DNA from: Mytilus californianus
Taxonomy: Eukaryota
Direction: 5' to 3'
Assembly: GCF_021869535.1 (NCBI RefSeq)
Contig: NW_026262712.1
Coordinates: 65,782,001-65,846,000, forward strand
Length of the DNA: 64,000 nt
Part shown: positions 1 through 64,000 of the stretch, piece after piece
How the letters are laid out: the number at the start of each line of letters is the position of its first letter
Position numbering within the stretch: position 1 is the first letter of the stretch
The notes under the pieces: generated by a model
The model's database searches: none
Told to the model about the DNA's origin: nothing
The model's input: only the letters and a program-made list of their open reading frames with translations
Translations under genes and position numbers: made by a program

Positions 1-80
1 CATGTGATTTTCACGTGAAATTCACATAAATTTCACGTGAGATTCACGTGAAATTGATGTAAGTGAAATTTTCCTGTGTA
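1..80. repeat. End of a TCACGTGAAA-repeat element (probable MITE terminus, cut by window edge)
   Basis: Several near-tandem (T)TCAC(G/A)TGAAA motifs ending in TTTTCCTGTGTA. Confidence 0.4.
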
Positions 81-159
81 AATCAAGAAAAGCGAGTAAG
101 ACACACTGCACTTACCAAATGTTTGGTAGTTACATGTACTTCATTGACAATTATACAAA

Positions 160-490
160 AGGGTCTTTATGGGTTTTACAGAATTCAAAATAATGGACAA
201 AAAAACTTAATAAGTAGCTAGAGAAAAATCAGCAAAAAGAAATAAAGAATACAGAATAACGGGGTGCAATATTATGAAGAATAACTGTGGAAATAAAAGA
301 ATTTGGCAATATGATATTCATAACGGAAATGAAGGATGTACAAAATAAAGGAATCATGTTATTACAGATAAATTTAGTAGTAAAGTAATGTTTATGAGAA
401 TTTTACAGAATACTCGTTATTTTTAATGATAAGAAATAATCAAACAAAAAATAAAAGAATACAGAAATGAAGGACCCCCATCCAGACCTT
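160..490. mobile_element. Intronic MITE-like element with imperfect TIRs; related copy at 46183-46349
   Basis: Left AGGGTCTTTATGGG vs right CCCCCATCCAGACCTT; internal AATACAGAA repeats; same ends (AGGGTCTGGATTGGG / CCCCATTCAGACCTT) at 46.2-46.35 kb. Confidence 0.45.
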
Positions 491-529
491 CATATCACAT
501 TTGTTCATTCTATATTGTATTATTTTTAG

Positions 530-694
530 GCAACGACATTTTGCACTCTCTAACATCACGAGGGAAGTATGAAATGCGGATCGATTTATTCGATTTTGAT
601 GGAAACAATGCATTTGCAAAATACAAAGAGTTTAGAATAGGAGACGAAAGTTCGAAGTTCAAACTTACCGCAGATGGATATTATGGCACTGCAG
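530..694 (+). CDS. Fibrinogen-related protein (FReD), penultimate coding exon (upstream exons outside window)
   Basis: TTTTTAG acceptor (528-529), phase-1 exon (G)NDILHSLTSRGKYEMRIDLFDFDGNNAFAKYKEFRIGDESSKFKLTADGYYGTA(G), GT donor at 695; typical fibrinogen C-terminal motifs. Confidence 0.93.
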
Positions 695-2196
695 GTACGG
701 ATTTCATTTTACGATATTTTGAGATTTAGAGTTGGTTAAATTGTATTGGAAGAACACTGGGCTTATACTCGATCTGAAGAATACGAAACATGAATCTTTT
801 TGATAATATAATGTAAATTCTTGATAAAGGTTTTACTTTAAGGTTTGTAATTAACGTAGCAAAAATATTCTTGGATTTAAAAAAAGAAAGGTTAATCATT
901 TAACGGGTTGCATTCTGACATATCGTCCTTCTGAATTTTATACAAACTTATAAAGTGCTATTTTCATCTTCAAAGTTTATTTTTCATTTTCATATACTGC
1001 TCATTTCAAACGTGGTGTACGTTCGGTAATTATTGTTTTTAACGTACATGTTCATTTTATGGGCAAATGTAGTAGTTGAACTGAATAGTCTAAAAACAAC
1101 GAATGTAATTTCCTATAAGTATGAGGAATGCAATGGTGTTCAGATCTGATTGTGTTTCACGGTTCATTTTTTCACCTATCATATGCACACGTTCTCCTTC
1201 ACAACGGAAAGTTTAGCAGTTCATAAAAGATTAATGTGTTTGTGTTTTTTTTTTAAATGCATTATTCTCGTCATCTGTTTTGATATTAAAAAGATGGGGG
1301 AGATTTACTTGAGTACTCCAACACAACAGTAGGGAACCTCATAGGCAATAGTAGTTGACATATGTCATATATTAGTTTTTAGTTTTAAGAGAGATTGGTT
1401 TAATGGCATATCTTTGAATGCGTCTGTTAGCTTTTATAGACTCGTGACAAATTGGAGCTCGGTACATTGTATGAACACCTGACTATGTTTTACGACTGTA
1501 TGTTGACCTCTATAGATGTCATGAATATTTTTGTTGTTTGGCTGCTGACTCATTGACGCATACCTATATTTACTTCAAACAAACCATCGAATGGAAATAT
1601 CAAGATTGAGTAATTCGAACCCCACAAAAATGGGTTGCTTTTAGGCCTACTTAGCTAGAATATATTGAACATGTCAATTGATAGTCTACCAGAAAAACAA
1701 CTGATTTGAAAGGAGAAGCAGCATAACGTACTAATATTGATTAATCTTTATTAGATCTAATTCATGTTACTCCGGAAAATATAGACGACCTTATGAATAG
1801 GATTATAAAACCAACAAAACGGGAAATAGACATTAACAAAAATGCAAAAAATCATTGCAATAGAAAAATTGAATATAAAGTTTATTACTTTCAATTAACA
1901 TCTGTGATAATGTTCTTAAACAAAGTTGAGAGACAAAAGTTAGTAGACGTATACAAGACGATGATCAGCAAACACCAGCGCAATTCTTTACTATCATTTG
2001 TGTTTTGCAATATACTATTTTGTTACCGTTGTTACCAGAATATCCACAGTATATGCCTGACCCCAAACACACCTACATCTGGGGACAGAAAATGGTTGTT
2101 ACATTTCTACAATAATGATGATAACTTCATGTTTACCAATGAATCATTTTCATTTTTAATATAGTTCAATTTTCAATGTGGTATTCGTGTTTTCAG

Positions 2197-2450
2197 GTAA
2201 CAGCTTAGAACATCACAATGGCCATCGTTTCTCAACAAAGGATAATGATAACGATAACCACTCTAGTCACTGTGCTACAGTGTACCCCGGAGCATGGTGG
2301 TTTAATGCCTGTGTAACAGCTGATCTGAATGGTCAGTATTTCCTGAAGACACCGAACGGGTACCATCGAGGCGTTTACTGGCGTAGTTGGAAAGGATCCA
2401 ACTATTCTTTGAAAGGCTCATTGATGATGATGCGAAGAGTGTCAATTTAA
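2197..2450 (+). CDS. Fibrinogen-related protein (FReD), terminal coding exon
   Basis: TTTCAG acceptor (2195-2196), phase matches previous exon; GNSLEHHNGHRFSTKDNDND..CA..YPGAWWFNAC..ADLNG.Y....GVYW.SWKG..YSLK..MMMR then TAA. Confidence 0.95.
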
Positions 2451-2474
2451 GATACACACATAATTAACATTTCA

Positions 2475-2480
2475 AATAAA
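2475..2480 (+). terminator. Candidate polyadenylation signal of FReD gene
   Basis: AATAAA 25 bp after the stop codon. Confidence 0.55.
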
Positions 2481-2609
2481 TAATGAGTATTCAATTTAGA
2501 AGCATGTTGTATTTTTCTTTTTTTGTAACACAACGCATCAGTGAATCAAGAGGACTTGAGATTAGTTTCTTAAAGTAGACGTCAGTTTCATTTTATAGAG
2601 AGAGAGTTT

Positions 2610-2910
2610 TAACTAATGACTGTTAGTCCCCGGGTGTATTACAATGTACCATCCTAGCAGCTATCACTTCGGTTCTGGTATGAAAATACGGAAACTATTC
2701 TTTTTAAATTTGCTGTTATAAAATTTCGAAATCATTTTGAATTAAAGAATGTATCTCCCTCATGCATAGCTCGGATTACTTTTCCGGGTTTGGTTTTACT
2801 TTTGGTTCTATTTAGTGTTATCAGCACTTCAAAGACGTTTGTATTAGGTTTTGGACTTTCAAATGTTGAAGAGAGATCAAATGCCGTATTCTGGTGCAAT
2901 GAAATAGGTA
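2610..2910 (+). repeat. Degenerate monomer of a hammerhead-bearing (retrozyme-like) repeat family
   Basis: Ends TTGAAGAGAGATCAAATGCCGTATTCTGGTGCAATGAAATAGGTA, a decayed version of the motif at 46845-46910. Confidence 0.4.
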
Positions 2911-3049
2911 AATATTTTTTATGGAAATATTCTTTATAAAGCACAAAAATGTCAGTATTCACCTCTGAAGCTAACAAAACCTTTAAATAGACTTATTAAG
3001 AAAGGATATAGTTACGATACTGTTGTCAGGTCATTAAAGATTGCATATT

Positions 3050-3738
3050 TTGGCGTTAATATTGATTCACTTATAGGGTCTTTGCATCGGCACTAAACAC
3101 ATTTATTTAAAAACCAGTTGTTGGCATGACACGGGTTATGTTCTTCTCATATATGTTATGATGGTATGATACTAAACCCCTAACGGGAAGGATTGTGCCT
3201 GATATTCATATGATGAAGACATAATCTTTCAATCAGTTTAATTGAAGTCTGGAGCTGGCATGTCAGTTAACTGCTAGTAGTCTGTTGTTATTTATGTATT
3301 ATTGTCATTTTGTTTATTTTCTTTGGTTACATCTTCTGACATCAGACTCGGGCTTCTCTTGAACTGAATTTTAATGTGCGTATTGTTATGCGTTTACTTT
3401 TCTACATTGGCTAGAGGCATAGGAGGAGGGTTGAGATCTCATAAACATGTTTAACCCCGCCGCATTTTTGCGCCTGTCCCAAGTCAGGAGCCTCTAGCCT
3501 TTGTTAGTCTTGTATTATTTTTAATTTTAGTTTCTTGTGTACAATTTGGAGTTTAGTATGGCGTTCATTATCACTGAACTAGTATATATATTTGTTTAGG
3601 GGCCAGCTGAAGGACGCCTCCGGGTGCGGGAATTACTCGCTGCATTGAAGACCTGTTGGTGACCTTCTGCTGTTGTCTGTTCTATGGTCGGGTTGTTGTC
3701 TCTTTGACACATTCCCCATTTCCATTGTCAATTTTAAT
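3050..3738. mobile_element. Abundant interspersed non-autonomous element (Helitron/Helentron-associated type suspected); partial near-identical copy at 6950-7192
   Basis: 3492-3735 matches 6950-7192 almost base for base (CTCTAGCCTTTGTTAGTC...GACACATTCCCCATTTCCATT); terminus recurs at 44345-44410. Confidence 0.6.
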
Positions 3739-4334
3739 GTTATTATTTGCTATTAGAGCGCTGACAAATTCAAGACAACTGACCAGACGGGCATAAATGA
3801 AAAGAAAGAATAGACACACAATTGTATATATATATATATTACTTGACTCTTACAGTTTTAAGGATTCTTTTGGATTTTTTTGAATTTTACTAGTTTAAAT
3901 ACCAGGGTTCTTTTCATTTGGTAGGGATGTACAAGTACGCATCCACGTCCAATTTTTTAACCTTAGCCCAAATTTACTATTATTTTTTCTTTTCATTATA
4001 AAACTACTATTTATTTGGGAAGATAAATACGCAGCCTCTGTTTGACATATTTTACCAGCTTATATCGATCAGTGCTGTTTTTTTGGGAATGTATTTACAC
4101 GCAGTTGTTGTAACATCTTAACTGACGTCATTTTGGAATTTAAGAGTTGTGCCATTTCATATCTCTAATTACTATTTCATTTTAGGCATGTCTTTGAGTC
4201 TTTTTTTGGAAATTTTAAAAATTTATTAGCGTCTCTACATATGATGTTCGGGTGAAACTGTTTCACTTTTTTTTATTGTATAGAATTCAAGATTGCTATA
4301 GTTTAATAATCAGAATAGATTGATCTGATTCAGT

Positions 4335-4450
4335 TTACATCGTGCTCATACTGATGAAGGATATCTGTTATCCGAAATATTTATAGTTACATTTGTTCGT
4401 TTATTGTCATTTTTGGTGATGTTGTACCCTTTTAGACTGGTTATATATTA
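4335..4450 (+). mobile_element. Solo Penelope-like terminal segment with hammerhead-like motif
   Basis: CTGATGA-A-GGATA-tctgt-TATCC-GAAA-TATT at 4351-4381; homologous to 22085-22180 at the 3' end of the Penelope relic. Confidence 0.55.
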
Positions 4451-4523
4451 TATTTTGTAGTGTACTGTATCATACTTATATGATCCATTGCCCCGTAAGA
4501 TTTATCGTTGGCTATTATTCAGT

Positions 4524-4526
<3 letters not shown>

Positions 4527-4556
<30 letters not shown>
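4527..4556. repeat. (TA)n microsatellite
   Basis: Direct sequence. Confidence 0.95.
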
Positions 4557-4559
<3 letters not shown>

Positions 4560-4560
<1 letters not shown>

Positions 4561-4790
4561 ATTACTCTAATTCGAACTCTTGCTATTGGGATATCGAAAC
4601 AACACCACCTGCACTGTGTCCAGCGCTCTAGACCACTCGGCCACCTAGACTGAACTAAAAATTCAGCTTTCGGTGGCCTTGTGTTACCTTTCCTCGTCAG
4701 TAGAATCCAGAGTTGTAACACAGTACATGATATATTAGGCATGAAGATGGAATTGATTGCAGATATTATATACATTTTATATAGATTAGA
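4560..4790 (-). repeat. tRNA-derived (Pol III A/B box) repeat, same family as 14060-14700
   Basis: Minus strand GTCTAGGTGGCCGAGTGGTCTAGAGCG (A box) ... GAGTTCGAAT (B box). Confidence 0.65.
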
Positions 4791-4975
4791 CCGTTGGTTT
4801 TTCTGTTTGAATGGTTTTAAACTAGTTATTTTGGGGCCCTTTATAGCTTGCTGTTCGGTGTGAGCCAATGCTCCGTGTTGAAGGCCGTACTTTGACCTAT
4901 AATGGTTTACTTTTACAAATTGTGACTTGGATGGAGAGTTGTCTCATTGGCACTCATACCACATCTTCTTATATC
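4790..4975. repeat. Common interspersed repeat; copies at 11820-12140, 42270-42640 (inverted), 45600-45860, 47605-47660
   Basis: Shared GAAGGCCGT...GACCTATA...GAGAGTTGTCTCATTGGCACTCATACCACATCTT terminus. Confidence 0.7.
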
Positions 4976-5554
4976 TATATATATATATATATTTATAGTA
5001 ATCTTAGTAAGAGACAATGCTATTCTAGACATTTGACACTTAAGTTTGATTTCATTTTCATGGTTGTATGCGCATCAGAAGGTTTCCCCTAATCAATTTA
5101 TAGACATAAGGACAGCTACGAAGACCTATTTGATCGTATAGTGCATAAGATCTGTAAAACTACACAGTTTCGTTTTATTCTTAATTATAACAATGATAAA
5201 GAAGGAGACATGCCAATGTTTAAATCACTTTCCCCGTTCAAATGTTGCTGTGAATCTTTCATTTTGCATAAATGACCTATTAAAAAGGGTTGTAATAACA
5301 CCTTTTTTGTTCAATCATCTCGTTTGGTTTTATTTCAAGGACATTAACTCGTTCATTTTAGCAAGACTATAAGGGTCTGTATATTTTTTCATGACTGGAA
5401 TTTTTTAAAAGCGTAATCAATAATACGTTTTTTTTTTACTATGGTCGTATATACATATATATATATGTACCAATGAACCTGAAAAAAAAAGGATACTACA
5501 AGTACAGTTACTTGTGCTTCATATCTTGACTTACATCTAGAATGTGCCAGTGAC

Positions 5555-6120
5555 GATCGGTTTAAAACTAAACTTTGCACTTTGCGAAAGAAGGGATTAT
5601 TGGAATTTTCTTATTGCAAGCTTTCCATTTTTTGTAGCAATATTCTAGCAGTACACGCTTATAGAGTATATATCTCTCAGCTTATATGATATTTCAGAAC
5701 GTGCGTTTCGAATCATGATTTACTTGATAAAGGGTTGCTACTAAAAAGGAAACTTGAACTTTTGATCCCGTTAAAAGCTTTTACGGACACCTTCATAATT
5801 TGGTTTATTATTATCACGGGTATGTTCCCATTGTAGAAGCCTCAGTTCCACTCTCTTTACTCAATTTTGACATCACAGAATGCAACTTGTGTTCTGAATT
5901 TCACTAGCTATGGACACAACGACGAGAATTACTAGTAGAGCGGGAATCTCTATCCTTTCGGAGCACCTGAACACACTCCAAATAATGTTGTTATAGTTTG
6001 TGTCGTTCTATGCGTAGTTTTCTGTGTAGTATTTTGTCCAATTGGTCTTTTTGGCGTTTCGCTTAGGCAATTGTTTTGTCTGGTTTCTATCGATGTTATT
6101 AAAATCTGTATTCTTCTTTT
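5555..6120 (+). pseudogene. Penelope-like element relic (RT C-terminus, Naiad-like) plus 3' tail
   Basis: Decayed KRDYWNFLIASFPF..SNILAVHAYRVYISQLI*YFRTC..HDLLDKGLLLKRKL, resembling the PLE motif KRDDFNF.IVNFPFL.SNIP...AYGVYISQLIRY.RAC; tail CTTTCGGAGCACCTGA recurs inverted at 45030-45110. Confidence 0.7.
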
Positions 6121-7291
6121 CATCACTACATTGTGCATCTCAATTCAGTCCTAGAAAGTACCCCGGTGTATAGAAGTTGTTGTCAGTTTCAACGTCTGAA
6201 GGATTCGTGTCTTGCAGTTATTTACATTCGATTAATATGTTTGAGCCTTTGATTTTGCCATTTGATAATGGACTTTCTGTTTTAAATTTTCCTTGGAGTT
6301 CAGCATTTTTGCTATTTTACTTTTTAGCAAGGGTTGTCTGTTTGGCTCATCATGAAATATACGTACCTACGTCCGACGGAATTGGAAACAATAATTTCAA
6401 AGCCTCTTTAAGTGATATATCACACTATCTACACATCAAAGCACCCTTGTATCAACTTTAATAGGGTTTTATATGTGGTCTGTTTCACTCAAGTCGTTTT
6501 GTTTTATTAGCTCTTCAATATTTGTATTACGTTTTGGACATCACTCAATAAGAAATTGACGTTTAGTGCAATAAAATAGGTACCGTTAATGTTATTAAAC
6601 AACATTTTAGAAACCCGAAGTTGACGTATAAAATACTACATGAAATTCAAGACTGGGTAACAGGAACCCCACCAAAAATTGGATGATCCAAGGTCCTCCT
6701 GATGGATACCCGTATCCTGCTCCACTAATCCGTCATGTTATTCATGGTTATTACAAATTCGGTGGTAACGGTCAACCAACACGAGATTTAAAGTGTTTTT
6801 TTTTTTTTTCTTTCTTCGCCGATTAAACACAATACTTTAGAGTAAAATTAAAACTGGCCAGCTCGAAGCTATCAATAGTTTGTCTCCTGTTGAACCTTGG
6901 TAATAAAAATTGGGGGTTATCTTGTCAGTATATTAGTACAAAGAGGGTTCTCTAGCCTTTGTTAGTCTTGTATTATTTTTAATTTTAGTTTCTTGTGTAC
7001 AATTTGGAGTTTAGTATGGCGTTCATTATCACTGAACTAGTATATATATTGTTTAGGGGCCAGCTGAAGGACGCCTCCGGATGCGGGAATTTCTCGCTGC
7101 ATTGAAGACCTGTTGGTGACCTTCTGCTGTTGTCTGTTCTATGGTCGGGTTGTTGTCTCTTTGACACATTCCCCATTTCCATTCTCAATTTTATTCATTA
7201 TATCAATAGTATGCTACCACCTTGAATTTTGTTAAAGGATGACCATTTGAACATCAATCATTAATCCACGCATCACAAATATATATATATG

Positions 7292-7492
7292 TTAGACTCA
7301 GATCGACGTCCGGTCTCTAATCGACGTCCTGTCTCTCATCGATGTCCGTTCCTTAAATTGACGTCCAAATCTGACGTCAGGTTCTCAAAACAGTGTCCAA
7401 TATTTTTACCCTCTAATCGACGTCCAATGTGACGTCATGTATTGCCAAAACGACGTCCGACCGATTAAAGTCTTCTCTAATCGATGTCCAAT
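7292..7492. repeat. Cluster of GACGTC palindromes (likely transposon subterminal repeats)
   Basis: About nine GA(C/T)GTC motifs in 200 bp. Confidence 0.5.
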
Positions 7493-8574
7493 ATCAATAA
7501 ATAATAAATTACTGCAAGTATAGATGTACATGTATAAGACTTCGATTGATTCTGGAACATTCAAATACGGAATAAAAGATTAATTTTGGTCTGTTTTGAA
7601 GGGCTCTTATAACAACTCAATTTCCAAACAGTTACAGACGTTCTATAGTGATTTTTTTAAATCGTAAAAGAAATTGACAAATTTATGTTACCAAATTGCT
7701 CGTTATATCTTCAGGATATAGAGAATAATTTTGACCGAAGGAATCCGGAGACTCCATATCAGAGTTATTTCCCCTTATGCATTTGATATGCAAGTCATAG
7801 AGACCTAGGATGTTTTGATTCGAAGATCATTGTTCCATCAAAATGAAAACTAGGTCAAGGTTAAAGGTTAACCGGAAGTGAACTTTTGTAAACCAGAAGT
7901 TGTCATGTTTGCATTATTTTCATTTTAAAGTTACTAGAACGTTATATTTTTTGAATCAGTGTGAAATAAAGTTTCAATTAAAACGGATGTGAAATTGTGT
8001 AAACCGGAAGTACCTACTTATTTCCCTCTTTTAGCAAAAGTATAAAGAAACCATATATTTTTAAAAACAGAATAGGTTAAGCTATTTTCTAACACCAGAC
8101 TTGATATTTTGAAACAAAAAGTGAATATTTTTCAATCAAAATATGTGCATTTGCGGTGGAAAGACCATGTTCTCTGAACAATTGGTTTTAAATTATACAT
8201 TCGTTTCTTTTCCACCGTCGAGATAAGTAGTTTGATATAAATACATGCAATTAATTAAATCCAAACTTCAAAAGAAAGTGGGCTAATATCCATTAGAGAA
8301 AACATGAATAATATATAATACAAAGACAGCTTTAAAATGAAAATAACACTTTATACATTGTATGCGACCGAAGTGCATTTTCTAGATTTACCTTCACTGG
8401 GAACGGTCAAAGCCAAAACATTAATTTCATTAATATACTTCACTTTCTGTGAATATGCCTCATTCGAGGATTGATTTTGTTTGCTTTAAAACGTCCAGTG
8501 TCAAATATTTCATGCATATCAAGCCCGATAACAAATTAATACCATAGGTATGTTCTGTAAGTTTCGTTGACAAG

Positions 8575-8800
8575 CATTAAAGGCGGGAAAGACTGCCACT
8601 GCACAATTAGGCTATTTCAGATAAGTATAAAAATTTTGTCTTGCAACATGCCACCTACTGACCCCTCGGCGAGTTGTTTCAATGATTTTATAATAAGTAG
8701 AGAGCGTAGTACTCTCCCTACTCGAGACGGACGTGGCTGCGAATTTGTACATTCCGAAAAAAAAACAAATGGACGCTCCACTTAAGCAAGGGTTTAACTG
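8575..8800 (-). mobile_element. SINE-like repeat related to 42690-42890
   Basis: Shared ACGTGGCTGC(G/A)AA(T/C)TTGTACAT...ATGGACG. Confidence 0.45.
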
Positions 8801-9214
8801 CAAAATGTACCAAGTTACAATAATTGTTTTGACAAAACCCAATTTCAGGGTTTTACCATTTGGTTTCATACATGTAGTAGATAATACACTAGAATAAAAC
8901 CAAAAGAAATATATATGATTTTCTAGTCACTCTTCTAAAAAAATATCTTATTATATACCTAAGACGATCGAATTTAATAAGGACAAATATTATTATACAA
9001 ACACATTATTACATATGGTGTAGCATTTTTCTTCTTTTTTTTTCATTGGTTATTACTATCATGTGATGCAACGGGTATTTCATGTATCTGAAGCCTTGGA
9101 GTCTATCTTTAGATATATGGACGCTATGTTTCTATTTAATCTTAAAAATCTTGCAAATGTAAAATACACAGACTATTTCCATAATACAATATTTACATAG
9201 TTTATGAAATATAA

Positions 9215-9385
9215 AATTAAGGACTTTCACTAGGTCAATACGTTATATTTGGACCTGTTAGATTTTATTGACACTCGGACTCCGTCCTCGGTCAATACAA
9301 TCTGAACAGGTCCATATCCGTCCTCGGTCAATATAATCTGAACAGGTCCATATATAACGTATTGAAATCGTCAAAGTCCATAATT
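9215..9385. repeat. Foldback (palindromic) MITE-like element with internal ~31-bp duplication
   Basis: ~65-bp imperfect inverted arms AATTAAGGACTTT..CAATACGTTATAT.TGGACCTGTT / AACAGGTCCATATATAACGTATTGA..AAAGTCCATAATT. Confidence 0.75.
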
Positions 9386-12300
9386 GATAACTATTGCATT
9401 AAATTACAAATTGAAATGAAAAAGTCTCATTCATTGTTATCCTCATCAAAACAGATGTCTTCAGTAATTTGTCTGAATTTATCATGTGGTCACATTCGAA
9501 GAAATGCTTTAGTGGTTAGAATGACTTACTAAAATGATGACTATGCTTGTGCTAAGGTGGTAATAGATAACGAGTTATTGTATAATCAACCTACTTGGCA
9601 AACACCTATTTGTTATGATAAGATACTCTAAGTGGTAATATAATACTCAAATTCCGTAAATAACTAGATGATATGTATCACCAGTCGTATATATATCATG
9701 ATTGTAGTCTATATAGAAGGTTTCACAGTTCTTAGATTCTAGTAATTTGAAAATCACAAGCCCAAACGGTAATGTTTCGGGTAGGTATTATTTATTTTAC
9801 CTTTCTAATATTGTGTGCTGTTACAGCGTACTTATTGTTGATACCTTTGCAATCATACTCATTGTTAATGTATATTTACGGTACGTTCCTTTAAGGTTCA
9901 GATTGTCTCCGTTAGCAATGACGAATCCTATTGTCTGTATTTGACGCCATTATAGAATTTTGACAAAGCTAGATTTTCCTATTCTAGAAAATGGTATGTT
10001 GGTTAATCTTAACGCAATGTAAGTTTATGAAACAAATAAGAGAATCATGCAATAGCTTTATTGAAAGAAATCCCTTTTGGAAGTGACTTCCTCGGTTCAA
10101 ATACGGCAGCTTGTCCGGTTGGAAAGGAAAATTTATATCGAGAGAGTAGTTTATGTTTTTATCAAATACTTCAACACTTAATGACAAAATAATTTCCATT
10201 TAATCAATTTATTTCATATTAAAGAACTCCTAACGATAGTCCGTTAATCTGTCTATTCGTTGATCCGTGTGTTCTGTATCAGGTTAAAGCTTTGGTTTAA
10301 GGAATTTTGCCATGGTATTATGGTCAGATCAACTTGAACTCGATACGTAAGTTCATTATGTGGTGAACTTACTATAATAATAATGCCAATTTGGGGTTTG
10401 GACCAATGTTTTGCGGTTCTCTGAACAAAGAAATGTAAAGGTGCGAGTAGGGCAGTATGTCCTTTTGACACACATTTTTGTTAGTTATATTGGATCGTTG
10501 CCATCGCTAGATGACATTGTATATCTATGATCAGATCATTTTCTGAAATTTAGTTTTAACAAAATGATGAATTATTTGAAAAACTAAGAATGCGGAGATA
10601 GATAGGTTCAGTAAGATTTGTTAAACAAAATTGGGTGATTTGGTTTTCAGTGCGTTTTAACTTTGTATTTGTACTTAGTTTGTATCATAACATATTAGCA
10701 TAGAAATGAGCAAAAAGTAACAAATTTCCATTTCTTATAGCTTCTGTATGCATTTTTATATGTAAATATGTGATACGGCCTAAATTGACTCTAAACGAAA
10801 ATCAGTTTTACATGGCCTTAGACCATTTTATACTCATGTGATATGTTATTTGTAACTTTTCTTTCCATTTGAAGTACATTCAATTTATATGGAAGAACAA
10901 TTTATGGTGAAAAAACTTCAAAAACTTCAAATTGGTTGAAATATATATATTTTGTTGAAAAACGATCTCGACGCGATTTACTATTTTTCAAGCCAACAAA
11001 ATTTATAATTTTTAAAAAATATTTTTGGCTTCACAGACTTCACATAGAAGTCGTGTTTTTTTTTCGATCATTGATAATAATCGCATGTTTACTTTATTTC
11101 TTTTTAAACATTCTATGATACTCTTTATGTTGGCACACATTCTTATTTTACATTCAAAAATAACATTATGATGGGTTTTTTCTAACAAAAACAAAGGTCA
11201 TAACAAAATGACACCCAACACAAATGTAAGTGATGTAAGTTGTATCAAATGTAGTTATTATTGAATGAACCAGGACATGATCTTAAATATTTTAAAATAT
11301 TTGCTATTGTTTAAACCAAGGCAGATAATAATGTGCTTGGAGCGATGATACTGTCAGTTTTTTTCCAAAAATAAACATAAATATAATAACAAAAATTTAT
11401 CAAAACATTGTTATTTTATCTATGACATGGTGATAACTGATACTACGATAAGCAATAACATTCTTAAATATTTAAGATGTTTTGTTTCATGATCAGTAGA
11501 AATACATTGTATTATTATTTTTCTATATATGATTTCATACACGTTGGTGACCGTTTAAGAGATAGCACTGCGGTAATTGGTAAGTCAGAATTATTCTTAC
11601 TTCTTAAATTTAAGTTGTAATCTTTCACTATTTTATTATGATAAATTACGCTTGAAATAGTACGCTTGTAGCTGTGCTTACAAGAAAATGTATATCATTA
11701 TTTAAACAACAATATTATGTACTAAACAACAAAAGAACGCACCATTCAATTAGTTTCATTCGTGTGTTCTTATGTTGTACTGTTACACCACTGTCCCATG
11801 CTAGGGAGAGGGTTTGGCGACAGCAAACATGTCTAACCAGGCCAAATTTTGTATGTGTCTGACCAAAGTCAGGAGCCTGTAATTTAATGGTTGTCGCTTG
11901 TTGTTTTATATCATATTTGTGTTTCGTTTATTACTTTGTACATACATTAGGCTGTTAGTTTTCTCGTCTGAATTGTTTTAAATTTTCATTTCGGGTCCTT
12001 TTATAGCTTACTGTGCGGTATTGGTTTTGCTCATTATTGAAGGCCGTTCGGTGACATATAATTGTTCACTTCTACGTCATTTGGTACAATGTAACTGGTA
12101 CAAAATTGACTCATTGGCAATCTTACCACATCTTTTTATTTTTATACTCAAGCTTTCTACTTGGATGAATTATTCTTCGAATAATAATTTGAAATTTCTT
12201 TATATTAAGCAGATAATTACTATTAAATTACGTTTCTGATTCAACAATTTCAAAAACTTTTGAATGTCAATTATTGACTCCGTGAACTAATGAAAACATT

Positions 12301-13240
12301 AAATAATTAAATTGACTGGTTGACCCTTGTTAAAATTCTTTCCAACATCCAAGATTGCGTATTTATCATAAGGTCTTAGAGGGAAAACTGGTATAATCTG
12401 ACAGGAATAACTACTATCGGTTATATACCAGTGATTATTAATTATTTTGAGTATGTGTAAAGCAAAAAAGGAAGAAATACATAGGTATATCACGAATTGT
12501 GTCCGTACACAACGAAACCGAAAGGACGATAATTGTGGTCTTGGACCTGAAAAGGAGTGTAAACTTTATGTAGGTTGTAATAATTTCCTGATATCAGATC
12601 AACTTTAGAAAAATGATGTCAGCAAAAAGTAGTCAGCCAATTAAAATAAGCAATTCATATATATTCAACAAATATTTCTTTATAATCTATTGCATTGCAA
12701 ACAAAATTTAAAAGTCCTTTTTTGACATTTTTCAACAACACATTATCCCGAATTGAAAAAAGCTATTATGGGTCAGTAATTCTTGGTCTCGTTCAGTAAA
12801 ATGAAATATTCCTATGTATACTTGTTTCTTTATTGCCATATTGAAATTCAAAATTCAAAAATAAAAAAAATTATATTATACATATATATAATATGTGTTT
12901 TCAGCCATGTATCACATTGACTGGTGATCCAATAGATTGATCTGTCGTAGAGTTGTCACTTGTTTACATGTACTTATGAAAATAATTATTTCTGATGGAT
13001 GAGCAGTTAGCAGCCGGTTCGTTATTCGATATTCGATATTCAATATCCAACCGGCTGCTAGCAGTCGGTTCGATATTCAAATTTAGTTGAAAATCATAAA
13101 AAATATAATATTTGATAACATTAAAAGCATGATTTTTATAGTTGAAAGAAGTGAAAAGAAACGTAGGAAATCGTTTTATGACCCCTTCAAGTTGTCTTAA
13201 ACTCTCGTTATCCTCAAATATAAACCCTTATCAATGCTTA

Positions 13241-13522
13241 GGGAGCTACCATTTGATTTTTATGGGGGAGCTAGGATGAAATTTGAAAAAAAAATAGGCA
13301 GGACAGGAGTTTTGAGTAAAAAAAAAAGGCAGGATGAGTCTTTTGCAAAAAAAAAAGTCAGGACGACAATTTAGGTAAAAAAAAGTCAGGATAAACTAAA
13401 AAAAAAAGGCAGGACCGAATAGAGTGGAAAATAAAAAGGCAGGACAGAGATTACAGCTAAAAAAAAGCAGGACAAATCCTAGCCCCCCCCCCCCCCCCCA
13501 TAAAAATCAAATGGTAGCCCCC
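13241..13522. mobile_element. PIF/Harbinger (Tourist-like) MITE
   Basis: TIRs GGGAGCTACCATTTGATTTTTATGGGGG / CCCCCATAAAAATCAAATGGTAGCCCCC, TTA target duplication on both sides, internal AAAAGGCAGGA repeats. Confidence 0.85.
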
Positions 13523-14059
13523 TTATGTAATTTGCATATATGTCTTTATGTAATATAGATTTTTACCAATAAAACGACATCAAAACTGTAATTTTATATC
13601 TAATATTTCTTAAAACAAAAACAAAAACCGATCACTAGAAAAAATTTAGAAATATAAATAGAAATATATATGGAAAGCCCCAAAAAAAGAAATTCATAGT
13701 GAAAACCTACCTGACACCGCTTAAATGACGGTGTGACCCCCTGTTCTTTCAATGGCCATAAAATTCATAGACTCTGTATAAATAAAGATTGTATCAAAAG
13801 GATTTCCCAGAATAATGTCATCTTCGATATCTACGGAGGGCTTAGATTGTCACTTTTCAGCTAAAAATTGTCAAAATTTCAGGACAAAGGGCACAGGGCA
13901 ATGGTGAGAGCCCCCTGATCTCTCAATATTTCTAATATTATGCAGACATTTAGTAAATAGGTAGATACAAACTTGACTAAAAGGAATTTGGGTACACTTC
14001 TTGTCTTCTATGTTTACGGAGCGCCCAAAGTGCCAGTTGGATATTCAAAATATATAGTG

Positions 14060-14700
14060 AAAACCTACCTGAGACCGCTTAAATGAGGGTGAGACCCCCC
14101 TGGTCTTTCAATGTCCATAAAAATTATTGTTATATAATAAAGATAAAACAAAAAGAGCGCTGGACACAGGGCAGGCGGTGTTGTCTCGATATCCCAATAG
14201 CATGAGTTCGAATCCCGTCGAGGGAAGAACAAAAATTTGCTTCCGCAAATTTGCAGATTTAACATTCTTGTGCTGATATTTAGAGTAATTATGAATATAA
14301 TATGTGTTTTCAGCCATGAATCACCTTCACTGGTGATCCAATGGATGGAGTTGTCACTTGTTTAGACGTACCTATCAAAATAATTATTTCTGTGACTGTA
14401 TCTTACGATCCTTTACGATAGATATTTAGCTAATCTGCAATCAATTCAATTTCAGGCCTAATATATCATGTACTGTGTTACAACTCTAGATTCTACTGAC
14501 GGGGAAAGGTAACACTAGGCCACTGAAAGCTGAATTATTAGTTCAGTCTAGGTGGCCGTGAAGTCTAGAGCGCTGGACACAGTGCAGGCGGTGTTGTCTC
14601 GATATCCCAATAGCATGAGTTCGAATCCCGGCGAGGGAAGAACAAAAATTTGCTTCGCAAATTTGCAGATTTAACATTGTTGTGCTGATATATAGAATAA
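14060..14700 (+). repeat. tRNA-head-containing repeat in tandem (413-bp period, ~1.4 units); other pieces at 12885-12995, 20870-20990 (inverted), 22435-22560
   Basis: GAGCGCTGGACACAG..GAGTTCGAATCCC at 14155 and 14568; A-box-like TGGCCGTGAAG near 14552. Confidence 0.7.
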
Positions 14701-15194
14701 TTATATATATATATATATATATAATTATATTTATGCTTTCCTCCTTCAACCCAAACAAACCACCAGTGGTTTAACATTCACTTGTGTGCGTCAGCAAGTA
14801 GCTTTTTTTACATTCTATTTGGGCAATGCATAAATAAAAAGAGAGACAAGAAGGTGAATTGTTTTGTACACTTTTAGGCGTTTATATAATTTATTTGTTG
14901 TGTATCTGTATCGTTACTCGTAACAATCCAGCGCCCTCGTAAGAAAGATCGTTGACTAATATCTAGACGTTTTATATATATATATATATAAATGCGGTTT
15001 TTATACAACGCAATCATAGCTTTGAATGTTGTTTTCAATTTAGACTTGTTTATATTTTTTCGTTTGGGCTTGTATTATATATTTGCCTTCGGGTTTATAT
15101 AATCCGTTCATCCTATTTTGACTCTTCAAAATTCAAGAGTCAATCCTTAATTGAGGTAAATTATATGGCCTACCAAATACCGTTTCGATTCCTA

Positions 15195-15238
15195 ACATCA
15201 CTGAAGAGACATTAATTGTCGAAATCGGGATATGGTGT
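15195..15238 (+). ncRNA. Minimal type I hammerhead ribozyme, unit 1 (core intact, stem III non-palindromic)
   Basis: ACATCA-CTGAAGA-GACA ttaat TGTC-GAAA-TCGGGA-TA-TGGTGT. Confidence 0.7.
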
Positions 15239-15698
15239 ACAAATTTTTGCACCTCATGTTTGCGGTATACCATCTTTTCCGCAAGTATATTGTTTTCTGT
15301 TTGGTATTAACTTAATAATTAAGATCCATTTTGTTAAATCTGGTGATCCGTTAAGAACATCCGTTGTTCGATCTGCTAGTCAAATGCGTTTTGTTAAAAT
15401 ATACTTTTTCACTTTTTTGGTCTTTTGGAAAATGTTGTTTGTGCTGTATTTAGACCCCTCTAACAAGAACTTTGTTTTGCATGCACACGTATAAAAATTG
15501 CGGTTTTTATCCAACCCAATCATAGTTTTGAACGTTGTTTTCAATTTAGACTTGTTTATATTTTTTCGTTTGGGCTTGTTTTATATTTGCCTTCGGGTTT
15601 ATATGATCCGTTCATCCAATTTTGACTCCTCAAAATTCAAGAGTCTTTCCCAAATTGAGGTAGATTGTATGGCTTTCCAAAAACCGTTTCGATTCCTA

Positions 15699-15741
15699 AC
15701 ATCACTGAAGAGACATCAATTGTCGAAATCCGGATATGTGT
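15699..15741 (+). ncRNA. Minimal type I hammerhead ribozyme, unit 2 (intact core)
   Basis: ACATCA-CTGAAGA-GACA tcaat TGTC-GAAA-TCCGGA-TA-TGTGT (stem I with one bulge). Confidence 0.75.
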
Positions 15742-16235
15742 ACAAAAACATTTGCACCTTTTTTTGCGGTATACCATCTTTTCCGCAAGTTTATTGTTTT
15801 CTGTTTAGTATTAAATTTATAATTGTGATCCATTTATTACATCGGTGATCCGTTTATTTGGCAATCGCCAATGGCAGTCAGCAGGGTTTAAGAACATTTG
15901 TTGTTCGATCTGTTAGTCAAATGCGTTTTGTTAAAATATACTTTTTCACTTGTTTGGTCTTTTGGAAAATGTTGTTTGTGCTGTATTTAGACCCCTCTAA
16001 CAAGAAATTTGTTTTGCATGCACACGTATAAAAATTGCGGTTTTTATCCAACTCAATCATAGGTTTGAACGTTGTTTTAAATTTAGGCTTGTTTATATTT
16101 TTTCGTTTGGGCTTGTATTATATTTGCCTTAGGGTTTATATGATCCGTTCATCCTATTTTGACTCTTCAAAATTCAAGAGTCTATCCCAAATTGAGGTAA
16201 ATTGTATGGCTTTCCAAAAACCGTTTCGATTCCTA

Positions 16236-16278
16236 ACATCACTGAAGAGACATCAATTTTCGAAATCCGGATATGTGT
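16236..16278 (+). ncRNA. Hammerhead unit 3 (core intact, stem II mismatch)
   Basis: CTGAAGA-GACA tcaat TTTC-GAAA-TCCGGA-TA. Confidence 0.55.
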
Positions 16279-16773
16279 ACAAAAACATTTGCACCTTTTT
16301 TTTGCGGTATACCATCTTTTCCGCAAGTTTATTGTTTTCTGTTTAGTATTAAATTTATGATTAAGATCCATTCATTACATCGGTGATCCGTTTATTTGGC
16401 AATCGCCAATGGCAGTCAGCAGGGTTTAAGAACATTTGTTGTTCGACCTGTTAGTCAAATGCGTTTTGTTAAAATATACTTTTTCACTTTTTTGGTCTTT
16501 TGGAACATGTTGTTTGTGCTGTATTTAGACCCCTCTAACAAGAATTTTTTTTTGCATGCACACGTATAAAAATTGCGGTTTTTATCCAACGCAATCATAG
16601 GTTTGAATGTTGTTTTCAATTTAGGCTTGTTTATATTTTTTCGTTTGGGCTTGTATTATATTTGCCTTAGGGTTTAAATGATCCGTTCATCCTATTTTGA
16701 CTCCTCAAAGTTCAAGAGTCTATCCTAAATTGAGGTAAATTGTTGGGCTTTCAAAATACCGTTTTGATTCCTA

Positions 16774-16817
16774 ACATCAATGAAGATACATTGTTTGTCA
16801 AAATCCGGATATGGTGT
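16774..16817 (+). pseudogene. Hammerhead unit 4, core mutated
   Basis: ATGAAGA instead of CTGAAGA and AAAA instead of GAAA. Confidence 0.7.
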
Positions 16818-17304
16818 ACAAAAACCTTTGCACCTTTCGTTTGCGGTATATAATCTTTTCTGCAAGTTTATTGTTTTCTGTTTAGTATTAAATTTTAAAT
16901 TGTGATCCATTTATTACATCGGTGATCCGTTTATTTGGCAATCGCCAATGGCAGTCAGCAGGGTTTAGGAACATTTGTTGTTCGACCTGTTAGTCAAATG
17001 CGTTTTGTTAAAATATACTTTTTCACTTTTTTGGTGAAAATGTTGTTTGTGCTGTATTTAGACCCCTCTAACAAGAAATTTGTTTTGCATGCACACGTAT
17101 AAAAATTGCGGTTTTTATCCAACGCAATCATAGGTTTGAACGTTGTTTTCAATTTAGACTTGTTTATATTTTTCGTTTGGGCTTGTATTATATTTGCCTT
17201 CGGGTTTATATGATCCGTTAATCCAATTTTGACTCCTCAAAATTCAAGAGTCTATCCCAAATTGAGATAAATTGTATGACTTTCCAAAACCGTTTCGATT
17301 CCTA

Positions 17305-17347
17305 ACATCACTGAAGAGACATCAATTGTCGAAATCCGGATATGTGT
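17305..17347 (+). ncRNA. Minimal type I hammerhead ribozyme, unit 5 (intact core)
   Basis: ACATCA-CTGAAGA-GACA tcaat TGTC-GAAA-TCCGGA-TA-TGTGT. Confidence 0.75.
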
Positions 17348-17841
17348 ACAAAAACATTTGTACCTTTTGTTTGCGGTATATCATCTTTTCCGCAAGTTTA
17401 TTGTTTTCTGTTTAGTATTAAATTTATAATTAAGATCCATTTATAACATCGGTGATCCGTTTATTTGGCAATCGCCAATGGCAGTCAGCAGGGTTTAAGA
17501 ACATTTGTTGTTCGACCTGTTAGTTAAATGCGTTTTGTTAAAATATACTTTTTCACTTTTTAGGTCTTTTGGAAAATGTTGTTTGTGCTGTATTTAGACC
17601 CCTCTAACAAGAAATTTGTTTTGCATGTACACGTATAAAAATTGCGGTTTTTATCCAACGCAATCATAGGTTTGAACGTTGTTTTTAATTTAGACTTGTT
17701 TATATTTTTCGTTTGGGCTTGTATTATATTTGCCTTCGGGTTTATATGATCCGTTCATCCAATTTTAACTCCTCAAAATTCATGAGTCTTTCCCAAATTG
17801 AGGTAAATTGTATAGCTTTCCAAAAACCGTTTCGATTCCTA

Positions 17842-17885
17842 ACATCACTGGAAAGACATTATATGTCGAAATCCAGATATGGTGT
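17842..17885 (+). pseudogene. Hammerhead unit 6, core mutated
   Basis: CTGGAAA instead of CTGAAGA; stem III TCCAGA. Confidence 0.7.
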
Positions 17886-18376
17886 ACAAAAACATTTGCA
17901 CCTTTTGTTTGCGGTATATCGTCTTTTCTGCAAGTTTATTGTTTTCTGTTTAGTATTAAATTTAAAATTATGATCGATTTATTACATCGGTGATCTGTTT
18001 ATTTGGCAATCGCCAATGGCAGTCAGCAGGGTTTAAGAACATTTGTTGTTCGACCTGTTAGTCAAATGCGTTTTGTTAAAATATACTGTTTCACTTTTTT
18101 GGTGAAAATGTTGTTTGTGCTGTATTTAGACCCCTCTAACAAGAAATTTGTTTTGCATGCACACGTATAAAAATTGCGGTTTTTATCCAACGACGCAATC
18201 ATAGGTTTGAACGTTGTTTTCAATTTAGACTTGTTTATATTTTTCGTTTGGGCTTGTATTATATTTGCCTTCGGGTTTATATGGTCCGTTCAGCCAATTT
18301 TGACTCCTCAAAATTCAAGAGTCTATCCCAAATTGAGGTAAATTGTATGGCTTTCCAAAAACCGTTTCGATTCCTA

Positions 18377-18419
18377 ACATCACTGAAGAGACATCAATTG
18401 TCGAAATCCGGATATGTGT
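18377..18419 (+). ncRNA. Minimal type I hammerhead ribozyme, unit 7 (intact core)
   Basis: ACATCA-CTGAAGA-GACA tcaat TGTC-GAAA-TCCGGA-TA-TGTGT. Confidence 0.75.
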
Positions 18420-18914
18420 ACAAAAACATTGCACCTTTTTTTTGCGGTAAAACATCTTTTCCGCAAGTTTATTGTTTTCTGTTTAGTATTAAATTGATCA
18501 TTAAGATCCAATTATTACATCGGTGATCCGTTTATTTGGCAATCGCCAATGGCAGTAAGCAGGGTTTAAGAACATTTGTTGTTCGACCTGTTAGGCAAAT
18601 GCGTTTTATTAAAATATACTTTTTCACTTTTTTGGTCTTTTGGAAAATGTTGTTTGTGCTGTATTAAGACCCCTCTAACAACAAATTTGATTTTGCATGC
18701 ACACGTATAAAAATTGCGGTTTTTATCCAACGCAATCATAGGTTTGATCGTTGTTTTCAATTTAGACTTGTTTATATTTTTTCGTTTGGGCTTGTATTAT
18801 ATTTGTCTTCGGGTTTATATGGTCCGTTCAGCCAATTTTGACTCCTCAAAATTCAAGAGGCTATCCCAAATTGAGATAAATTGTATGAATTTCCAAAAAC
18901 CGTTTCGATTCCTA

Positions 18915-18957
18915 ACATCACTGAAGAGACATCAATTGTCGAAATCCGGATATGTGT
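18915..18957 (+). ncRNA. Minimal type I hammerhead ribozyme, unit 8 (intact core)
   Basis: ACATCA-CTGAAGA-GACA tcaat TGTC-GAAA-TCCGGA-TA-TGTGT. Confidence 0.75.
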
Positions 18958-19453
18958 ACAAAAACATTTGCACCTTTTTTTTTGCGGTATACCATCTTTT
19001 CCGCAAGTTTATTGTTTTCTGTTTAGTATTAAATTTATAATTAAGATCCATTTATTACATCGGTGATAAACTTATTTGGCAATCGCCAACGGCAGTCAGC
19101 AGGGTTAAAGAACATTTGTTGTTCGACCTGTTAGTCAAATGCATTTTGTTAAAATATACTTTTTCACTTTTTTGGTCTTTTGGAAAATGTTGTTTGTGCT
19201 GTATTTAGACCCCTCTAACAAGAAATTTGTTTTGCATGCACACGTATAAAAATTGCGGTTTTTATCCAACGCAATCATAGGTTTGAACGTTGTTTTCAAT
19301 TTAGGCTTGTTTATATTTTTTCGTTTGGGCTTGTATTATATTTGCCTTAGGGTTTATATGATCCGTTCATCCTATTTTGACTCTTCAAAATTCAAGAGTC
19401 TATCCTAAATTGAGGTAAATTGTTGGGCTTTCAAAATATCGTTTCGATTCCTA

Positions 19454-19497
19454 ACATCACTGAAGAGACATTGTTTGTTGAAATCCGGATATGGTGT
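19454..19497 (+). ncRNA. Minimal type I hammerhead ribozyme, unit 9 (intact core, full 6-bp stem I)
   Basis: ACATCA-CTGAAGA-GACA ttgtt TGTT-GAAA-TCCGGA-TA-TGGTGT (G-U at base of stem II). Confidence 0.75.
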
Positions 19498-19991
19498 ACA
19501 AAAACCTTTGCACCTTTTGTTTGCGGTATATCATATTTTCCGCAAGTTTATTGTTTTCTGTTTAGTATCAAATTTATAATCATGATCCATTTATTACATC
19601 GGTGATCCGTTTATTTGGCAATCGTCAATGGCAGTCAGCAGGGTTTAAGAACATTTGTTGTTCGACCTGTTAGTCAAATGCGTTTTGTTAAAATATACTT
19701 TTTCACTTTTTTGGACATTTTGAAAATGTTGTTTGTGCTGTATTTAGACCCCTCTAACAAGAAATTTGTTTTGCATGCACACGTATAAAAATTGCGGTTT
19801 TTATCCAACGCAATCATAGGTTTGAACGTTGTTTTCAATTTAGACTTGTTTATATTTTTCGTTTGGGCTTGTATCATATTTGACTCCGGGTTTATATGAT
19901 CCGTTCATCCAATGTTGACTCTTCAAAATTCAAGAGTCTATCCCAAATTGAGGTAAATTGTATGGCTTTCCCAAAACCGTTTCGATTCCTA

Positions 19992-20035
19992 ACATCACTG
20001 AAAAGACATTATTTGTCGAAATCCAGATATGGTGT
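19992..20035 (+). pseudogene. Hammerhead unit 10, core mutated
   Basis: CTGAAAA (G8 to A); stem III TCCAGA. Confidence 0.7.
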
Positions 20036-20377
20036 ACAAAAACATTTGCACCTTTTGTTTGCGGTATATCATCTTTTCTGCAAGTTTATTGTTTTCTGTT
20101 TAGTATTAAATTTAAAATTATGATCGATTTATTACATCGGTGATCTGTTTATTTGGCAATCGCCAATGGCAGTCAGCAGGGTTTAAGAACATTTGTTGTT
20201 CGACCTGTTAGTCAAATGCGTTTTGTTAAAATATACTGTTTCACTTTTTGGTGAAAATGTTGTTTGTGCTGTATTTAGACCCCTCTAAGATGAAATTTGT
20301 TTTGCATGCACACGTATAAAAATTGCGGTTTTTATCCAACGCAATCATAGGTTTGAACGTTGTTTTCGATTAAGACT

Positions 20378-20410
<33 letters not shown>
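20378..20410. repeat. (TA)n microsatellite at right edge of array
   Basis: Direct sequence. Confidence 0.95.
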
Positions 20411-20415
<5 letters not shown>

Positions 20416-21011
20416 GTACAAATTGTAATGTTGTACAAATTATAATTTGTACAGAGTTTTTGTACAAGTTATTAGTGTTTTATGAACCGCTTAACACTAA
20501 TGGATGATGCAAGCACACAGTCTTTTGTTTCGCATATTTCTGTCATATTTCCATGACTACATGATACAGGTTAATACTGAGCATTGATAAAAAACATTAG
20601 AAGAACACATTGGATATGATTTCGATATAAGGAGAAAAATAAAAATTGAATTTAAACCATTCAGGTGTCCTTATTTCCAGTTTGAGGACAAGGAGAATAG
20701 CACTAAATTTTAGGTTGAAGTATATAAATTTGAATTTAAGACATTAAACTGATACATTTTAGAAGATAAACTTTTATTACCTGGTGCAAAAAGGTATGTG
20801 TCAAAAAACTTATAACTTGTACAAAAACCCTGTACAAATTATAATTTGTACAAAATTACATCTTGGACACAACATATATACAACTCGTCTTAACATCAGC
20901 CCAACAATGTTAGATCTGTAAATTTGCTTTCGCAAATTTTTTGTTCTTCCCTCGCCGGGATTCGAACTCATGCTACTGAGATATCGTGACACACATATAT
21001 ATATATATATA

Positions 21012-22180
21012 ATGTCTGAAACCACAACAAAAACTGGATGATTTTATCAAACAACGCCCACCAGTCAATTAAATTCACATAAGAAATTTCAGACTCTAAA
21101 ATATCTTTCTTGGACACAACTACATCTATAAAAAGACCTCTACTGTAAACCTACAGATAAACATCAGTACCTTTCTCCCCAAAGCTTTCAACCACTGTAC
21201 AAAAAGTATCCCGTACTGTCAAGCTCTCAGTCTGAGAGTGAAGCGGATTTGCTCCTCTGAGGAGGTTGTCACTAAACGGTTACAGGAACTTCGCGGATTT
21301 TTGAAATGGGACATAGATAAGGGGTTTGCGCGTGCTAACAATAACAGCCGCAATGACCTATTACAGTACAAATAGAAAAGGCGAGCGAAATAGTTCCGTT
21401 TGTTTTAACATACAATCCCGCCTTTACTAACCTCTCCCGTTTGATCCGTGCCAATTGGCAGATTATTGCCAAACATCCAAAATTATCCAAGATCTTTCCC
21501 AAACCTCCTGTCTTAGCTTTTAGGAGACCAGCAAGTCTGAAAGACTTATTTGTGAGAGCTGGTGTCTCTTCTAATTAAAGCTCTTCAACAGCAGGATGGT
21601 GCAAGTTGTGTGGTAACAGACGATGTCTGACTTGCCAACAAATAATGAACACTCAAACATTTACTTGCCACTCCACTGGGTCCGTATACACTATATATAT
21701 TGCAATGTAACTTGCAAAACCCAGAATGTTTTATACCTTCACCTGGGCACGCCCACGCTGATCTCAAAAACCTTACCATCACTATCATAGACCACAACGA
21801 GAGTCGGTCAAGGGCCGACAGACTTGCTCGGGAAAGTTTTTGGATAAGGAAGTTAAGGACAGTTTCCCCAGAGGTCATTAATGAAAAACATAGAATGAGT
21901 CCCTACCATCACTTGTTTCCAGTAACTCAGGCTTCAGTACAGTACTTAGTTTTAAGGAATTTATTCCTCCTCCCAAACATCAATATTGAAAAGATTTACC
22001 AGCGTATTGATTCATGATAATTTGTATAACGATCAAGATTTCTATTACAGTGTGACTACCACATGTCAAGATAAGAACCATTTGACATCTTACTGATGAA
22101 GGATATTAGTTATCCGACATATTTAACATTTGTTCATGATTTTATTTTATTTTTGTGATGTTGTACTCTATTATATTTAT
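21012..22180 (+). pseudogene. 5'-truncated, decayed Penelope-like retroelement (RT C-terminus, Cys-rich linker, GIY-YIG endonuclease remnant, terminal hammerhead relic)
   Basis: Frame-broken AHQSIKFT*EISDSKISFLDT, DLYCKPTDKHQYL, IPY.QAL..KRICS, PFVLTYNP, FPKPPVLAFRRPASLKDL.VRA, C..CG..RCLTC, NVTCK, LTITIID..RLARESFWIRKLRTVSP..IN; CTGATGA-A-GGATA..TATCC-GACA at 22093-22119. Confidence 0.9.
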
Positions 22181-22684
22181 TCTTTCCTCCTTCAACCCAA
22201 ACAAACCACCAGAGGTTTAACATTCACTTATGTGCGTCAGCAAGTAGCTCATGTTTTTTACATTCTATTTGGGCAATGCATAAATAAAAAGAAAAACAAG
22301 AAGGTGAATTGCGAAATTTTACTTATTCAGAGTAAAACTTTGTTCTCATATAAAAATTAAAAATATATACATTATACATTTGTAAAACAAGATAATAATG
22401 AATGAAAGACATGAAACGATAATACAATAATACAGAATTTGCAGATTTAACACTGTTGTGCTGATATTTAGAGTAATTATGAATATAATATGTGTTTTCA
22501 GTCGTGATCCAATGGATGGATCTGTCGTAGAGTTGTTTCTTGTTTAGACGTACTTATAAATAAATATATATATATATATATATAAACTTAATATGTATTG
22601 GATCATCAAAATTGACAATACTACCACACTTTTTAGTGTTTTGTTTTCCATCTATTTATCGGTATTGTTACACAATCTTTTAGA

Positions 22685-22687
<3 letters not shown>

Positions 22688-22738
<51 letters not shown>
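22688..22738. repeat. (TA)n microsatellite
   Basis: Direct sequence. Confidence 0.95.
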
Positions 22739-22739
<1 letters not shown>

Positions 22740-23610
22740 ATTTACGACTATACAAATTTGATAGATGTTCAATGACAATTTACAGCAACTTATTGTCTAG
22801 ATAATTAAAGTCACGCACGCTTCTATTGGTAAGCATATGAGTTTTAATATGAAAATAAGTAGATGTGGAATGATTGCAAAAACTATTTCACCAAAGTGTA
22901 AATTACATGTATGAAAGGGACAATAGATTCCGTACGACCTTGAACGATGATCACATCATAATCAGCAATGTTTAACAAGGAACAAATTCACACAATAGCA
23001 GTATAGAATTGAGTAAAGAACATTTTTCACCATATATGGTTATTACTTAAAGTCAGTTCCATGAATCAGAAGGAGTGTATAACTTATAATTCTAGAGGCC
23101 AAACAAAAGTCTAAAAAAATCTTTCGATTGGTCGATTTTGCTTTTCAAGAAGTACATAAAGCTTATACGATTAGAATAAAAAGTGTTACCTTGCTTCGAT
23201 TTTTGTCTGACACCTGGTAAGTTGTTAGTATATGTAATAAGGTTAACGCGGTAAATTTAATTAATGGTTTTAACCTAAGAAACGTAATTTTTTCATATTT
23301 TTTTATGTCATTTTGATATTTTAACTTCATTAATTGAATTGTTATTTGAACTGTTTGGTAATGTAGAAAAATATGTAGGTAAGTAAAAATAAAATTAACG
23401 ACTTTTCATTTATTTATGAAACCCCTTTTATTTGTTTAATTACATATTTTGACAACGTCTTCAAAGATTTTTTAAGCGGTCCCGGAAGCATCAACCCTTT
23501 TCCTGATTTAAACATTCTTGGCTTTCAAATACTCCGTTTTTAGTACTTGATAAAGATAAGTCAGAAAAACACTTTCGACGCACGACATTTATAAAGTCAT
23601 GTTTTCATTT

Positions 23611-24660
23611 TATAAGACATGGGTAAGCAAGGGGACCATAATCGTCGAATCTAAAAGGGTAATCATCTGGCTGATCCGGATCCTCTTACAACCCCCAAAC
23701 AAATTTTGACACCAAATATTGAGGTGAATAAGGCCGTAGTCGTTTGCACAGGGAACACACCTTTTGTTTATCTACTTAACACCGAAATTGCACCTATTCG
23801 TTAACCTTTTTACGGGTTAATTCAAAAACGGTGTTTCATTATCATGATAAAACTGCTTTGGACATCTCGATTGGTCCTTTACGAGGATATTTTACTCTGT
23901 GAGAGAAATCGAACTTCTGTATCGTTTCATTAAAAAAAAGTTGATTTCAATAGAATCATTCATAATAATACGATAATACAATACAATAATACAGAATACA
24001 ATAGCTTGGCCTAGGAAGGGGTCAACTAAACCATAAACAAATATTGAAATGCTAAGTGTAACACCTGCAACATAAGCATTCAGAAATGAAGATGCTCACA
24101 ACCTAAAATTGGTATATCTACTAAAATACATTTGTAATGGACCACAAATATAGATGAACATCTAACAAACATCAAAATGAACAAAAAAATCATGAGATGA
24201 TGAAGGGGGTGGAGGGCGGGAAAATTTATAAAATCTAAAACAAAATATTGTTTACAAAATATCGATCAATAGATCATAAAGAATGTGTAATTAGATATAT
24301 TGTGTAGAAACTGACCAATGGTCATCCAGCCAAAAGATCGTAATGCAGGGGTAAATATTATAAGACATAGGTAAGCAAGACGACCCTAATCGTCGAATTT
24401 AATAGGGTAATCATCTGGCTGATCCGGATCCTCTTACTACCCCAAACAAATTTTGACACCAAATATTGAGGTGATTAAGGCCGTAGTCGTTTGCACAGGG
24501 AACACACCCTTTGTTTATCAACTTAACACCGAAATTGCAGCTATTAGTTAATCTTTTTACAGGATAATTCAAAAACGGTGTTTCATTATCATGATAAAAC
24601 TGCTTGGGACATCTCGATTGGTCCTTTACGAGGATATTTTACTCTGTGAGAGAAATCGAA
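23611..24660. repeat. Local ~300-bp direct duplication (23611-23913 and 24359-24660)
   Basis: TATAAGACAT(G/A)GGTAAGCAAG...GTGAGAGAAATCGAA repeated at a 747-748 bp offset with scattered substitutions. Confidence 0.9.
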
Positions 24661-26329
24661 ATGTTGTATGTATTAATGGAATCAGTAAAGTCAAGAAATA
24701 AGGAAATTTAACTCAAACCTTGAAAAAAATCAAGTCTGTTAAAATATGACTCGATTGCATCTATTTCATTGTAGAGAGATGCCATTGAACCTGGACAGCC
24801 TCATTAGATCAGTGCTTTTCATATATCTGTTTTTGCTTTCATATAGTAACAAGCCCTCCCTCTTATAAATACACTTATTCAAACCTTCTACAAAACTTAA
24901 ATCAAATAATTAAGTACATGTGTATTAATGATTTATGAAAAGATGAATTTTTGAGCCATTTCAAACTTAAGATAACACCTAAACGTTTCGGTAAACAGTA
25001 GGTAAATTAGCCATGGATGTAAAAATTCATTATACGTTATAGCATACTCACATTGACCTTGATACAAAAACCCTTGATTTGCAGTTCTCCAAAATCATGG
25101 TCATTATGGCATAAATAGGTAAATATTTGGCAAACAAGAAGCTGATAACCGATGAATCCCATGGTATAGCATGCTTACTTGACGCTTGCTAAAATATTTC
25201 TTAAAACTCTGATATTTGGTCCCTGAGAAAAATCTGACGAAAATATCATCGAGCGGACGCTTATACGGACCAGTTTATATCCACCTAGTGAATAGGGGTA
25301 TTACTAAAAGAAAGGTTATTACTATTTAAACACCAATATACCCTCAAAATAATAAAGATTATTGTAAGTCAGTAACTAATTTAATTTTTGTCAAGTGATA
25401 CAGTTTGGCTATGGTTTGACTTCGATGTATTTTTTACGATATATAATTGCAATACATGTCATGCTTGATAGCACTCATGAACTGATTCTATTAAATCAAA
25501 TCTCGATATTTAGCCAATGTGCTACGAATGATGATACCGTCAGTTTTATTTCATAAATGAACAAAAAAAACGGTGTTATTTTATCTATGACATAATGATA
25601 ATTGATACTAAGATAAGTAATAACATTCTTACATATTTTAGATATTTTGTTTCATGATCACTAGCTGTACATTGTATTTATATTCTTTTTTCCTATCGCA
25701 TGTTTCATTTTTTAAATTTAAAAGAGATAACACTGCGGTAATTGGTGAGAATTATTTTATTTTGTTGTAATTTTTCACAGTTCTATTTTGTTAAATATAT
25801 TTTTCAAATATTAGTACATTAATATTTGTACCTGCACTAAAATGTATGGCATTGTTTGGACTTACTCATGAATATGTCTAGTTTGTCTTTAATTATACTC
25901 CATTTTAGTTTTATTAGCTTTTCTGCTATTGGATTTTTAGATATTTTGGCATTGCGATTCACTAATGAGACATTTATAGTCGTAATGAGAATGTGGTGCA
26001 GAAATATTTGTACCGTTGAAGTTATCATACCACAATATTATATAATAATTATTAATAGAATGATATATTGCATTAATATATGACCTTCTTTTTATTTATT
26101 AAATTATGTGACACTGAGTTTTAATTCGCTAAATAGAAATTGTGTTTATTTTGGTCTCAAACCTATAGAATCACTAGAAAGGTTGTATTCCAACAAACTA
26201 CATTGTTTCCTTTTATGTTGCTTTGTTTTATATGGTTATCTATATCACATAGTACAAGTTTTGAAATATAAAAAATAATTATTAAAGAAATTTTAAAACT
26301 CAGCAAAGATTCTAAGATTATAATTTGGT

Positions 26330-26371
26330 ACACCAGACGCGCCTTTCCTCTTCATAGGAATCATCAGTAAT
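26330..26371 (-). pseudogene. Degenerate hammerhead motif whose upstream stem I arm is interrupted by the LTR insertion
   Basis: Minus strand CTGATGA-TTCC tatga AGAG-GAAA-GGCGCG-TC-TGGTGT; the host repeat continues after 30091. Confidence 0.55.
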
Positions 26372-27578
26372 TGTAAAGAAGTGAAATTTTCACTTCTGAG
26401 TTCTTTTAGTAAGGGGGACAATCAAATAGATCTGTCAATTGGGCGTCAAACAAAACTAAATAAAAATTTGCATTTAATAATACCACAACCACAAGACAAA
26501 CACAAAACATAAATATACACATATGAAACAACCTCTCCACGACCTCTCTTCTATCTCACATAGACAATGACAAATACACGGAACTAAATACACTTAACTA
26601 AAAGTTAAAATTAAAAGTAAATAAATAAATTAGTCCATCACAGTCCATAAATCACAAGTCTATATCAATCCAGAAATCTCAAAGGTTGTTCTCGTTTGAT
26701 CCGAATTACTATACTGTTCAAATTTACTGTCTGTCAACTTGACAAATATTGAAAAACCAATACTTTGACAACATAACGTTAAATACTTCAGTCTCTGGGA
26801 CAAACTGTCAAACAAGTTTCTGCTATGTTTTAAATTGTAATTGTCCCGAAACAAATTCACTGACGGACTATTTAACCACACAGATATTCAGGTTGTTGTA
26901 ATACTTAATACTTGAAAACTATCTGTTCCATTTAAACTATCAAATGTTAACCATACACACAGTATATATTTATCCTCATCTGAGATTCAACTTTATATAT
27001 AGGAAATTGTCTCATTTTACTTATCACTCCTTTCTTTTAATGATCTAAAATACTTCCATAACTCAACAAGTCCCCTGGGAAAGAAACAAAACACAATTTT
27101 AAATAACGGACCGATTTAATCCCGAATAAACATAATTATTTGACAACCGTGCGCGCCATAATTACAATATGACAAACAAAATTTGATATCTCGTGCAAAT
27201 ATTTGAAACAGAAGACATAAGGGCGGGGCATGGTGTGTTTGTGTGACAAAACCTACCTGGGAGTTCTTTATTGTCCTGATGGACAAAATATTAATGAATT
27301 CTCCTGAACTGATCATTCCTGATATAATATCTGCCCTGACAATAGTCAAACTCCAACTCCAAGTTCCAGTCAGTTTTCAACATCTGACTTCAACACTGTC
27401 CAGGTGTTATACTGACAACACCTTATCTCAAGACTAGTGTTTCTAAATTAACCTGCCTAACCAGTTTCTCACCTTCACATTACCTGTTTGTCAAACTTGA
27501 TTACTTTTGTTCTATTTATAAATCACTAAGATTTAAATCCAGGTAACACTCAAAGAAGGATAACTCAAAAACTTTACA
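26372..27578 (-). repeat. 3' LTR (1207 bp)
   Basis: TGTAAAG...CTTTACA; matches 28880-30086 at a constant 2508-bp offset, one substitution seen. Confidence 0.95.
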
Positions 27579-27590
27579 ATCCTCCCCTCT
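27579..27590 (-). other. Polypurine tract
   Basis: Minus strand AGAGGGGAGGAT abutting the 3' LTR. Confidence 0.85.
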
Positions 27591-27755
27591 AAGGAGACAA
27601 AATAACATTTTTGTCCAACCCAAACACTCTCTCATACCCGATACAAAATAACCTACCTGTCTACATCATTTAGACAGAATCTTATAACTGCCAAGAACAA
27701 CATGCATAAACATATATACAACTATACACACTACCTGGAGTATTTCAGGGGACTT

Positions 27756-27887
27756 CTATTCCGCCAACCTGGACAACGCATCTGCCACAATGTTCAACTT
27801 ACCAGGCACATAGGAAATTCTAAATTTTAATTCCTGTAGTGTCAGACTCCAACATAATAATCGCTGATTACTCATCTTCATTCTTAC
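27756..27887 (-). pseudogene. C-terminal tip of Pol RNase H
   Basis: VRMKMSNQRLLCWSLTLQELKFRISYVPGKLNIVADALSRLAE*, matching the RH-end motif RW.L.LQE..F.I.Y.PGK.N.VADALSR. Confidence 0.85.
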
Positions 27888-27891
27888 CTTT

Positions 27892-28032
27892 TTACGTACC
27901 TTTCTTTTCAGTGCAATCATAACTTAAATGTCCTTGTTTATGACAAATGTAACAAGTTTTAGGTTTACTGAAATCCTTACCCTTTCCTAGGTCCTTCTGT
28001 AAGCCTCTGGTTTGACCACCATTATTACCTGA
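27892..28032 (-). other. In-frame Gag tail with CCHC zinc knuckle downstream of the TAA
   Basis: SGNNGGQTRGLQKDLGKGKDFSKPKT-CYICHKQGHLSYDC-TEKKGT*; CX2CX4HX4C at 27913-27954 in the gag frame. Confidence 0.85.
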
Positions 28033-28815
28033 TTAAGGTTTCATCTTGAAAGCACCATCTGATACAAGACTCTCAATCTTGTGAGCCACTTGATAGGATT
28101 CAGCTAAATCAACAACTTCATGAGCAGATTTAGGCTTGTGTTCATTAACCCAAAGCCTTAAATCCGTACTACAATTTTGGAGTAATTGCTCACGCAACAT
28201 CAAATCTAATAGTTTTTCATGACTGTTATCAACAACCTCACGTTCACACCAATGTTCTAAATACCTTTCTAACTTAACCCTGAATTCTCTAAATGACTCG
28301 TCTTTTTCCTGAATAGCAGACCTAAATTTTTCCCTGTAGGCTTCTGCAGTTAACTCATACCTTTTTAGAATTGCATCTTTAATCTTGTCATAATTACCAC
28401 CATCAGCATCACTTAAACAAGAGTATGCCTCTAATGCCTTACCACTCAATAATGGCACAATACGAACTGGCCATTCAGACTTTGCCCATTTATGCAAGGC
28501 TGCTAGTTTCTCAAAAGACTTCAAAAAAACATCTGGGTCTTGACCTTCAATGAATTTTGGTAACTTACTATATTTCTGATCTCCTTTGCTAGTAACAGGT
28601 GCTGCAACACCTAAAGCTTGTTGCACCGCTATCTCTTTTTCCTTAATCTCAAGTTCACGCATGCGTATTTCTCTTTCCATCTCTGCACGTTTCAAATCAC
28701 GATCTGCTGCACGTTCTTCGCGCTCCGTCGCTTGTATTTCCTTCCACAGGGTCAGACAATCTGTAACAGACCCCCTTTTTTCTACTAACTCGGACATCCA
28801 TTTAGGCATGTCCAT
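28033..28815 (-). CDS. gag: Gag with SCAN-like capsid domain (260 aa, ends before the zinc knuckle)
   Basis: Coiled-coil N-terminus, LPKF.EGQDPDVFL.SFE..A....W....W...L.G.A, then YREKFR...ESF.EF...L..Y..HW...L...EQLL.....LR.WV.EHKP.S..E..LAE.Y (SCAN-like). Confidence 0.88.
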   Translation of the reverse strand: MDMPKWMSELVEKRGSVTDCLTLWKEIQATEREERAADRDLKRAEMEREIRMRELEIKEKEIAVQQALGVAAPVTSKGDQKYSKLPKFIEGQDPDVFLKSFEKLAALHKWAKSEWPVRIVPLLSGKALEAYSCLSDADGGNYDKIKDAILKRYELTAEAYREKFRSAIQEKDESFREFRVKLERYLEHWCEREVVDNSHEKLLDLMLREQLLQNCSTDLRLWVNEHKPKSAHEVVDLAESYQVAHKIESLVSDGAFKMKP

Positions 28816-28859
28816 GACAAAGTTGAATTTCAGTCAACTAGTATAAACCCTACTGACAG

Positions 28860-28877
28860 ATCCCACCGTGGATGCCA
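28860..28877 (-). other. Primer-binding site (tRNA 3' complement; isotype uncertain, Arg-like)
   Basis: TGGCATCCACGGTGGGAT starting 2 nt after the 5' LTR. Confidence 0.75.
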
Positions 28878-28879
28878 AA

Positions 28880-30086
28880 TGTAAAGAAGTGAAATTTTCA
28901 CTTCTGAGTTCTTTTAGTAAGGGGGACAATCAAATAGATCTGTCAATTGGGCGTCAAACAAAACTAAATAAAAATTTGCATTTAATAATACCACAACCAC
29001 AAGACAAACACAAAACATAAATATACACATATGAAACAACCTCTCCACGACCTCTCTTCTATCTCACATAGACAATGACAAATACACGGAACTAAATACA
29101 CTTAACTAAAAGTTAAAATTAAAAGTAAATAAATAAATTAGTCCATCACAGTCCATAAATCACAAGTCTATATCAATCCAGAAATCTCAAAGGTTGTTCT
29201 CGTTTGATCCGAATTACTATACTGTTCAAATTTACTGTCTGTCAACTTGACAAATATTGAAAAACCAATACTTTGACAACATAACGTTAAATACTTCAGT
29301 CTCTGGGACAAACTGTCAAACAAGTTTCTGCTATGTTTTAAATTGTAATTGTCCCGAAACAAATTCACTGACGGACTATTTAACCACACAGATATTCAGG
29401 TTGTTGTAATACTTAATACTTGAAAACTATCTGTTCCATTTAAACTATCAAATGTTAACCATACACACAGTATATATTTATCCTCATCTGAGATTCAACT
29501 TTATATATAGGAAATTGTCTCATTTTACTTATCACTCCTTTCTTTTAATGATCTAAAATACTTCCATAACTCAACAAGTCCCCTGGGAAAGAAACAAAAC
29601 ACAATTTTAAATAACGGACCGATTTAATCCCGAATAAACATAATTACTTGACAACCGTGCGCGCCATAATTACAATATGACAAACAAAATTTGATATCTC
29701 GTGCAAATATTTGAAACAGAAGACATAAGGGCGGGGCATGGTGTGTTTGTGTGACAAAACCTACCTGGGAGTTCTTTATTGTCCTGATGGACAAAATATT
29801 AATGAATTCTCCTGAACTGATCATTCCTGATATAATATCTGCCCTGACAATAGTCAAACTCCAACTCCAAGTTCCAGTCAGTTTTCAACATCTGACTTCA
29901 ACACTGTCCAGGTGTTATACTGACAACACCTTATCTCAAGACTAGTGTTTCTAAATTAACCTGCCTAACCAGTTTCTCACCTTCACATTACCTGTTTGTC
30001 AAACTTGATTACTTTTGTTCTATTTATAAATCACTAAGATTTAAATCCAGGTAACACTCAAAGAAGGATAACTCAAAAACTTTACA
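28880..30086 (-). repeat. 5' LTR (1207 bp)
   Basis: See 3' LTR. Confidence 0.95.
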
Positions 30087-31463
30087 GTAATGCTCGAACC
30101 AAAACAGTTGACTGGCCAAATCAAATAGAAAGTTGAGGAGCATTAAAAACCGAAAATTCCAAAAAGTTGTGACAATTGCGGCTAATGCAATCTATGTCTA
30201 GGGTAGAAAAGCCACAGTGTTTCGAATTATTTAACATTTTATGAACATCAATTGTTGACAATGAGGGTTTACCTATAGAATGGTGATACTCTTGTTGACG
30301 AAACAGTGACTTAGTTACCTTCGGGAACGTAAACGTAGGTTCCACACCAAAATATACGTCAAATACCCTATTCTTATTTTATATTTTATTTTTTTTGTGT
30401 TTTGCTATAAACATACTTATCAGGACCGAGAGTGCTCTGGTGTATTATCATTCGGATACACACACAAAACGATATCGGCAAGGCACAATCAAAATTAAAA
30501 ATCTTATGTGAGAGACACATGAGTTTGTGCCATTTTTGTTACCATTCAAATACGTACTGTGAAAGATATACTTCATTTCTATCATTTGTAAGTGTTAAGT
30601 CATTATTTAAAATTTTAACGTCATGCTGTTTCAATTTCTAAATTACAAATTAACACCCGAACAGTTGTATCAATGACATCATGATAAAAACATTAACGGT
30701 ACCAACTTTTACTGCCCCATATACGCATTTTGAAAATACAGGTCTATTCAGTGATGATTGAAGCCAAACTATTTCAAAATCATTCACCTTATTTAAACAT
30801 TAGATTCCTAATATAGCCAAAAATGGAACACAAGTAGATCCAAACGCGACCAAGGAATATGACTTTTTTAATTCTAAAATGATTTTCTTGGATTTATAAC
30901 ACCCGATTTCAATAAACTAAATCCGTATATTTATAATGGACTGGTGATTCCACTGTGATTAACAGTCCTCCAGCAGAGGTATCGACCATAATTGATAATA
31001 TTGATTAAATTCATCTTCATGCTTTCAATACATAATTGTGTTCATGATCATGCTCCGTATGTTATAGTTGTATTCTTCTATAAGGGTTAACACAGATCCA
31101 ACTATATAAACAAATAAGAAAACAATGCGTATAAATTAGTTTTGATTCAGTATTACGTTGCTATATTGCTGCTGTATGTGCATTGATATTTCACTTTTAT
31201 TCTACAATTGATGGCTATAGGATACTTATTGGCTAGTTTTTTTAAACTGTAGGAAAATGAGATTTTAAAAAATTATTACAGGGTCGATAACGGTGCTGTG
31301 GAATCAGATTCTGGGAGAAATCTCTGTCCAAAAGAAATTAAAACAATGAATAAGTTAATATCTAGATAATTATTCGTAATAGTGAACTTTTAACATATAA
31401 GAAGATAAATTCCAGCCATATTACAAATTCCAATTTCAATTAATCATTTACGACATTTTCAGA

Positions 31464-33126
31464 ATGGAAGAAGTAGAATCTTGTGCTGGATGTCTTCGTT
31501 TTGATGACAAAAAAGATGCAAAGTTTTGGTGTGTGAATTGTAGCGAATTTGTCTGCAATTCCTGTGCTAAATCGCATAAAAAATTACCAACACCTCATGC
31601 CATCTTAGCAAAGGAACACTTATGCATCAGTTCAGATCTTCTAAGACTTGGAGGAAATTGTGAAACCCATCGCTCACAAAAATATGTTTTTTTTTTGCTG
31701 ACAACATGATCAGCTTGCTTGTGACAAATGTAAGTCAGAATCACATCAAACCTGTTCATCTATCGTTTCCATTGAGAAAGCAGCTGAAAATGTCAGGGAC
31801 GGAAGAGTTTTATCTGATTTAGAAAAGAGGATTGATAACCTTGGTGAAAGAATAGGGGTAATTCTAAAGAATAAAACAAATCCAATTGGACATGACACAA
31901 GGGTTAAAACCGAAATAAAGAAGACAGTTCATGATGTAAAGCAACAATTAGTACTTCACTTTGAAAAACTAGAGAACCAGTTGTGTGATGATATCGATAT
32001 AATGGTCCCAAAATATGGCCAATCAGAGTCCAGAGATCTGAAAAAATTACAAAAAACGCTTAAAACGGTGGATGGTTGGAAAAAAGATCTAAAATCTCTG
32101 AAAAAAATCACGTCTGAAACCTATCTTTTCCAAGTCATCAAATTTATCGATAAAGAGGTTCATAATCAAACATCGGAAGTCGTAAAGTGTACAGCAAACA
32201 AACAAATATTAACATTTAAACCTTCAAAAGCGGTATTGAACTATCAGACAGTATTTCCATCACTAGGAAAATTAGCAATTAAACCATTGCTAAATACAAC
32301 GACAATGGACCCAGAGAGAAAACAACAAGCCCAAGTCCCTTTGCGTATCCCTAGGAAAAGACTTACTTTTGTTCGCTCATTCAAATCAACCGACTTGAAC
32401 ATAAACGATAGATTATCCAGCGGATGTTTCATGTCAGCGAATAAGCTACTACTAAAGACGCAATTAGGACTTGTCCTTTACATTTGTAATCTAGACAGAT
32501 CCGATTCAAAACAAATTAGGTTAAGTTGCCAGCCAGAATGTATTGCGAAGTTAGACAATAACCGAGCTTTGGTTTCATCCGTTGAAAATTACATACAGGT
32601 CATTAATATTTCAAGTAGAAAACCAGAAACAAAAATCATGATTAAGGGAAAACATTGCACAGATATGTGCAGCCTAGATGAAAAGATCTGGGTAAGAAGC
32701 GATCATAATACCCTCATAGCAGTTGATATCGATGGAAACGAATTGACCAAGATAATAACATTATTTGACCCCAATGATATTTGCGTACATCGATCTGGAG
32801 ATCTTTATTTCATTTCAGAAAGAAATGCTATATATGCAATGGGTTCTGACGAAAAACCATATCGAATTTCCCGACTTCCAAGGCAACATAATCCCGATGG
32901 CGTCCATCTTTCGGGGTTGGTTGTAGTGGACGATGATTTATTTGTCGCAGAGATGACTGATAATAACATATATAAAATTTCAATTGATGACGGGAATCAC
33001 GCGATAGTTCTAACAGAAGATGATGGTATCAAAGAACCGATCGGACTTTCTTACAATAGTGAAACAAAAGAGTTATTGGTCGTAAATAACCGTGGACTTT
33101 CTATTTACTTTTTTAAAGTAATATGA
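31464..33126 (+). pseudogene. RING-less TRIM-like gene (2 B-boxes, coiled coil, NHL/TolB-like beta-propeller) with +1 frameshift and adjacent TGA
   Basis: AG acceptor at 31461-62 before ATG; B-box1 C..C...A..WC.NC.E..C..C...H; T10 run (31687-96) shifts frame; C*QHDQLACDKC..H..C B-box2 with TGA at 31699-701; then open to TGA at 33126. Confidence 0.85.
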
Positions 33127-33469
33127 CAATATCAAATGAAAGAGTTGTTTGAAACAACAGAATTGTCCCTTTTTCAGATAATTTTCACAAGTATACACCA
33201 ATTGTGACTAATATTTTCCAGTTTATGAATATGATTCTATTTAGGCAACTTATTGGGAAATTTAAATAACTTCTTATGTAATTTGCAAAACAACGATCAA
33301 ATTTAATTGTTATTTATCTTGTATATCATCCAATCCTTATTGTAAATTTCACTCTCTTGGTGTAGAGAATTGTATACAATACACGTTCCTCATTTTCTAT
33401 GAAAAGTATTTCAAACATATTTACACTTTGACAGTTACTTGATACATTGTGTTAAAAATTCATGTTATG

Positions 33470-33986
33470 ACCAAAAATGTCAATTGACCCCTTAAGGAGT
33501 TATTGCCCTTTATAGTAAATTTTTCGTAAATTTTTGTAATCCTTTACAAAAATCTTCTCCACTTAATCTACTGAGCCAAATAGAATTAAACTTAGCCACA
33601 ATTTTCAATAGGGTATCTTGATTGAAAAATGTAACCGATGACCCTGTCATCCAACCAACATGGCCGCCATGGCTCAGAATAGAACATAGTGGTTTACTAT
33701 AGAAGTCTAAGGTAAAATTGTAAAATAAAACAATTTCAAATGGTCACAACTAGAAAACTAATTTAAATAATGATAAAGGGTCTTCAGTAACTATTGTTAG
33801 ACTATAATGGGATGACATGCTTTTAATTTAACTACTGGGCCAAATTAAACCAAACTTGGCCTCAATCATTATAAGGGTATGTTATACTATTTATTATGAT
33901 TTTAACCTTACATTTTAAACTTTACATGATTTCCAAAAACACAGTAGATACAGGTGAGCGACACAAGTTCTTGTGAGCCTCTAGTT
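33470..33986 (+). mobile_element. Helentron-associated non-autonomous element (HINE-like)
   Basis: Repeated CTACTG(A/G)GCCAAAT...AAACTT(A/G)GCC core; 3' CAGGTGAGCGACAC..(hairpin)..GAGCCTCTAGTT terminus. Confidence 0.55.
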
Positions 33987-34859
33987 ATATATATCCATTA
34001 CTTTGATATCATATATTTCATGTAGGGTTTTTTTTTTCTTTGAAAAATACAACTGCAATATGTGCAGATATTTTTACTGATCTTGTTTTATAAATAAACA
34101 TAAACAGTCAGTCATTCGGTGAAATAACTATCTTCGTGAATAAAGCATAATCTGAGAAGTTCTGTGTGTAAACAAGAGATAAAAAAAGATGAGAAATCGA
34201 GCGCATATAAGAGTCGGCGGAATTGACGACGTTTTTTTAATATTGTTAAAAATGTTGAAACTATATTATTACATTGTTATTTTACTCATATTTGGGGATA
34301 TGTAAAATATATAATATCCTAAGTTAAAACATATAAAAAGGGGAATTACATTTTGTAAACATGTTTGATAAATAAATAATATGTATTTTTGGATTTAATT
34401 ATTTTTTTAAGTTACGTTGTTTAACTTTGGCAAACTCTCTTGGTCATAAAATTTTTCAAAGAATGCTAACAACCATTTGGAACAGATTACACGTGCCTTG
34501 AAGGAAATGTTTTGTCAGCGTATTGAATTATAGTTCATTATCTAAATCAGCATTCAACTTTCCCCCTCCCGTTATTAATTTAGAAAATTGGAGTAGAAAC
34601 TAACAAAACAGTAGACTGTCAATCCACCATCTACAGTGGATGAATTGAAACTTGAGTACGTTTTCGCATTTGAAAAAAAAATATTCACAAAAGTTACCAG
34701 GCTGTAATGCTATATACCAAACGAAGAATTTTTGAATTACGAGTTGCCTTAATACTACAATATTTATGCTATCCTCCGCCTTTTTGCGATGTGTCGATAT
34801 AGTTTCTTGATGTCATTACGGCAAATATTCGTAATACTTGGGCATAATGCATTGTAATG

Positions 34860-35105
34860 GGCCTCATGGCCGAGTGATCAAAGAAATCGAACTACTGTAT
34901 CACTAGCCAGTCAACACTGAGGTTGTGAGTTCGAATCCCGCAGATGGCAGGTGGGCTCGGCACCAATCTTAATTGACTATGATTGTCAGTTTTCCTACGG
35001 AAGGTCGTGGTTCTCTCCTGACACTCCGGCTTCCTCCACCAATTAAAACTGACCGTCATGAAGTAGCACAATAGTGCTGAAAGTGGCGAAACACCAATCA
35101 AAAAA
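34860..35105 (+). mobile_element. tRNA-derived SINE with V-domain-like core
   Basis: A box TGGCCGAGTGA, B box GAGTTCGAATCCC, GGTTCTCTCCTGACACTCCGGCTTCCTCCACCAATTAAAACTGACCG..GAAAGTGGCG..ACACCAATCA tail. Confidence 0.75.
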
Positions 35106-36563
35106 ATTATACGGGGTAAATACAGTACCCTGTTGGGAAACATTCGCTTTGTAGTTTGCAGTGATTTTCGCATTAATTCTTACCCTGACCCCCAACCTTA
35201 CCATGCAATACTTTTATTAGGAATTAACGAAACTTAAAGATATCATGTAGCATTAAGTTATAAAAAAATGGGTATAAAACACACACAAAACACGGTACAA
35301 ATTCGATTAATCAAGTATTATTACATTGCTTGCAATGAATTATCGTGATTTCTCAGTGAAATAAAATCAATAATTTTACATGTGAAATAAACTCGGTTAT
35401 TTCACTCCTCTGACGTCATACAACAATAGGTGTTGTCAAGACGTTGTCGATGACGTTGCATAAAAGCAATTGTGAATGAGTAGACAAAGATATACAGTTG
35501 GAAAGCAGGTCACGGTTTGACCCCAAGTCTATCAGCAACAATAGAGTCACGTGACCGTGAAAATTCAGCAAAACTACGCATGAAACAAATCTCATTTTTA
35601 CTCACTAAAACACCACTGTCATGATAAAAACTTATTGATCAAAATAATCTTGAATATAAATAGTTTTAACTCGTCAAAACTTACGCATCAACTAAAAGTC
35701 CTTTTTTTCTTCATTTCATCTTCAAACATGAAGTTTGTGTGAAAATTGTAAAGTCTCCTGATCGAAAAATCTAAATATTTTCGAGGAAACTAAAAATGAT
35801 GGGCTGAATTTAAATCTAATAAAGCATCTCATTAAGACAAACACTCGATATGAATATCTAGGCAATAGAGTTTTGGATACGCAAACGTCAAGTTATTTTC
35901 AACTCGAGGCGGTGGTTTTTTGTCCTATTTGTGCAAGTAGTTATCTCCCCTTGATATCAGCGGTCAAAAATAAAAACCCAGCAAAATGAATAAAAAGGAG
36001 TTTACTTTACAAAAATAAAGAAGAAACTAAAAGAAATTTGATTTACAACTATATTATTATAATATTAAGAAGAGATACTTCCCTACTTTTCAGAGAAGTG
36101 TAATGGTGGTCACTTTGTTTACTTGTTATTTGTTCTATTTATTTGGGGAAATTGGTTAATGTTAGTATTATTTATAGTTCCGTAACTCTTTCTTCCGAGA
36201 CCGGCCATGTAATTATTCTTGTCGGGACTTCCTGCTTCTTGCACGTGATTGACTTCCGGCCTGGCCGGGCTCGTTGTCTCTAGGAACTATAAGTATGACG
36301 TCACTCACCGGGTTCAGGGCAGTTTACACTTAGGATTTGAAATGAGCAGACGCTCATACCGTTTGGATTGCACATATGGAACTTTAAAATGACAAGTAGA
36401 CTAGCCACCACTGTATATTTATTATATGTAAATTATATCCAACCATATATGTCTTTTAAATAAACATCTTTATGTTTACGTGGATTTATAGTTTGTCTAA
36501 TATCCCAGAACTTGGGTAGACAACGGGAAAACGAAGCCAGTGGAAACTCCACTCCCGTTACAT

Positions 36564-36581
36564 TGGGGGCTCGTCCGGGAT
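36564..36581 (+). other. Primer-binding site complementary to tRNA-Pro 3' end
   Basis: TGGGGGCTCGTCCGGGAT, the canonical 18-nt tRNA-Pro PBS. Confidence 0.9.
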
Positions 36582-38187
36582 ATATTTTAGGACAATAATC
36601 AAAACAAACGTATTGTTTGTACATTATTTCTGCAATATGGCTGGAATAAAAGGGATTTTTGTATCCCTAGGAGTCAAAATCGAACAGTTTATTGTTCGTC
36701 TTCTTATCATTTCCGTTGTTTGTGCCGGTCCTACAATGACCAGTACTGAATAAAATATTGGTTTGTACAATAATATAATAAAAGGTGGCTTACCTTCAGA
36801 AATTGAAATTAGAAATCCACCAGGGAAACTTAAATTTGGACCACAAAGTAAACCTTTTGTTCACGTTCCAAAGAACAAATGGTAAAAATGCAGTTCTTGT
36901 ATAGCAGGAAAAACAAACAAATCATGTTTGTACTCATGTACACAGCATCAAAATTAAAAATATAGCTGTATTTGACTGTAATTTAAAGCAAAGTATGGCT
37001 TTTCAATTTTCCGGAAGTCCGCGATTTATCACGCCATGTTTACAAAATGACGTCATATTTTTGACGTCAAAACACATGACATCTAAGGAATGTGTGTATG
37101 GAGGTACCAATAGGGAATACTCATTGTCGTTCTAATTATGAAAAAACTGTTTTATTTCTTAGTTCCGTTTAATTGGTACGTTTTTATGTTTATTGTCATA
37201 ATTGGATTTGGAAAGTCAAATAAATTGTTTGATTATACTTGAAATTGTTTTTGATTAAAAAGTACATTTTGTACTTGCATTTCTGTCACTTTTGTCTGCA
37301 TCTATGTCTTGTCAGTGTGGATGTTATAGCAATTATTTAGTTTTCTTGCATGGAAAGGAGGGAATTAACAATACACAAAACTTCAAAGTTATATCGTTTG
37401 TAAAAGGCTATATTGTGCCATCATGGATTATATTCTGCAAAATTTGTTCGGTTTATATTAATCTTAAAAAAACGGATTAAAAGTACAGTTTTGTACTAGA
37501 ATATGTTTTATATAACATCATCATGATGATCATTTTTACTTTGGTCTTTTGGAAATAGACTGAATTAATTTCAGTTTGGTGGGGTTGTTACTTGGAGGGA
37601 AAATAATACTGAATATTTTCAGTCGTTAAGCGATACGTTAATAAATGTAGAAATTAATTGTGGATGTTGCCAGAATTTGGATTAAAATGACATTTGTTGT
37701 CATTCAGCTGGAATAGGGTTGTCTTGTACGAGTAGTGCTGGATTATTGCTAAATAGAAGAAAGTACACTCAGTATGTTAGCTGTGGGAAGATGCTTTCGG
37801 TGGTACATACAGGCAAATTTGGAAATACCTTATGTGCTAGAGAATGGCACTAGGATGGGTATGGACTATTGGTTAGTCTTGTTGCGTATGTATTTTTACT
37901 ACCTAGTTATTGGTTCACCATGGGTATGCTGTCTGCATGGTTAAGGATATTGTTTTGGGATTACTGGAATACAAGGGATGATTTATTATATAGTCTAATT
38001 GTTTTATATGACTAACTAATTTTTGAAAATATTTGATAAACAAACAATCAGTTTGTATGGATTCCAGTAGAGAAATGTGTGTTCTATATGTTTATATTAA
38101 TTCCTTGGGCTATATGCTTTCGGAGACGTTTACAAATACGTATTGGGGCACCCGATCAAGTGGTGCAATGCTTGTGTATTTAGACTA

Positions 38188-38393
38188 CTGTAAATTCAGA
38201 AATTATTGCGAGGTTTTTATTATTGCGAAAAATGCGACAGAGTTGTAAACGCAATAATTTAAACTCGCATTTTGAAATATTTTATTTGAATTAAACAGGA
38301 TTTTTCTCAAAACCGAAAAAATTAAAATCGCATTTCAGTCTAAAATGATAAAATCGCAATAATAAATGCACGCAATAATTTCTGAATTTACAG
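38188..38393. mobile_element. Tc1/mariner-type MITE nested in the LTR element
   Basis: Perfect TIR CTGTAAATTCAGAAATTATTGCG / CGCAATAATTTCTGAATTTACAG with TA on both sides. Confidence 0.88.
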
Positions 38394-41371
38394 TATTATA
38401 GACTCTTGGTGAGTCAGGATTTTATAAGAAGAATGTGCTTCTTAAGTATTCCAGTGTCTGACAGAATATGGGAGATAAAACTGAAATTGTTTCAGTGCGT
38501 GGATAGCTGGCCACAATGAGGGAACATTGAAATTTATATTGGCCTTTTTGCCGATAACTTTGAACGTAACTAAACCACATAGAATTAAATGTTGGGGAAC
38601 ACTTACTTGGACTACTTTACAGATTTGGAAAATCTACTGGACGACTTTTACCATATTTACCTTCCTGGAACCTTGGACAATATGTGTACCTGGATGCTTC
38701 GCTCGAGCTTTAAAATTGGATTCCTTACTCCGTGATGATGTCTCGTGATGTATTTGTGACTTTTGAACATTTAGTTAAAGACCGTTGAATATCTTGAACT
38801 ATTTTTCAAATTATTTATTGACATTAACAGTAAATTAATTTGTTGATAACTATATGTGTCTGTATTTGGAATTTCGGTAAGTATACCTGACCGATCTTAG
38901 GACTAATGTGTGGGCACATTATGTCTTAAGAGAGGGGGAGTGTTATGGTGGTCACTTTGTTTACCTGTTATTTATTCTATTTATTTGGGGAAATTGGTTA
39001 ATGTAAGTTTTATTTATAGTTCCGTAACTCTTTCTTCCGAGACCGGCCATGTAATTATTCTTGTCGGGACTTCCTGCTTCTTGCACGTGCCTGACTTCCG
39101 GCCCGGCCGGGCTCGTTGTCCCTATAAACTATAAGTATGACGTCACTCACCGGGTTCAGGGCAGTCTACACTTAGGATTTGAAATGAGCAGACGCTCATA
39201 CCGTTTGGCTTGCACATATGGAACTTTAAAATGACACGTAGACTAGCCACCACTGCATATTATTATATGTAAATTATATCCAACCATATATGTCTTTTAA
39301 ATAAACATCTTTATGTTTACGTGGATTTATAGTTTGTCTAATATCCCAGAACTTGGGTAGACAACGGGAAAACGAAGCCAGTGGAAACTCCACTCCCGTT
39401 ACAGAAGGATTATAGTTAAAAATTAAAAGAAAAAAAATTGATAAAAATTAAGCAATTCACCTAGAAACTTGGTGAGATTTACTTTGTAATTTTATACTGG
39501 GATATGGGATCACTACTACCTAGCTGAATTGATATTTAAATTAGCTCTTTGGGTTGAAATTTACTTTGTAATCTTTATAATGGGATATTGGATCACTCCT
39601 AGTAGAAATTTGTTTAATTACATTTATTAAACAATGTTTAATGCAATAAAACATACTTCATACAATTTAAATAATCTTTCTGAAATAAAAATAATAAATA
39701 CTGATCATTTATATTTTATAATCTAAAAAGTTGGACCAAGAGTCCCAATAGTTTCTTCAATTTAGCTCAATCCTATGTTTCTTAGTTGAACAGTACAGTA
39801 CTGCCTACAAGATATCCTACACAAAAAGGATAAATTTAACAAAAACATTGACAGAAATTCTGTAAAAAATAATACTTAGAATTATAAGTGACATAATTTT
39901 GAATTTTAAAATCATTATTATTGTAAAATTCAATTATTAGATAAGTTAGCACAGCTAGTAGCTCTTGCCAAATTTCTCAGTGTATTTTAGATTATAAAAG
40001 TAAAATTTTTGAAAAAAATAAAATTGGCTTCTACTCTTCAGGTTGCTGTATCTGTATCAGCTGGTATAAATATTTATAAACATTGTATATATTGTATACT
40101 TTTACCTTAATAATTGGATATTTATATCACAAATGACCGGGACAAATCTTGTGCCTTTTACTTAATGATTGTAAAATTTGACAAGAATTTGCCATTTGGA
40201 TTAGAATAAATACAATTTTGTAAGAAACCATCTCTATGAATTAAAGTTCGTGTTTGACTTGATAAGTTAGTTTTTTGCACTTATTAGTGTGGCTTATTTA
40301 GTAAATAGATAATCAGATAAGTAAGGTTTTTAACTTATAAGTGTAATTAACTGACCTTCATTTCCTTTTTCATAGGTTTTCTCCTCCAGAAATTTCATTG
40401 CAATGCATTTTCTCTTGCTATTTTTTTGTGTTTTTGTCCATCCATAGGCTATCATTAATTTGTCAGATTTGTTTCCAGTATGAATGAAACTCAATTTTCA
40501 AACTCAATAAAGATGATATTTGTATCACTTTTCCAATGTGTAAATTTTCACTATGCACATGACCCTGACACATATATTGTTAACGTTATGTGACGTATGT
40601 TGAAAAAGAAAACAATGTCACGGTCAACTTGTGTAGGGGATCAAAAAGGGTATTAGCTACCTTAAAATGAAGGTATCGTATGGAATTGTGAAAAACAAGA
40701 ATTTTTAATCATAATTTCATTCATATCTCTAACAAGATAAGTATTTTAGAGTACTTGGAAACAGGTACAATGAAAAGAAGTTGAACATTCACTGTTTTAA
40801 ACTAGAAACGAAGCCAAAACCTGCTACAAATTGACATGACTGGTGGTCACTAAAATTGTTGTATTAGAGTAAAAAATGATGGCTTCAAAATTGTGAAGAA
40901 ATTTGAAATAGGTTACCCGGTTTCATTTAAAATTTTTAACGTTCTTTTCCGTATCTGGATACGCAAACGTCAAGTTATTTAAATTCGATGTTTTTGGCGA
41001 ACACAAAAAAAATGGCTGATAATTTTTAGAACGGACAGGATAAAGTAATAGCAAATAAAAGTTATTTTCGACAATTTTTCTATGTCGTATTGAAACTATA
41101 TTGTTCACAAAACCTACAAACTTTAAAAATCAATTATAATAAAAGCATGACAAGTTGAAAAATATAGTTTGAATGACGATGTTTTAACCGATTGATTTCG
41201 CGGACTTTTTTACGTCACCGACGACTGTAGCGCCACCTAATTAATCCCCCCTGCTATTGTTGCTGATAGAGCTTGACGACAACGGACGTATCCAAGAACT
41301 TGCTTTCCAACTGATAGTTCCTTCATTTTTTCTCTAATTCTACTAAATATCCCATTGTCAATGTAATAAAA

Positions 41372-41531
41372 AGAATAACTAATCAAAGAATTCAAATATC
41401 GTAAGATATTCAACTCGTGACCGAACAACACTGATAATTAACTCATTCGCTACGCGCATTCGTGAATTAATTTGTTGTTCCGTCACTCGTTGAATATTTT
41501 TCTCTATTTGAATTCTTTTATTAGTTATTCT
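41372..41531. repeat. Long imperfect palindrome (foldback MITE-like)
   Basis: AGAATAACTAAT.AAAGAATTCAAATA..GATATTCAAC..GTGAC.GAACAACA mirrored by TGTTGTTC.GTCAC..GTTGAATAT..TATTTGAATTCTTT.ATTAGTTATTCT. Confidence 0.75.
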
Positions 41532-42689
41532 ATAAATAAGCGTTTTTTATGCTATAAACAACCAAATGGTGCATTTTGCTGTTAAGAATGAATTAAGTGA
41601 TATGATTCAAATAACTCATATTACACTTTAGTGAAATCCTTATTTCCTCCGAATTGAAACTCGAAAAAAGGTTTTGCCTAGGGATTTTATCCATAAATTA
41701 AATATATACCTTTCAATGTATTTGATATATATACTTGTAGTAGCTGTAATTTGAATTCATATACTTGTTTTATTCTATCTGTTTGCTGTCATATGCCTAT
41801 ATTTTATTTTTATGCTTTTCTCCCAATCGAAAGGACAACCAGTTTTTTTTCGGTATAAAAGAATTAGTAAAATAAAACTCATCAGAGATACTTGACTAAT
41901 GATAAAGGAAAAATTAGTATGGTGAAAACGATAAATTGTCGATTGCTGAAAGATATGTCTGAAAGATTTAATAATGGTTTCCTAAGACATTTTTTTAACT
42001 AACTGGATTTTAATGCACCAGCGCTTTCTATATTTGTGCTGAATGGTCTCATTTTTATAAAGAATTCTTTGGGAGCCACATTGATTGTTTGTTGATTGCT
42101 TAACGTCCACTGGCAAATATTTCATTCATGTTCAGGACGAAAACAAATTATTAACAAATAGGAACATGTAAAGGAGGGCGTCCGGGATGAAGGTTGTAGG
42201 GACAATTTGGACTGCAACGAGAAAATGAGGGTATATTGAATAGGAACAGAAATTTAACCTTTCAACATAAATAAGAAGAATGGTATGAGTGCCAATGAGG
42301 CAACTCTCCATCCAAGTCACAATGTATAAAAAGTTAACAATTATAGGTCAAAGTACGACCTTCAATACGGAGCCGTGGCTAACACCGAATAAGCAAGCTA
42401 TAAAGGACACCAAAATGACTAGTGTAAAACAATTGAAACAGGAAAACCAACGGTCTGATCTATATAAAACACGAGAAACAAGAAACACCTATGAACCACA
42501 CAAGCAAACGACAACCACTGAACAACAGGCTCCTGACTTAGGACAGGTGCATAAAAAAGCAGCGGGTTTATACGTTTTAACAGGCGCTAACCATCACCCT
42601 TACTTGAGACAGTATTGTAAGATTACAACATAAAAAGACACACTATAAAATATCAATTGAAATGGCTTAACTAGATCAAAAAGACATTT

Positions 42690-42890
42690 AAACAGGCTAC
42701 CTACGGCCCCCTCAAAGAGTTGTTACAAAACGTGGCACTCTCTTTACACGTGGCATCGGATTTAACGTCCCCATTCTCACCGTACGTGGCTGCAAACTTG
42801 TACATGCCGCACAGCCATATGGACGTTCTTCTTTGGCGAGGGTTTTTCTGCCCGTCGGAGGAAGGTCTATGGTGATCATACATTAATGAC
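42690..42890 (-). mobile_element. SINE fragment with Meta-domain-like motif
   Basis: Minus strand GGGGACGTTAAATCCGATGCCACGTGTAAAGAGAGTGCCACG; related SINE tail GGACGTTAAGCAATCAAC at 42080-42150 (minus). Confidence 0.45.
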
Positions 42891-43677
42891 AAAAAAAAAA
42901 TATCGGTATAAAGTTAACTTGTTAAAGTGAGAATTATTTGTGCTCTAAAAGATTTAATAGTACAGGAAGCCATGTCATAATTGGATAGATCAAATGATTT
43001 CATAAAAGTATAGAATTGTCAATCAACATTCTTTATATCTATTTTACAATCATATATGCTATATAGTAATTGTACAGGGAATTGTATTAGACTTGTACGA
43101 GCAGTACTGCGACTACAATAATACGGTTCATTAATAATATATTCAAACTTCCTTCTTATTATACGCACTTTATAATGTTTCGTGACTGGGAATACTTTCC
43201 TAAGAACGAACTGACAATAGGGCTAGTTGCAAACGATAAAATGAGTAAGAAAATAAATCATTATAGGGCAATCCATATTGCAGATAACTTTTGTATTTTC
43301 TGTCTGTCTATTATCTAATTTGTCAAAAGTTGTCATTTAAGGGCAATAATAACTACATGAAGTCATCCGGTATTTTGTTATGGAAACAGAAAGTATGTAA
43401 ATTTTGACATTCTGGAAAATTATTATCGTGTACGTTTTTCCCTATGATGGTTTTTAATATTACGAATATGTTACCTTTACTTTGTGTTTTCTTTTACAGG
43501 TATCCCTGGAAGTATTGTTCATTGATTTGTATTTCTGAAACACCTTTATACACTACGTACCGTTAAGATTAAATTGATCTAGTTGATTTATAGGAGATAA
43601 TTGTTTAAACGTTTACAACGCGGGCAAGGACGTAGTCAAATGGGTGAAGAAGGACAATATTCAACGATGAACCCAGT

Positions 43678-43890
43678 ATACTGTGGATGCATTTATTTTC
43701 TTGGTACCAATTTTCGTGGACTGAGGAAAACTTGCTTTTTCGTGGATATTTGATTCCATGGTTTTGTCAAAGTCTGCATACAAACCTATAGAGAATTTGT
43801 TATTCGTTGAATATCTTAATTCGTGGTTCATTTGTACCAACTAAATCAACGAAAATTGGTATTCCACGAATAGTAATCAATCCAGTCTCA
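43678..43890. mobile_element. Degenerate TA-flanked MITE
   Basis: TACTGTGGAT..GGTACCAATTTTCGTGGA mirrored by TCAACGAAAATTGGTATTCCACGAAT..AATCCAGT. Confidence 0.6.
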
Positions 43891-46844
43891 ACCGTCAAGC
43901 CGCACTTGCTCACACTATCTCATGTTATCTGTCCCATTCTTCTAGTAAACACACACTTACCAAACCTTTTACTTTCTGTACACATTTTTTCTCTTTCTCT
44001 AACACATAAACTCTTTCCCTCTCTCGCACATTATCACACTCTCTAACACGTATGAAAACACACTCTAAAATAAACGCAATCACTCACACAAACACATTCT
44101 GACATTCTGTCACGCATACGTATTCTCGTACAATTTATTTCGCGCACGCAAATACTCTGTATCTCACGCATTCAGATTCACTTCCTCACATTTGGAAACG
44201 ACGCCTTCACACTCGACACTTTATTAGCGTATGCTTTCTTTCACATTTAAAATATTTGACACCAACGAAAACTACAAAAAAAAAAATACCTACTACCTGC
44301 AACTAACTCATTCACACGAAAACAGTTGGACCCATTGGTGGCCTTGAGTTGTTTTCTGCTCTTTGGTCGGGTTGGTGTCTTTTTGACACATTCTCCGTTT
44401 TAATTCTAAATTGTAATCATAAATACACAAAAGACAGTACAGATAACGAACGAAGACTATATAGCACAACCCGTTCAAAAACAAAATGCGGTGGGACTAT
44501 ACGAATATTAATGGCATCCTTAAATCTTTTAATCCATCTTCTACTATTTACCAAACAAGACCAAATGATAATAATACGTTTGCTCTTCTGAACTAAAAAG
44601 AACTGGCAGGTTCAACAAAGATTTGATAAAGTTACTTTAACCATTAATTTTCATACCCAGACCAAGACTCCGCCTAGGTCGTTTTCTGTTTATAGTAATT
44701 AGAATTCTTGAGCAAATATCATGTCTTTGGCAAACAATCTAACCAGACCTTGGAAATAATGCTGTCATTCCTGATACAGCTCAGATTAGTTTCACTTTCG
44801 CTTCAGCCTAGTCATTCTGGTCTTCTTATTACTGTAACACTTTGATTCAACCTCATTTTAACACGACGTCTATAGTAATTAGAAAATAGACGCGAATGTT
44901 ACCAAAAGAACATTCAAACTAATAAGTCGAAAATAAACTGACAACGTCATGACCAAAAAAAAAACGGAAAACGACGAAGAGACAAACAACAGTACATAAA
45001 ACACAACATAGATAACTAAAGACTGAGCTACAAGAACCCAGCCAAACCTGGGGGTGATCTCAGGTGTTCCGGAAGGGTAAACAGATCCTGATATACATGT
45101 GGCACACGTCGTGTGTTGCTCATATAAGTACACACCCAGTGATAAGTTTAATTCGTAGTATTCGTTATGAGGGACAGGAAAGATTTGTTCACATACAGAA
45201 GTCATGAGAATGTGGCATGCAAATTAATTTTTTTTCTTATGATTTTGGGATCTTTTATTTTGGCATCAGTCCTTCATATTTTGTGTGTGTGGGAGAAGGA
45301 GGGGGTATTTTTTTTAATGAATTGTTTAATCAAAAATCAAAAAATATATTTGTTTCCATTCAAAATAAGGGATAAAATAAATGCAACATCGAGTGAAAAA
45401 CAATGTTCTAGTTCTTGTAATTTTTTAAAGAAATAGTTTTGTTGGGTTTTTAAGTCGAAAATTGTTTTGCCCTACAAAAGGTAAATGGTCAGTGCCTTAA
45501 AAGACGATTCTTTTACTCAAATTTTGATCTGTTTAACCTTATTATGATAAACAAAATTATCTGAATCTAAATATGTCAAGGACAAAATACAAATATATAG
45601 TCAGGAGCCTATTGTTCAGTGGTTGTAGTTTGTTGGTGTGGTTCATTTGTGTTTCTCGTTTCTCGTTTTTCATATAGATTAGAACGTTGGTTTTCCTATT
45701 TGTATTGTTTTACATTAGTCAATTTTATGCCCTTTATAGCTTGCTGTTTGGTGTGAGCCTCCGTCTTCAAGGCCGTTTTTTGACCTATAATTGTTGACTT
45801 TTTATACATAGTTACTTGGATTGAAAGTTGTCTAATTGTCACTCATAACACATCTTCTTATATATATATATATATAGAAAGGCTAGATATTAGTCAACGA
45901 ATTTCTTAAACGCTGGGTCGTTTTGAAAAACAAACAAAACGATACTGTACAATAACAAAATACATATTTTTTTTTATATTTACGCATAAAAAGTGTACAA
46001 AACAACACCCATATTTAAAATTGAAACAGCAAATACAAGTATCACTAAATGTGAACTGTGACTTTTGTCCTTTTCAATTAAATTTTGGAATTACTTGATA
46101 TGATTAAAAGGAGATTTAAAGTATTTACAATGTGAACTCTCTTTCAAAATATAAAAAAAACTATAAATATCGTTTTTTGATAAGGGTCTGGATTGGGTTT
46201 ACGGAAGAACAAATAAAAGGGAGAGAGAAAAATGGGCTTACAAATTAAACAAAAAACATAATAACGGGCAAAAAATTCTAGATAAGAGAAAATGGACAAA
46301 AATTAAATAATACAGAAATGAAGATCACCCTCTCCCCCATTCAGACCTTCATTAATTTTAGCGTTTTTTTAATTCAAAATGTTTTTAAAAAATGTTATCA
46401 GAGAAATGTGTAAAAAAAAAGCTTGATATATCATTTTCCCTTAATGTCCACAATTTTTTTTTATCTGTTAACATCATTTGAAGCATTCAAACAACATGAG
46501 CAACAAACGTTTATATTTATTGCAAGTAGATTATAGATAGTAAAATATCTCGTGATCGTTTTACTTGTTTACCTTTCTGGTTGAAACACCTCTTCAAATT
46601 ATGTGAGATGTTATTTCCGTTCTCGTAATTCAGGTAATTACATCGCTTCTTTTGTTGTAGTTTTTTGGATTAAGCATAAAGGTATGGACAAATATACCCG
46701 TATTTACATCCAAAATGTTGTCTGAGTACAAGCAAACCTTTTCATCTTGAATAATTGTCCTGAGTTGATTATACTTGGGGTCCTCTTTGGTTTAATCAGC
46801 TCTTCAACGTTTTTATTATGTTTACGTTTTCAAATATTTCGGTC

Positions 46845-46910
46845 TCGAGCATTGCTGAAAAGACATTAATGGTTGAAATACGCATCTGGTGCAGTAAAAT
46901 TTATACCGTT
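46845..46910 (+). pseudogene. Degenerate dispersed hammerhead motif
   Basis: GCATTG-CTGAAAA-GACA ttaat GGTT-GAAA-TACGCA-TC-TGGTGC. Confidence 0.55.
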
Positions 46911-48048
46911 AAAAAAAATATACGGCATACTCGGGCAGTTCAAAGATATGAAAATGTTATATATGTATTGTGTTTTTCAGAAAATTAAAATTTTGTTTGA
47001 ATTGAGAGAAATCTTTTTTCCAAGCCTGTAGAATATCATGAATATAGAATAATAAAAAAAAAACCGCCTGAATTAAATTTCGCGCACATAAAACTTTGAA
47101 TCCGGATCTTTACCTTGAAGAAGAATTTTCATTTGATTTCACATCAAAATCCAGAAAAATGTGATTTGCAAAAAGGTTATCAGCCTTATTAATTTTTGAA
47201 ACCGACCATACCCTCTATTTGCTAGATTACAGTGTGGGAACGGACGTGTACGTTTTATTAATGTTATGGTCATCCTGGAGACTTTCAAGCGAGACTCCAA
47301 CATTTGCAAAAAAAATGCAGTTGATTGTTTTATCACTATTAGCACTGGATGTTTACTTTTAATGCATACGACACGTCATTTATATTTTATAATTCTGAGT
47401 TGCAGAAAACATTCTTAAGGCTAGAAAAAAGAGGAAAATATTGAAATAAAGCTCCGACCACAATTATGTCATGTTATGTTCATTCTGCTTATATTTTAAC
47501 TTTACGAAATTTTTTCTTTCAAAAATGTTCAACTTTATATCAAAAATTAATAATTACAATATAGATTTTCCTCAAATTTAACATCAACATGCATATTTTT
47601 TTCACATTGTGACTTGGATGGATAGTTGTCTCATTGGCACTCATACCACATCTTCTTATTTATATATAATTGCGAATAGCTGTAAATCGTGACAGAATAG
47701 TTATATACGATGCTGTAACATTTGCCACTGTACGGTCGCTTCTTGGCAAATAACTTCGACTGTATTATCACTTGGAGCATTTCTGTATTGTCGCCTGGAA
47801 GCAGTGTCATAATGTTGGCTAGAGTATACATAAAGAAGATCGATTTTACTATTTTCTAAATTCAAATCTCCTTTCGAAAAAAAATATATCATCAAAACAG
47901 ATTTTTGTTACTCTCATATTTACACAGTATACAACGGTTTAAACAAAGTTTTTGATATAACTATTTTTCGTTTATTCAAAGGCTTTATTCTTCAAACTAT
48001 TCGAGACGACCTGATCATTTATAAAAGTGTACACTCACACACATGTAA

Positions 48049-51000
48049 GGGTCATTATCAAAAATCATGCATATTTTGATAAGGGTAGTTTCCGAAAACT
48101 GATGTCATTGTTTTAAGATTTAAAATAAGTTGAGCTATTCTGAAATATGGTAGAAGCTATATTCAGAAATATGCAATGGGAAAAATTAGGAGTTCTTTCA
48201 AAAGTATTCAATTTTCACCATTTTAGGTCATCTTTTGGAAGAATCATGTCTATGGTGTTACCAATATAAAAGATGCATTATTTTATTAACAAATACTTTT
48301 AAATACCAAACAACTTTTCCAATTTGTTGCTAAGGTTGAAATTACTACTTATATCCATTATTATAACAGGTATGCATTCTATTTAAACATAAATTTTAAA
48401 ATAAACTGTTGTATAAAACATAGTTGTCCTGGTTTTGGCTGCTGTTAATATTAAATAAAACACTAAAACTGAATAGATCTTAAATGTGTAAGACTGAATG
48501 ATAAGATCATGCCTAATCCTTCGTATACAGCCTAAGAAAACATTCATTTTTTTTTTTAAATAATAAAAATTATTGCATTTTTATATAGTAACACCACTGA
48601 CCTTTCAGTAACAACAATGACACAAAAGTAACACCATTGATATCAAAGTTAAAATTTTACTTTTATTAAGTACTGAACACAAAACAAAGAACGGTAAACA
48701 AAAGAAAAAGTATGGGCATGAAAAAAACCTAATTCTTAGGCTATAAAATCCCAAATTATACAACATAACATCAAACTACAACAACATTTACTTATAACTA
48801 GTAACTCCAATGACATCATTTGTAACACCGTTGACAATATTTTGAAAACGCGGATTTTTCATGGTTAATGTATTAATTCAAACACTCAAATTGAAACTTT
48901 ATAAGTTGATTAGAAGATAGACAGTCAATAATCGTCAAGGAAATAGAAAACAAATTGAGACAGTATAAAAATTGTGATCTAGTAACACCAACGATGTACC
49001 CGGTTACACTAACGACAAGTATTTAGTTAGGATATTTTGTAAAGTTTCATTTACAGGACCTTAAGAAAATTAAGATAAGATAAACATAAACATTGGAACA
49101 GCCAATTCAAATTAAGTTATTGATTCACTTGTTTGAAATGTCATTTAGTTTTCCAAGCGCCTTTTCCCACATGTCACTGTCAATATGATATCTGCCTCTG
49201 ATCTTTACTGGCTCTGGTATTTGTGCAATTACCTTTTGCATACTATACCAATATTCATCAGTTATTGCTTTTGGCCAGTAAAACGTTTTCCCAACTGGGT
49301 GCATACATCTGACATAAACTTCATTGTCATCAATATCAACAACTAATCCCGGATACAGTTTGCCATCATAGTCTACAAGAACGTGTTTCTGTAGAACATC
49401 TTCTGGCTTGAATGCACTAAAAAAATCATCAGTTTCAGTACCAAGAGTTTGATTGTTGCTGATTTCATTTTCCTGTCTGTATTTGAAATCTTTTATGTCT
49501 GGCATGGTTTCCTGACTTTCAATATAAGTTGAATCTTCAGGTGTTTGTAGAATCTTTTCAGTGGGAGCAGGATGCTCTACTTCCTTTCCAAGTTCTTTTT
49601 GGGACGCGGACTTGTCCGCTCCATGTTCCATCTAGTGACTGGATTTGTTACCACTATCACTAGAATAATCCTTACGCTTTTCTTCAATGTCGCTTTCTAG
49701 GTCAATTATAGGTGGATTGTTGATTATGATTTTTTCAGTTTTGATCTTCTTTGGTGTTTGTTCTCTGTCTTCTTTTTCTCTTCTGTCCTTCTCTATTTTC
49801 CTTACTCTCATTAATCTCCAACGTTGCATTTCAACCGGGATGTTGGTGGTGTTCGGATTATCAACAGGTAAAACAGCCACAAAATGGTTTGGAATCCAGT
49901 TTCGTTGTAACATATCAGTTCTGGTAGTTGTCAACATAATGTATGCGACATGCTCAGATTTTCATTCCCTTTGCTCTACAAGTCGATGAAGGTCATTCCT
50001 GACATTGGTATTTCCTAGTAAGGGATAGACGGAATAAACCTGTCTACATAACACGCTTGAAAGTGCAAAAACTTGCCACATTCCAATGTAAGTTTTGTTT
50101 CTCGTAATCTTCATTACTTCAGCCTTATATATCTTCTCTATTTCCTGACTGTCTAAAATATGTGTTCCAGGCACAAATTCATCTGAGTACATTGCAAAGG
50201 CCTTAGCTATGGAATTGTTCTTATTTTTCTCACCCAAGCCGTTTTCCAAAAAATGCTGACTAAGGTATAAATCTTTATGAGCGACAGATTCGAAGATAAT
50301 TCTGGTTCTCATTTCCCTGCTGCTCAGTTCATTTCCAAATGCATGAATACTGCCACAATAAGGTAGGCAATTGCCATCAGCAGAAACTGTCACAGGAAAG
50401 AGTGCACATGATTGCTCTGGATAAATATTAATAGCCTTTTCGTCAACAATGAGTTTGGTATCGATTATTGATGGAATGTTTTGATAGTCAATGTCAAATA
50501 TTTCTAGGTCTTTTTCCTTAGTTTTGCAAAGTTTTTTTAAGTCTTCGTAGGTTCTGCACTTTTCAAGACTCGTTAAGATTTCATGGAAAAAAGTTGTCTC
50601 TCATTTGTTTCCCTATCCCCCGAATTTAAATCTGTAGCATGTGAATTGTTTGATTTCTCTAAACTATTGTGTTCAGTCTTTTTCTCTGTGGATTTCTCTT
50701 TTATTGTTTCTTTGTTTTCTTTGTTGCCTGTATTCGGTACATCAAATTTGAAACATTTCAATTCGTGCCCACGGTGCTCTCCATCTTTTCTACAAAAGCA
50801 ACTGATATCTCGATATCCTATTTCTCCGAATGCAGTTGTGAACATCTGGTGCATTTTTAAAGTGCCTGTAACTGTCTTTGGGTTTAACTTAGAAACAATC
50901 GTCGAGTTCTTTTCAACTTCTTTTCTTCAAACTTCAAATAATGCTACATTTGAATCTTTACCATTGAAACTTTTAATGAATGAAGCAGTATCTGTTATGT

Positions 51001-53523
51001 CTTCTCCTTGCAAAACATGAATGTTTGCAGCTCTCTTAAGTGCACCACCAATACCATCAGGAGCGCCCTTTCCATGACCACTTTCATGGAAGTTCCAGCT
51101 GGCAAATGTAAATCCTCTTTCAGCCATGAATTTTGTAAAAAGAAAGAAGTTGCCTTTCTGCTTATACTGTGTACATCACTAAAGAAATGGAAAGTATGTA
51201 TATCAGGATATTTGTTTTGAATTTCATCAAGTAGAGGGTTCAAGAAAGTCTATATGGCAGTTTGTCCATGGTCAAGGGAATCGGACACAGAACTGAAAGG
51301 GTTAGCATTTTCCCCATAACCTGTGTAGTAGACTCCTGTGTGTAATGTGATTTGTTTTTTCGAAGCACCAAAGTGCATGCTTTGTATTTCTTTACCTAAC
51401 TTGCAAACGAAATTTTCAGAAAAATCTACATGTATCAGTGCTTCATTTTGTTGAAGTTTTTCTTTCAGTTGTCTAAAGTATTTCAATTGGTTATCTATAT
51501 TGAAGTAATGTATCCTGAACCTTTCCATCTCTTCTATAAATCGGTCGACCAACAAACCAAGAGCGCCTTTCATTTCATCTTTAACAGTAAGAGTAATCTC
51601 CTTTTCTTCAGTTTTCACAATTCTTTTTTCCTTCTTCGTGATCCATTGGAACCATGTCACTTCTTCTTTCTTGTTATAGTTCCCAGAGTTGCGATCTATC
51701 ATCTCTTTCTTGCTACATTTTTGACATCTTCCGTACATGCAATCTAGATCTTCAGAATTACACACAGATAAATTTACAAGTTCTTTCAAGCTTTCAGTTT
51801 CCAGTACTTTCACTCTGTGTAGTGTATTTACAATAAACTGTATGTTTTCATGAAGCTTACAGGCACATGTGTCTCTGTCTGATTCTCTTGGTAGCTCCAC
51901 CCAAAATGGCCGTAACCGACAAAATGAAGTATAACTGACTTTAATTTCTTTATTTTCCTGTAGGAATATTTTGTGGGCATCTTCAATTGTTTCTGTAAAG
52001 TCTCTTCTGCATTTTTATTTTATTTTTTGTGATTGTTTCTTTCATACCTGCAGTCAGTTTGCTGTTATCGTCTCCTTGGTAGAAATTGATAACTTTATCC
52101 TCTATTCTATTTGTAAGAGATCCCATAAGATCTTGTTTCTTTGAATTCCTGCAGTAAATGCCTATATCTTCGTTTGGTTTGTACAGGATCTTGTATTTTC
52201 TCAGCATTTTTCCTCTGAATATTTCAGAGAAACTCTGTTTCTGTGCTCTACTCCCTTTCAAATATTTTTGTTGCAGTTCCTTCTGTAGGACAAAGTGGAA
52301 AAGTAAAGACTTTTTCACTTTAGACTTTGCAAGGGTTTCCCTTTCTATTGAATTTCCCTGTTTAGAGTTGGTACTCCAAAATCTCAATAACCTTTCTGTT
52401 TTGGCGAGGAGATGCAAGATATTCCTTATTCTTGAGAATTTTGGCTTTTTCTTTTTCTAAACCTCATGATATACTTTTGTGAACGTCTTTTTTTGTTTGG
52501 CTACCTCTTTTCGTAATGCTTTCATTGTCTCTATAACATTTGGCCATTTCCCTTCTCCTTCGTCTGGCACTGTTATTATTTCTGTTGGCAATAACTGGAG
52601 ACACAGGTGGTGTTAGTGGCTGTGATTCTGATTCTTTCCTTTTTTTTATCTCTAGCTAATTTCTGAGCTATTCTCCAGGTTTTTCGCATTCTCCTTTTGT
52701 TGCAATCTGACATATCTGATATCAGCTGACGTTTCCCAACTGCCAAATCAGTTTTATACTTATCTTTTTTTTTTGCCAAATACTCAGCTCGTCTTCTGGG
52801 ATCCTGATCACGTCTCTCCCTATATAATCTTTGTTTTTCTTTGTTTGTTAAAGCCATTCTTTTCCTGAAAATAAAAACAAAATCTACATCTGGATTGTTT
52901 ATGATCAGAGTTTCTCCTTTACTTAATGTTTCTACCTGTCACTCCTGGTATTCAGTTGAGTTCGTGATGTTCTAAGTTTGTTTCTACTTTTGTTTATGCT
53001 TTGATTTGGTTGTTATTGTATCAAGTAAAAGTATATAATACGGCTATTAAAAATGTAAAACAAATTACACAAAATTACTGATTTTAATGAAATCATCAGT
53101 GGTGTTACTAAACTTGTCTATGGTGTCACCTTACATGCAAAATGGGTAAAATCAGATGGATATTCATTTGAATTTGATTTGAACGTGATCTTTATAGAAA
53201 AAGTATATATTTGATTTTAAAGATTTCATACAAATACAGAATACATCTGTGAAAATATTTGATAATAACTAAAAATGTCAATAGTGTTACTAAAATGTGT
53301 CCATGGTGTTACCAGCATATACCATTTTGTGAAAACTTGGTATAGGTACTATATTATATTGATATAACATTGTTAATTAAGTATCATATTTCATAAAAAC
53401 TGTATGTAGTGTGTCACAAAACATTCATATTTAACACATACAAGCGTTATCTTCATATGTTTTCATGCGTGTGGCTTAAAAGACCCAATAACATGCTTTT
53501 GCATGTTTTTTTGATAATGACCC
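48049..53523 (-). mobile_element. Decayed full-length DNA transposon, Sola2-like
   Basis: TIRs GGGTCATTATCAAAAA(T/A)..CATGCA at both ends, 4-bp TSD GTAA (48045-48 / 53524-27), subterminal TGGTGTTAC repeats; GRG...CYC ends and 4-bp TSD fit Sola2 (family call from recalled motifs). Confidence 0.8.
49125..52857 (-). pseudogene. Transposase (DDD core) fused to vertnin-like OTU domain and C-terminal beta domain; several frameshifts and nonsense codons
   Basis: CACKLHEN, VDFSENF..EIQSMHFG.S..QITLHT, FFSD(frameshift)TQYKQKGNF, WNFHESGHGKGAPDGIGGALKR; OTU-like ADGNCLP...GMWQVFALSSVL...YSVYP...IM....W.PNHFV; C-terminal YDGKLYPG.V..CM..G..FYWP...D.YWY; in-frame TGA 49962 and TAG 49632. Confidence 0.85.
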
Positions 53524-53629
53524 GTAAGAGCACTCTCGGACTTTTTATCTTTTTTTGAAAACTTAATTTGACTTTATTTTGAACGGCACACTAATTTCGC
53601 AGTTTCCTCGACTTGCTATAAATTTGTTC

Positions 53630-54365
53630 GGAAATGGACATTTGAGCGAAATAGAAGGACATTTGAGCGCCTAAGTATAGGACATTTGAGCGCCGAAAGT
53701 TTATAATATTTGAGCGAAAATAAAAATAACCATAGGACACGTACATTTGTGCGAGAAAAAAATTGAGAGTGATAAATGAGTACCTCTTCCGTTCGCCAGA
53801 TATAATCTGTTACCCCTGCTTACCACGTGGTGGTGGAAGTAGGATTTCGAGTCGGATATAGTTTATAAAATGTGTAGTTTATAACGCACAAAGTTTTAAA
53901 AAACATCTTTTAATTGTAAAAAACACAAAGCACTGTCATAAAACTTAAAACTCGGCAATGGCATTGTTAAGATATCAAGTGCCAAGGGACAATTCACTTT
54001 TTAAATATAAGAAATTTAGAACAAAGAAAATTTGCATAGCCAATAAATTATAGTAGAATTAAATGGTAAGTAGAGATCAACTCAAGAATACACTACCATT
54101 AACTAGTCAGAACCGGTCGAATTACTCGGGTGTAAAATTAAATAAAATATATTTATTTTAAAAACATACTCTTTTTTTTTTCTTACTTTTTTAAAATACT
54201 TTCTTAATTCATATAAGAGTAAATTTTTTAACCCCCCACCTTGAAGTTAAATGGTCGTTCTCTAGATAAGGTTAATATTCCGGCGCTAAAATGTCCTATA
54301 ATGTCGGGGCGCAAATGTCCCTATGTGCATTTTTTATTTTCGCTCAACTGTCCTATGCCCAAATT
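53630..54365. repeat. Inverted clusters of GGACATTTGAGCG repeats (MITE relic with nested fragment)
   Basis: Four to five direct copies at 53637-53755; inverted CGC(T)(A/C)AA(A)TGTCC copies at 54283-54355. Confidence 0.55.
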
Positions 54366-57300
54366 TGTTACACATGTATGCTTTCGATGAACGATTTATT
54401 TATAAATCCCACAGTGAATGTATGAGCACCTATATTTGTTTACCTTAACTTTAATATCAAAAGATACGGAGACTTGTCGGAAAAGTCATCAGTGAAAAAG
54501 AAATGCCAAACCATAATAAAGAGGAATGCTACCTCTTTAAACTATTTAAGAAATTGTATTTTTCACTTTGTATTTTATTCCAATCAATATGGGGATTGGT
54601 TTCCTTTATTTAAAAATGAACTTTCAAAATTTCTTGTTTATCTTTAAGTTTCTTTGAAAGAAGTCATGTCCCGTCCGCAACTCCTCTTATAACATCAAAA
54701 GGACTGAATTTTAAAACTTTGAATGATTCATCATGTGCAGACTTTGCATTGTGCACCTATTTATTTTTTATCTGTTGTTTCGTATTACACAATGGACTAA
54801 GCTATTTATTTTATAAAATTTATTTGAAAGGGGTATGAACCACCCGTATGCAACTCCTCTAAAACACGTAAGTGAAATTAAATATAAAATTTAGTTATTT
54901 TGAAGAACAGTCTTTTAAATACATGTTCGTCGTACTAGAGCTTTCTTACATTTTGGCAAAATGTACGACCGAAGTAAAGGGAGCATGTACTACATTTCCA
55001 CGATACCACTAAGAGTCTAAGTTTTATCCGGTAAAACGGCATTCTTTTCTGAACCAAACATATCTTTTAAAATTTAAGCATATCGCAAATAACACGCTTT
55101 TAATATCTGAAAATAAATTAAAATAGTTTCAAATACACATATGTTACTCATGTTAATCACGATTATACACATTTGCGCGGGAATTGTTCAAACATGCGTT
55201 TCACCATTAACATTTTAGTGAAATTATTGAAGTATGACACTAAATTCTAACGACAAGATTCAAAATTATTTTTATTTTTAATGGGTATGCTATCATCAAA
55301 ATGTGAATGTGGATCATCGAGATTTGCAAGACAAGGATGCTACGATGTTTTGAAAAAGTAATGTGAAATAAATTTGTGATCTTTTTCCCATCAATTTAAA
55401 GGTTGGATGTGAAAAAAGTAATGTGACACTAACGATCGCAGGACACAAATTTGAAACTATAGCCCCCCCCCCCCCCCCTTTCCCCTCATTCCCCTTGAAA
55501 GTTAAATGGTCGTTGCCGTAGTAAATGATCGGACTGTTCACACTAGTTATTATATCTTCAGTTAATTCTAGATACGCAACTGATTTGGGATCAATTTTTT
55601 AATCAGTGGTGCATTTAGCATTCACACATGATGTTAACACGAGCGACCATGTGAAATCTAATGTCAATTCAAATTTGGTGGGGGGGAGGGTTAACACACA
55701 CACACACGCCCACTCTCATAAACAGCTTTGATTAACTATTAGTAGTAAGATATAGGATAAATTTCCACGAGACAACTGCCACCCAACAAAAGGATGATCA
55801 TCAACATCAGTTTATATAAAGATGAATGTTACCATAGTTACATAGTTCACACTGTATAACAAGCATTAAATGGTAAAAAAAAACCACAAGTTATACTATA
55901 AGAAAAAACGAAAAACTTGGGTGTTTCGGAAAATTAGACCGCCTCTGTCTCTGACTTAGTTGTGCAAATGATAGAGCAAGGCGAAGATTTAGAATAGGAG
56001 GCTAGGAATATGTCTGCTGAGTAGAGACACTTGGGTGCTCCTATCTCCTTATTCTAATTATAGATCAACTAATTATAGATGTTTTGTTCATTTACATACG
56101 CATTTTAACATATAAATGTATATCAAGAAAATAAATCTGCAATATTGGACTTTTTATATTCTGAATTTTAAAATGACGATCAAACAGTAAACATGCTTGG
56201 AAGATTGATGATTATAGGTCGATTACCGTCCAGTTGCAAATATTTCATGAATTTCAGGACGAAAACGCATTCATACGCTGCAAGAACAATTCGATAGCTG
56301 AGCCTAACTCGGGTGTGTAGACATACCAGAAAGCGATAATGGAAATAACATAGGGGAGAGGCGGGGAATCCCTGCAAGTCATTAAAAGAGCCTCGTCATT
56401 ATATATTTTGAAGGAGGTCATTTTTTTTTCATTCGACTAATTTTTGATTTAGAATGTATTTGTTTTTAATTTTATCTTATTTTTTGTGTGAGGGGGAAGC
56501 CAAAATTATTTGCCTTGGTATTTTTTTAGGTTAAATAATGCAAAAATTTTTTGGGGGGAGCACAATCTTTCATTGTTAGGGGTATTTGTTCTGACGAGCC
56601 TGTGTTTACGAAATTTTGTAGAGTTATCTCCTTCCTCCTGGTGGTTTTATATTTTACCTCTCGTATGTCCTGAAATTCCTATATCGCACGTAGATTCAAG
56701 TTTAGCACGTGTTGTATCATGCAGTGTAATGGTCCTTGATATGCAAATATTAAAGCGAAACGCCATCGGAGTTCCATGACGCTTCGATTAAGATTACATA
56801 AATATGTCAAAATAAGGGTCTAACGTATGATTCGTCAGGCGTACGTACCTTTCGTCAAACTGTAAGAAAGCTCTAGTACGACAATTTTAACATATGACCC
56901 TTTCTGATATATAGTTCTATCTGTCTTAAAAGTTTAATATTGATTGTCCCAGTAGAAATGTAAAAAAAAATCATTATCTTAATATAGGAAAATTATTGAC
57001 TGACACGATGAAGATATATTTTTGTTTACTTCTTCAAGTTATCAAATTTGTGCTTAATGCTTGCGAATAGTATGAATGATGTGATTTGATTTTTATACAA
57101 CGAATTTAAAATAAATGATATAGTAGACCAATAAAGCGAAAGTAAATCCCAAAATAAATATGAAATTAATCAACAGTTAAAATATGTTTGTTCCTCTGTT
57201 TAAGGGAATAAAAATTCTAAACAAATCAGGTGGCATTGACTTTGTTTAAATGCAAACTTGAACCGACCATAAAATGAAAATAAGTCACATTCAGGTCAAC

Positions 57301-57668
57301 TGGATCAGTCCGCCATGTGAACCAAAATGTTTGTCTATCATATCAACACTAGCGTCAACTGAATGAATACTGATTAGGAACTAAGATAGATAATCATCCA
57401 TTCTTGCATTTCATGGTTCATTTATGTGTGGTAAACAAGTTTTTGGAAACTGAATTCACACAGTTGTTCACCTTCCTTTGAAAAGTTTGACAATGCAGAT
57501 AAAACTAAAACATATTCTTTTTAGGAACTAAATGAATGCAGGGTTTAAAAAGTCACAATAACCTTTACCTTCATTTGGAAATTTTAACAAAGCAGAAAAA
57601 TGTAAAAAAAAAAAAGACTTGAACTTTTGTTGTACTTTTAACATTAGACATACTTTTGTGTTCTGTAG

Positions 57669-59385
57669 ATGATGGCAAGCTCTATACTTTCATGTAGTGT
57701 TTGTGAGTATCGACATATCTTCAAACTAGCATCCATTTGGTGTTCGGATTGCGACGAAGGCCTCTGTCTGGACTGCAAGGAGCATCATGGGATTTCCAAA
57801 GCAACAAGAAAGCACGGTACTATACCAATATCAGAGTATCAAACACTGCCTAAATTGAAAATATTAAGCAGATATGCAGTACACACGCTGAAAAATATCA
57901 AATTTACTGCAATGAACATGAATGCACGTGTTGTAGTAAATGCATCGTTGAAAACCATACAAAATGTCAAAATATTGTCAATCTTGATGATATTGTCAAA
58001 AACACGAAGACCTCAAATGCTTTTCTGGAAATTCACGAAACATTACATGAAGTTGCTGAAAACATCAAACGGATTCGTCGAGATACAAATTGCAATTTGA
58101 AAACGTTGTCCGAGAACAAAAATTAGATAGAATGCGAAATTCAACAGGTTCCATTAAATATCAATTAACATCTCGATAAACTGCAAGAAAACTTCATAGC
58201 GGAATTGCATGAGATAGAAAAAAGAGAGAATACAAAAATCAGGTAGTTATTGAACGTTTTAGATGAGCATGAAATTAAAGTTGCCGAGCACCAAAAGAAC
58301 ATCACATACATAAAACAATACGCATCAGATCTACAGAACTTTCTAGCTCCGAAACAACTTGAAGCAGATGTTGATGACAAATGTCAGTTGATTGATTCAC
58401 TTAGTGAAAGTGATACACTTAATAGTGTGGAGATCAAAATTAACATTGATACATCACTGACAGACATTACAAATATTGTTCCTGTGTTTGGAAAAAATAC
58501 AAATTGACAACTTCAGTCCTTCGGTTGTCATTGCGAAGAAAAAGCAACAACAAGCTCATTTGATACTACCTAGAAATGCACTTGTGCCCATCGAGTTACA
58601 ACAAACTATAAACAAGAATCGAATATTAGAGGATGTTGCATATTACCTGATGGTAGAATCGTATTTTCCTATCCTGCTCTAAACAAATTAACAATAGTTA
58701 AACAAGGCAGGTCAATTGATTTTTCTTTGCGTTTACCAGCAGCATGTGGTGTAGCATACAACAATGAGGATAACACTATAGCGATATCATCCAGTACTGT
58801 TCACCTTGGCAATAAAATAACAATAATTGATTTAACGAAACGAAAAGTTGAGAAAACTATTTCTCCTGGTGGACAAACGATTGGTATTGTGGCTACCAAA
58901 AAAACATTGCTTTATCAAATATACCAAAAAGAATTCAAGTCATGCATCTTACTGACGAGTCAACACGTGATATAATCACTGAGAACATGCACACACCAAT
59001 CAATGTAGCAATATCTGGACACACACTTTATTATTCCAGTTTTCATTATCATACAGTAGTATGCTGCGATCTCCAAGGTACAAAACAATGGTCATTCAAA
59101 GATGAAATTTTTTTAAAACATCCGTATAGAATATCTGCTGACAACGATGGAAATGTGTATGTTGTAGGGTGTAGAACGAAGAACGTCGTAGTTATCTCAC
59201 AAGATGGACAAAAACAAAAGGAACTCCTATCTATAAGAGATGGCTTAACATCCCCATGGGCAATTGACTTTGGACGTGCAACTAACCATTTATTAGTTAC
59301 AACTGATAATTATAAAGCATATCTGTATAAGGTATCCAGTAATTATGTAAATAAGCTCATCATAGATAGATCAGTTATTAATTAA
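57669..59385 (+). pseudogene. Heavily decayed RING-less TRIM-like gene (2 B-boxes, coiled coil, beta-propeller)
   Basis: TTCTGTAG acceptor directly before ATG; CSVC..WCSDCDEGLCLDCKEHH; frameshift near 57852 to CSTH..YCNEHECTCCSKCIVENHTKC; stops near 58123, 58167, 58244; further shifts near 58495, 58620, 58920; HPYRISADNDGNVYVVG..SQDG..L..PWAIDF propeller. Confidence 0.9.
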
Positions 59386-60884
59386 ATTTGATAACAATGT
59401 ATAAGCATAAAGCATTTATAAAAATAAAGCATCTAAAATATACAATACATTTAAAAAAAAAACATAATACAGAACCAAATTAAATAACGCAAATCTAAGC
59501 AGGTCCTTCAACATTTGAAAATTAGTTGTTTCTTCATTTTGTATTTAGAGTGATAACTTAGAGTAAATTGTTTAGTTTAAACATATTTTATCTGCAACAA
59601 TAACAAAAGGGATTGTACACAAGTTATAGCAACATTAGAGAAGTCATTTTCCAAAGGTTTAAGTTGTCATTTGTGTTATACAGTTTGCCGAAGACGAAGC
59701 TATGTAGTCTTACTCACAATGAATCAACATATAAGTTTAACTAGACCATGAATATATCAAAAACGTTTCACACTATAAGGTGTAAATATAGGGGTTTATA
59801 ATTTGGAAATTATGGTAAATAAAAGGAGCAAGGCTACGTAAGTCATATGAGGCGAAGCCGAGGTTGACAATGTTCTTTCGAAGGGTACTAATCTGATCTA
59901 TCACCCTCTCAGCTATGTGCTATTTAATTTATTATACTGAATGTCATTATCGTCTTTTACTGTTCAATTTCAAATTGGAAGTACTTAAATATGACGTCAT
60001 GTAAATAACAACGTAAGAGTTATTAGAAAAACAACAGAAGTGAAGCAAAATGTATTTTTAATTTTGACAGTCTATGAAAAATTCTGAGGCTAAAACGTAG
60101 AGCTGTAGCATTGTCTTTTATTTATCGATGTAAATTGAATTCATTGTCCTTCAGATTATCGATTTTTGATTCGTCTGTACGAGAGGATGACATTCAAAAT
60201 ATTGTCTCCCGCTGAGCCATAGGAGTATTTTATCCCCCTCGTATTAGCCAATAAAAATCTTGCATTTTAACGTGAAGTAAAATAAAACTATATATATCAG
60301 CATGAGTTTGCGCTCTTGGTTACATTTGATCAATACATAACACAAACAATTATTGTAGTAAATAGTTTTCATGCATATTTCCAATTTAACAACAATAACT
60401 TCTATAAACGTTATGATGTATGCATTCAGTCTACTACGTTCACACCTTTAAGAAAAATATTAATTTCGTTCCCTTCGATGTTTTATCGACATAACAATTA
60501 TTAAACTATTGTTTCTTGGTCATGTATAAGAAGTAACACATTTTGCACTCATGGGTTTTTAACCATGATATTACACTTAATATTTATCAATGCAGAACAG
60601 GAGAACGATGTAATTAAGTTATACTGATTCCGATCTGTTCGATAAAATAAATTGATCAATTAGTATAGCATTATTTCTTGTTTTTCTTTTTTGTTTAATT
60701 AATCCAGAGGATATATACTGGCTTAAACATACATTATTTGTCCCTACTAATATCTAACAACACGATTCCTGCGCGCTAAATCGGTATCAAAGTTTATGGT
60801 ATGTATTACAATATGGAAGTGAAATCTTCTTTTTGTGAGAATTTTTGTAGAAATCTTATTTTGTCATAGTTATGTAGTTGTTTT

Positions 60885-61190
60885 CTTTTTAAACCGATAT
60901 CTGCAATCGTTTTAAAAGTAATCTTCTTTTAGACCGGTATCTGTCATAACTTTATAAAAGTCTTCTTTTGAGATCGATATCTTTCAGATTTCTATAGAAA
61001 TCCCTTTTTAAACCAATCTCTGTCATATTCTTATAGTAATCTTTTCTTGATACCGGTATTTTTCATAGCTTTGTAGTAAGCTGCTTTTTAGACCGGTAAC
61101 TGTCATAGTTTTGTAGTAATTTTCTTTTGAAATCGGTATCTGTCATAGTTTTGTAGAAATATTCTTTGAGACCGGTATCTGTCTTAGTTT
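60885..61190. repeat. Degenerate 40-bp minisatellite (~8 units)
   Basis: TTTTAGACCGGTATCTGTCATAGTTTTGTAGTAATCTTC-like units at 40-bp spacing. Confidence 0.8.
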
Positions 61191-63753
61191 CCATACATGT
61201 GTTCACAAACATACCTGATGATGGTTATTCAAGAAACACGTATAGAAAGAATATATGTGATACCTTTAGAATAATGCCTTTTTCGTTATCGTAGCTTGTT
61301 TACGATCAGTTTCTGGATGTAACTGCCTTAATGCAAGCATGATTTAATTGATGACTTTTGTTTAACTTTTCAGTTCATAGATTATATACGGAAATTGTGC
61401 TAAAATTAAGGTTGAACAGTAGTAGCATCGAACTATTAGTTGTAAGAACTCATCAAAGATTAAATACTTTTAATTTAATACACTAATCGCCGTATCGTCA
61501 TTCGTCTCATCAGTGGCATTTAAATCAAACCACTTGAAAGGTCAAACCAATTGCTAAGTTGAAAATCATCAAACATCAATTTTTCAACCAGCAATGCCAA
61601 ATATGACCGGTGGTAGACAATGGTAGAAGAAAGAGTTTCGTATCAATTTATAGTACATATACATAAAATGGCCGCATCAAAGATGTTTCATATCAATATG
61701 TCAAAAAATGTTTTATAGTCTAACGTTCCAAGTTAAAATCGTTAGTGTATTTGATAAATGCAGAAACTCGTGTCGTGGCGTGTCCTACAATAGTGTGGAA
61801 TCTTTTTCATATGTATTCGGAATTTTAGTTGTGTTATAGTACTTATCCCATCCTTCTTGTCTATGTCATGACTATCACCCCGTGAATAACATGGCAAAAG
61901 CATCTCTGTAATTCCTTTCATGTACATTTAACATTAACCCTGAAGTTTGAAATTTTCAGCAAATTGCAGAGTGAAGAGAAATTAAGCAACAACCATTCGA
62001 AGAAAGAAAACCGTGATTTGTTTAAGTTGTTGATAAGACAAACCATCACACAAAATACTACCAAACCATAATAATTACAATTAAAAAAATATTATTAAGA
62101 AGAATACTAATGCGACTACACAACAGTCACAACTAGAATGGAAAATTCAAACCACAAAAATAACAAAAAATATATGACTTATGTACAAGGAAATAATACC
62201 ATTAGGCATAATCTGTTCAGCTGTTGAAAATAATTGTATTCATCAGTTTTCAAAAGATTCACAGATTAAAATTCTTCTATATCAGTGTGAGAACGAGAAA
62301 CTAGTATCGTCATAAAAAGATTATTTTTCATCTCGTTATAACCGATCAACTACAATTGCACTCAAATGATGAATTGATGTTATCAAACTAAATCAAATAA
62401 ATGACTTGCTGGTTTTTGTGATTCAATATCGACAAAAAAGTAACACCATATGCACTTTATACGAACACTTGATGAAAAGCGTATCAAAATGGGTGTCAAT
62501 GAATTGTGAAGGCGGCAAAAAGGTGAATGTCTTTTTTGTCCTATTACTTTTATTGATAAAAACATGAAGATAAACAGACAAATGTTCGATTGAAAAGAAT
62601 GGGATAATTAGTAACTATAAATGGAACAAGACTAGATGCATTCGACAGAATAAGCATATACTCCAAGAACATTGATATCATCATCTTGTCATCCCGAGAT
62701 TGCTCTGATGTCTGACGTAATCCTACATAATAGATAGCAGGCTTATAATTAACTGCGTGCATTTGTAGGTTTCTGAATAAAACTTGTAAGTGGCGATCGA
62801 CTATTGCAGTTGGAAGGTCAAATTTAGTTTAACAATGTACAAAATCAAAACAAAACACACAGTGGTGCCGAATCTTTCTTAGTCGAAATATGGCTTTGAT
62901 ATAAAAAAAAAACCGTAGTAGCTGCCCAGCTGATCAATCTGGCCATGAAAGCAGCCGTTGTGAAGGAAGTAAACACCAAACCAAAATAGTCAACATACCA
63001 AATCATCATATGCAAAACCAAATTGGCGGCCGTCCTTCCAACTTTTACGACGACAACAAATATTTAATGATTACCAAACGCCTTCGGGCACCGAACCAAC
63101 CGTGCGAGGGCTTACCAGCCAGTGAATGTCGTTAAAACCACCAGTTAGATTAACCCGTAGTTTTTCGAATGATTTTATTGTGTGAACAGTGAATTTAAAA
63201 AAAAACCATCAAAATGTTGACTACTAGGATGATGATACCATCGGAGATGAAACGTCCACCTGTAGGGGTATGATGCAATAGATGTAGTTATCAAGTATAC
63301 CAGGCTTCTATTTAACTTGAAACGTCACACGAGCGTTTCGTCTTCAGAAGACTTGCGCTCAAATGAAATTATCTATGCCAAAGGCTAGATAAACCTTAGT
63401 TTTTGTTTCAAATGATTATGTTGTAAAATGAAGAAAAACCAAGCCAGGACCATGTGTTGTTTGTTGTTTTTTGTGCTTATGTTGTAGGTTTGTTTCTTCG
63501 AAGGAGTCGTATGTTTGTAGTTGTTGTATCTGTTGTACTATCCGGAATTTTTTTTTATTTTTGGTTATTCATGTTTTCCTTTGTATGTATAACTAAATAT
63601 ACAGAAATTTATCTCATCAATAATATTTTACGTCAGTCGGGAATGTTTCTTTTAAATGAATAACTTGGCCAAAGATAAATGATTATAATTAAAAGTAATT
63701 TCTGAACTTTATGTTGTAAATTAAAAACATAGTCATAATATGTGTCGGAACAT

Positions 63754-63853
63754 TATTTTGTATCCATACTGCTAGCAACACAAGATATTTTGTATCCATA
63801 CTGCTAGCAACACAAGATATTTTGTATCCATACTGCTAGCAACACAAGATATT
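63754..63853. repeat. Perfect 32-bp tandem repeat, 3.1 copies
   Basis: TATTTTGTATCCATACTGCTAGCAACACAAGA x3. Confidence 0.95.
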
Positions 63854-64000
63854 CATTATGACAGTCTACCATATGCCTTTTTTGAATTGGGTTGTAAATT
63901 TTATTTTCATAAAAAAATTGTAATATTGAAGCAACTGGACTGTAGATTAGAGCGTCAAAATGCAATATTATTATGATAACATAGTTGTTCTTTGAGTCCA

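What the first reader, a model, noticed from the sequence alone, without database searches (positions are those of the whole stretch)
14990..20380. What looks like a satellite is a tandem array of self-cleaving hammerhead ribozymes: a candidate ~538-nt retrozyme/circRNA family
Seen: every unit contains ACATCA (stem I) - CUGAAGA - GACA/UGUC (stem II) - GAAA - UCCGGA (stem III) - UA - UG(G)UGU (stem I'). All invariant hammerhead core nucleotides are present in 7 of 10 units, and the cleavage triplet is AUA. Stem III is a perfect 6-nt palindrome. Established: minimal type I hammerheads with short palindromic stem III are thought to act as dimers, which tandem copies allow. Tandem 'non-LTR retrozymes' giving abundant small circRNAs are reported from metazoans including mussel (Cervera and de la Pena). 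Inference: as I recall, reported monomers are about 400 nt or shorter, so a 535-539-nt unit with UCCGGA/AUA may be an undescribed family. A + strand transcript would be cut after 15232, 15736, 17342, 18414, 18952 and 19491, releasing circularisable 538/539-nt monomers from units 7-9.
Basis: partly seen in the sequence, partly recalled or inferred. Interest (0 to 1): 0.9.

Follow-up and report, generated by a model that had tools for sequence, protein, structure and literature searches.

The report
Mussel hammerhead-ribozyme retrozyme array
This is one old, partly decayed copy of a very abundant non-coding jumping element of a mussel genome; its ~538-base repeats each carry a hammerhead self-cutting RNA motif, so it is a new family of an already known kind (animal retrozymes), and its insertion scars hint at how such elements are copied.

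Summary
Window 14985-20386 is a head-to-tail array of about 10 units of ~538 bp. Each unit carries a type I hammerhead motif on the + strand. The core is complete in 7 of 10 units and the full fold in 5 of 10.

The motif is not chance. A descriptor found 0 hits in 20 Mb of composition-matched random sequence. The motif has the same architecture as the biochemically validated Mytilus Mg353 retrozyme hammerhead, and 6 of 14 pairs differ on both sides.

The family is not a classical satellite:
- The hammerhead occurs about 16,500 times in this 1.65-Gb genome.
- There are about 6,300 dispersed elements.
- All elements end at the same internal unit position (363) on a (TA)n tract.
- The 5' ends vary.

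This is a target-primed reverse-transcription signature at (TA)n, the target preferred by some Penelope-like elements.

RNA of the hammerhead-sense strand is present in public RNA-seq. Reads run through the predicted cut site, so cleavage and circles are not shown.

The family does differ from the published mussel one.

Verdict: new member of a known kind. The scan already met this family elsewhere in this genome (s1-302474, s1-274892).

The parts
14985..20386 (+). One inserted element of the ~538-bp hammerhead family: 5'-truncated first unit (unit positions ~292-538), 9 full units (one 504 bp with a 35-bp deletion), and a last partial unit ending at unit position 363
14973..14989 (.). (TA)n tract abutting the 5' end of the element (target microsatellite, 5' side). 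The exact boundary is ambiguous by a few bases because the unit reads TATAAA here
20380..20411 (.). (TA)n tract directly after the family's fixed 3' terminus (unit position 363, ...AGACTTGTATATAT)
15195..15238 (+). Hammerhead 1: core and helices intact, loop 3 CGGG (palindrome broken), helix I UGGUGU. Predicted cut after 15232
15699..15741 (+). Hammerhead 2: passes the full descriptor. Helix I 3' strand is UGUGU (one base shorter, so a bulge). Predicted cut after 15736
16236..16278 (+). Hammerhead 3: core intact, helix II 3 of 4 pairs (UGUC to UUUC). Equivalent site after 16273
16774..16817 (+). Hammerhead 4: dead (C3 to A, G10.1 to U, G12 to A). Equivalent site after 16811
17305..17347 (+). 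Hammerhead 5: passes the full descriptor. Predicted cut after 17342
17842..17886 (+). Hammerhead 6: dead (CUGGAAA; CCGG to CCAG). Equivalent site after 17879
18377..18419 (+). Hammerhead 7: passes the full descriptor. Predicted cut after 18414
18915..18957 (+). Hammerhead 8: passes the full descriptor. Predicted cut after 18952
19454..19497 (+). Hammerhead 9: core intact but G10.1-U11.1 (CpG transition), helix I UGGUGU. Possible cut after 19491
19992..20035 (+). Hammerhead 10: dead (G8 to A; CCGG to CCAG). Equivalent site after 20029

Best explanation
The array is one insertion of a non-coding, non-autonomous retroelement of the animal 'non-LTR retrozyme' kind, in a Mytilus-type mussel genome.

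Shown here:
- Each ~538-bp unit encodes on the + strand a canonical-architecture type I hammerhead. Helix I has 6 bp. Helix II has 4 bp and a 5-nt loop. Helix III has 2 bp and a palindromic CCGG loop. The cleavage triplet is AUA.
- The family numbers about 16,500 hammerheads in about 6,300 or more dispersed elements.
- Every element ends at the same internal unit position on a (TA)n tract. The 5' ends are variable, and many of them also abut (TA)n.
- RNA of the hammerhead-sense strand exists.

Inferred life cycle:
1. Arrays are transcribed.
2. Two neighbouring hammerheads pair through the 8-nt palindrome AUCCGGAU into a double hammerhead and cut after A17.
3. [quoted passage not shown]
4. A reverse transcriptase from an autonomous element that nicks (TA)n primes from the nicked DNA, annealed to the UAUAU at unit positions ~359-363. 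A Penelope-like element is the leading candidate for that element.
5. It copies an endless (circular) or multimeric template for a variable distance. This gives 5'-truncated multimers.

Arrays later change by unequal exchange (higher-order repeats) and decay by CpG transitions. The window's copy is such an old, partly inactivated element.
For: Motif:
- 5 of 10 sites pass the full descriptor, against 0 in 20 Mb of random sequence.
- Rfam Hammerhead_1 is the best family for the motif and aligns over its full length in the right register, at 22.4 bits for the UGGUGU variant. The biochemically validated Mg353 hammerhead of the same genome also falls below the gathering score, at 32.5 against 34.
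- Aligned with Mg353-type hammerheads, 98.2% of cells pair and 6 of 14 pairs are changed on both sides. Slid controls pair at 14-48%.
- Between arrays, and in a second species' RNA, the hammerhead varies only in loop 2.

Dimer:
- The monomeric hammerhead fold costs +3.1 kcal/mol, against an MFE of -6.8.
- Two copies cofold at -20.3, against 2 x -7.2, through an 8-bp intermolecular helix III.

Mobility:
- The hammerhead occurs 16,513 times at <=2 mismatches, with 0 for the control pattern.
- Isolated hits also lie in 538-bp units.
- About 24 of 33 element ends in the loci I hold lie at unit position 363 followed by (TA)n. The 5' starts are spread over the unit.
- Genome-wide there are 6,269 terminus-(TA)n junctions (control 20) and 13,904 internal junctions.
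- Tail-to-tail pairs share one (TA)n. There is one head-to-head junction.
- The flanks are otherwise unrelated, apart from other elements that end on (TA)n.
- (TA)n is the reported preferred target of Neptune and Naiad Penelope-like elements (PMC8557442).
- Intact Penelope-like ORFs with their own minimal hammerheads are present in the genome.

RNA:
- Reads are present in four RNA runs.
- In two stranded runs of a related species the first mate lies 2.5- to 20-fold more often on the - strand. That means + sense RNA.

Other features:
- No conserved ORF.
- GC 33%.
Against: - No read-end pile at the predicted cut site, and reads run through it. This is compatible with circles or with uncut RNA.
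- Circularity cannot be tested from junction reads, because the genomic copies are tandem.
- The whole unit folds no better than shuffled sequence as a circle (z = -0.5 to +0.1). Published retrozyme circles are described as highly self-paired.
- None of 30 Penelope-like loci shows homology to the unit. The commonest Penelope-like family is followed by (TA)n at only 2 of 7 free ends, so the partner is not identified.
- Perfect 4-unit higher-order repeats show that DNA-level amplification also shapes arrays.
- The Rfam gathering score is not reached.
- In run X21, probably the window's own species, the two read directions are equal. That run could be unstranded or could contain DNA.
Confidence: 0.72

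Rival explanations
1. SINE-like retroposon without a circular stage. Long uncut or partly cut linear array transcripts are the templates. The reverse transcriptase starts internally at the UAUAU of any unit by microhomology with nicked (TA)n. The hammerhead only trims transcripts, as proposed for Penelope-like elements, or is a relic of the parent element.
For: - Reads cross the cut site, and no ends pile up there.
- The whole-unit fold is unremarkable.
- Arrays with diverged neighbouring units and 4-unit higher-order repeats are what a copy of a genomic multimer would look like.
- The monomeric hammerhead is predicted to be unstable.
Against: - Several arrays are 98-99.8% uniform inside, against 93.4% between arrays. 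A single small template copied round and round would give this.
- The hammerhead fold is kept through compensatory changes relative to Mg353. It also varies only in loop 2 across subfamilies and species.
- The closely similar Mg353 family was shown to accumulate as circles (PMC7229834).
Confidence: 0.2
2. Ordinary satellite DNA spread and expanded at the DNA level by unequal crossing-over and segmental duplication. The hammerhead-like motif has no function.
For: - Higher-order repeats with perfect 4-unit periodicity.
- Half of the window's hammerheads are mutated.
- No Rfam match at gathering score.
Against: - About 6,300 dispersed termini at one unit position, with variable 5' ends.
- 0 descriptor hits in 20 Mb of random sequence.
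- Compensatory pairs against a validated ribozyme.
- Strand-biased RNA.
Confidence: 0.05
3. Tandem repeats carried by a DNA transposon, Helitron or Helentron, as described for oyster satellite-like arrays.
For: - Bivalve precedent (PMC7492417, listed).
- Insertion next to TA-rich DNA.
Against: - After masking the units, the flanks of 20 loci share no common element. The only shared sequences are separate repeats that themselves end on (TA)n, at variable distance and orientation.
- The arrays end inside the unit, not at a carrier's termini.
Confidence: 0.03

Closest known systems
Mytilus galloprovincialis non-LTR retrozyme (Mg353; hammerheads A and B) of Cervera and de la Pena 2020 (PMC7229834)
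   Same: - Same genome type. The Mg353 hammerhead occurs 10,262 times here.
- Identical hammerhead architecture: helix I 6 bp, helix II 4 bp with a 5-nt loop, helix III 2 bp with a 4-nt palindromic loop.
- AT-rich, non-coding tandem units in dispersed short arrays.
- Elements also end at a fixed internal unit position with variable 5' starts.
   Different: - No sequence similarity outside the core.
- Helices II and III differ by compensatory changes, and the cleavage triplet is AUA instead of GUC.
- The unit is ~538 bp against 350-390 bp.
- The 3' terminus lies 363 nt after the cut site against ~48 nt, and it sits on (TA)n, which the Mg353 ends I saw do not.
- More copies: 16,513 against 10,262.
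- Self-cleavage and circles were shown for Mg353 only.
Newt/salamander satellite 2 and axolotl retrozymes (HHR_Amex1/2)
   Same: - Type I hammerhead with a very weak helix III capped by a palindromic tetraloop, active as a double hammerhead in tandem transcripts.
- Tandem units of a few hundred bp.
   Different: - Different sequence and phylum.
- No recognisable loop 1-loop 2 tertiary contacts here. The same was noted for the published mussel hammerheads.
[quoted passage not shown]
   Same: - Type I hammerhead with a palindromic helix III, thought to act as a dimer.
- Tandem and inverted insertions, 5' truncation and a (TA)n target preference.
- The elements co-exist in this genome.
   Different: - The Penelope-like elements sampled here carry a different hammerhead, with a long 6-bp helix II and an extra base after position 9.
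- No homology to the 538-bp unit.
- The 538 family has no ORF.
Vertebrate non-LTR retrozymes as Penelope pLTR derivatives (Li, Clavereau and Pollet, bioRxiv 10.64898/2026.07.22.740005)
   Same: - Same kind of element.
- The consensus lengths of 51-972 bp include 538.
- Most families have few units per array.
- A Penelope partner is proposed.
   Different: That study did not cover molluscs. Homology of the retrozyme to a Penelope pLTR, its main argument, was not found here in 30 loci.

Membership tests
Hammerhead ribozyme, type I (Rfam RF00163) | Conserved core: C3 U4 G5 A6 N7 G8 A9, G12 A13 A14, A15.1-U16.1, H17 | tested here: met
   All present in 7 of 10 units of the window, and in most units of other arrays
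Hammerhead ribozyme, type I (Rfam RF00163) | Three helices around the core, with G10.1-C11.1 and an open helix I | tested here: met
   5 of 10 window sites pass the descriptor, against 0 in 20 Mb of random sequence. 98.2% of cells pair in an alignment with Mg353 hammerheads, and 6 pairs are changed on both sides
Hammerhead ribozyme, type I (Rfam RF00163) | Score at or above Rfam's gathering threshold (34 bits) | tested here: not met
   14.5-22.4 bits, and no hit in the whole-window scans. Control: the biochemically validated Mg353 hammerhead also fails, at 32.5 bits
Hammerhead ribozyme, type I (Rfam RF00163) | Site-specific self-cleavage after H17 | not testable with these tools
   RNA-seq shows no pile of ends at 18952/18953, and reads cross the site. 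Needs in vitro transcription of a dimer
Animal non-LTR retrozyme (Cervera and de la Pena 2020) | Short tandem repeats, each with a type I hammerhead, in dimers to multimers | tested here: met
Animal non-LTR retrozyme (Cervera and de la Pena 2020) | Low GC (<45-50%), no LTR, PBS or PPT, no coding capacity | tested here: met
   GC 0.32-0.33. Only short ORFs, not shared between units. The units are simple head-to-tail repeats
Animal non-LTR retrozyme (Cervera and de la Pena 2020) | Dispersed copies with signs of retrotransposition | tested here: met
   Hits on all large contigs. Fixed 3' terminus, variable 5' ends, 6,269 termini on (TA)n
Animal non-LTR retrozyme (Cervera and de la Pena 2020) | Expressed; accumulates as monomeric linear and circular RNA | tested here: inconclusive
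   RNA reads are present and are + sense in the stranded runs. Monomer size and circularity cannot be read from short reads on a tandem repeat
Penelope pLTR-derived non-autonomous element (Li et al. 2026) | Sequence homology of the unit to the pseudo-LTR or 3' region of an autonomous Penelope-like element of the same genome | tested here: inconclusive
   No homology in 30 GIY-YIG loci, which are mostly one family. The only similarity is a short AGAC...TAT tail next to (TA)n. More loci could not be fetched

The most novel reading that the evidence does not exclude
The fixed internal 3' terminus (unit position 363, UAUAU) on (TA)n, together with 5'-truncated multimers, may be the genomic footprint of target-primed rolling-circle reverse transcription of a ribozyme-made circRNA.

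The short tail motif (T/A)AGAC-N6-10-TAT(AT)n is also present at the ends of a resident Penelope-like element and of a separate short interspersed repeat. It would then mark the (TA)n-specific enzyme that all three use.

That would supply the 'conserved motif pointing to the partner' that the 2020 review says animal retrozymes lack (PMC7761336).
Probability: 0.3. Interest if true: 0.6.

Novelty: new member of a known kind. Interest (0 to 1): 0.4.

Why it matters
Animal retrozymes are a recently recognised source of abundant small circular RNAs. How they are copied back into DNA is unknown.

This family is the most numerous hammerhead family in this mussel genome, and I could not find it in the searchable literature.

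Its thousands of insertions share one exact 3' end on a (TA)n microsatellite. That gives a concrete, testable handle on the priming step and on the identity of the mobilising enzyme.

For genome annotation, what looks like a 538-bp satellite should be labelled as a retrozyme-type retroelement. It occupies roughly 0.5% of the genome (my estimate, from about 16,500 units of 538 bp).

Tried and rejected
- Rfam at gathering score on the whole window, and at E<=10 on 6.5 kb, gave nothing relevant. Only 91-nt searches brought up Hammerhead_1, below threshold.
- TRF cannot see periods above 500.
- A fuzzy-regex scan timed out.
- The whole-unit circular fold is not better than shuffles on either strand. 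No rod-like or viroid-like structure is claimed.
- The unit has no BLAST similarity to Mg353 loci or to 30 Penelope-like loci.
- Two cases of a 538 element just downstream of a Penelope ORF turned out to be separate insertions into the (TA)n after or inside the Penelope element. They are not chimeras.
- Carriage by a larger transposon is rejected.
- ARAGORN and Rfam find no tRNA in the array or in the flanking repeat.
- The 4-unit higher-order repeats of two arrays are not inherited from a common tetramer, because the distances between the arrays are uniform.
- The conservation profile along the unit has little power. The family is young, and my sample was partly chosen by exact hammerhead match.
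- A search of the literature for the exact hammerhead string found no paper.
- No paper on a Mytilus satellite or retrozyme of this unit was found.

Full report
**1. The observation**

The stretch is a head-to-tail array. The repeat finder reports 10 copies spaced 530-540 bp. A unit-by-unit alignment and BLAST of one unit place the element at window 14985-20386. It consists of:
- a first partial unit, beginning at about unit position 292 (numbering from the predicted cut site);
- nine full units, one of them 504 bp with a 35-bp deletion;
- a last partial unit, ending at unit position 363.

(TA)n tracts abut both ends.

All invariant hammerhead core nucleotides are present in 7 of 10 units. Two details need correcting.
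- The palindrome is the 8-mer AUCCGGAU, that is A15.1/U15.2, loop CCGG, A16.2/U16.1.
- Only 5 of 10 sites also keep a perfect helix II with G10.1-C11.1 and a usable helix I. Their cuts would fall after 15232, 15736, 17342, 18414 and 18952.

Several of the disabling changes are CpG transitions: GUCG to GUUG or GUCA, and CCGG to CCAG. This is what neutral decay of methylated DNA gives.

My descriptor found no site in 20 Mb of composition-matched random sequence. It found none elsewhere in the window on either strand.

**2. Is it a hammerhead?**

Rfam finds nothing at its gathering score. In 91-nt searches, Hammerhead_1 (RF00163) is the best family.
- For the UGGUGU helix I variant it aligns over all 45 model positions in the correct register, at 22.4 bits.
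- Window copies score 14.5-15.9 bits.

As a control I scored the hammerhead of the published mussel retrozyme Mg353, which self-cleaves in vitro (PMC7229834). It too is below threshold, at 32.5 against 34 bits. The Rfam failure therefore says little.

The two mussel hammerheads have the same element lengths throughout. When aligned:
- 98.2% of cells form standard pairs;
- 6 of 14 pairs differ on both sides: U-A/A-U twice in helix II, C-G/U-A in helix III, G-C/C-G in the palindromic loop, G-C/A-U in helix I, and a sixth in a single sequence;
- slid controls pair at 14-48%.

These are effectively two lineages, so each changed pair counts as one event.

Within the 538 family, and in RNA of a second species, the hammerhead varies only in loop 2.

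As a monomer the hammerhead fold is unfavourable, at +3.1 kcal/mol against an alternative of -6.8. Two copies cofold at -20.3, against 2 x -7.2, through an 8-bp intermolecular helix III. This is the classical double-hammerhead arrangement (PMC4209133).

**3. What the family is**

The genome is 1.65 Gb in 175 contigs. The Mg353 hammerhead occurs in it 10,262 times, so this is a Mytilus-type mussel. The sequencing-run search also returned a 'mollusc metagenome' RNA run.

The hammerhead of this finding occurs 16,513 times at up to 2 mismatches, with 0 for the control pattern. It lies on all large contigs, mostly in short arrays. Isolated hits also lie in 538-bp units.

In the loci I could read:
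- about 24 of 33 element ends lie at unit position 363, directly followed by (AT)n;
- that terminus reads ...TTTAGACTTGTTTATAT;
- the 5' ends are spread over the whole unit, and more than half also abut (TA)n.

Genome-wide there are 6,269 terminus-(TA)n junctions (control 20) and 13,904 internal junctions at the same unit position. That means at least about 6,300 separate elements, averaging about three units each.

Other structural points:
- Tail-to-tail pairs share one (TA)n.
- One head-to-head junction is visible in the hit list.
- After masking the units, the flanks share nothing except other repeats that themselves end on (TA)n. The arrays are therefore not cargo of a larger transposon.
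- There is no conserved ORF, and GC is 33%.

A fixed 3' end with variable 5' truncation is the signature of target-primed reverse transcription. The 3' end is not at the ribozyme cut site. The elements also continue across the 538|1 junction. The template therefore had that junction intact, so it was either a circle or an uncut multimer.

(TA)n is the reported preferred target of Neptune and Naiad Penelope-like elements, which also give tandem and inverted insertions (PMC8557442).

**4. The candidate partner**

The genome holds many Penelope-like copies with intact 755-911-aa frames. The commonest family carries its own minimal hammerhead, with a long helix II and an extra base after position 9. 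This hammerhead lies about 58 nt before that element's 3' end.

None of 30 such loci is homologous to the 538 unit. That family is followed by (TA)n at only 2 of 7 free ends. The partner is not identified.

A short tail resemblance exists between three kinds of element:
- the Penelope-like element: ATAAGAC...CATTAT;
- the 538 family: TTTAGAC...TTTATAT;
- a separate interspersed repeat: TTAAGAC...GTATAT.

All three tails lie next to (AT)n. I treat this as a hint only.

**5. RNA**

Only one read-laying run was allowed, so I laid one permuted unit (18690-19215) on three raw RNA-seq runs and one RNA contig set. All four hold the family.

- Two stranded runs (X22 and X23, another species label): the first mate lies on the - strand 2.5- to 20-fold more often. 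By the tool's note this means mostly + sense RNA, which is the hammerhead strand.
- Run X21, probably the window's own species: the two directions are equal. The library may be unstranded, or DNA may be present.
- Reads run through the predicted cut site, and the tool lists no place where molecules begin or end.
- The 'goes back' joints are what any tandem or circular template gives.

Transcription is therefore supported. Cleavage and circles are not shown and are not excluded.

As a circle, the whole unit folds no better than shuffled sequence (z = -0.5 to +0.1).

**6. Array dynamics**

Several arrays are 98-99.8% uniform inside, against 93.4% between arrays. One small template copied repeatedly would give this. 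So would recent local amplification.

Two arrays show perfect 4-unit higher-order repeats. These arose independently, so DNA-level unequal exchange also acts.

The window's array is as diverged inside (93.8%) as the family at large. It is an old copy. It could release at most the 504- and 538-nt monomers, perhaps a 539-nt one as well, plus a dimer and a trimer.

**7. Comparison with what is known, and novelty**

The kind is known:
- hammerhead satellites of newts since 1987;
- non-LTR retrozymes with circular RNAs in coral, mussel and axolotl (PMC7229834);
- Penelope-like elements as the suspected partners (PMC7229834; PMC7761336; bioRxiv 10.64898/2026.07.22.740005).

Circles of 150 to >1000 nt and consensus lengths of 51-972 bp are already reported.

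The family itself differs from the published mussel family in unit, helices, cleavage triplet and insertion site. I found no paper holding its hammerhead string, nor any paper describing it.

The 2020 review states that animal retrozymes show no conserved motif that points to their partner. The shared 3' terminus on (TA)n is therefore the most useful new detail.

The scan already met this family on other DNA of this genome. Note s1-302474 concerns 544-bp units, and its follow-up reached the same reading. Note s1-274892 concerns a 539-nt unit. I reached my reading before seeing these notes and tested it independently.

**8. Verdict**

The novelty is modest: a new member of a known kind, with a mechanistically informative insertion signature. 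Interest 0.4.

Noticed in passing
window 14154-14275 and 14568-14700 (+), 20874-20995 (-); also L009:181-851 and beside the arrays at G000:C1:102.33 Mb and C165:65.1 Mb: A separate short interspersed repeat with a tRNA T-arm-like GAGTTCGAATCCC motif. It ends in ...TTAAGACGAGTTGTATAT(AT)n, a tail resembling the 538 family's terminus. It lies near 4-5 of 20 arrays, probably because both insert at (TA)n. ARAGORN and Rfam do not call a tRNA.
   Followed up: partly
window 14493-14535 (+): A degenerate Penelope-type minimal hammerhead-like string (CTGACGGGG...CCACTGAAAGC) lies between the two copies of that flanking repeat, which are ~414 bp apart. An intact-looking relative stands in the Penelope-like locus L072:413.
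   Followed up: no
L013:1185-1951, L014:1489-1581, L015:1266-1574, L071: Elements of the published Mg353 retrozyme family also end at one fixed unit position (~45-54 nt after their cut site, ...GATGAGTTTAT) and have variable 5' starts. They are not followed by (TA)n. The fixed-3'-end signature may therefore be general for mussel retrozymes.
   Followed up: partly
G000:C165:65103462-65109154 (L003+L004) and G000:C1:46741631-46751132 (L018-L027): Perfect 4-unit higher-order repeats: units i and i+4 have 0 differences, while neighbours differ by 6-15 bases. In each array one unit of the four carries the same G5-to-A core mutation together with a C-to-A change at unit position 480. The two arrays' repeats are not otherwise homologous unit for unit.
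   Followed up: partly
L051-L070 (for example G000:C110:55838761-55862602): A Penelope-like family with many identical 755-aa open frames, in tandem (3,927-bp spacing) and in inverted pairs. It carries a minimal hammerhead (CUGAUGA-C-GGUGCC-CUAG-GGCACC-GAAA) about 58 nt before its 3' end. It looks recently active.
   Followed up: partly
5' ends of 30 elements in the loci: 8 of about 30 element 5' ends fall within unit positions 485-538/1, which is inside or just before the hammerhead and covers 10% of the unit. This could be a reverse-transcriptase stop at the structured ribozyme, a transcription start, or chance. The window was chosen post hoc.
   Followed up: no
every unit, e.g. window 18754-18804: Each unit holds a 24-25-nt imperfect internal duplication (TRF). 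The first copy (TTTAGACTTGTTTATAT) is the family's 3' terminus. One element (L002) ends at the second copy instead (unit position ~390).
   Followed up: partly
L054 (reverse strand) about 2850-2900: A decayed hammerhead (CUGAAAA...GUCGAAAU AAGC AUC|UGGUGC) lies next to Mg353-like sequence. It is intermediate in sequence between the Mg353 and 538-family hammerheads, which hints that the two ribozymes share ancestry.
   Followed up: no

What the first reader, a model, noticed from the sequence alone, without database searches (positions are those of the whole stretch)
26372..30086. Very young gag-only Gmr1-like LTR element (TR-GAG-like) with a SCAN-domain capsid
Seen: 1207-bp LTRs differing at one position found by eye (near 27139/29647), intact TSD, PBS and PPT, but only 1.3 kb internal: Gag, then a junction near 27890 into the last ~43 codons of RNase H, ending ...ADALSRLAE* ~170 bp before the PPT. 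Established: RNase H at the extreme Pol C-terminus and a SCAN-containing Gag are hallmarks of Gmr1-like elements (PR-IN-RT-RH order), the proposed source of the vertebrate SCAN domain; gag-only TR-GAG elements are described mainly in plants. Inference: near-identical LTRs suggest the deleted form itself transposed recently, using Pol in trans while supplying its own capsid.
Basis: partly seen in the sequence, partly recalled or inferred. Interest (0 to 1): 0.7.

Follow-up and report, generated by a model that had tools for sequence, protein, structure and literature searches.

The report
Young gag-only mussel LTR retrotransposon
This is a recently inserted, internally deleted copy of a Gmr1-like (SCAN-capsid) LTR retrotransposon in a mussel-type genome; it keeps only a shortened gag gene, so it is a well-preserved but ordinary defective mobile element that must borrow its enzymes from full-length relatives.

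Summary
Window 26372-30086 (minus strand) is a complete 3,715-bp LTR element. It has two 1,207-bp LTRs with one mismatch, TG..CA ends, a 5-bp target duplication (GTAAT), a PBS and a PPT.

The 1,301-bp interior holds a 260-codon gag whose C-terminal lobe is a SCAN domain (Pfam 6e-14; modelled fold matches ZNF24 and PEG3 SCAN domains). A CCHC zinc knuckle follows, then the last 42 codons of RNase H.

The closest full-length relative (P0218, 1,438 aa) has the order SCAN-Gag, IN, RT, RH-at-the-end, which is the Gmr1 order. It aligns by residues 1-320 and 1397-1438 on either side of a junction at 27884/27883. About 1,076 codons (the PR region, IN, RT, most of RH) are missing.

- An in-frame stop separates the capsid part from the zinc knuckle.
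- A second in-frame stop precedes the junction.
- The RNase H remnant is in another frame.

Three Mytilus coruscus gene models form a supported clade with this gag. One ends at the same stop and one ends in the same out-of-frame read of the RNase H remnant. This suggests a propagating gag-only lineage, but the DNA could not be fetched. It is a new member of a known kind, of modest interest.

The parts
26367..26371 (.). Target-site duplication, GTAAT (3' side in element sense)
   Evidence: the same 5 bases lie directly outside both LTRs
26372..27578 (-). 3' LTR (element sense), 1,207 bp, ends TG..CA
   Evidence: 1,206 of 1,207 bases identical to the other LTR; the mismatch is at 27139
27579..27590 (-). 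Polypurine tract AGAGGGGAGGAT abutting the 3' LTR
   Evidence: read directly from the sequence
27756..27884 (-). Remnant of the RNase H C-terminus (42 codons plus stop, ends ADALSRLAE), out of frame with gag
   Evidence: 93% identical to residues 1397-1438 of the 1,438-aa polyprotein P0218; in long relatives with the IN-before-RT order this stretch is the extreme C-terminus
27883..27884 (-). Deletion junction. The Gag/NC-frame homology ends and the RNase H-frame homology begins, with a 2-nt overlap. About 1,076 codons (PR region, IN, RT, most of RH) are missing
   Evidence: tblastn of P0218 against the element; domain positions
27892..27894 (-). Second in-frame TAA in the gag frame, just after the zinc knuckle
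   Evidence: relatives have a sense codon here
27913..27954 (-). CCHC zinc knuckle (CX2CX4HX4C) of the nucleocapsid part, cut off from the gag ORF by the upstream stop
   Evidence: translation; aligns with the knuckle of P0001, P0197 and P0218
28033..28035 (-). In-frame TAA ending the gag ORF between the capsid and nucleocapsid parts
   Evidence: P0001, P0003, P0008 and P0218 read through this position. M. coruscus P0004 ends at the same residue
28036..28815 (-). gag ORF, 260 codons: long N-terminal helix, capsid N-lobe, SCAN-type capsid C-lobe
28081..28344 (-). SCAN domain (Gag residues 158-245)
   Evidence: PF02023, E 6e-14, 52.1 bits against a cut-off of 27. PEG3 and ZNF24 SCAN chains. TM 0.76-0.80 and rmsd 2.4 A to solved SCAN domains
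28859..28877 (-). Primer-binding site, TGG... 2 nt after the 5' LTR, complementary to a tRNA-like 3' end (...GATCCCACCGTGGATGCCA)
   Evidence: read directly. The tRNA was not identified: no tRNA gene in the window
28880..30086 (-). 5' LTR (element sense), 1,207 bp. Candidate TATA at about 29509 and AATAAA/ATTAAA motifs at about 29780, 29628, 29549 and 28986 (motifs only)
30087..30091 (.). Target-site duplication, GTAAT (5' side in element sense)

Best explanation

Its parent was a roughly 6.9-kb Gmr1-like Ty3/gypsy element. That parent encoded one polyprotein: Gag with a SCAN-type capsid C-lobe, a CCHC knuckle, a PR region, IN, RT, and RNase H at the very end. A single internal deletion of about 3.2 kb joined the region just after the zinc knuckle to the last 42 codons of RNase H, in a different frame.

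All the cis parts needed for a replication cycle remain:
- both LTRs;
- the PBS and leader;
- the gag region, where packaging signals usually lie;
- the 3' end of pol with the PPT.

Shown:
- the anatomy of the element;
- the origin of both halves of the interior;
- the Gmr1-type order of the nearest full-length relatives;
- the youth of the insertion.

Inferred:
- The RNA of the already deleted form was packaged, reverse-transcribed and integrated by proteins of a full-length relative (P0218-like). Two nearly identical intact copies of that relative exist in public assemblies.
- The deleted form is a lineage of its own, shared with Mytilus coruscus.
- The encoded protein is capsid without nucleocapsid. 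At most it could co-assemble with the helper's Gag.
For: Structure:
- LTR pair, target duplication, PBS and PPT.

Gag:
- SCAN domain by Pfam, by PDB sequence search, and by an AlphaFold model with pLDDT 81.8 searched with Foldseek.
- Foldseek also matched the Arc, PNMA2 and dArc1 capsids at probability 0.92-0.99, though all its E-values are 0.009 or higher and none reaches 0.001.

Parentage:
- P0218 residues 1-320 and 1397-1438 flank the junction.
- P0218 has SCAN 156-243, IN 578-924, RT 1063-1222 and RH 1287-1414 of 1,438 aa.
- P0202, P0144, P0174, P0190 and the partial ORF of metagenome contig L001 show the same order; L001 ends within RT.
- In every long relative with that order, the remnant matches the last 40 or so residues.
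- The Gmr1-type order is defined in the literature.

Host:
- The best Gag hits are Mytilus coruscus and other bivalves.
- The window has about 32% G+C.

Lineage:
- The window Gag groups with M. coruscus P0002, P0004 and P0007 (support 99/97), sister to the autonomous P0218/P0266.
- P0004 ends at the window's stop position.
- P0002 ends in NEDE-stop. That is exactly the gag-frame read of the RMKMSN codons of the RNase H remnant in the window.

Possible helper:
- P0218 and P0266 are 99.9% alike and lie on two contigs.
Against: - No second DNA copy with the same junction was seen.
- The M. coruscus evidence rests on annotated protein models. These may be spliced predictions, and they carry gaps.
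- The nearest full-length relative is only 82% identical in Gag, and no closer one is in the database. So the actual helper, and whether it shares LTR, PBS and PPT, is unknown.
- Two in-frame stops show that coding capacity is not preserved intact.
- One insertion with near-identical LTRs is also what a deletion made during the very reverse-transcription event that created this copy would give.
Confidence: 0.7

Rival explanations
1. Dead on arrival. A full-length RNA was the template. Reverse transcriptase jumped from the RNase H end to the region behind the zinc knuckle during the same replication cycle that produced this insertion. The junction is then unique and the deleted form never replicated as such.
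For: Only one copy is in the window. Near-identical LTRs and an intact target duplication fit this just as well. Internally deleted gene models of other kinds occur among relatives, such as P0062, P0048, P0141 and P0182, which suggests that deletions arise often.
Against: M. coruscus P0002 ends in the same out-of-frame read of the RNase H remnant, and P0004 ends at the same stop. These models group with the window Gag apart from the autonomous form. The two in-frame stops would have had to be present in the full-length parent or arise within a span that left one LTR mismatch.
Confidence: 0.18
2. Post-insertion deletion. A full-length element inserted here and later lost 3.2 kb of its interior by a chromosomal deletion.
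For: It cannot be excluded from one locus. The junction shows no added bases.
Against: With one LTR difference in 1,207 bp there was little time for a deletion plus two nonsense changes. The M. coruscus coincidences would then be chance.
Confidence: 0.07
3. Assembly artefact. The two ends of a full-length element were joined by a collapse or mis-join.
For: None directly. Read support could not be examined.
Against: The junction joins unrelated sequence (zinc-knuckle region and RNase H end), with no repeat to cause a collapse. There are no N runs in the window. The same reading across the junction appears in an independent M. coruscus protein model.
Confidence: 0.03
4. A domesticated host gag/SCAN gene rather than a mobile element.
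For: The SCAN domain ORF is intact over 260 codons.
Against: The ORF sits between near-identical LTRs with a target duplication, PBS and PPT. There is no zinc-finger array or other host domain. An element this young needs no selection to keep its ORF open.
Confidence: 0.02

Closest known systems
Gmr1-like Ty3/gypsy elements (Gmr1 of Atlantic cod and relatives in fish, frogs and reptiles)
   Same: The Gag has a SCAN-type capsid C-lobe. The parent type has IN before RT and RNase H at the very end of Pol, as the literature describes. The nearest full-length relatives show this order. Fish, sea-urchin and amphioxus proteins of the same architecture are found as more distant relatives, some named GIN1.
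   Different: This copy has lost the PR region, IN, RT and most of RH. The host is a bivalve, whereas the papers held in the library treat Gmr1 mostly as a vertebrate or deuterostome group. Placement of its RT in a tree with the Gmr1 reference could not be done, because this copy has no RT and no reference sequence was at hand.
TR-GAG elements of plants (Coffea, Arabidopsis, Triticeae)
   Same: Both are LTR elements with PBS and PPT whose only coding capacity is gag, regarded as semi-autonomous and dependent on a partner for enzymes.
   Different: This is an animal host and a different lineage. The origin from a known autonomous type is still traceable, with a 42-codon RNase H remnant. Gag is cut short of its zinc knuckle. 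Multi-copy status is not shown here.
Autonomous mussel element represented by P0218/P0266 (unnamed, ENA assemblies)
   Same: Gag is 82% identical and the RNase H end 93% identical. It is the sister clade in the Gag tree.
   Different: It is full length (a 1,438-aa polyprotein). Its DNA, LTRs, PBS and PPT could not be compared.
Vertebrate SCAN domains (ZNF24, PEG3, MZF1, Zfp206)
   Same: The fold is shared: TM 0.67-0.80 and rmsd 2.4-3.3 A over about 85-90 residues. Sequence similarity is detectable.
   Different: Here the domain is part of a retrotransposon capsid, not a host transcription factor. Identity is 20-27%.

Membership tests
LTR retrotransposon (structural definition) | Two direct long terminal repeats with TG..CA ends, flanked by a short target-site duplication | tested here: met
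   1,207-bp LTRs, 1 mismatch, TGTAAAG..CTTTACA, GTAAT on both sides
LTR retrotransposon (structural definition) | PBS next to the 5' LTR and a polypurine tract next to the 3' LTR | tested here: met
   TGG-initiated 19-nt tRNA-like complement 2 nt from the LTR; 12-nt purine tract abutting the LTR. The priming tRNA was not identified
Gmr1-like clade of Ty3/gypsy | Integrase upstream of reverse transcriptase, with RNase H at the C-terminal end of Pol | tested here: inconclusive
   IN and RT are deleted in this copy. The RNase H remnant is followed directly by a stop and 165 bp later by the PPT, which fits RH-last. The closest full-length relatives (P0218, P0202, P0144, P0174, P0190) all have IN, then RT, then RH-last; the L001 ORF has the same IN-then-RT order but ends within RT
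Gmr1-like clade of Ty3/gypsy | Gag capsid C-terminal lobe recognisable as a SCAN domain | tested here: met
Gmr1-like clade of Ty3/gypsy | RT/RH groups with the Gmr1 reference in a phylogeny | not tested
   This copy has no RT and no Gmr1 reference sequence was available from a tool. Indirect evidence only: fish and amphioxus (GIN1-named) proteins of the same architecture are among the relatives
TR-GAG (gag-only non-autonomous LTR elements) | Gag is the only coding capacity and no Pol enzyme domain is present | tested here: met
   only gag. The 54-aa ORF holding the RNase H remnant has no Pfam match and is out of frame
TR-GAG (gag-only non-autonomous LTR elements) | A family of copies that propagated in the deleted form (same internal structure, different insertion sites) | tested here: inconclusive
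   There is one copy in the window. M. coruscus models P0002, P0004 and P0007 share the clade, the stop position and the read across the junction, but no DNA could be fetched
SCAN domain, PF02023 | Score above Pfam's gathering threshold, and the SCAN fold | tested here: met
   52.1 bits against 27. TM 0.76-0.80 to 3lhr, 4bhx and 4e6s
Host SCAN zinc-finger or domesticated gag gene | A single-copy host gene without LTRs, joined to host domains | tested here: not met
   the ORF is flanked by LTRs, PBS, PPT and a target duplication, and has no other domain

The most novel reading that the evidence does not exclude
The gag-only form may be a long-lived lineage shared by several Mytilus species whose master copies already carried the stop before the zinc knuckle. 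It would then spread while encoding a capsid-only, SCAN-type protein that co-assembles with the Gag of the autonomous element. That protein could act as a parasite of the helper's particles or as a brake on them. It would be a free-standing SCAN/capsid gene, of the kind that could precede host capture of the domain.
Probability: 0.15. Interest if true: 0.6.

Novelty: new member of a known kind. Interest (0 to 1): 0.3.

Why it matters
Internally deleted LTR elements are common, so the locus itself is ordinary. It has modest value in three ways.

- It is a very clean example, with every cis part intact and an exact junction, of a gag-only derivative in an animal. The category has been named and studied mainly in plants.
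- It shows, with many relatives, that SCAN-capsid elements of Gmr1 order are abundant and apparently active in bivalves (Mytilus, oysters, Solemya) and in a gastropod. The papers held in the library discuss the group mostly for vertebrates.
- If the deleted form is a lineage shared among Mytilus species, it gives a natural system to ask how a capsid-only gag affects its helper. The insertion is also likely to be polymorphic, so it could serve as a marker.

Tried and rejected
No eukaryotic DNA around related proteins could be fetched, so the junction and LTRs of other copies could not be compared.
- The metagenome scan gave only three distant loci. L001 was useful for domain order only.
- The viral contigs and genome-contig scans found nothing.
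- Pfam found no family for the 54-aa ORF holding the RNase H remnant. The 43-residue stretch cut from it was therefore sent to the large representative search.
- A third word search for a full-length relative closer than P0218 found none; the next is 55% identical.
Its resemblance to Ser/Leu-type tRNA ends is from memory only.
- Members of the clusters around P0218 and P0221 were checked for gag/RNase H chimeras. They are plain fragments of full-length copies.
- The Batillaria models P0141 and P0182 and the models P0062 and P0048 also join Gag or IN to an RNase H end. They may be spliced gene predictions, so I did not count them as evidence.
- Programmed read-through of the gag stop was considered and not pursued, because nothing tests it here.
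The pieces separated by stops were searched apart. The consensus lines that the alignment tool prints by itself were not used.
Full report
**Observation**

A direct repeat with an offset of 2,508 bp delimits two LTRs of 1,207 bp, at 26372-27578 and 28880-30086. They differ at one position, 27139 T versus 29647 C. The LTRs begin TGTAAAG and end CTTTACA. The five bases outside each end are GTAAT. Nothing else in the 64-kb window resembles the LTR or the interior, and the window has no N.

The coding sense is on the minus strand:
- The 5' LTR is 30086-28880.
- Two bases further on lies a 19-nt PBS starting TGG (28877-28859).
- The gag ATG is at 28815.
- A 12-nt purine tract (27590-27579) abuts the 3' LTR.
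- The interior is 1,301 bp.

**What the interior encodes**

The gag ORF (28815-28036, 260 codons) matches Pfam SCAN (PF02023) at residues 158-245, with E 6e-14 and 52 bits against a cut-off of 27. A sequence search of the PDB finds the SCAN domains of PEG3 and ZNF24.

An AlphaFold model made with 35 natural relatives has mean pLDDT 81.8. It shows three parts:
- a long N-terminal helix (residues 17-67);
- a disordered linker;
- two helical lobes.

The C-terminal lobe superposes on solved SCAN domains at TM 0.76-0.80 and rmsd 2.4 A. The two lobes together match the Arc, PNMA2 and dArc1 capsids at probability 0.92-0.99, and more weakly MLV and HIV capsid proteins. All Foldseek E-values are 0.009 or higher and none reaches 0.001. 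So 'SCAN-domain capsid' is correct.

Reading on in the gag frame gives, in order:
- an in-frame TAA at 28035-28033;
- 46 more codons that include a CCHC knuckle (27954-27913);
- a second TAA at 27894-27892;
- after seven more codons, a third stop.

In another frame, 27884-27759 encodes 42 residues ending ADALSRLAE. A stop follows, and the PPT lies 165 bp further on.

**Where the two halves come from**

The word search with Gag found 46 relatives. The named ones are bivalve proteins from Mytilus coruscus, Solemya velum and Saccostrea cucullata. The window's 32% G+C fits a mussel.

Pfam did not recognise the 54-aa ORF that holds the RNase H remnant, and the word search cannot reach longer proteins from so short a query. 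I therefore sent a 43-residue stretch of it to the representative search. Of 166 hits, the best single-stretch matches sit at the extreme C-termini of their proteins. The long ones, P0144, P0174 and P0190 (1,540-1,570 aa), have the order SCAN, IN, RT, RNase H-last. A CCHC knuckle and an aspartyl protease were matched, weakly, only in P0144. A JGI metagenome contig (L001) with a Gag 34% identical to this one has one ORF with SCAN, CCHC, protease, IN and RT in that order.

A cluster member, P0202 (1,430 aa), has the same architecture. It matches the window Gag at 55% and the remnant at 68% over its last 40 residues. Using P0202 as the query gave many full-length bivalve polyproteins. Among them, P0218 (1,438 aa) is much the closest:
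- Its Gag is 82% identical.
- Its last 42 residues are 93% identical.
- Its domains are SCAN 156-243, IN 578-924, RT 1063-1222 and RNase H 1287-1414.

tblastn of P0218 against the element aligns residues 1-320 to 28815-27883 and residues 1397-1438 to 27884-27759 in another frame. The junction is therefore at 27884/27883. The missing part is residues 321-1396, about 1,076 codons or 3.2 kb. It covers the PR region, IN, RT and most of RNase H. A full-length parent would be about 6.9 kb.

The order IN before RT with RNase H last, combined with a SCAN-coding gag, is how the literature defines Gmr1-like elements.

**Age**

One difference in 1,207 bp is a divergence of 0.08%. No measured rate for this host was available. 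With assumed rates of 1e-9 to 1e-8 per site per year, this corresponds to roughly 40,000 to 400,000 years, with a wide Poisson error. This is inference, not measurement.

**Did the deleted form itself propagate?**

Direct evidence would be other DNA copies with the same junction. I could not obtain them, for three reasons:
- The window holds one copy.
- The collection scans brought no close locus.

Indirect evidence exists. Three M. coruscus gene models (P0002, P0004, P0007; accessions) are 85-92% identical to the window Gag, closer than the autonomous P0218 at 82%. In a maximum-likelihood tree of 20 Gag sequences, the window and these three form a clade with support 99/97, sister to P0218/P0266. 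The rows were chosen from the closest hits, and all other hits were left out.

- P0004 ends at exactly the residue where the window ORF stops.
- P0002 reads through that position and ends in NEDE followed by a stop.
- In the window, NEDE-stop is the gag-frame reading of the codons that encode RMKMSN at the start of the RNase H remnant.
- In full-length relatives the gag frame continues quite differently at that point.

So an M. coruscus copy seems to enter the RNase H remnant in the same shifted frame shortly after the nucleocapsid region. These are annotated models with internal gaps and may be spliced predictions. I therefore treat this as suggestive. I put about 0.7 on a propagating gag-only lineage, 0.18 on a deletion made in the replication cycle that created this copy, 0.07 on a later chromosomal deletion and 0.03 on mis-assembly.

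**Mechanism**

The copy keeps what a template needs: LTRs, PBS, leader and gag region, and the 3' end of pol with the PPT. It has no enzymes, so reverse transcription and integration must be done by proteins made elsewhere.

P0218 and P0266 are intact, 99.9% alike and lie on separate contigs, so a recently active full-length relative exists in public data. Whether it lives in this genome and shares the cis signals is unknown. No closer full-length protein is in the database.

The ORF ends before the zinc knuckle, so the product would be a capsid protein without the nucleocapsid part. If made, the protein could at most join particles built by the helper. If P0004 truly shares the stop, the lineage has spread without an intact Gag-NC of its own.

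**Comparison and novelty**

The element works like the TR-GAG elements of plants, which are gag-only and semi-autonomous. It descends from the Gmr1-like kind. Membership in that clade by RT phylogeny was not tested.

Internally deleted LTR elements are ordinary, so I rate this a new member of a known kind.

A by-product may be worth noting. SCAN-Gag polyproteins with IN before RT and RNase H last are numerous in bivalves, and a Batillaria (gastropod) gene model also carries the Gag C-lobe and the RNase H end. Sea-urchin and fish relatives have the same architecture; amphioxus, acorn-worm and sea-cucumber relatives were found as well, but not all of them have a recorded SCAN match or a full-length Pol. 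The papers in the library discuss Gmr1 mainly for vertebrates, and a survey of mollusc LTR elements mentions it only in its background section.

**Handling notes**

- Pieces separated by stops were searched separately.
- I do not state what change would restore any reading frame.
- No contig looked human.
- One functional assay is listed under referred steps.

Noticed in passing
window 14985-20386: Tandem satellite with a unit of about 537 bp, roughly ten copies, 87-94% alike. Tandem Repeats Finder missed it because its longest period is 500.
   Followed up: no
window 36099-39403 (+): A second small LTR-like element. It has 465-bp direct repeats 96.6% alike with TG..CA ends, and GAAG on both flanks. 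A purine run precedes the right repeat and a TGG-start motif follows the left one. The interior is about 2.4 kb with no long ORF.
   Followed up: partly
window 31401-33126 (+): A gene-like stretch 1.3 kb from the element, on the opposite strand. Cys/His-rich B-box-like motifs at 31401-31706 continue in another frame into a 474-codon open frame. By eye that frame has a coiled-coil part and an NHL/beta-propeller-like end. The 381-aa ORF within it has no Pfam hit.
   Followed up: partly
window 57669-58100 and 58942-59385 (+): ORFs with weak B-box matches (E 1.6e-5) and weak beta-propeller matches (E 1.7e-4). Probably a second TRIM-like B-box/propeller gene.
   Followed up: no
window 21100-22014 (+): Open frames that by eye resemble the end of a Penelope-like or other retroelement ORF with a GIY-YIG-type tail. 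Not searched.
   Followed up: no
window 3492-3736 / 6950-7193 and 23607-23913 / 24355-24660: Two further pairs of direct repeats, 245 bp at 98% and 307 bp at 94% identity. No obvious TG..CA ends or target duplication; probably copies of short interspersed repeats.
   Followed up: partly
window 49125-52417 (mostly - strand): A cluster of five ORFs of 143-216 aa, four on the minus strand and one on the plus strand, without convincing Pfam matches.
   Followed up: no
protein P0278 (MCS5550181.1): A 536-aa fragment of a mussel-type SCAN-Gag polyprotein is deposited as a protein of a Gammaproteobacteria MAG on a 2-kb contig. This looks like host DNA binned into a symbiont or environmental genome.
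   Followed up: no
protein P0296 (Crassostrea gigas XP_019930229.1): The first 279 residues are 41% identical to this Gag, and the rest carries PKD and REJ domains. It is either a host gene that captured a gag or a chimeric gene model.
   Followed up: no
proteins P0141/P0182 (Batillaria attramentaria), P0062, P0048: Gene models in other animals also join a SCAN-Gag or IN part to the last 40 or so residues of RNase H. They may be recurrent internal deletions that keep the 3' end, or spliced predictions across elements.
   Followed up: partly
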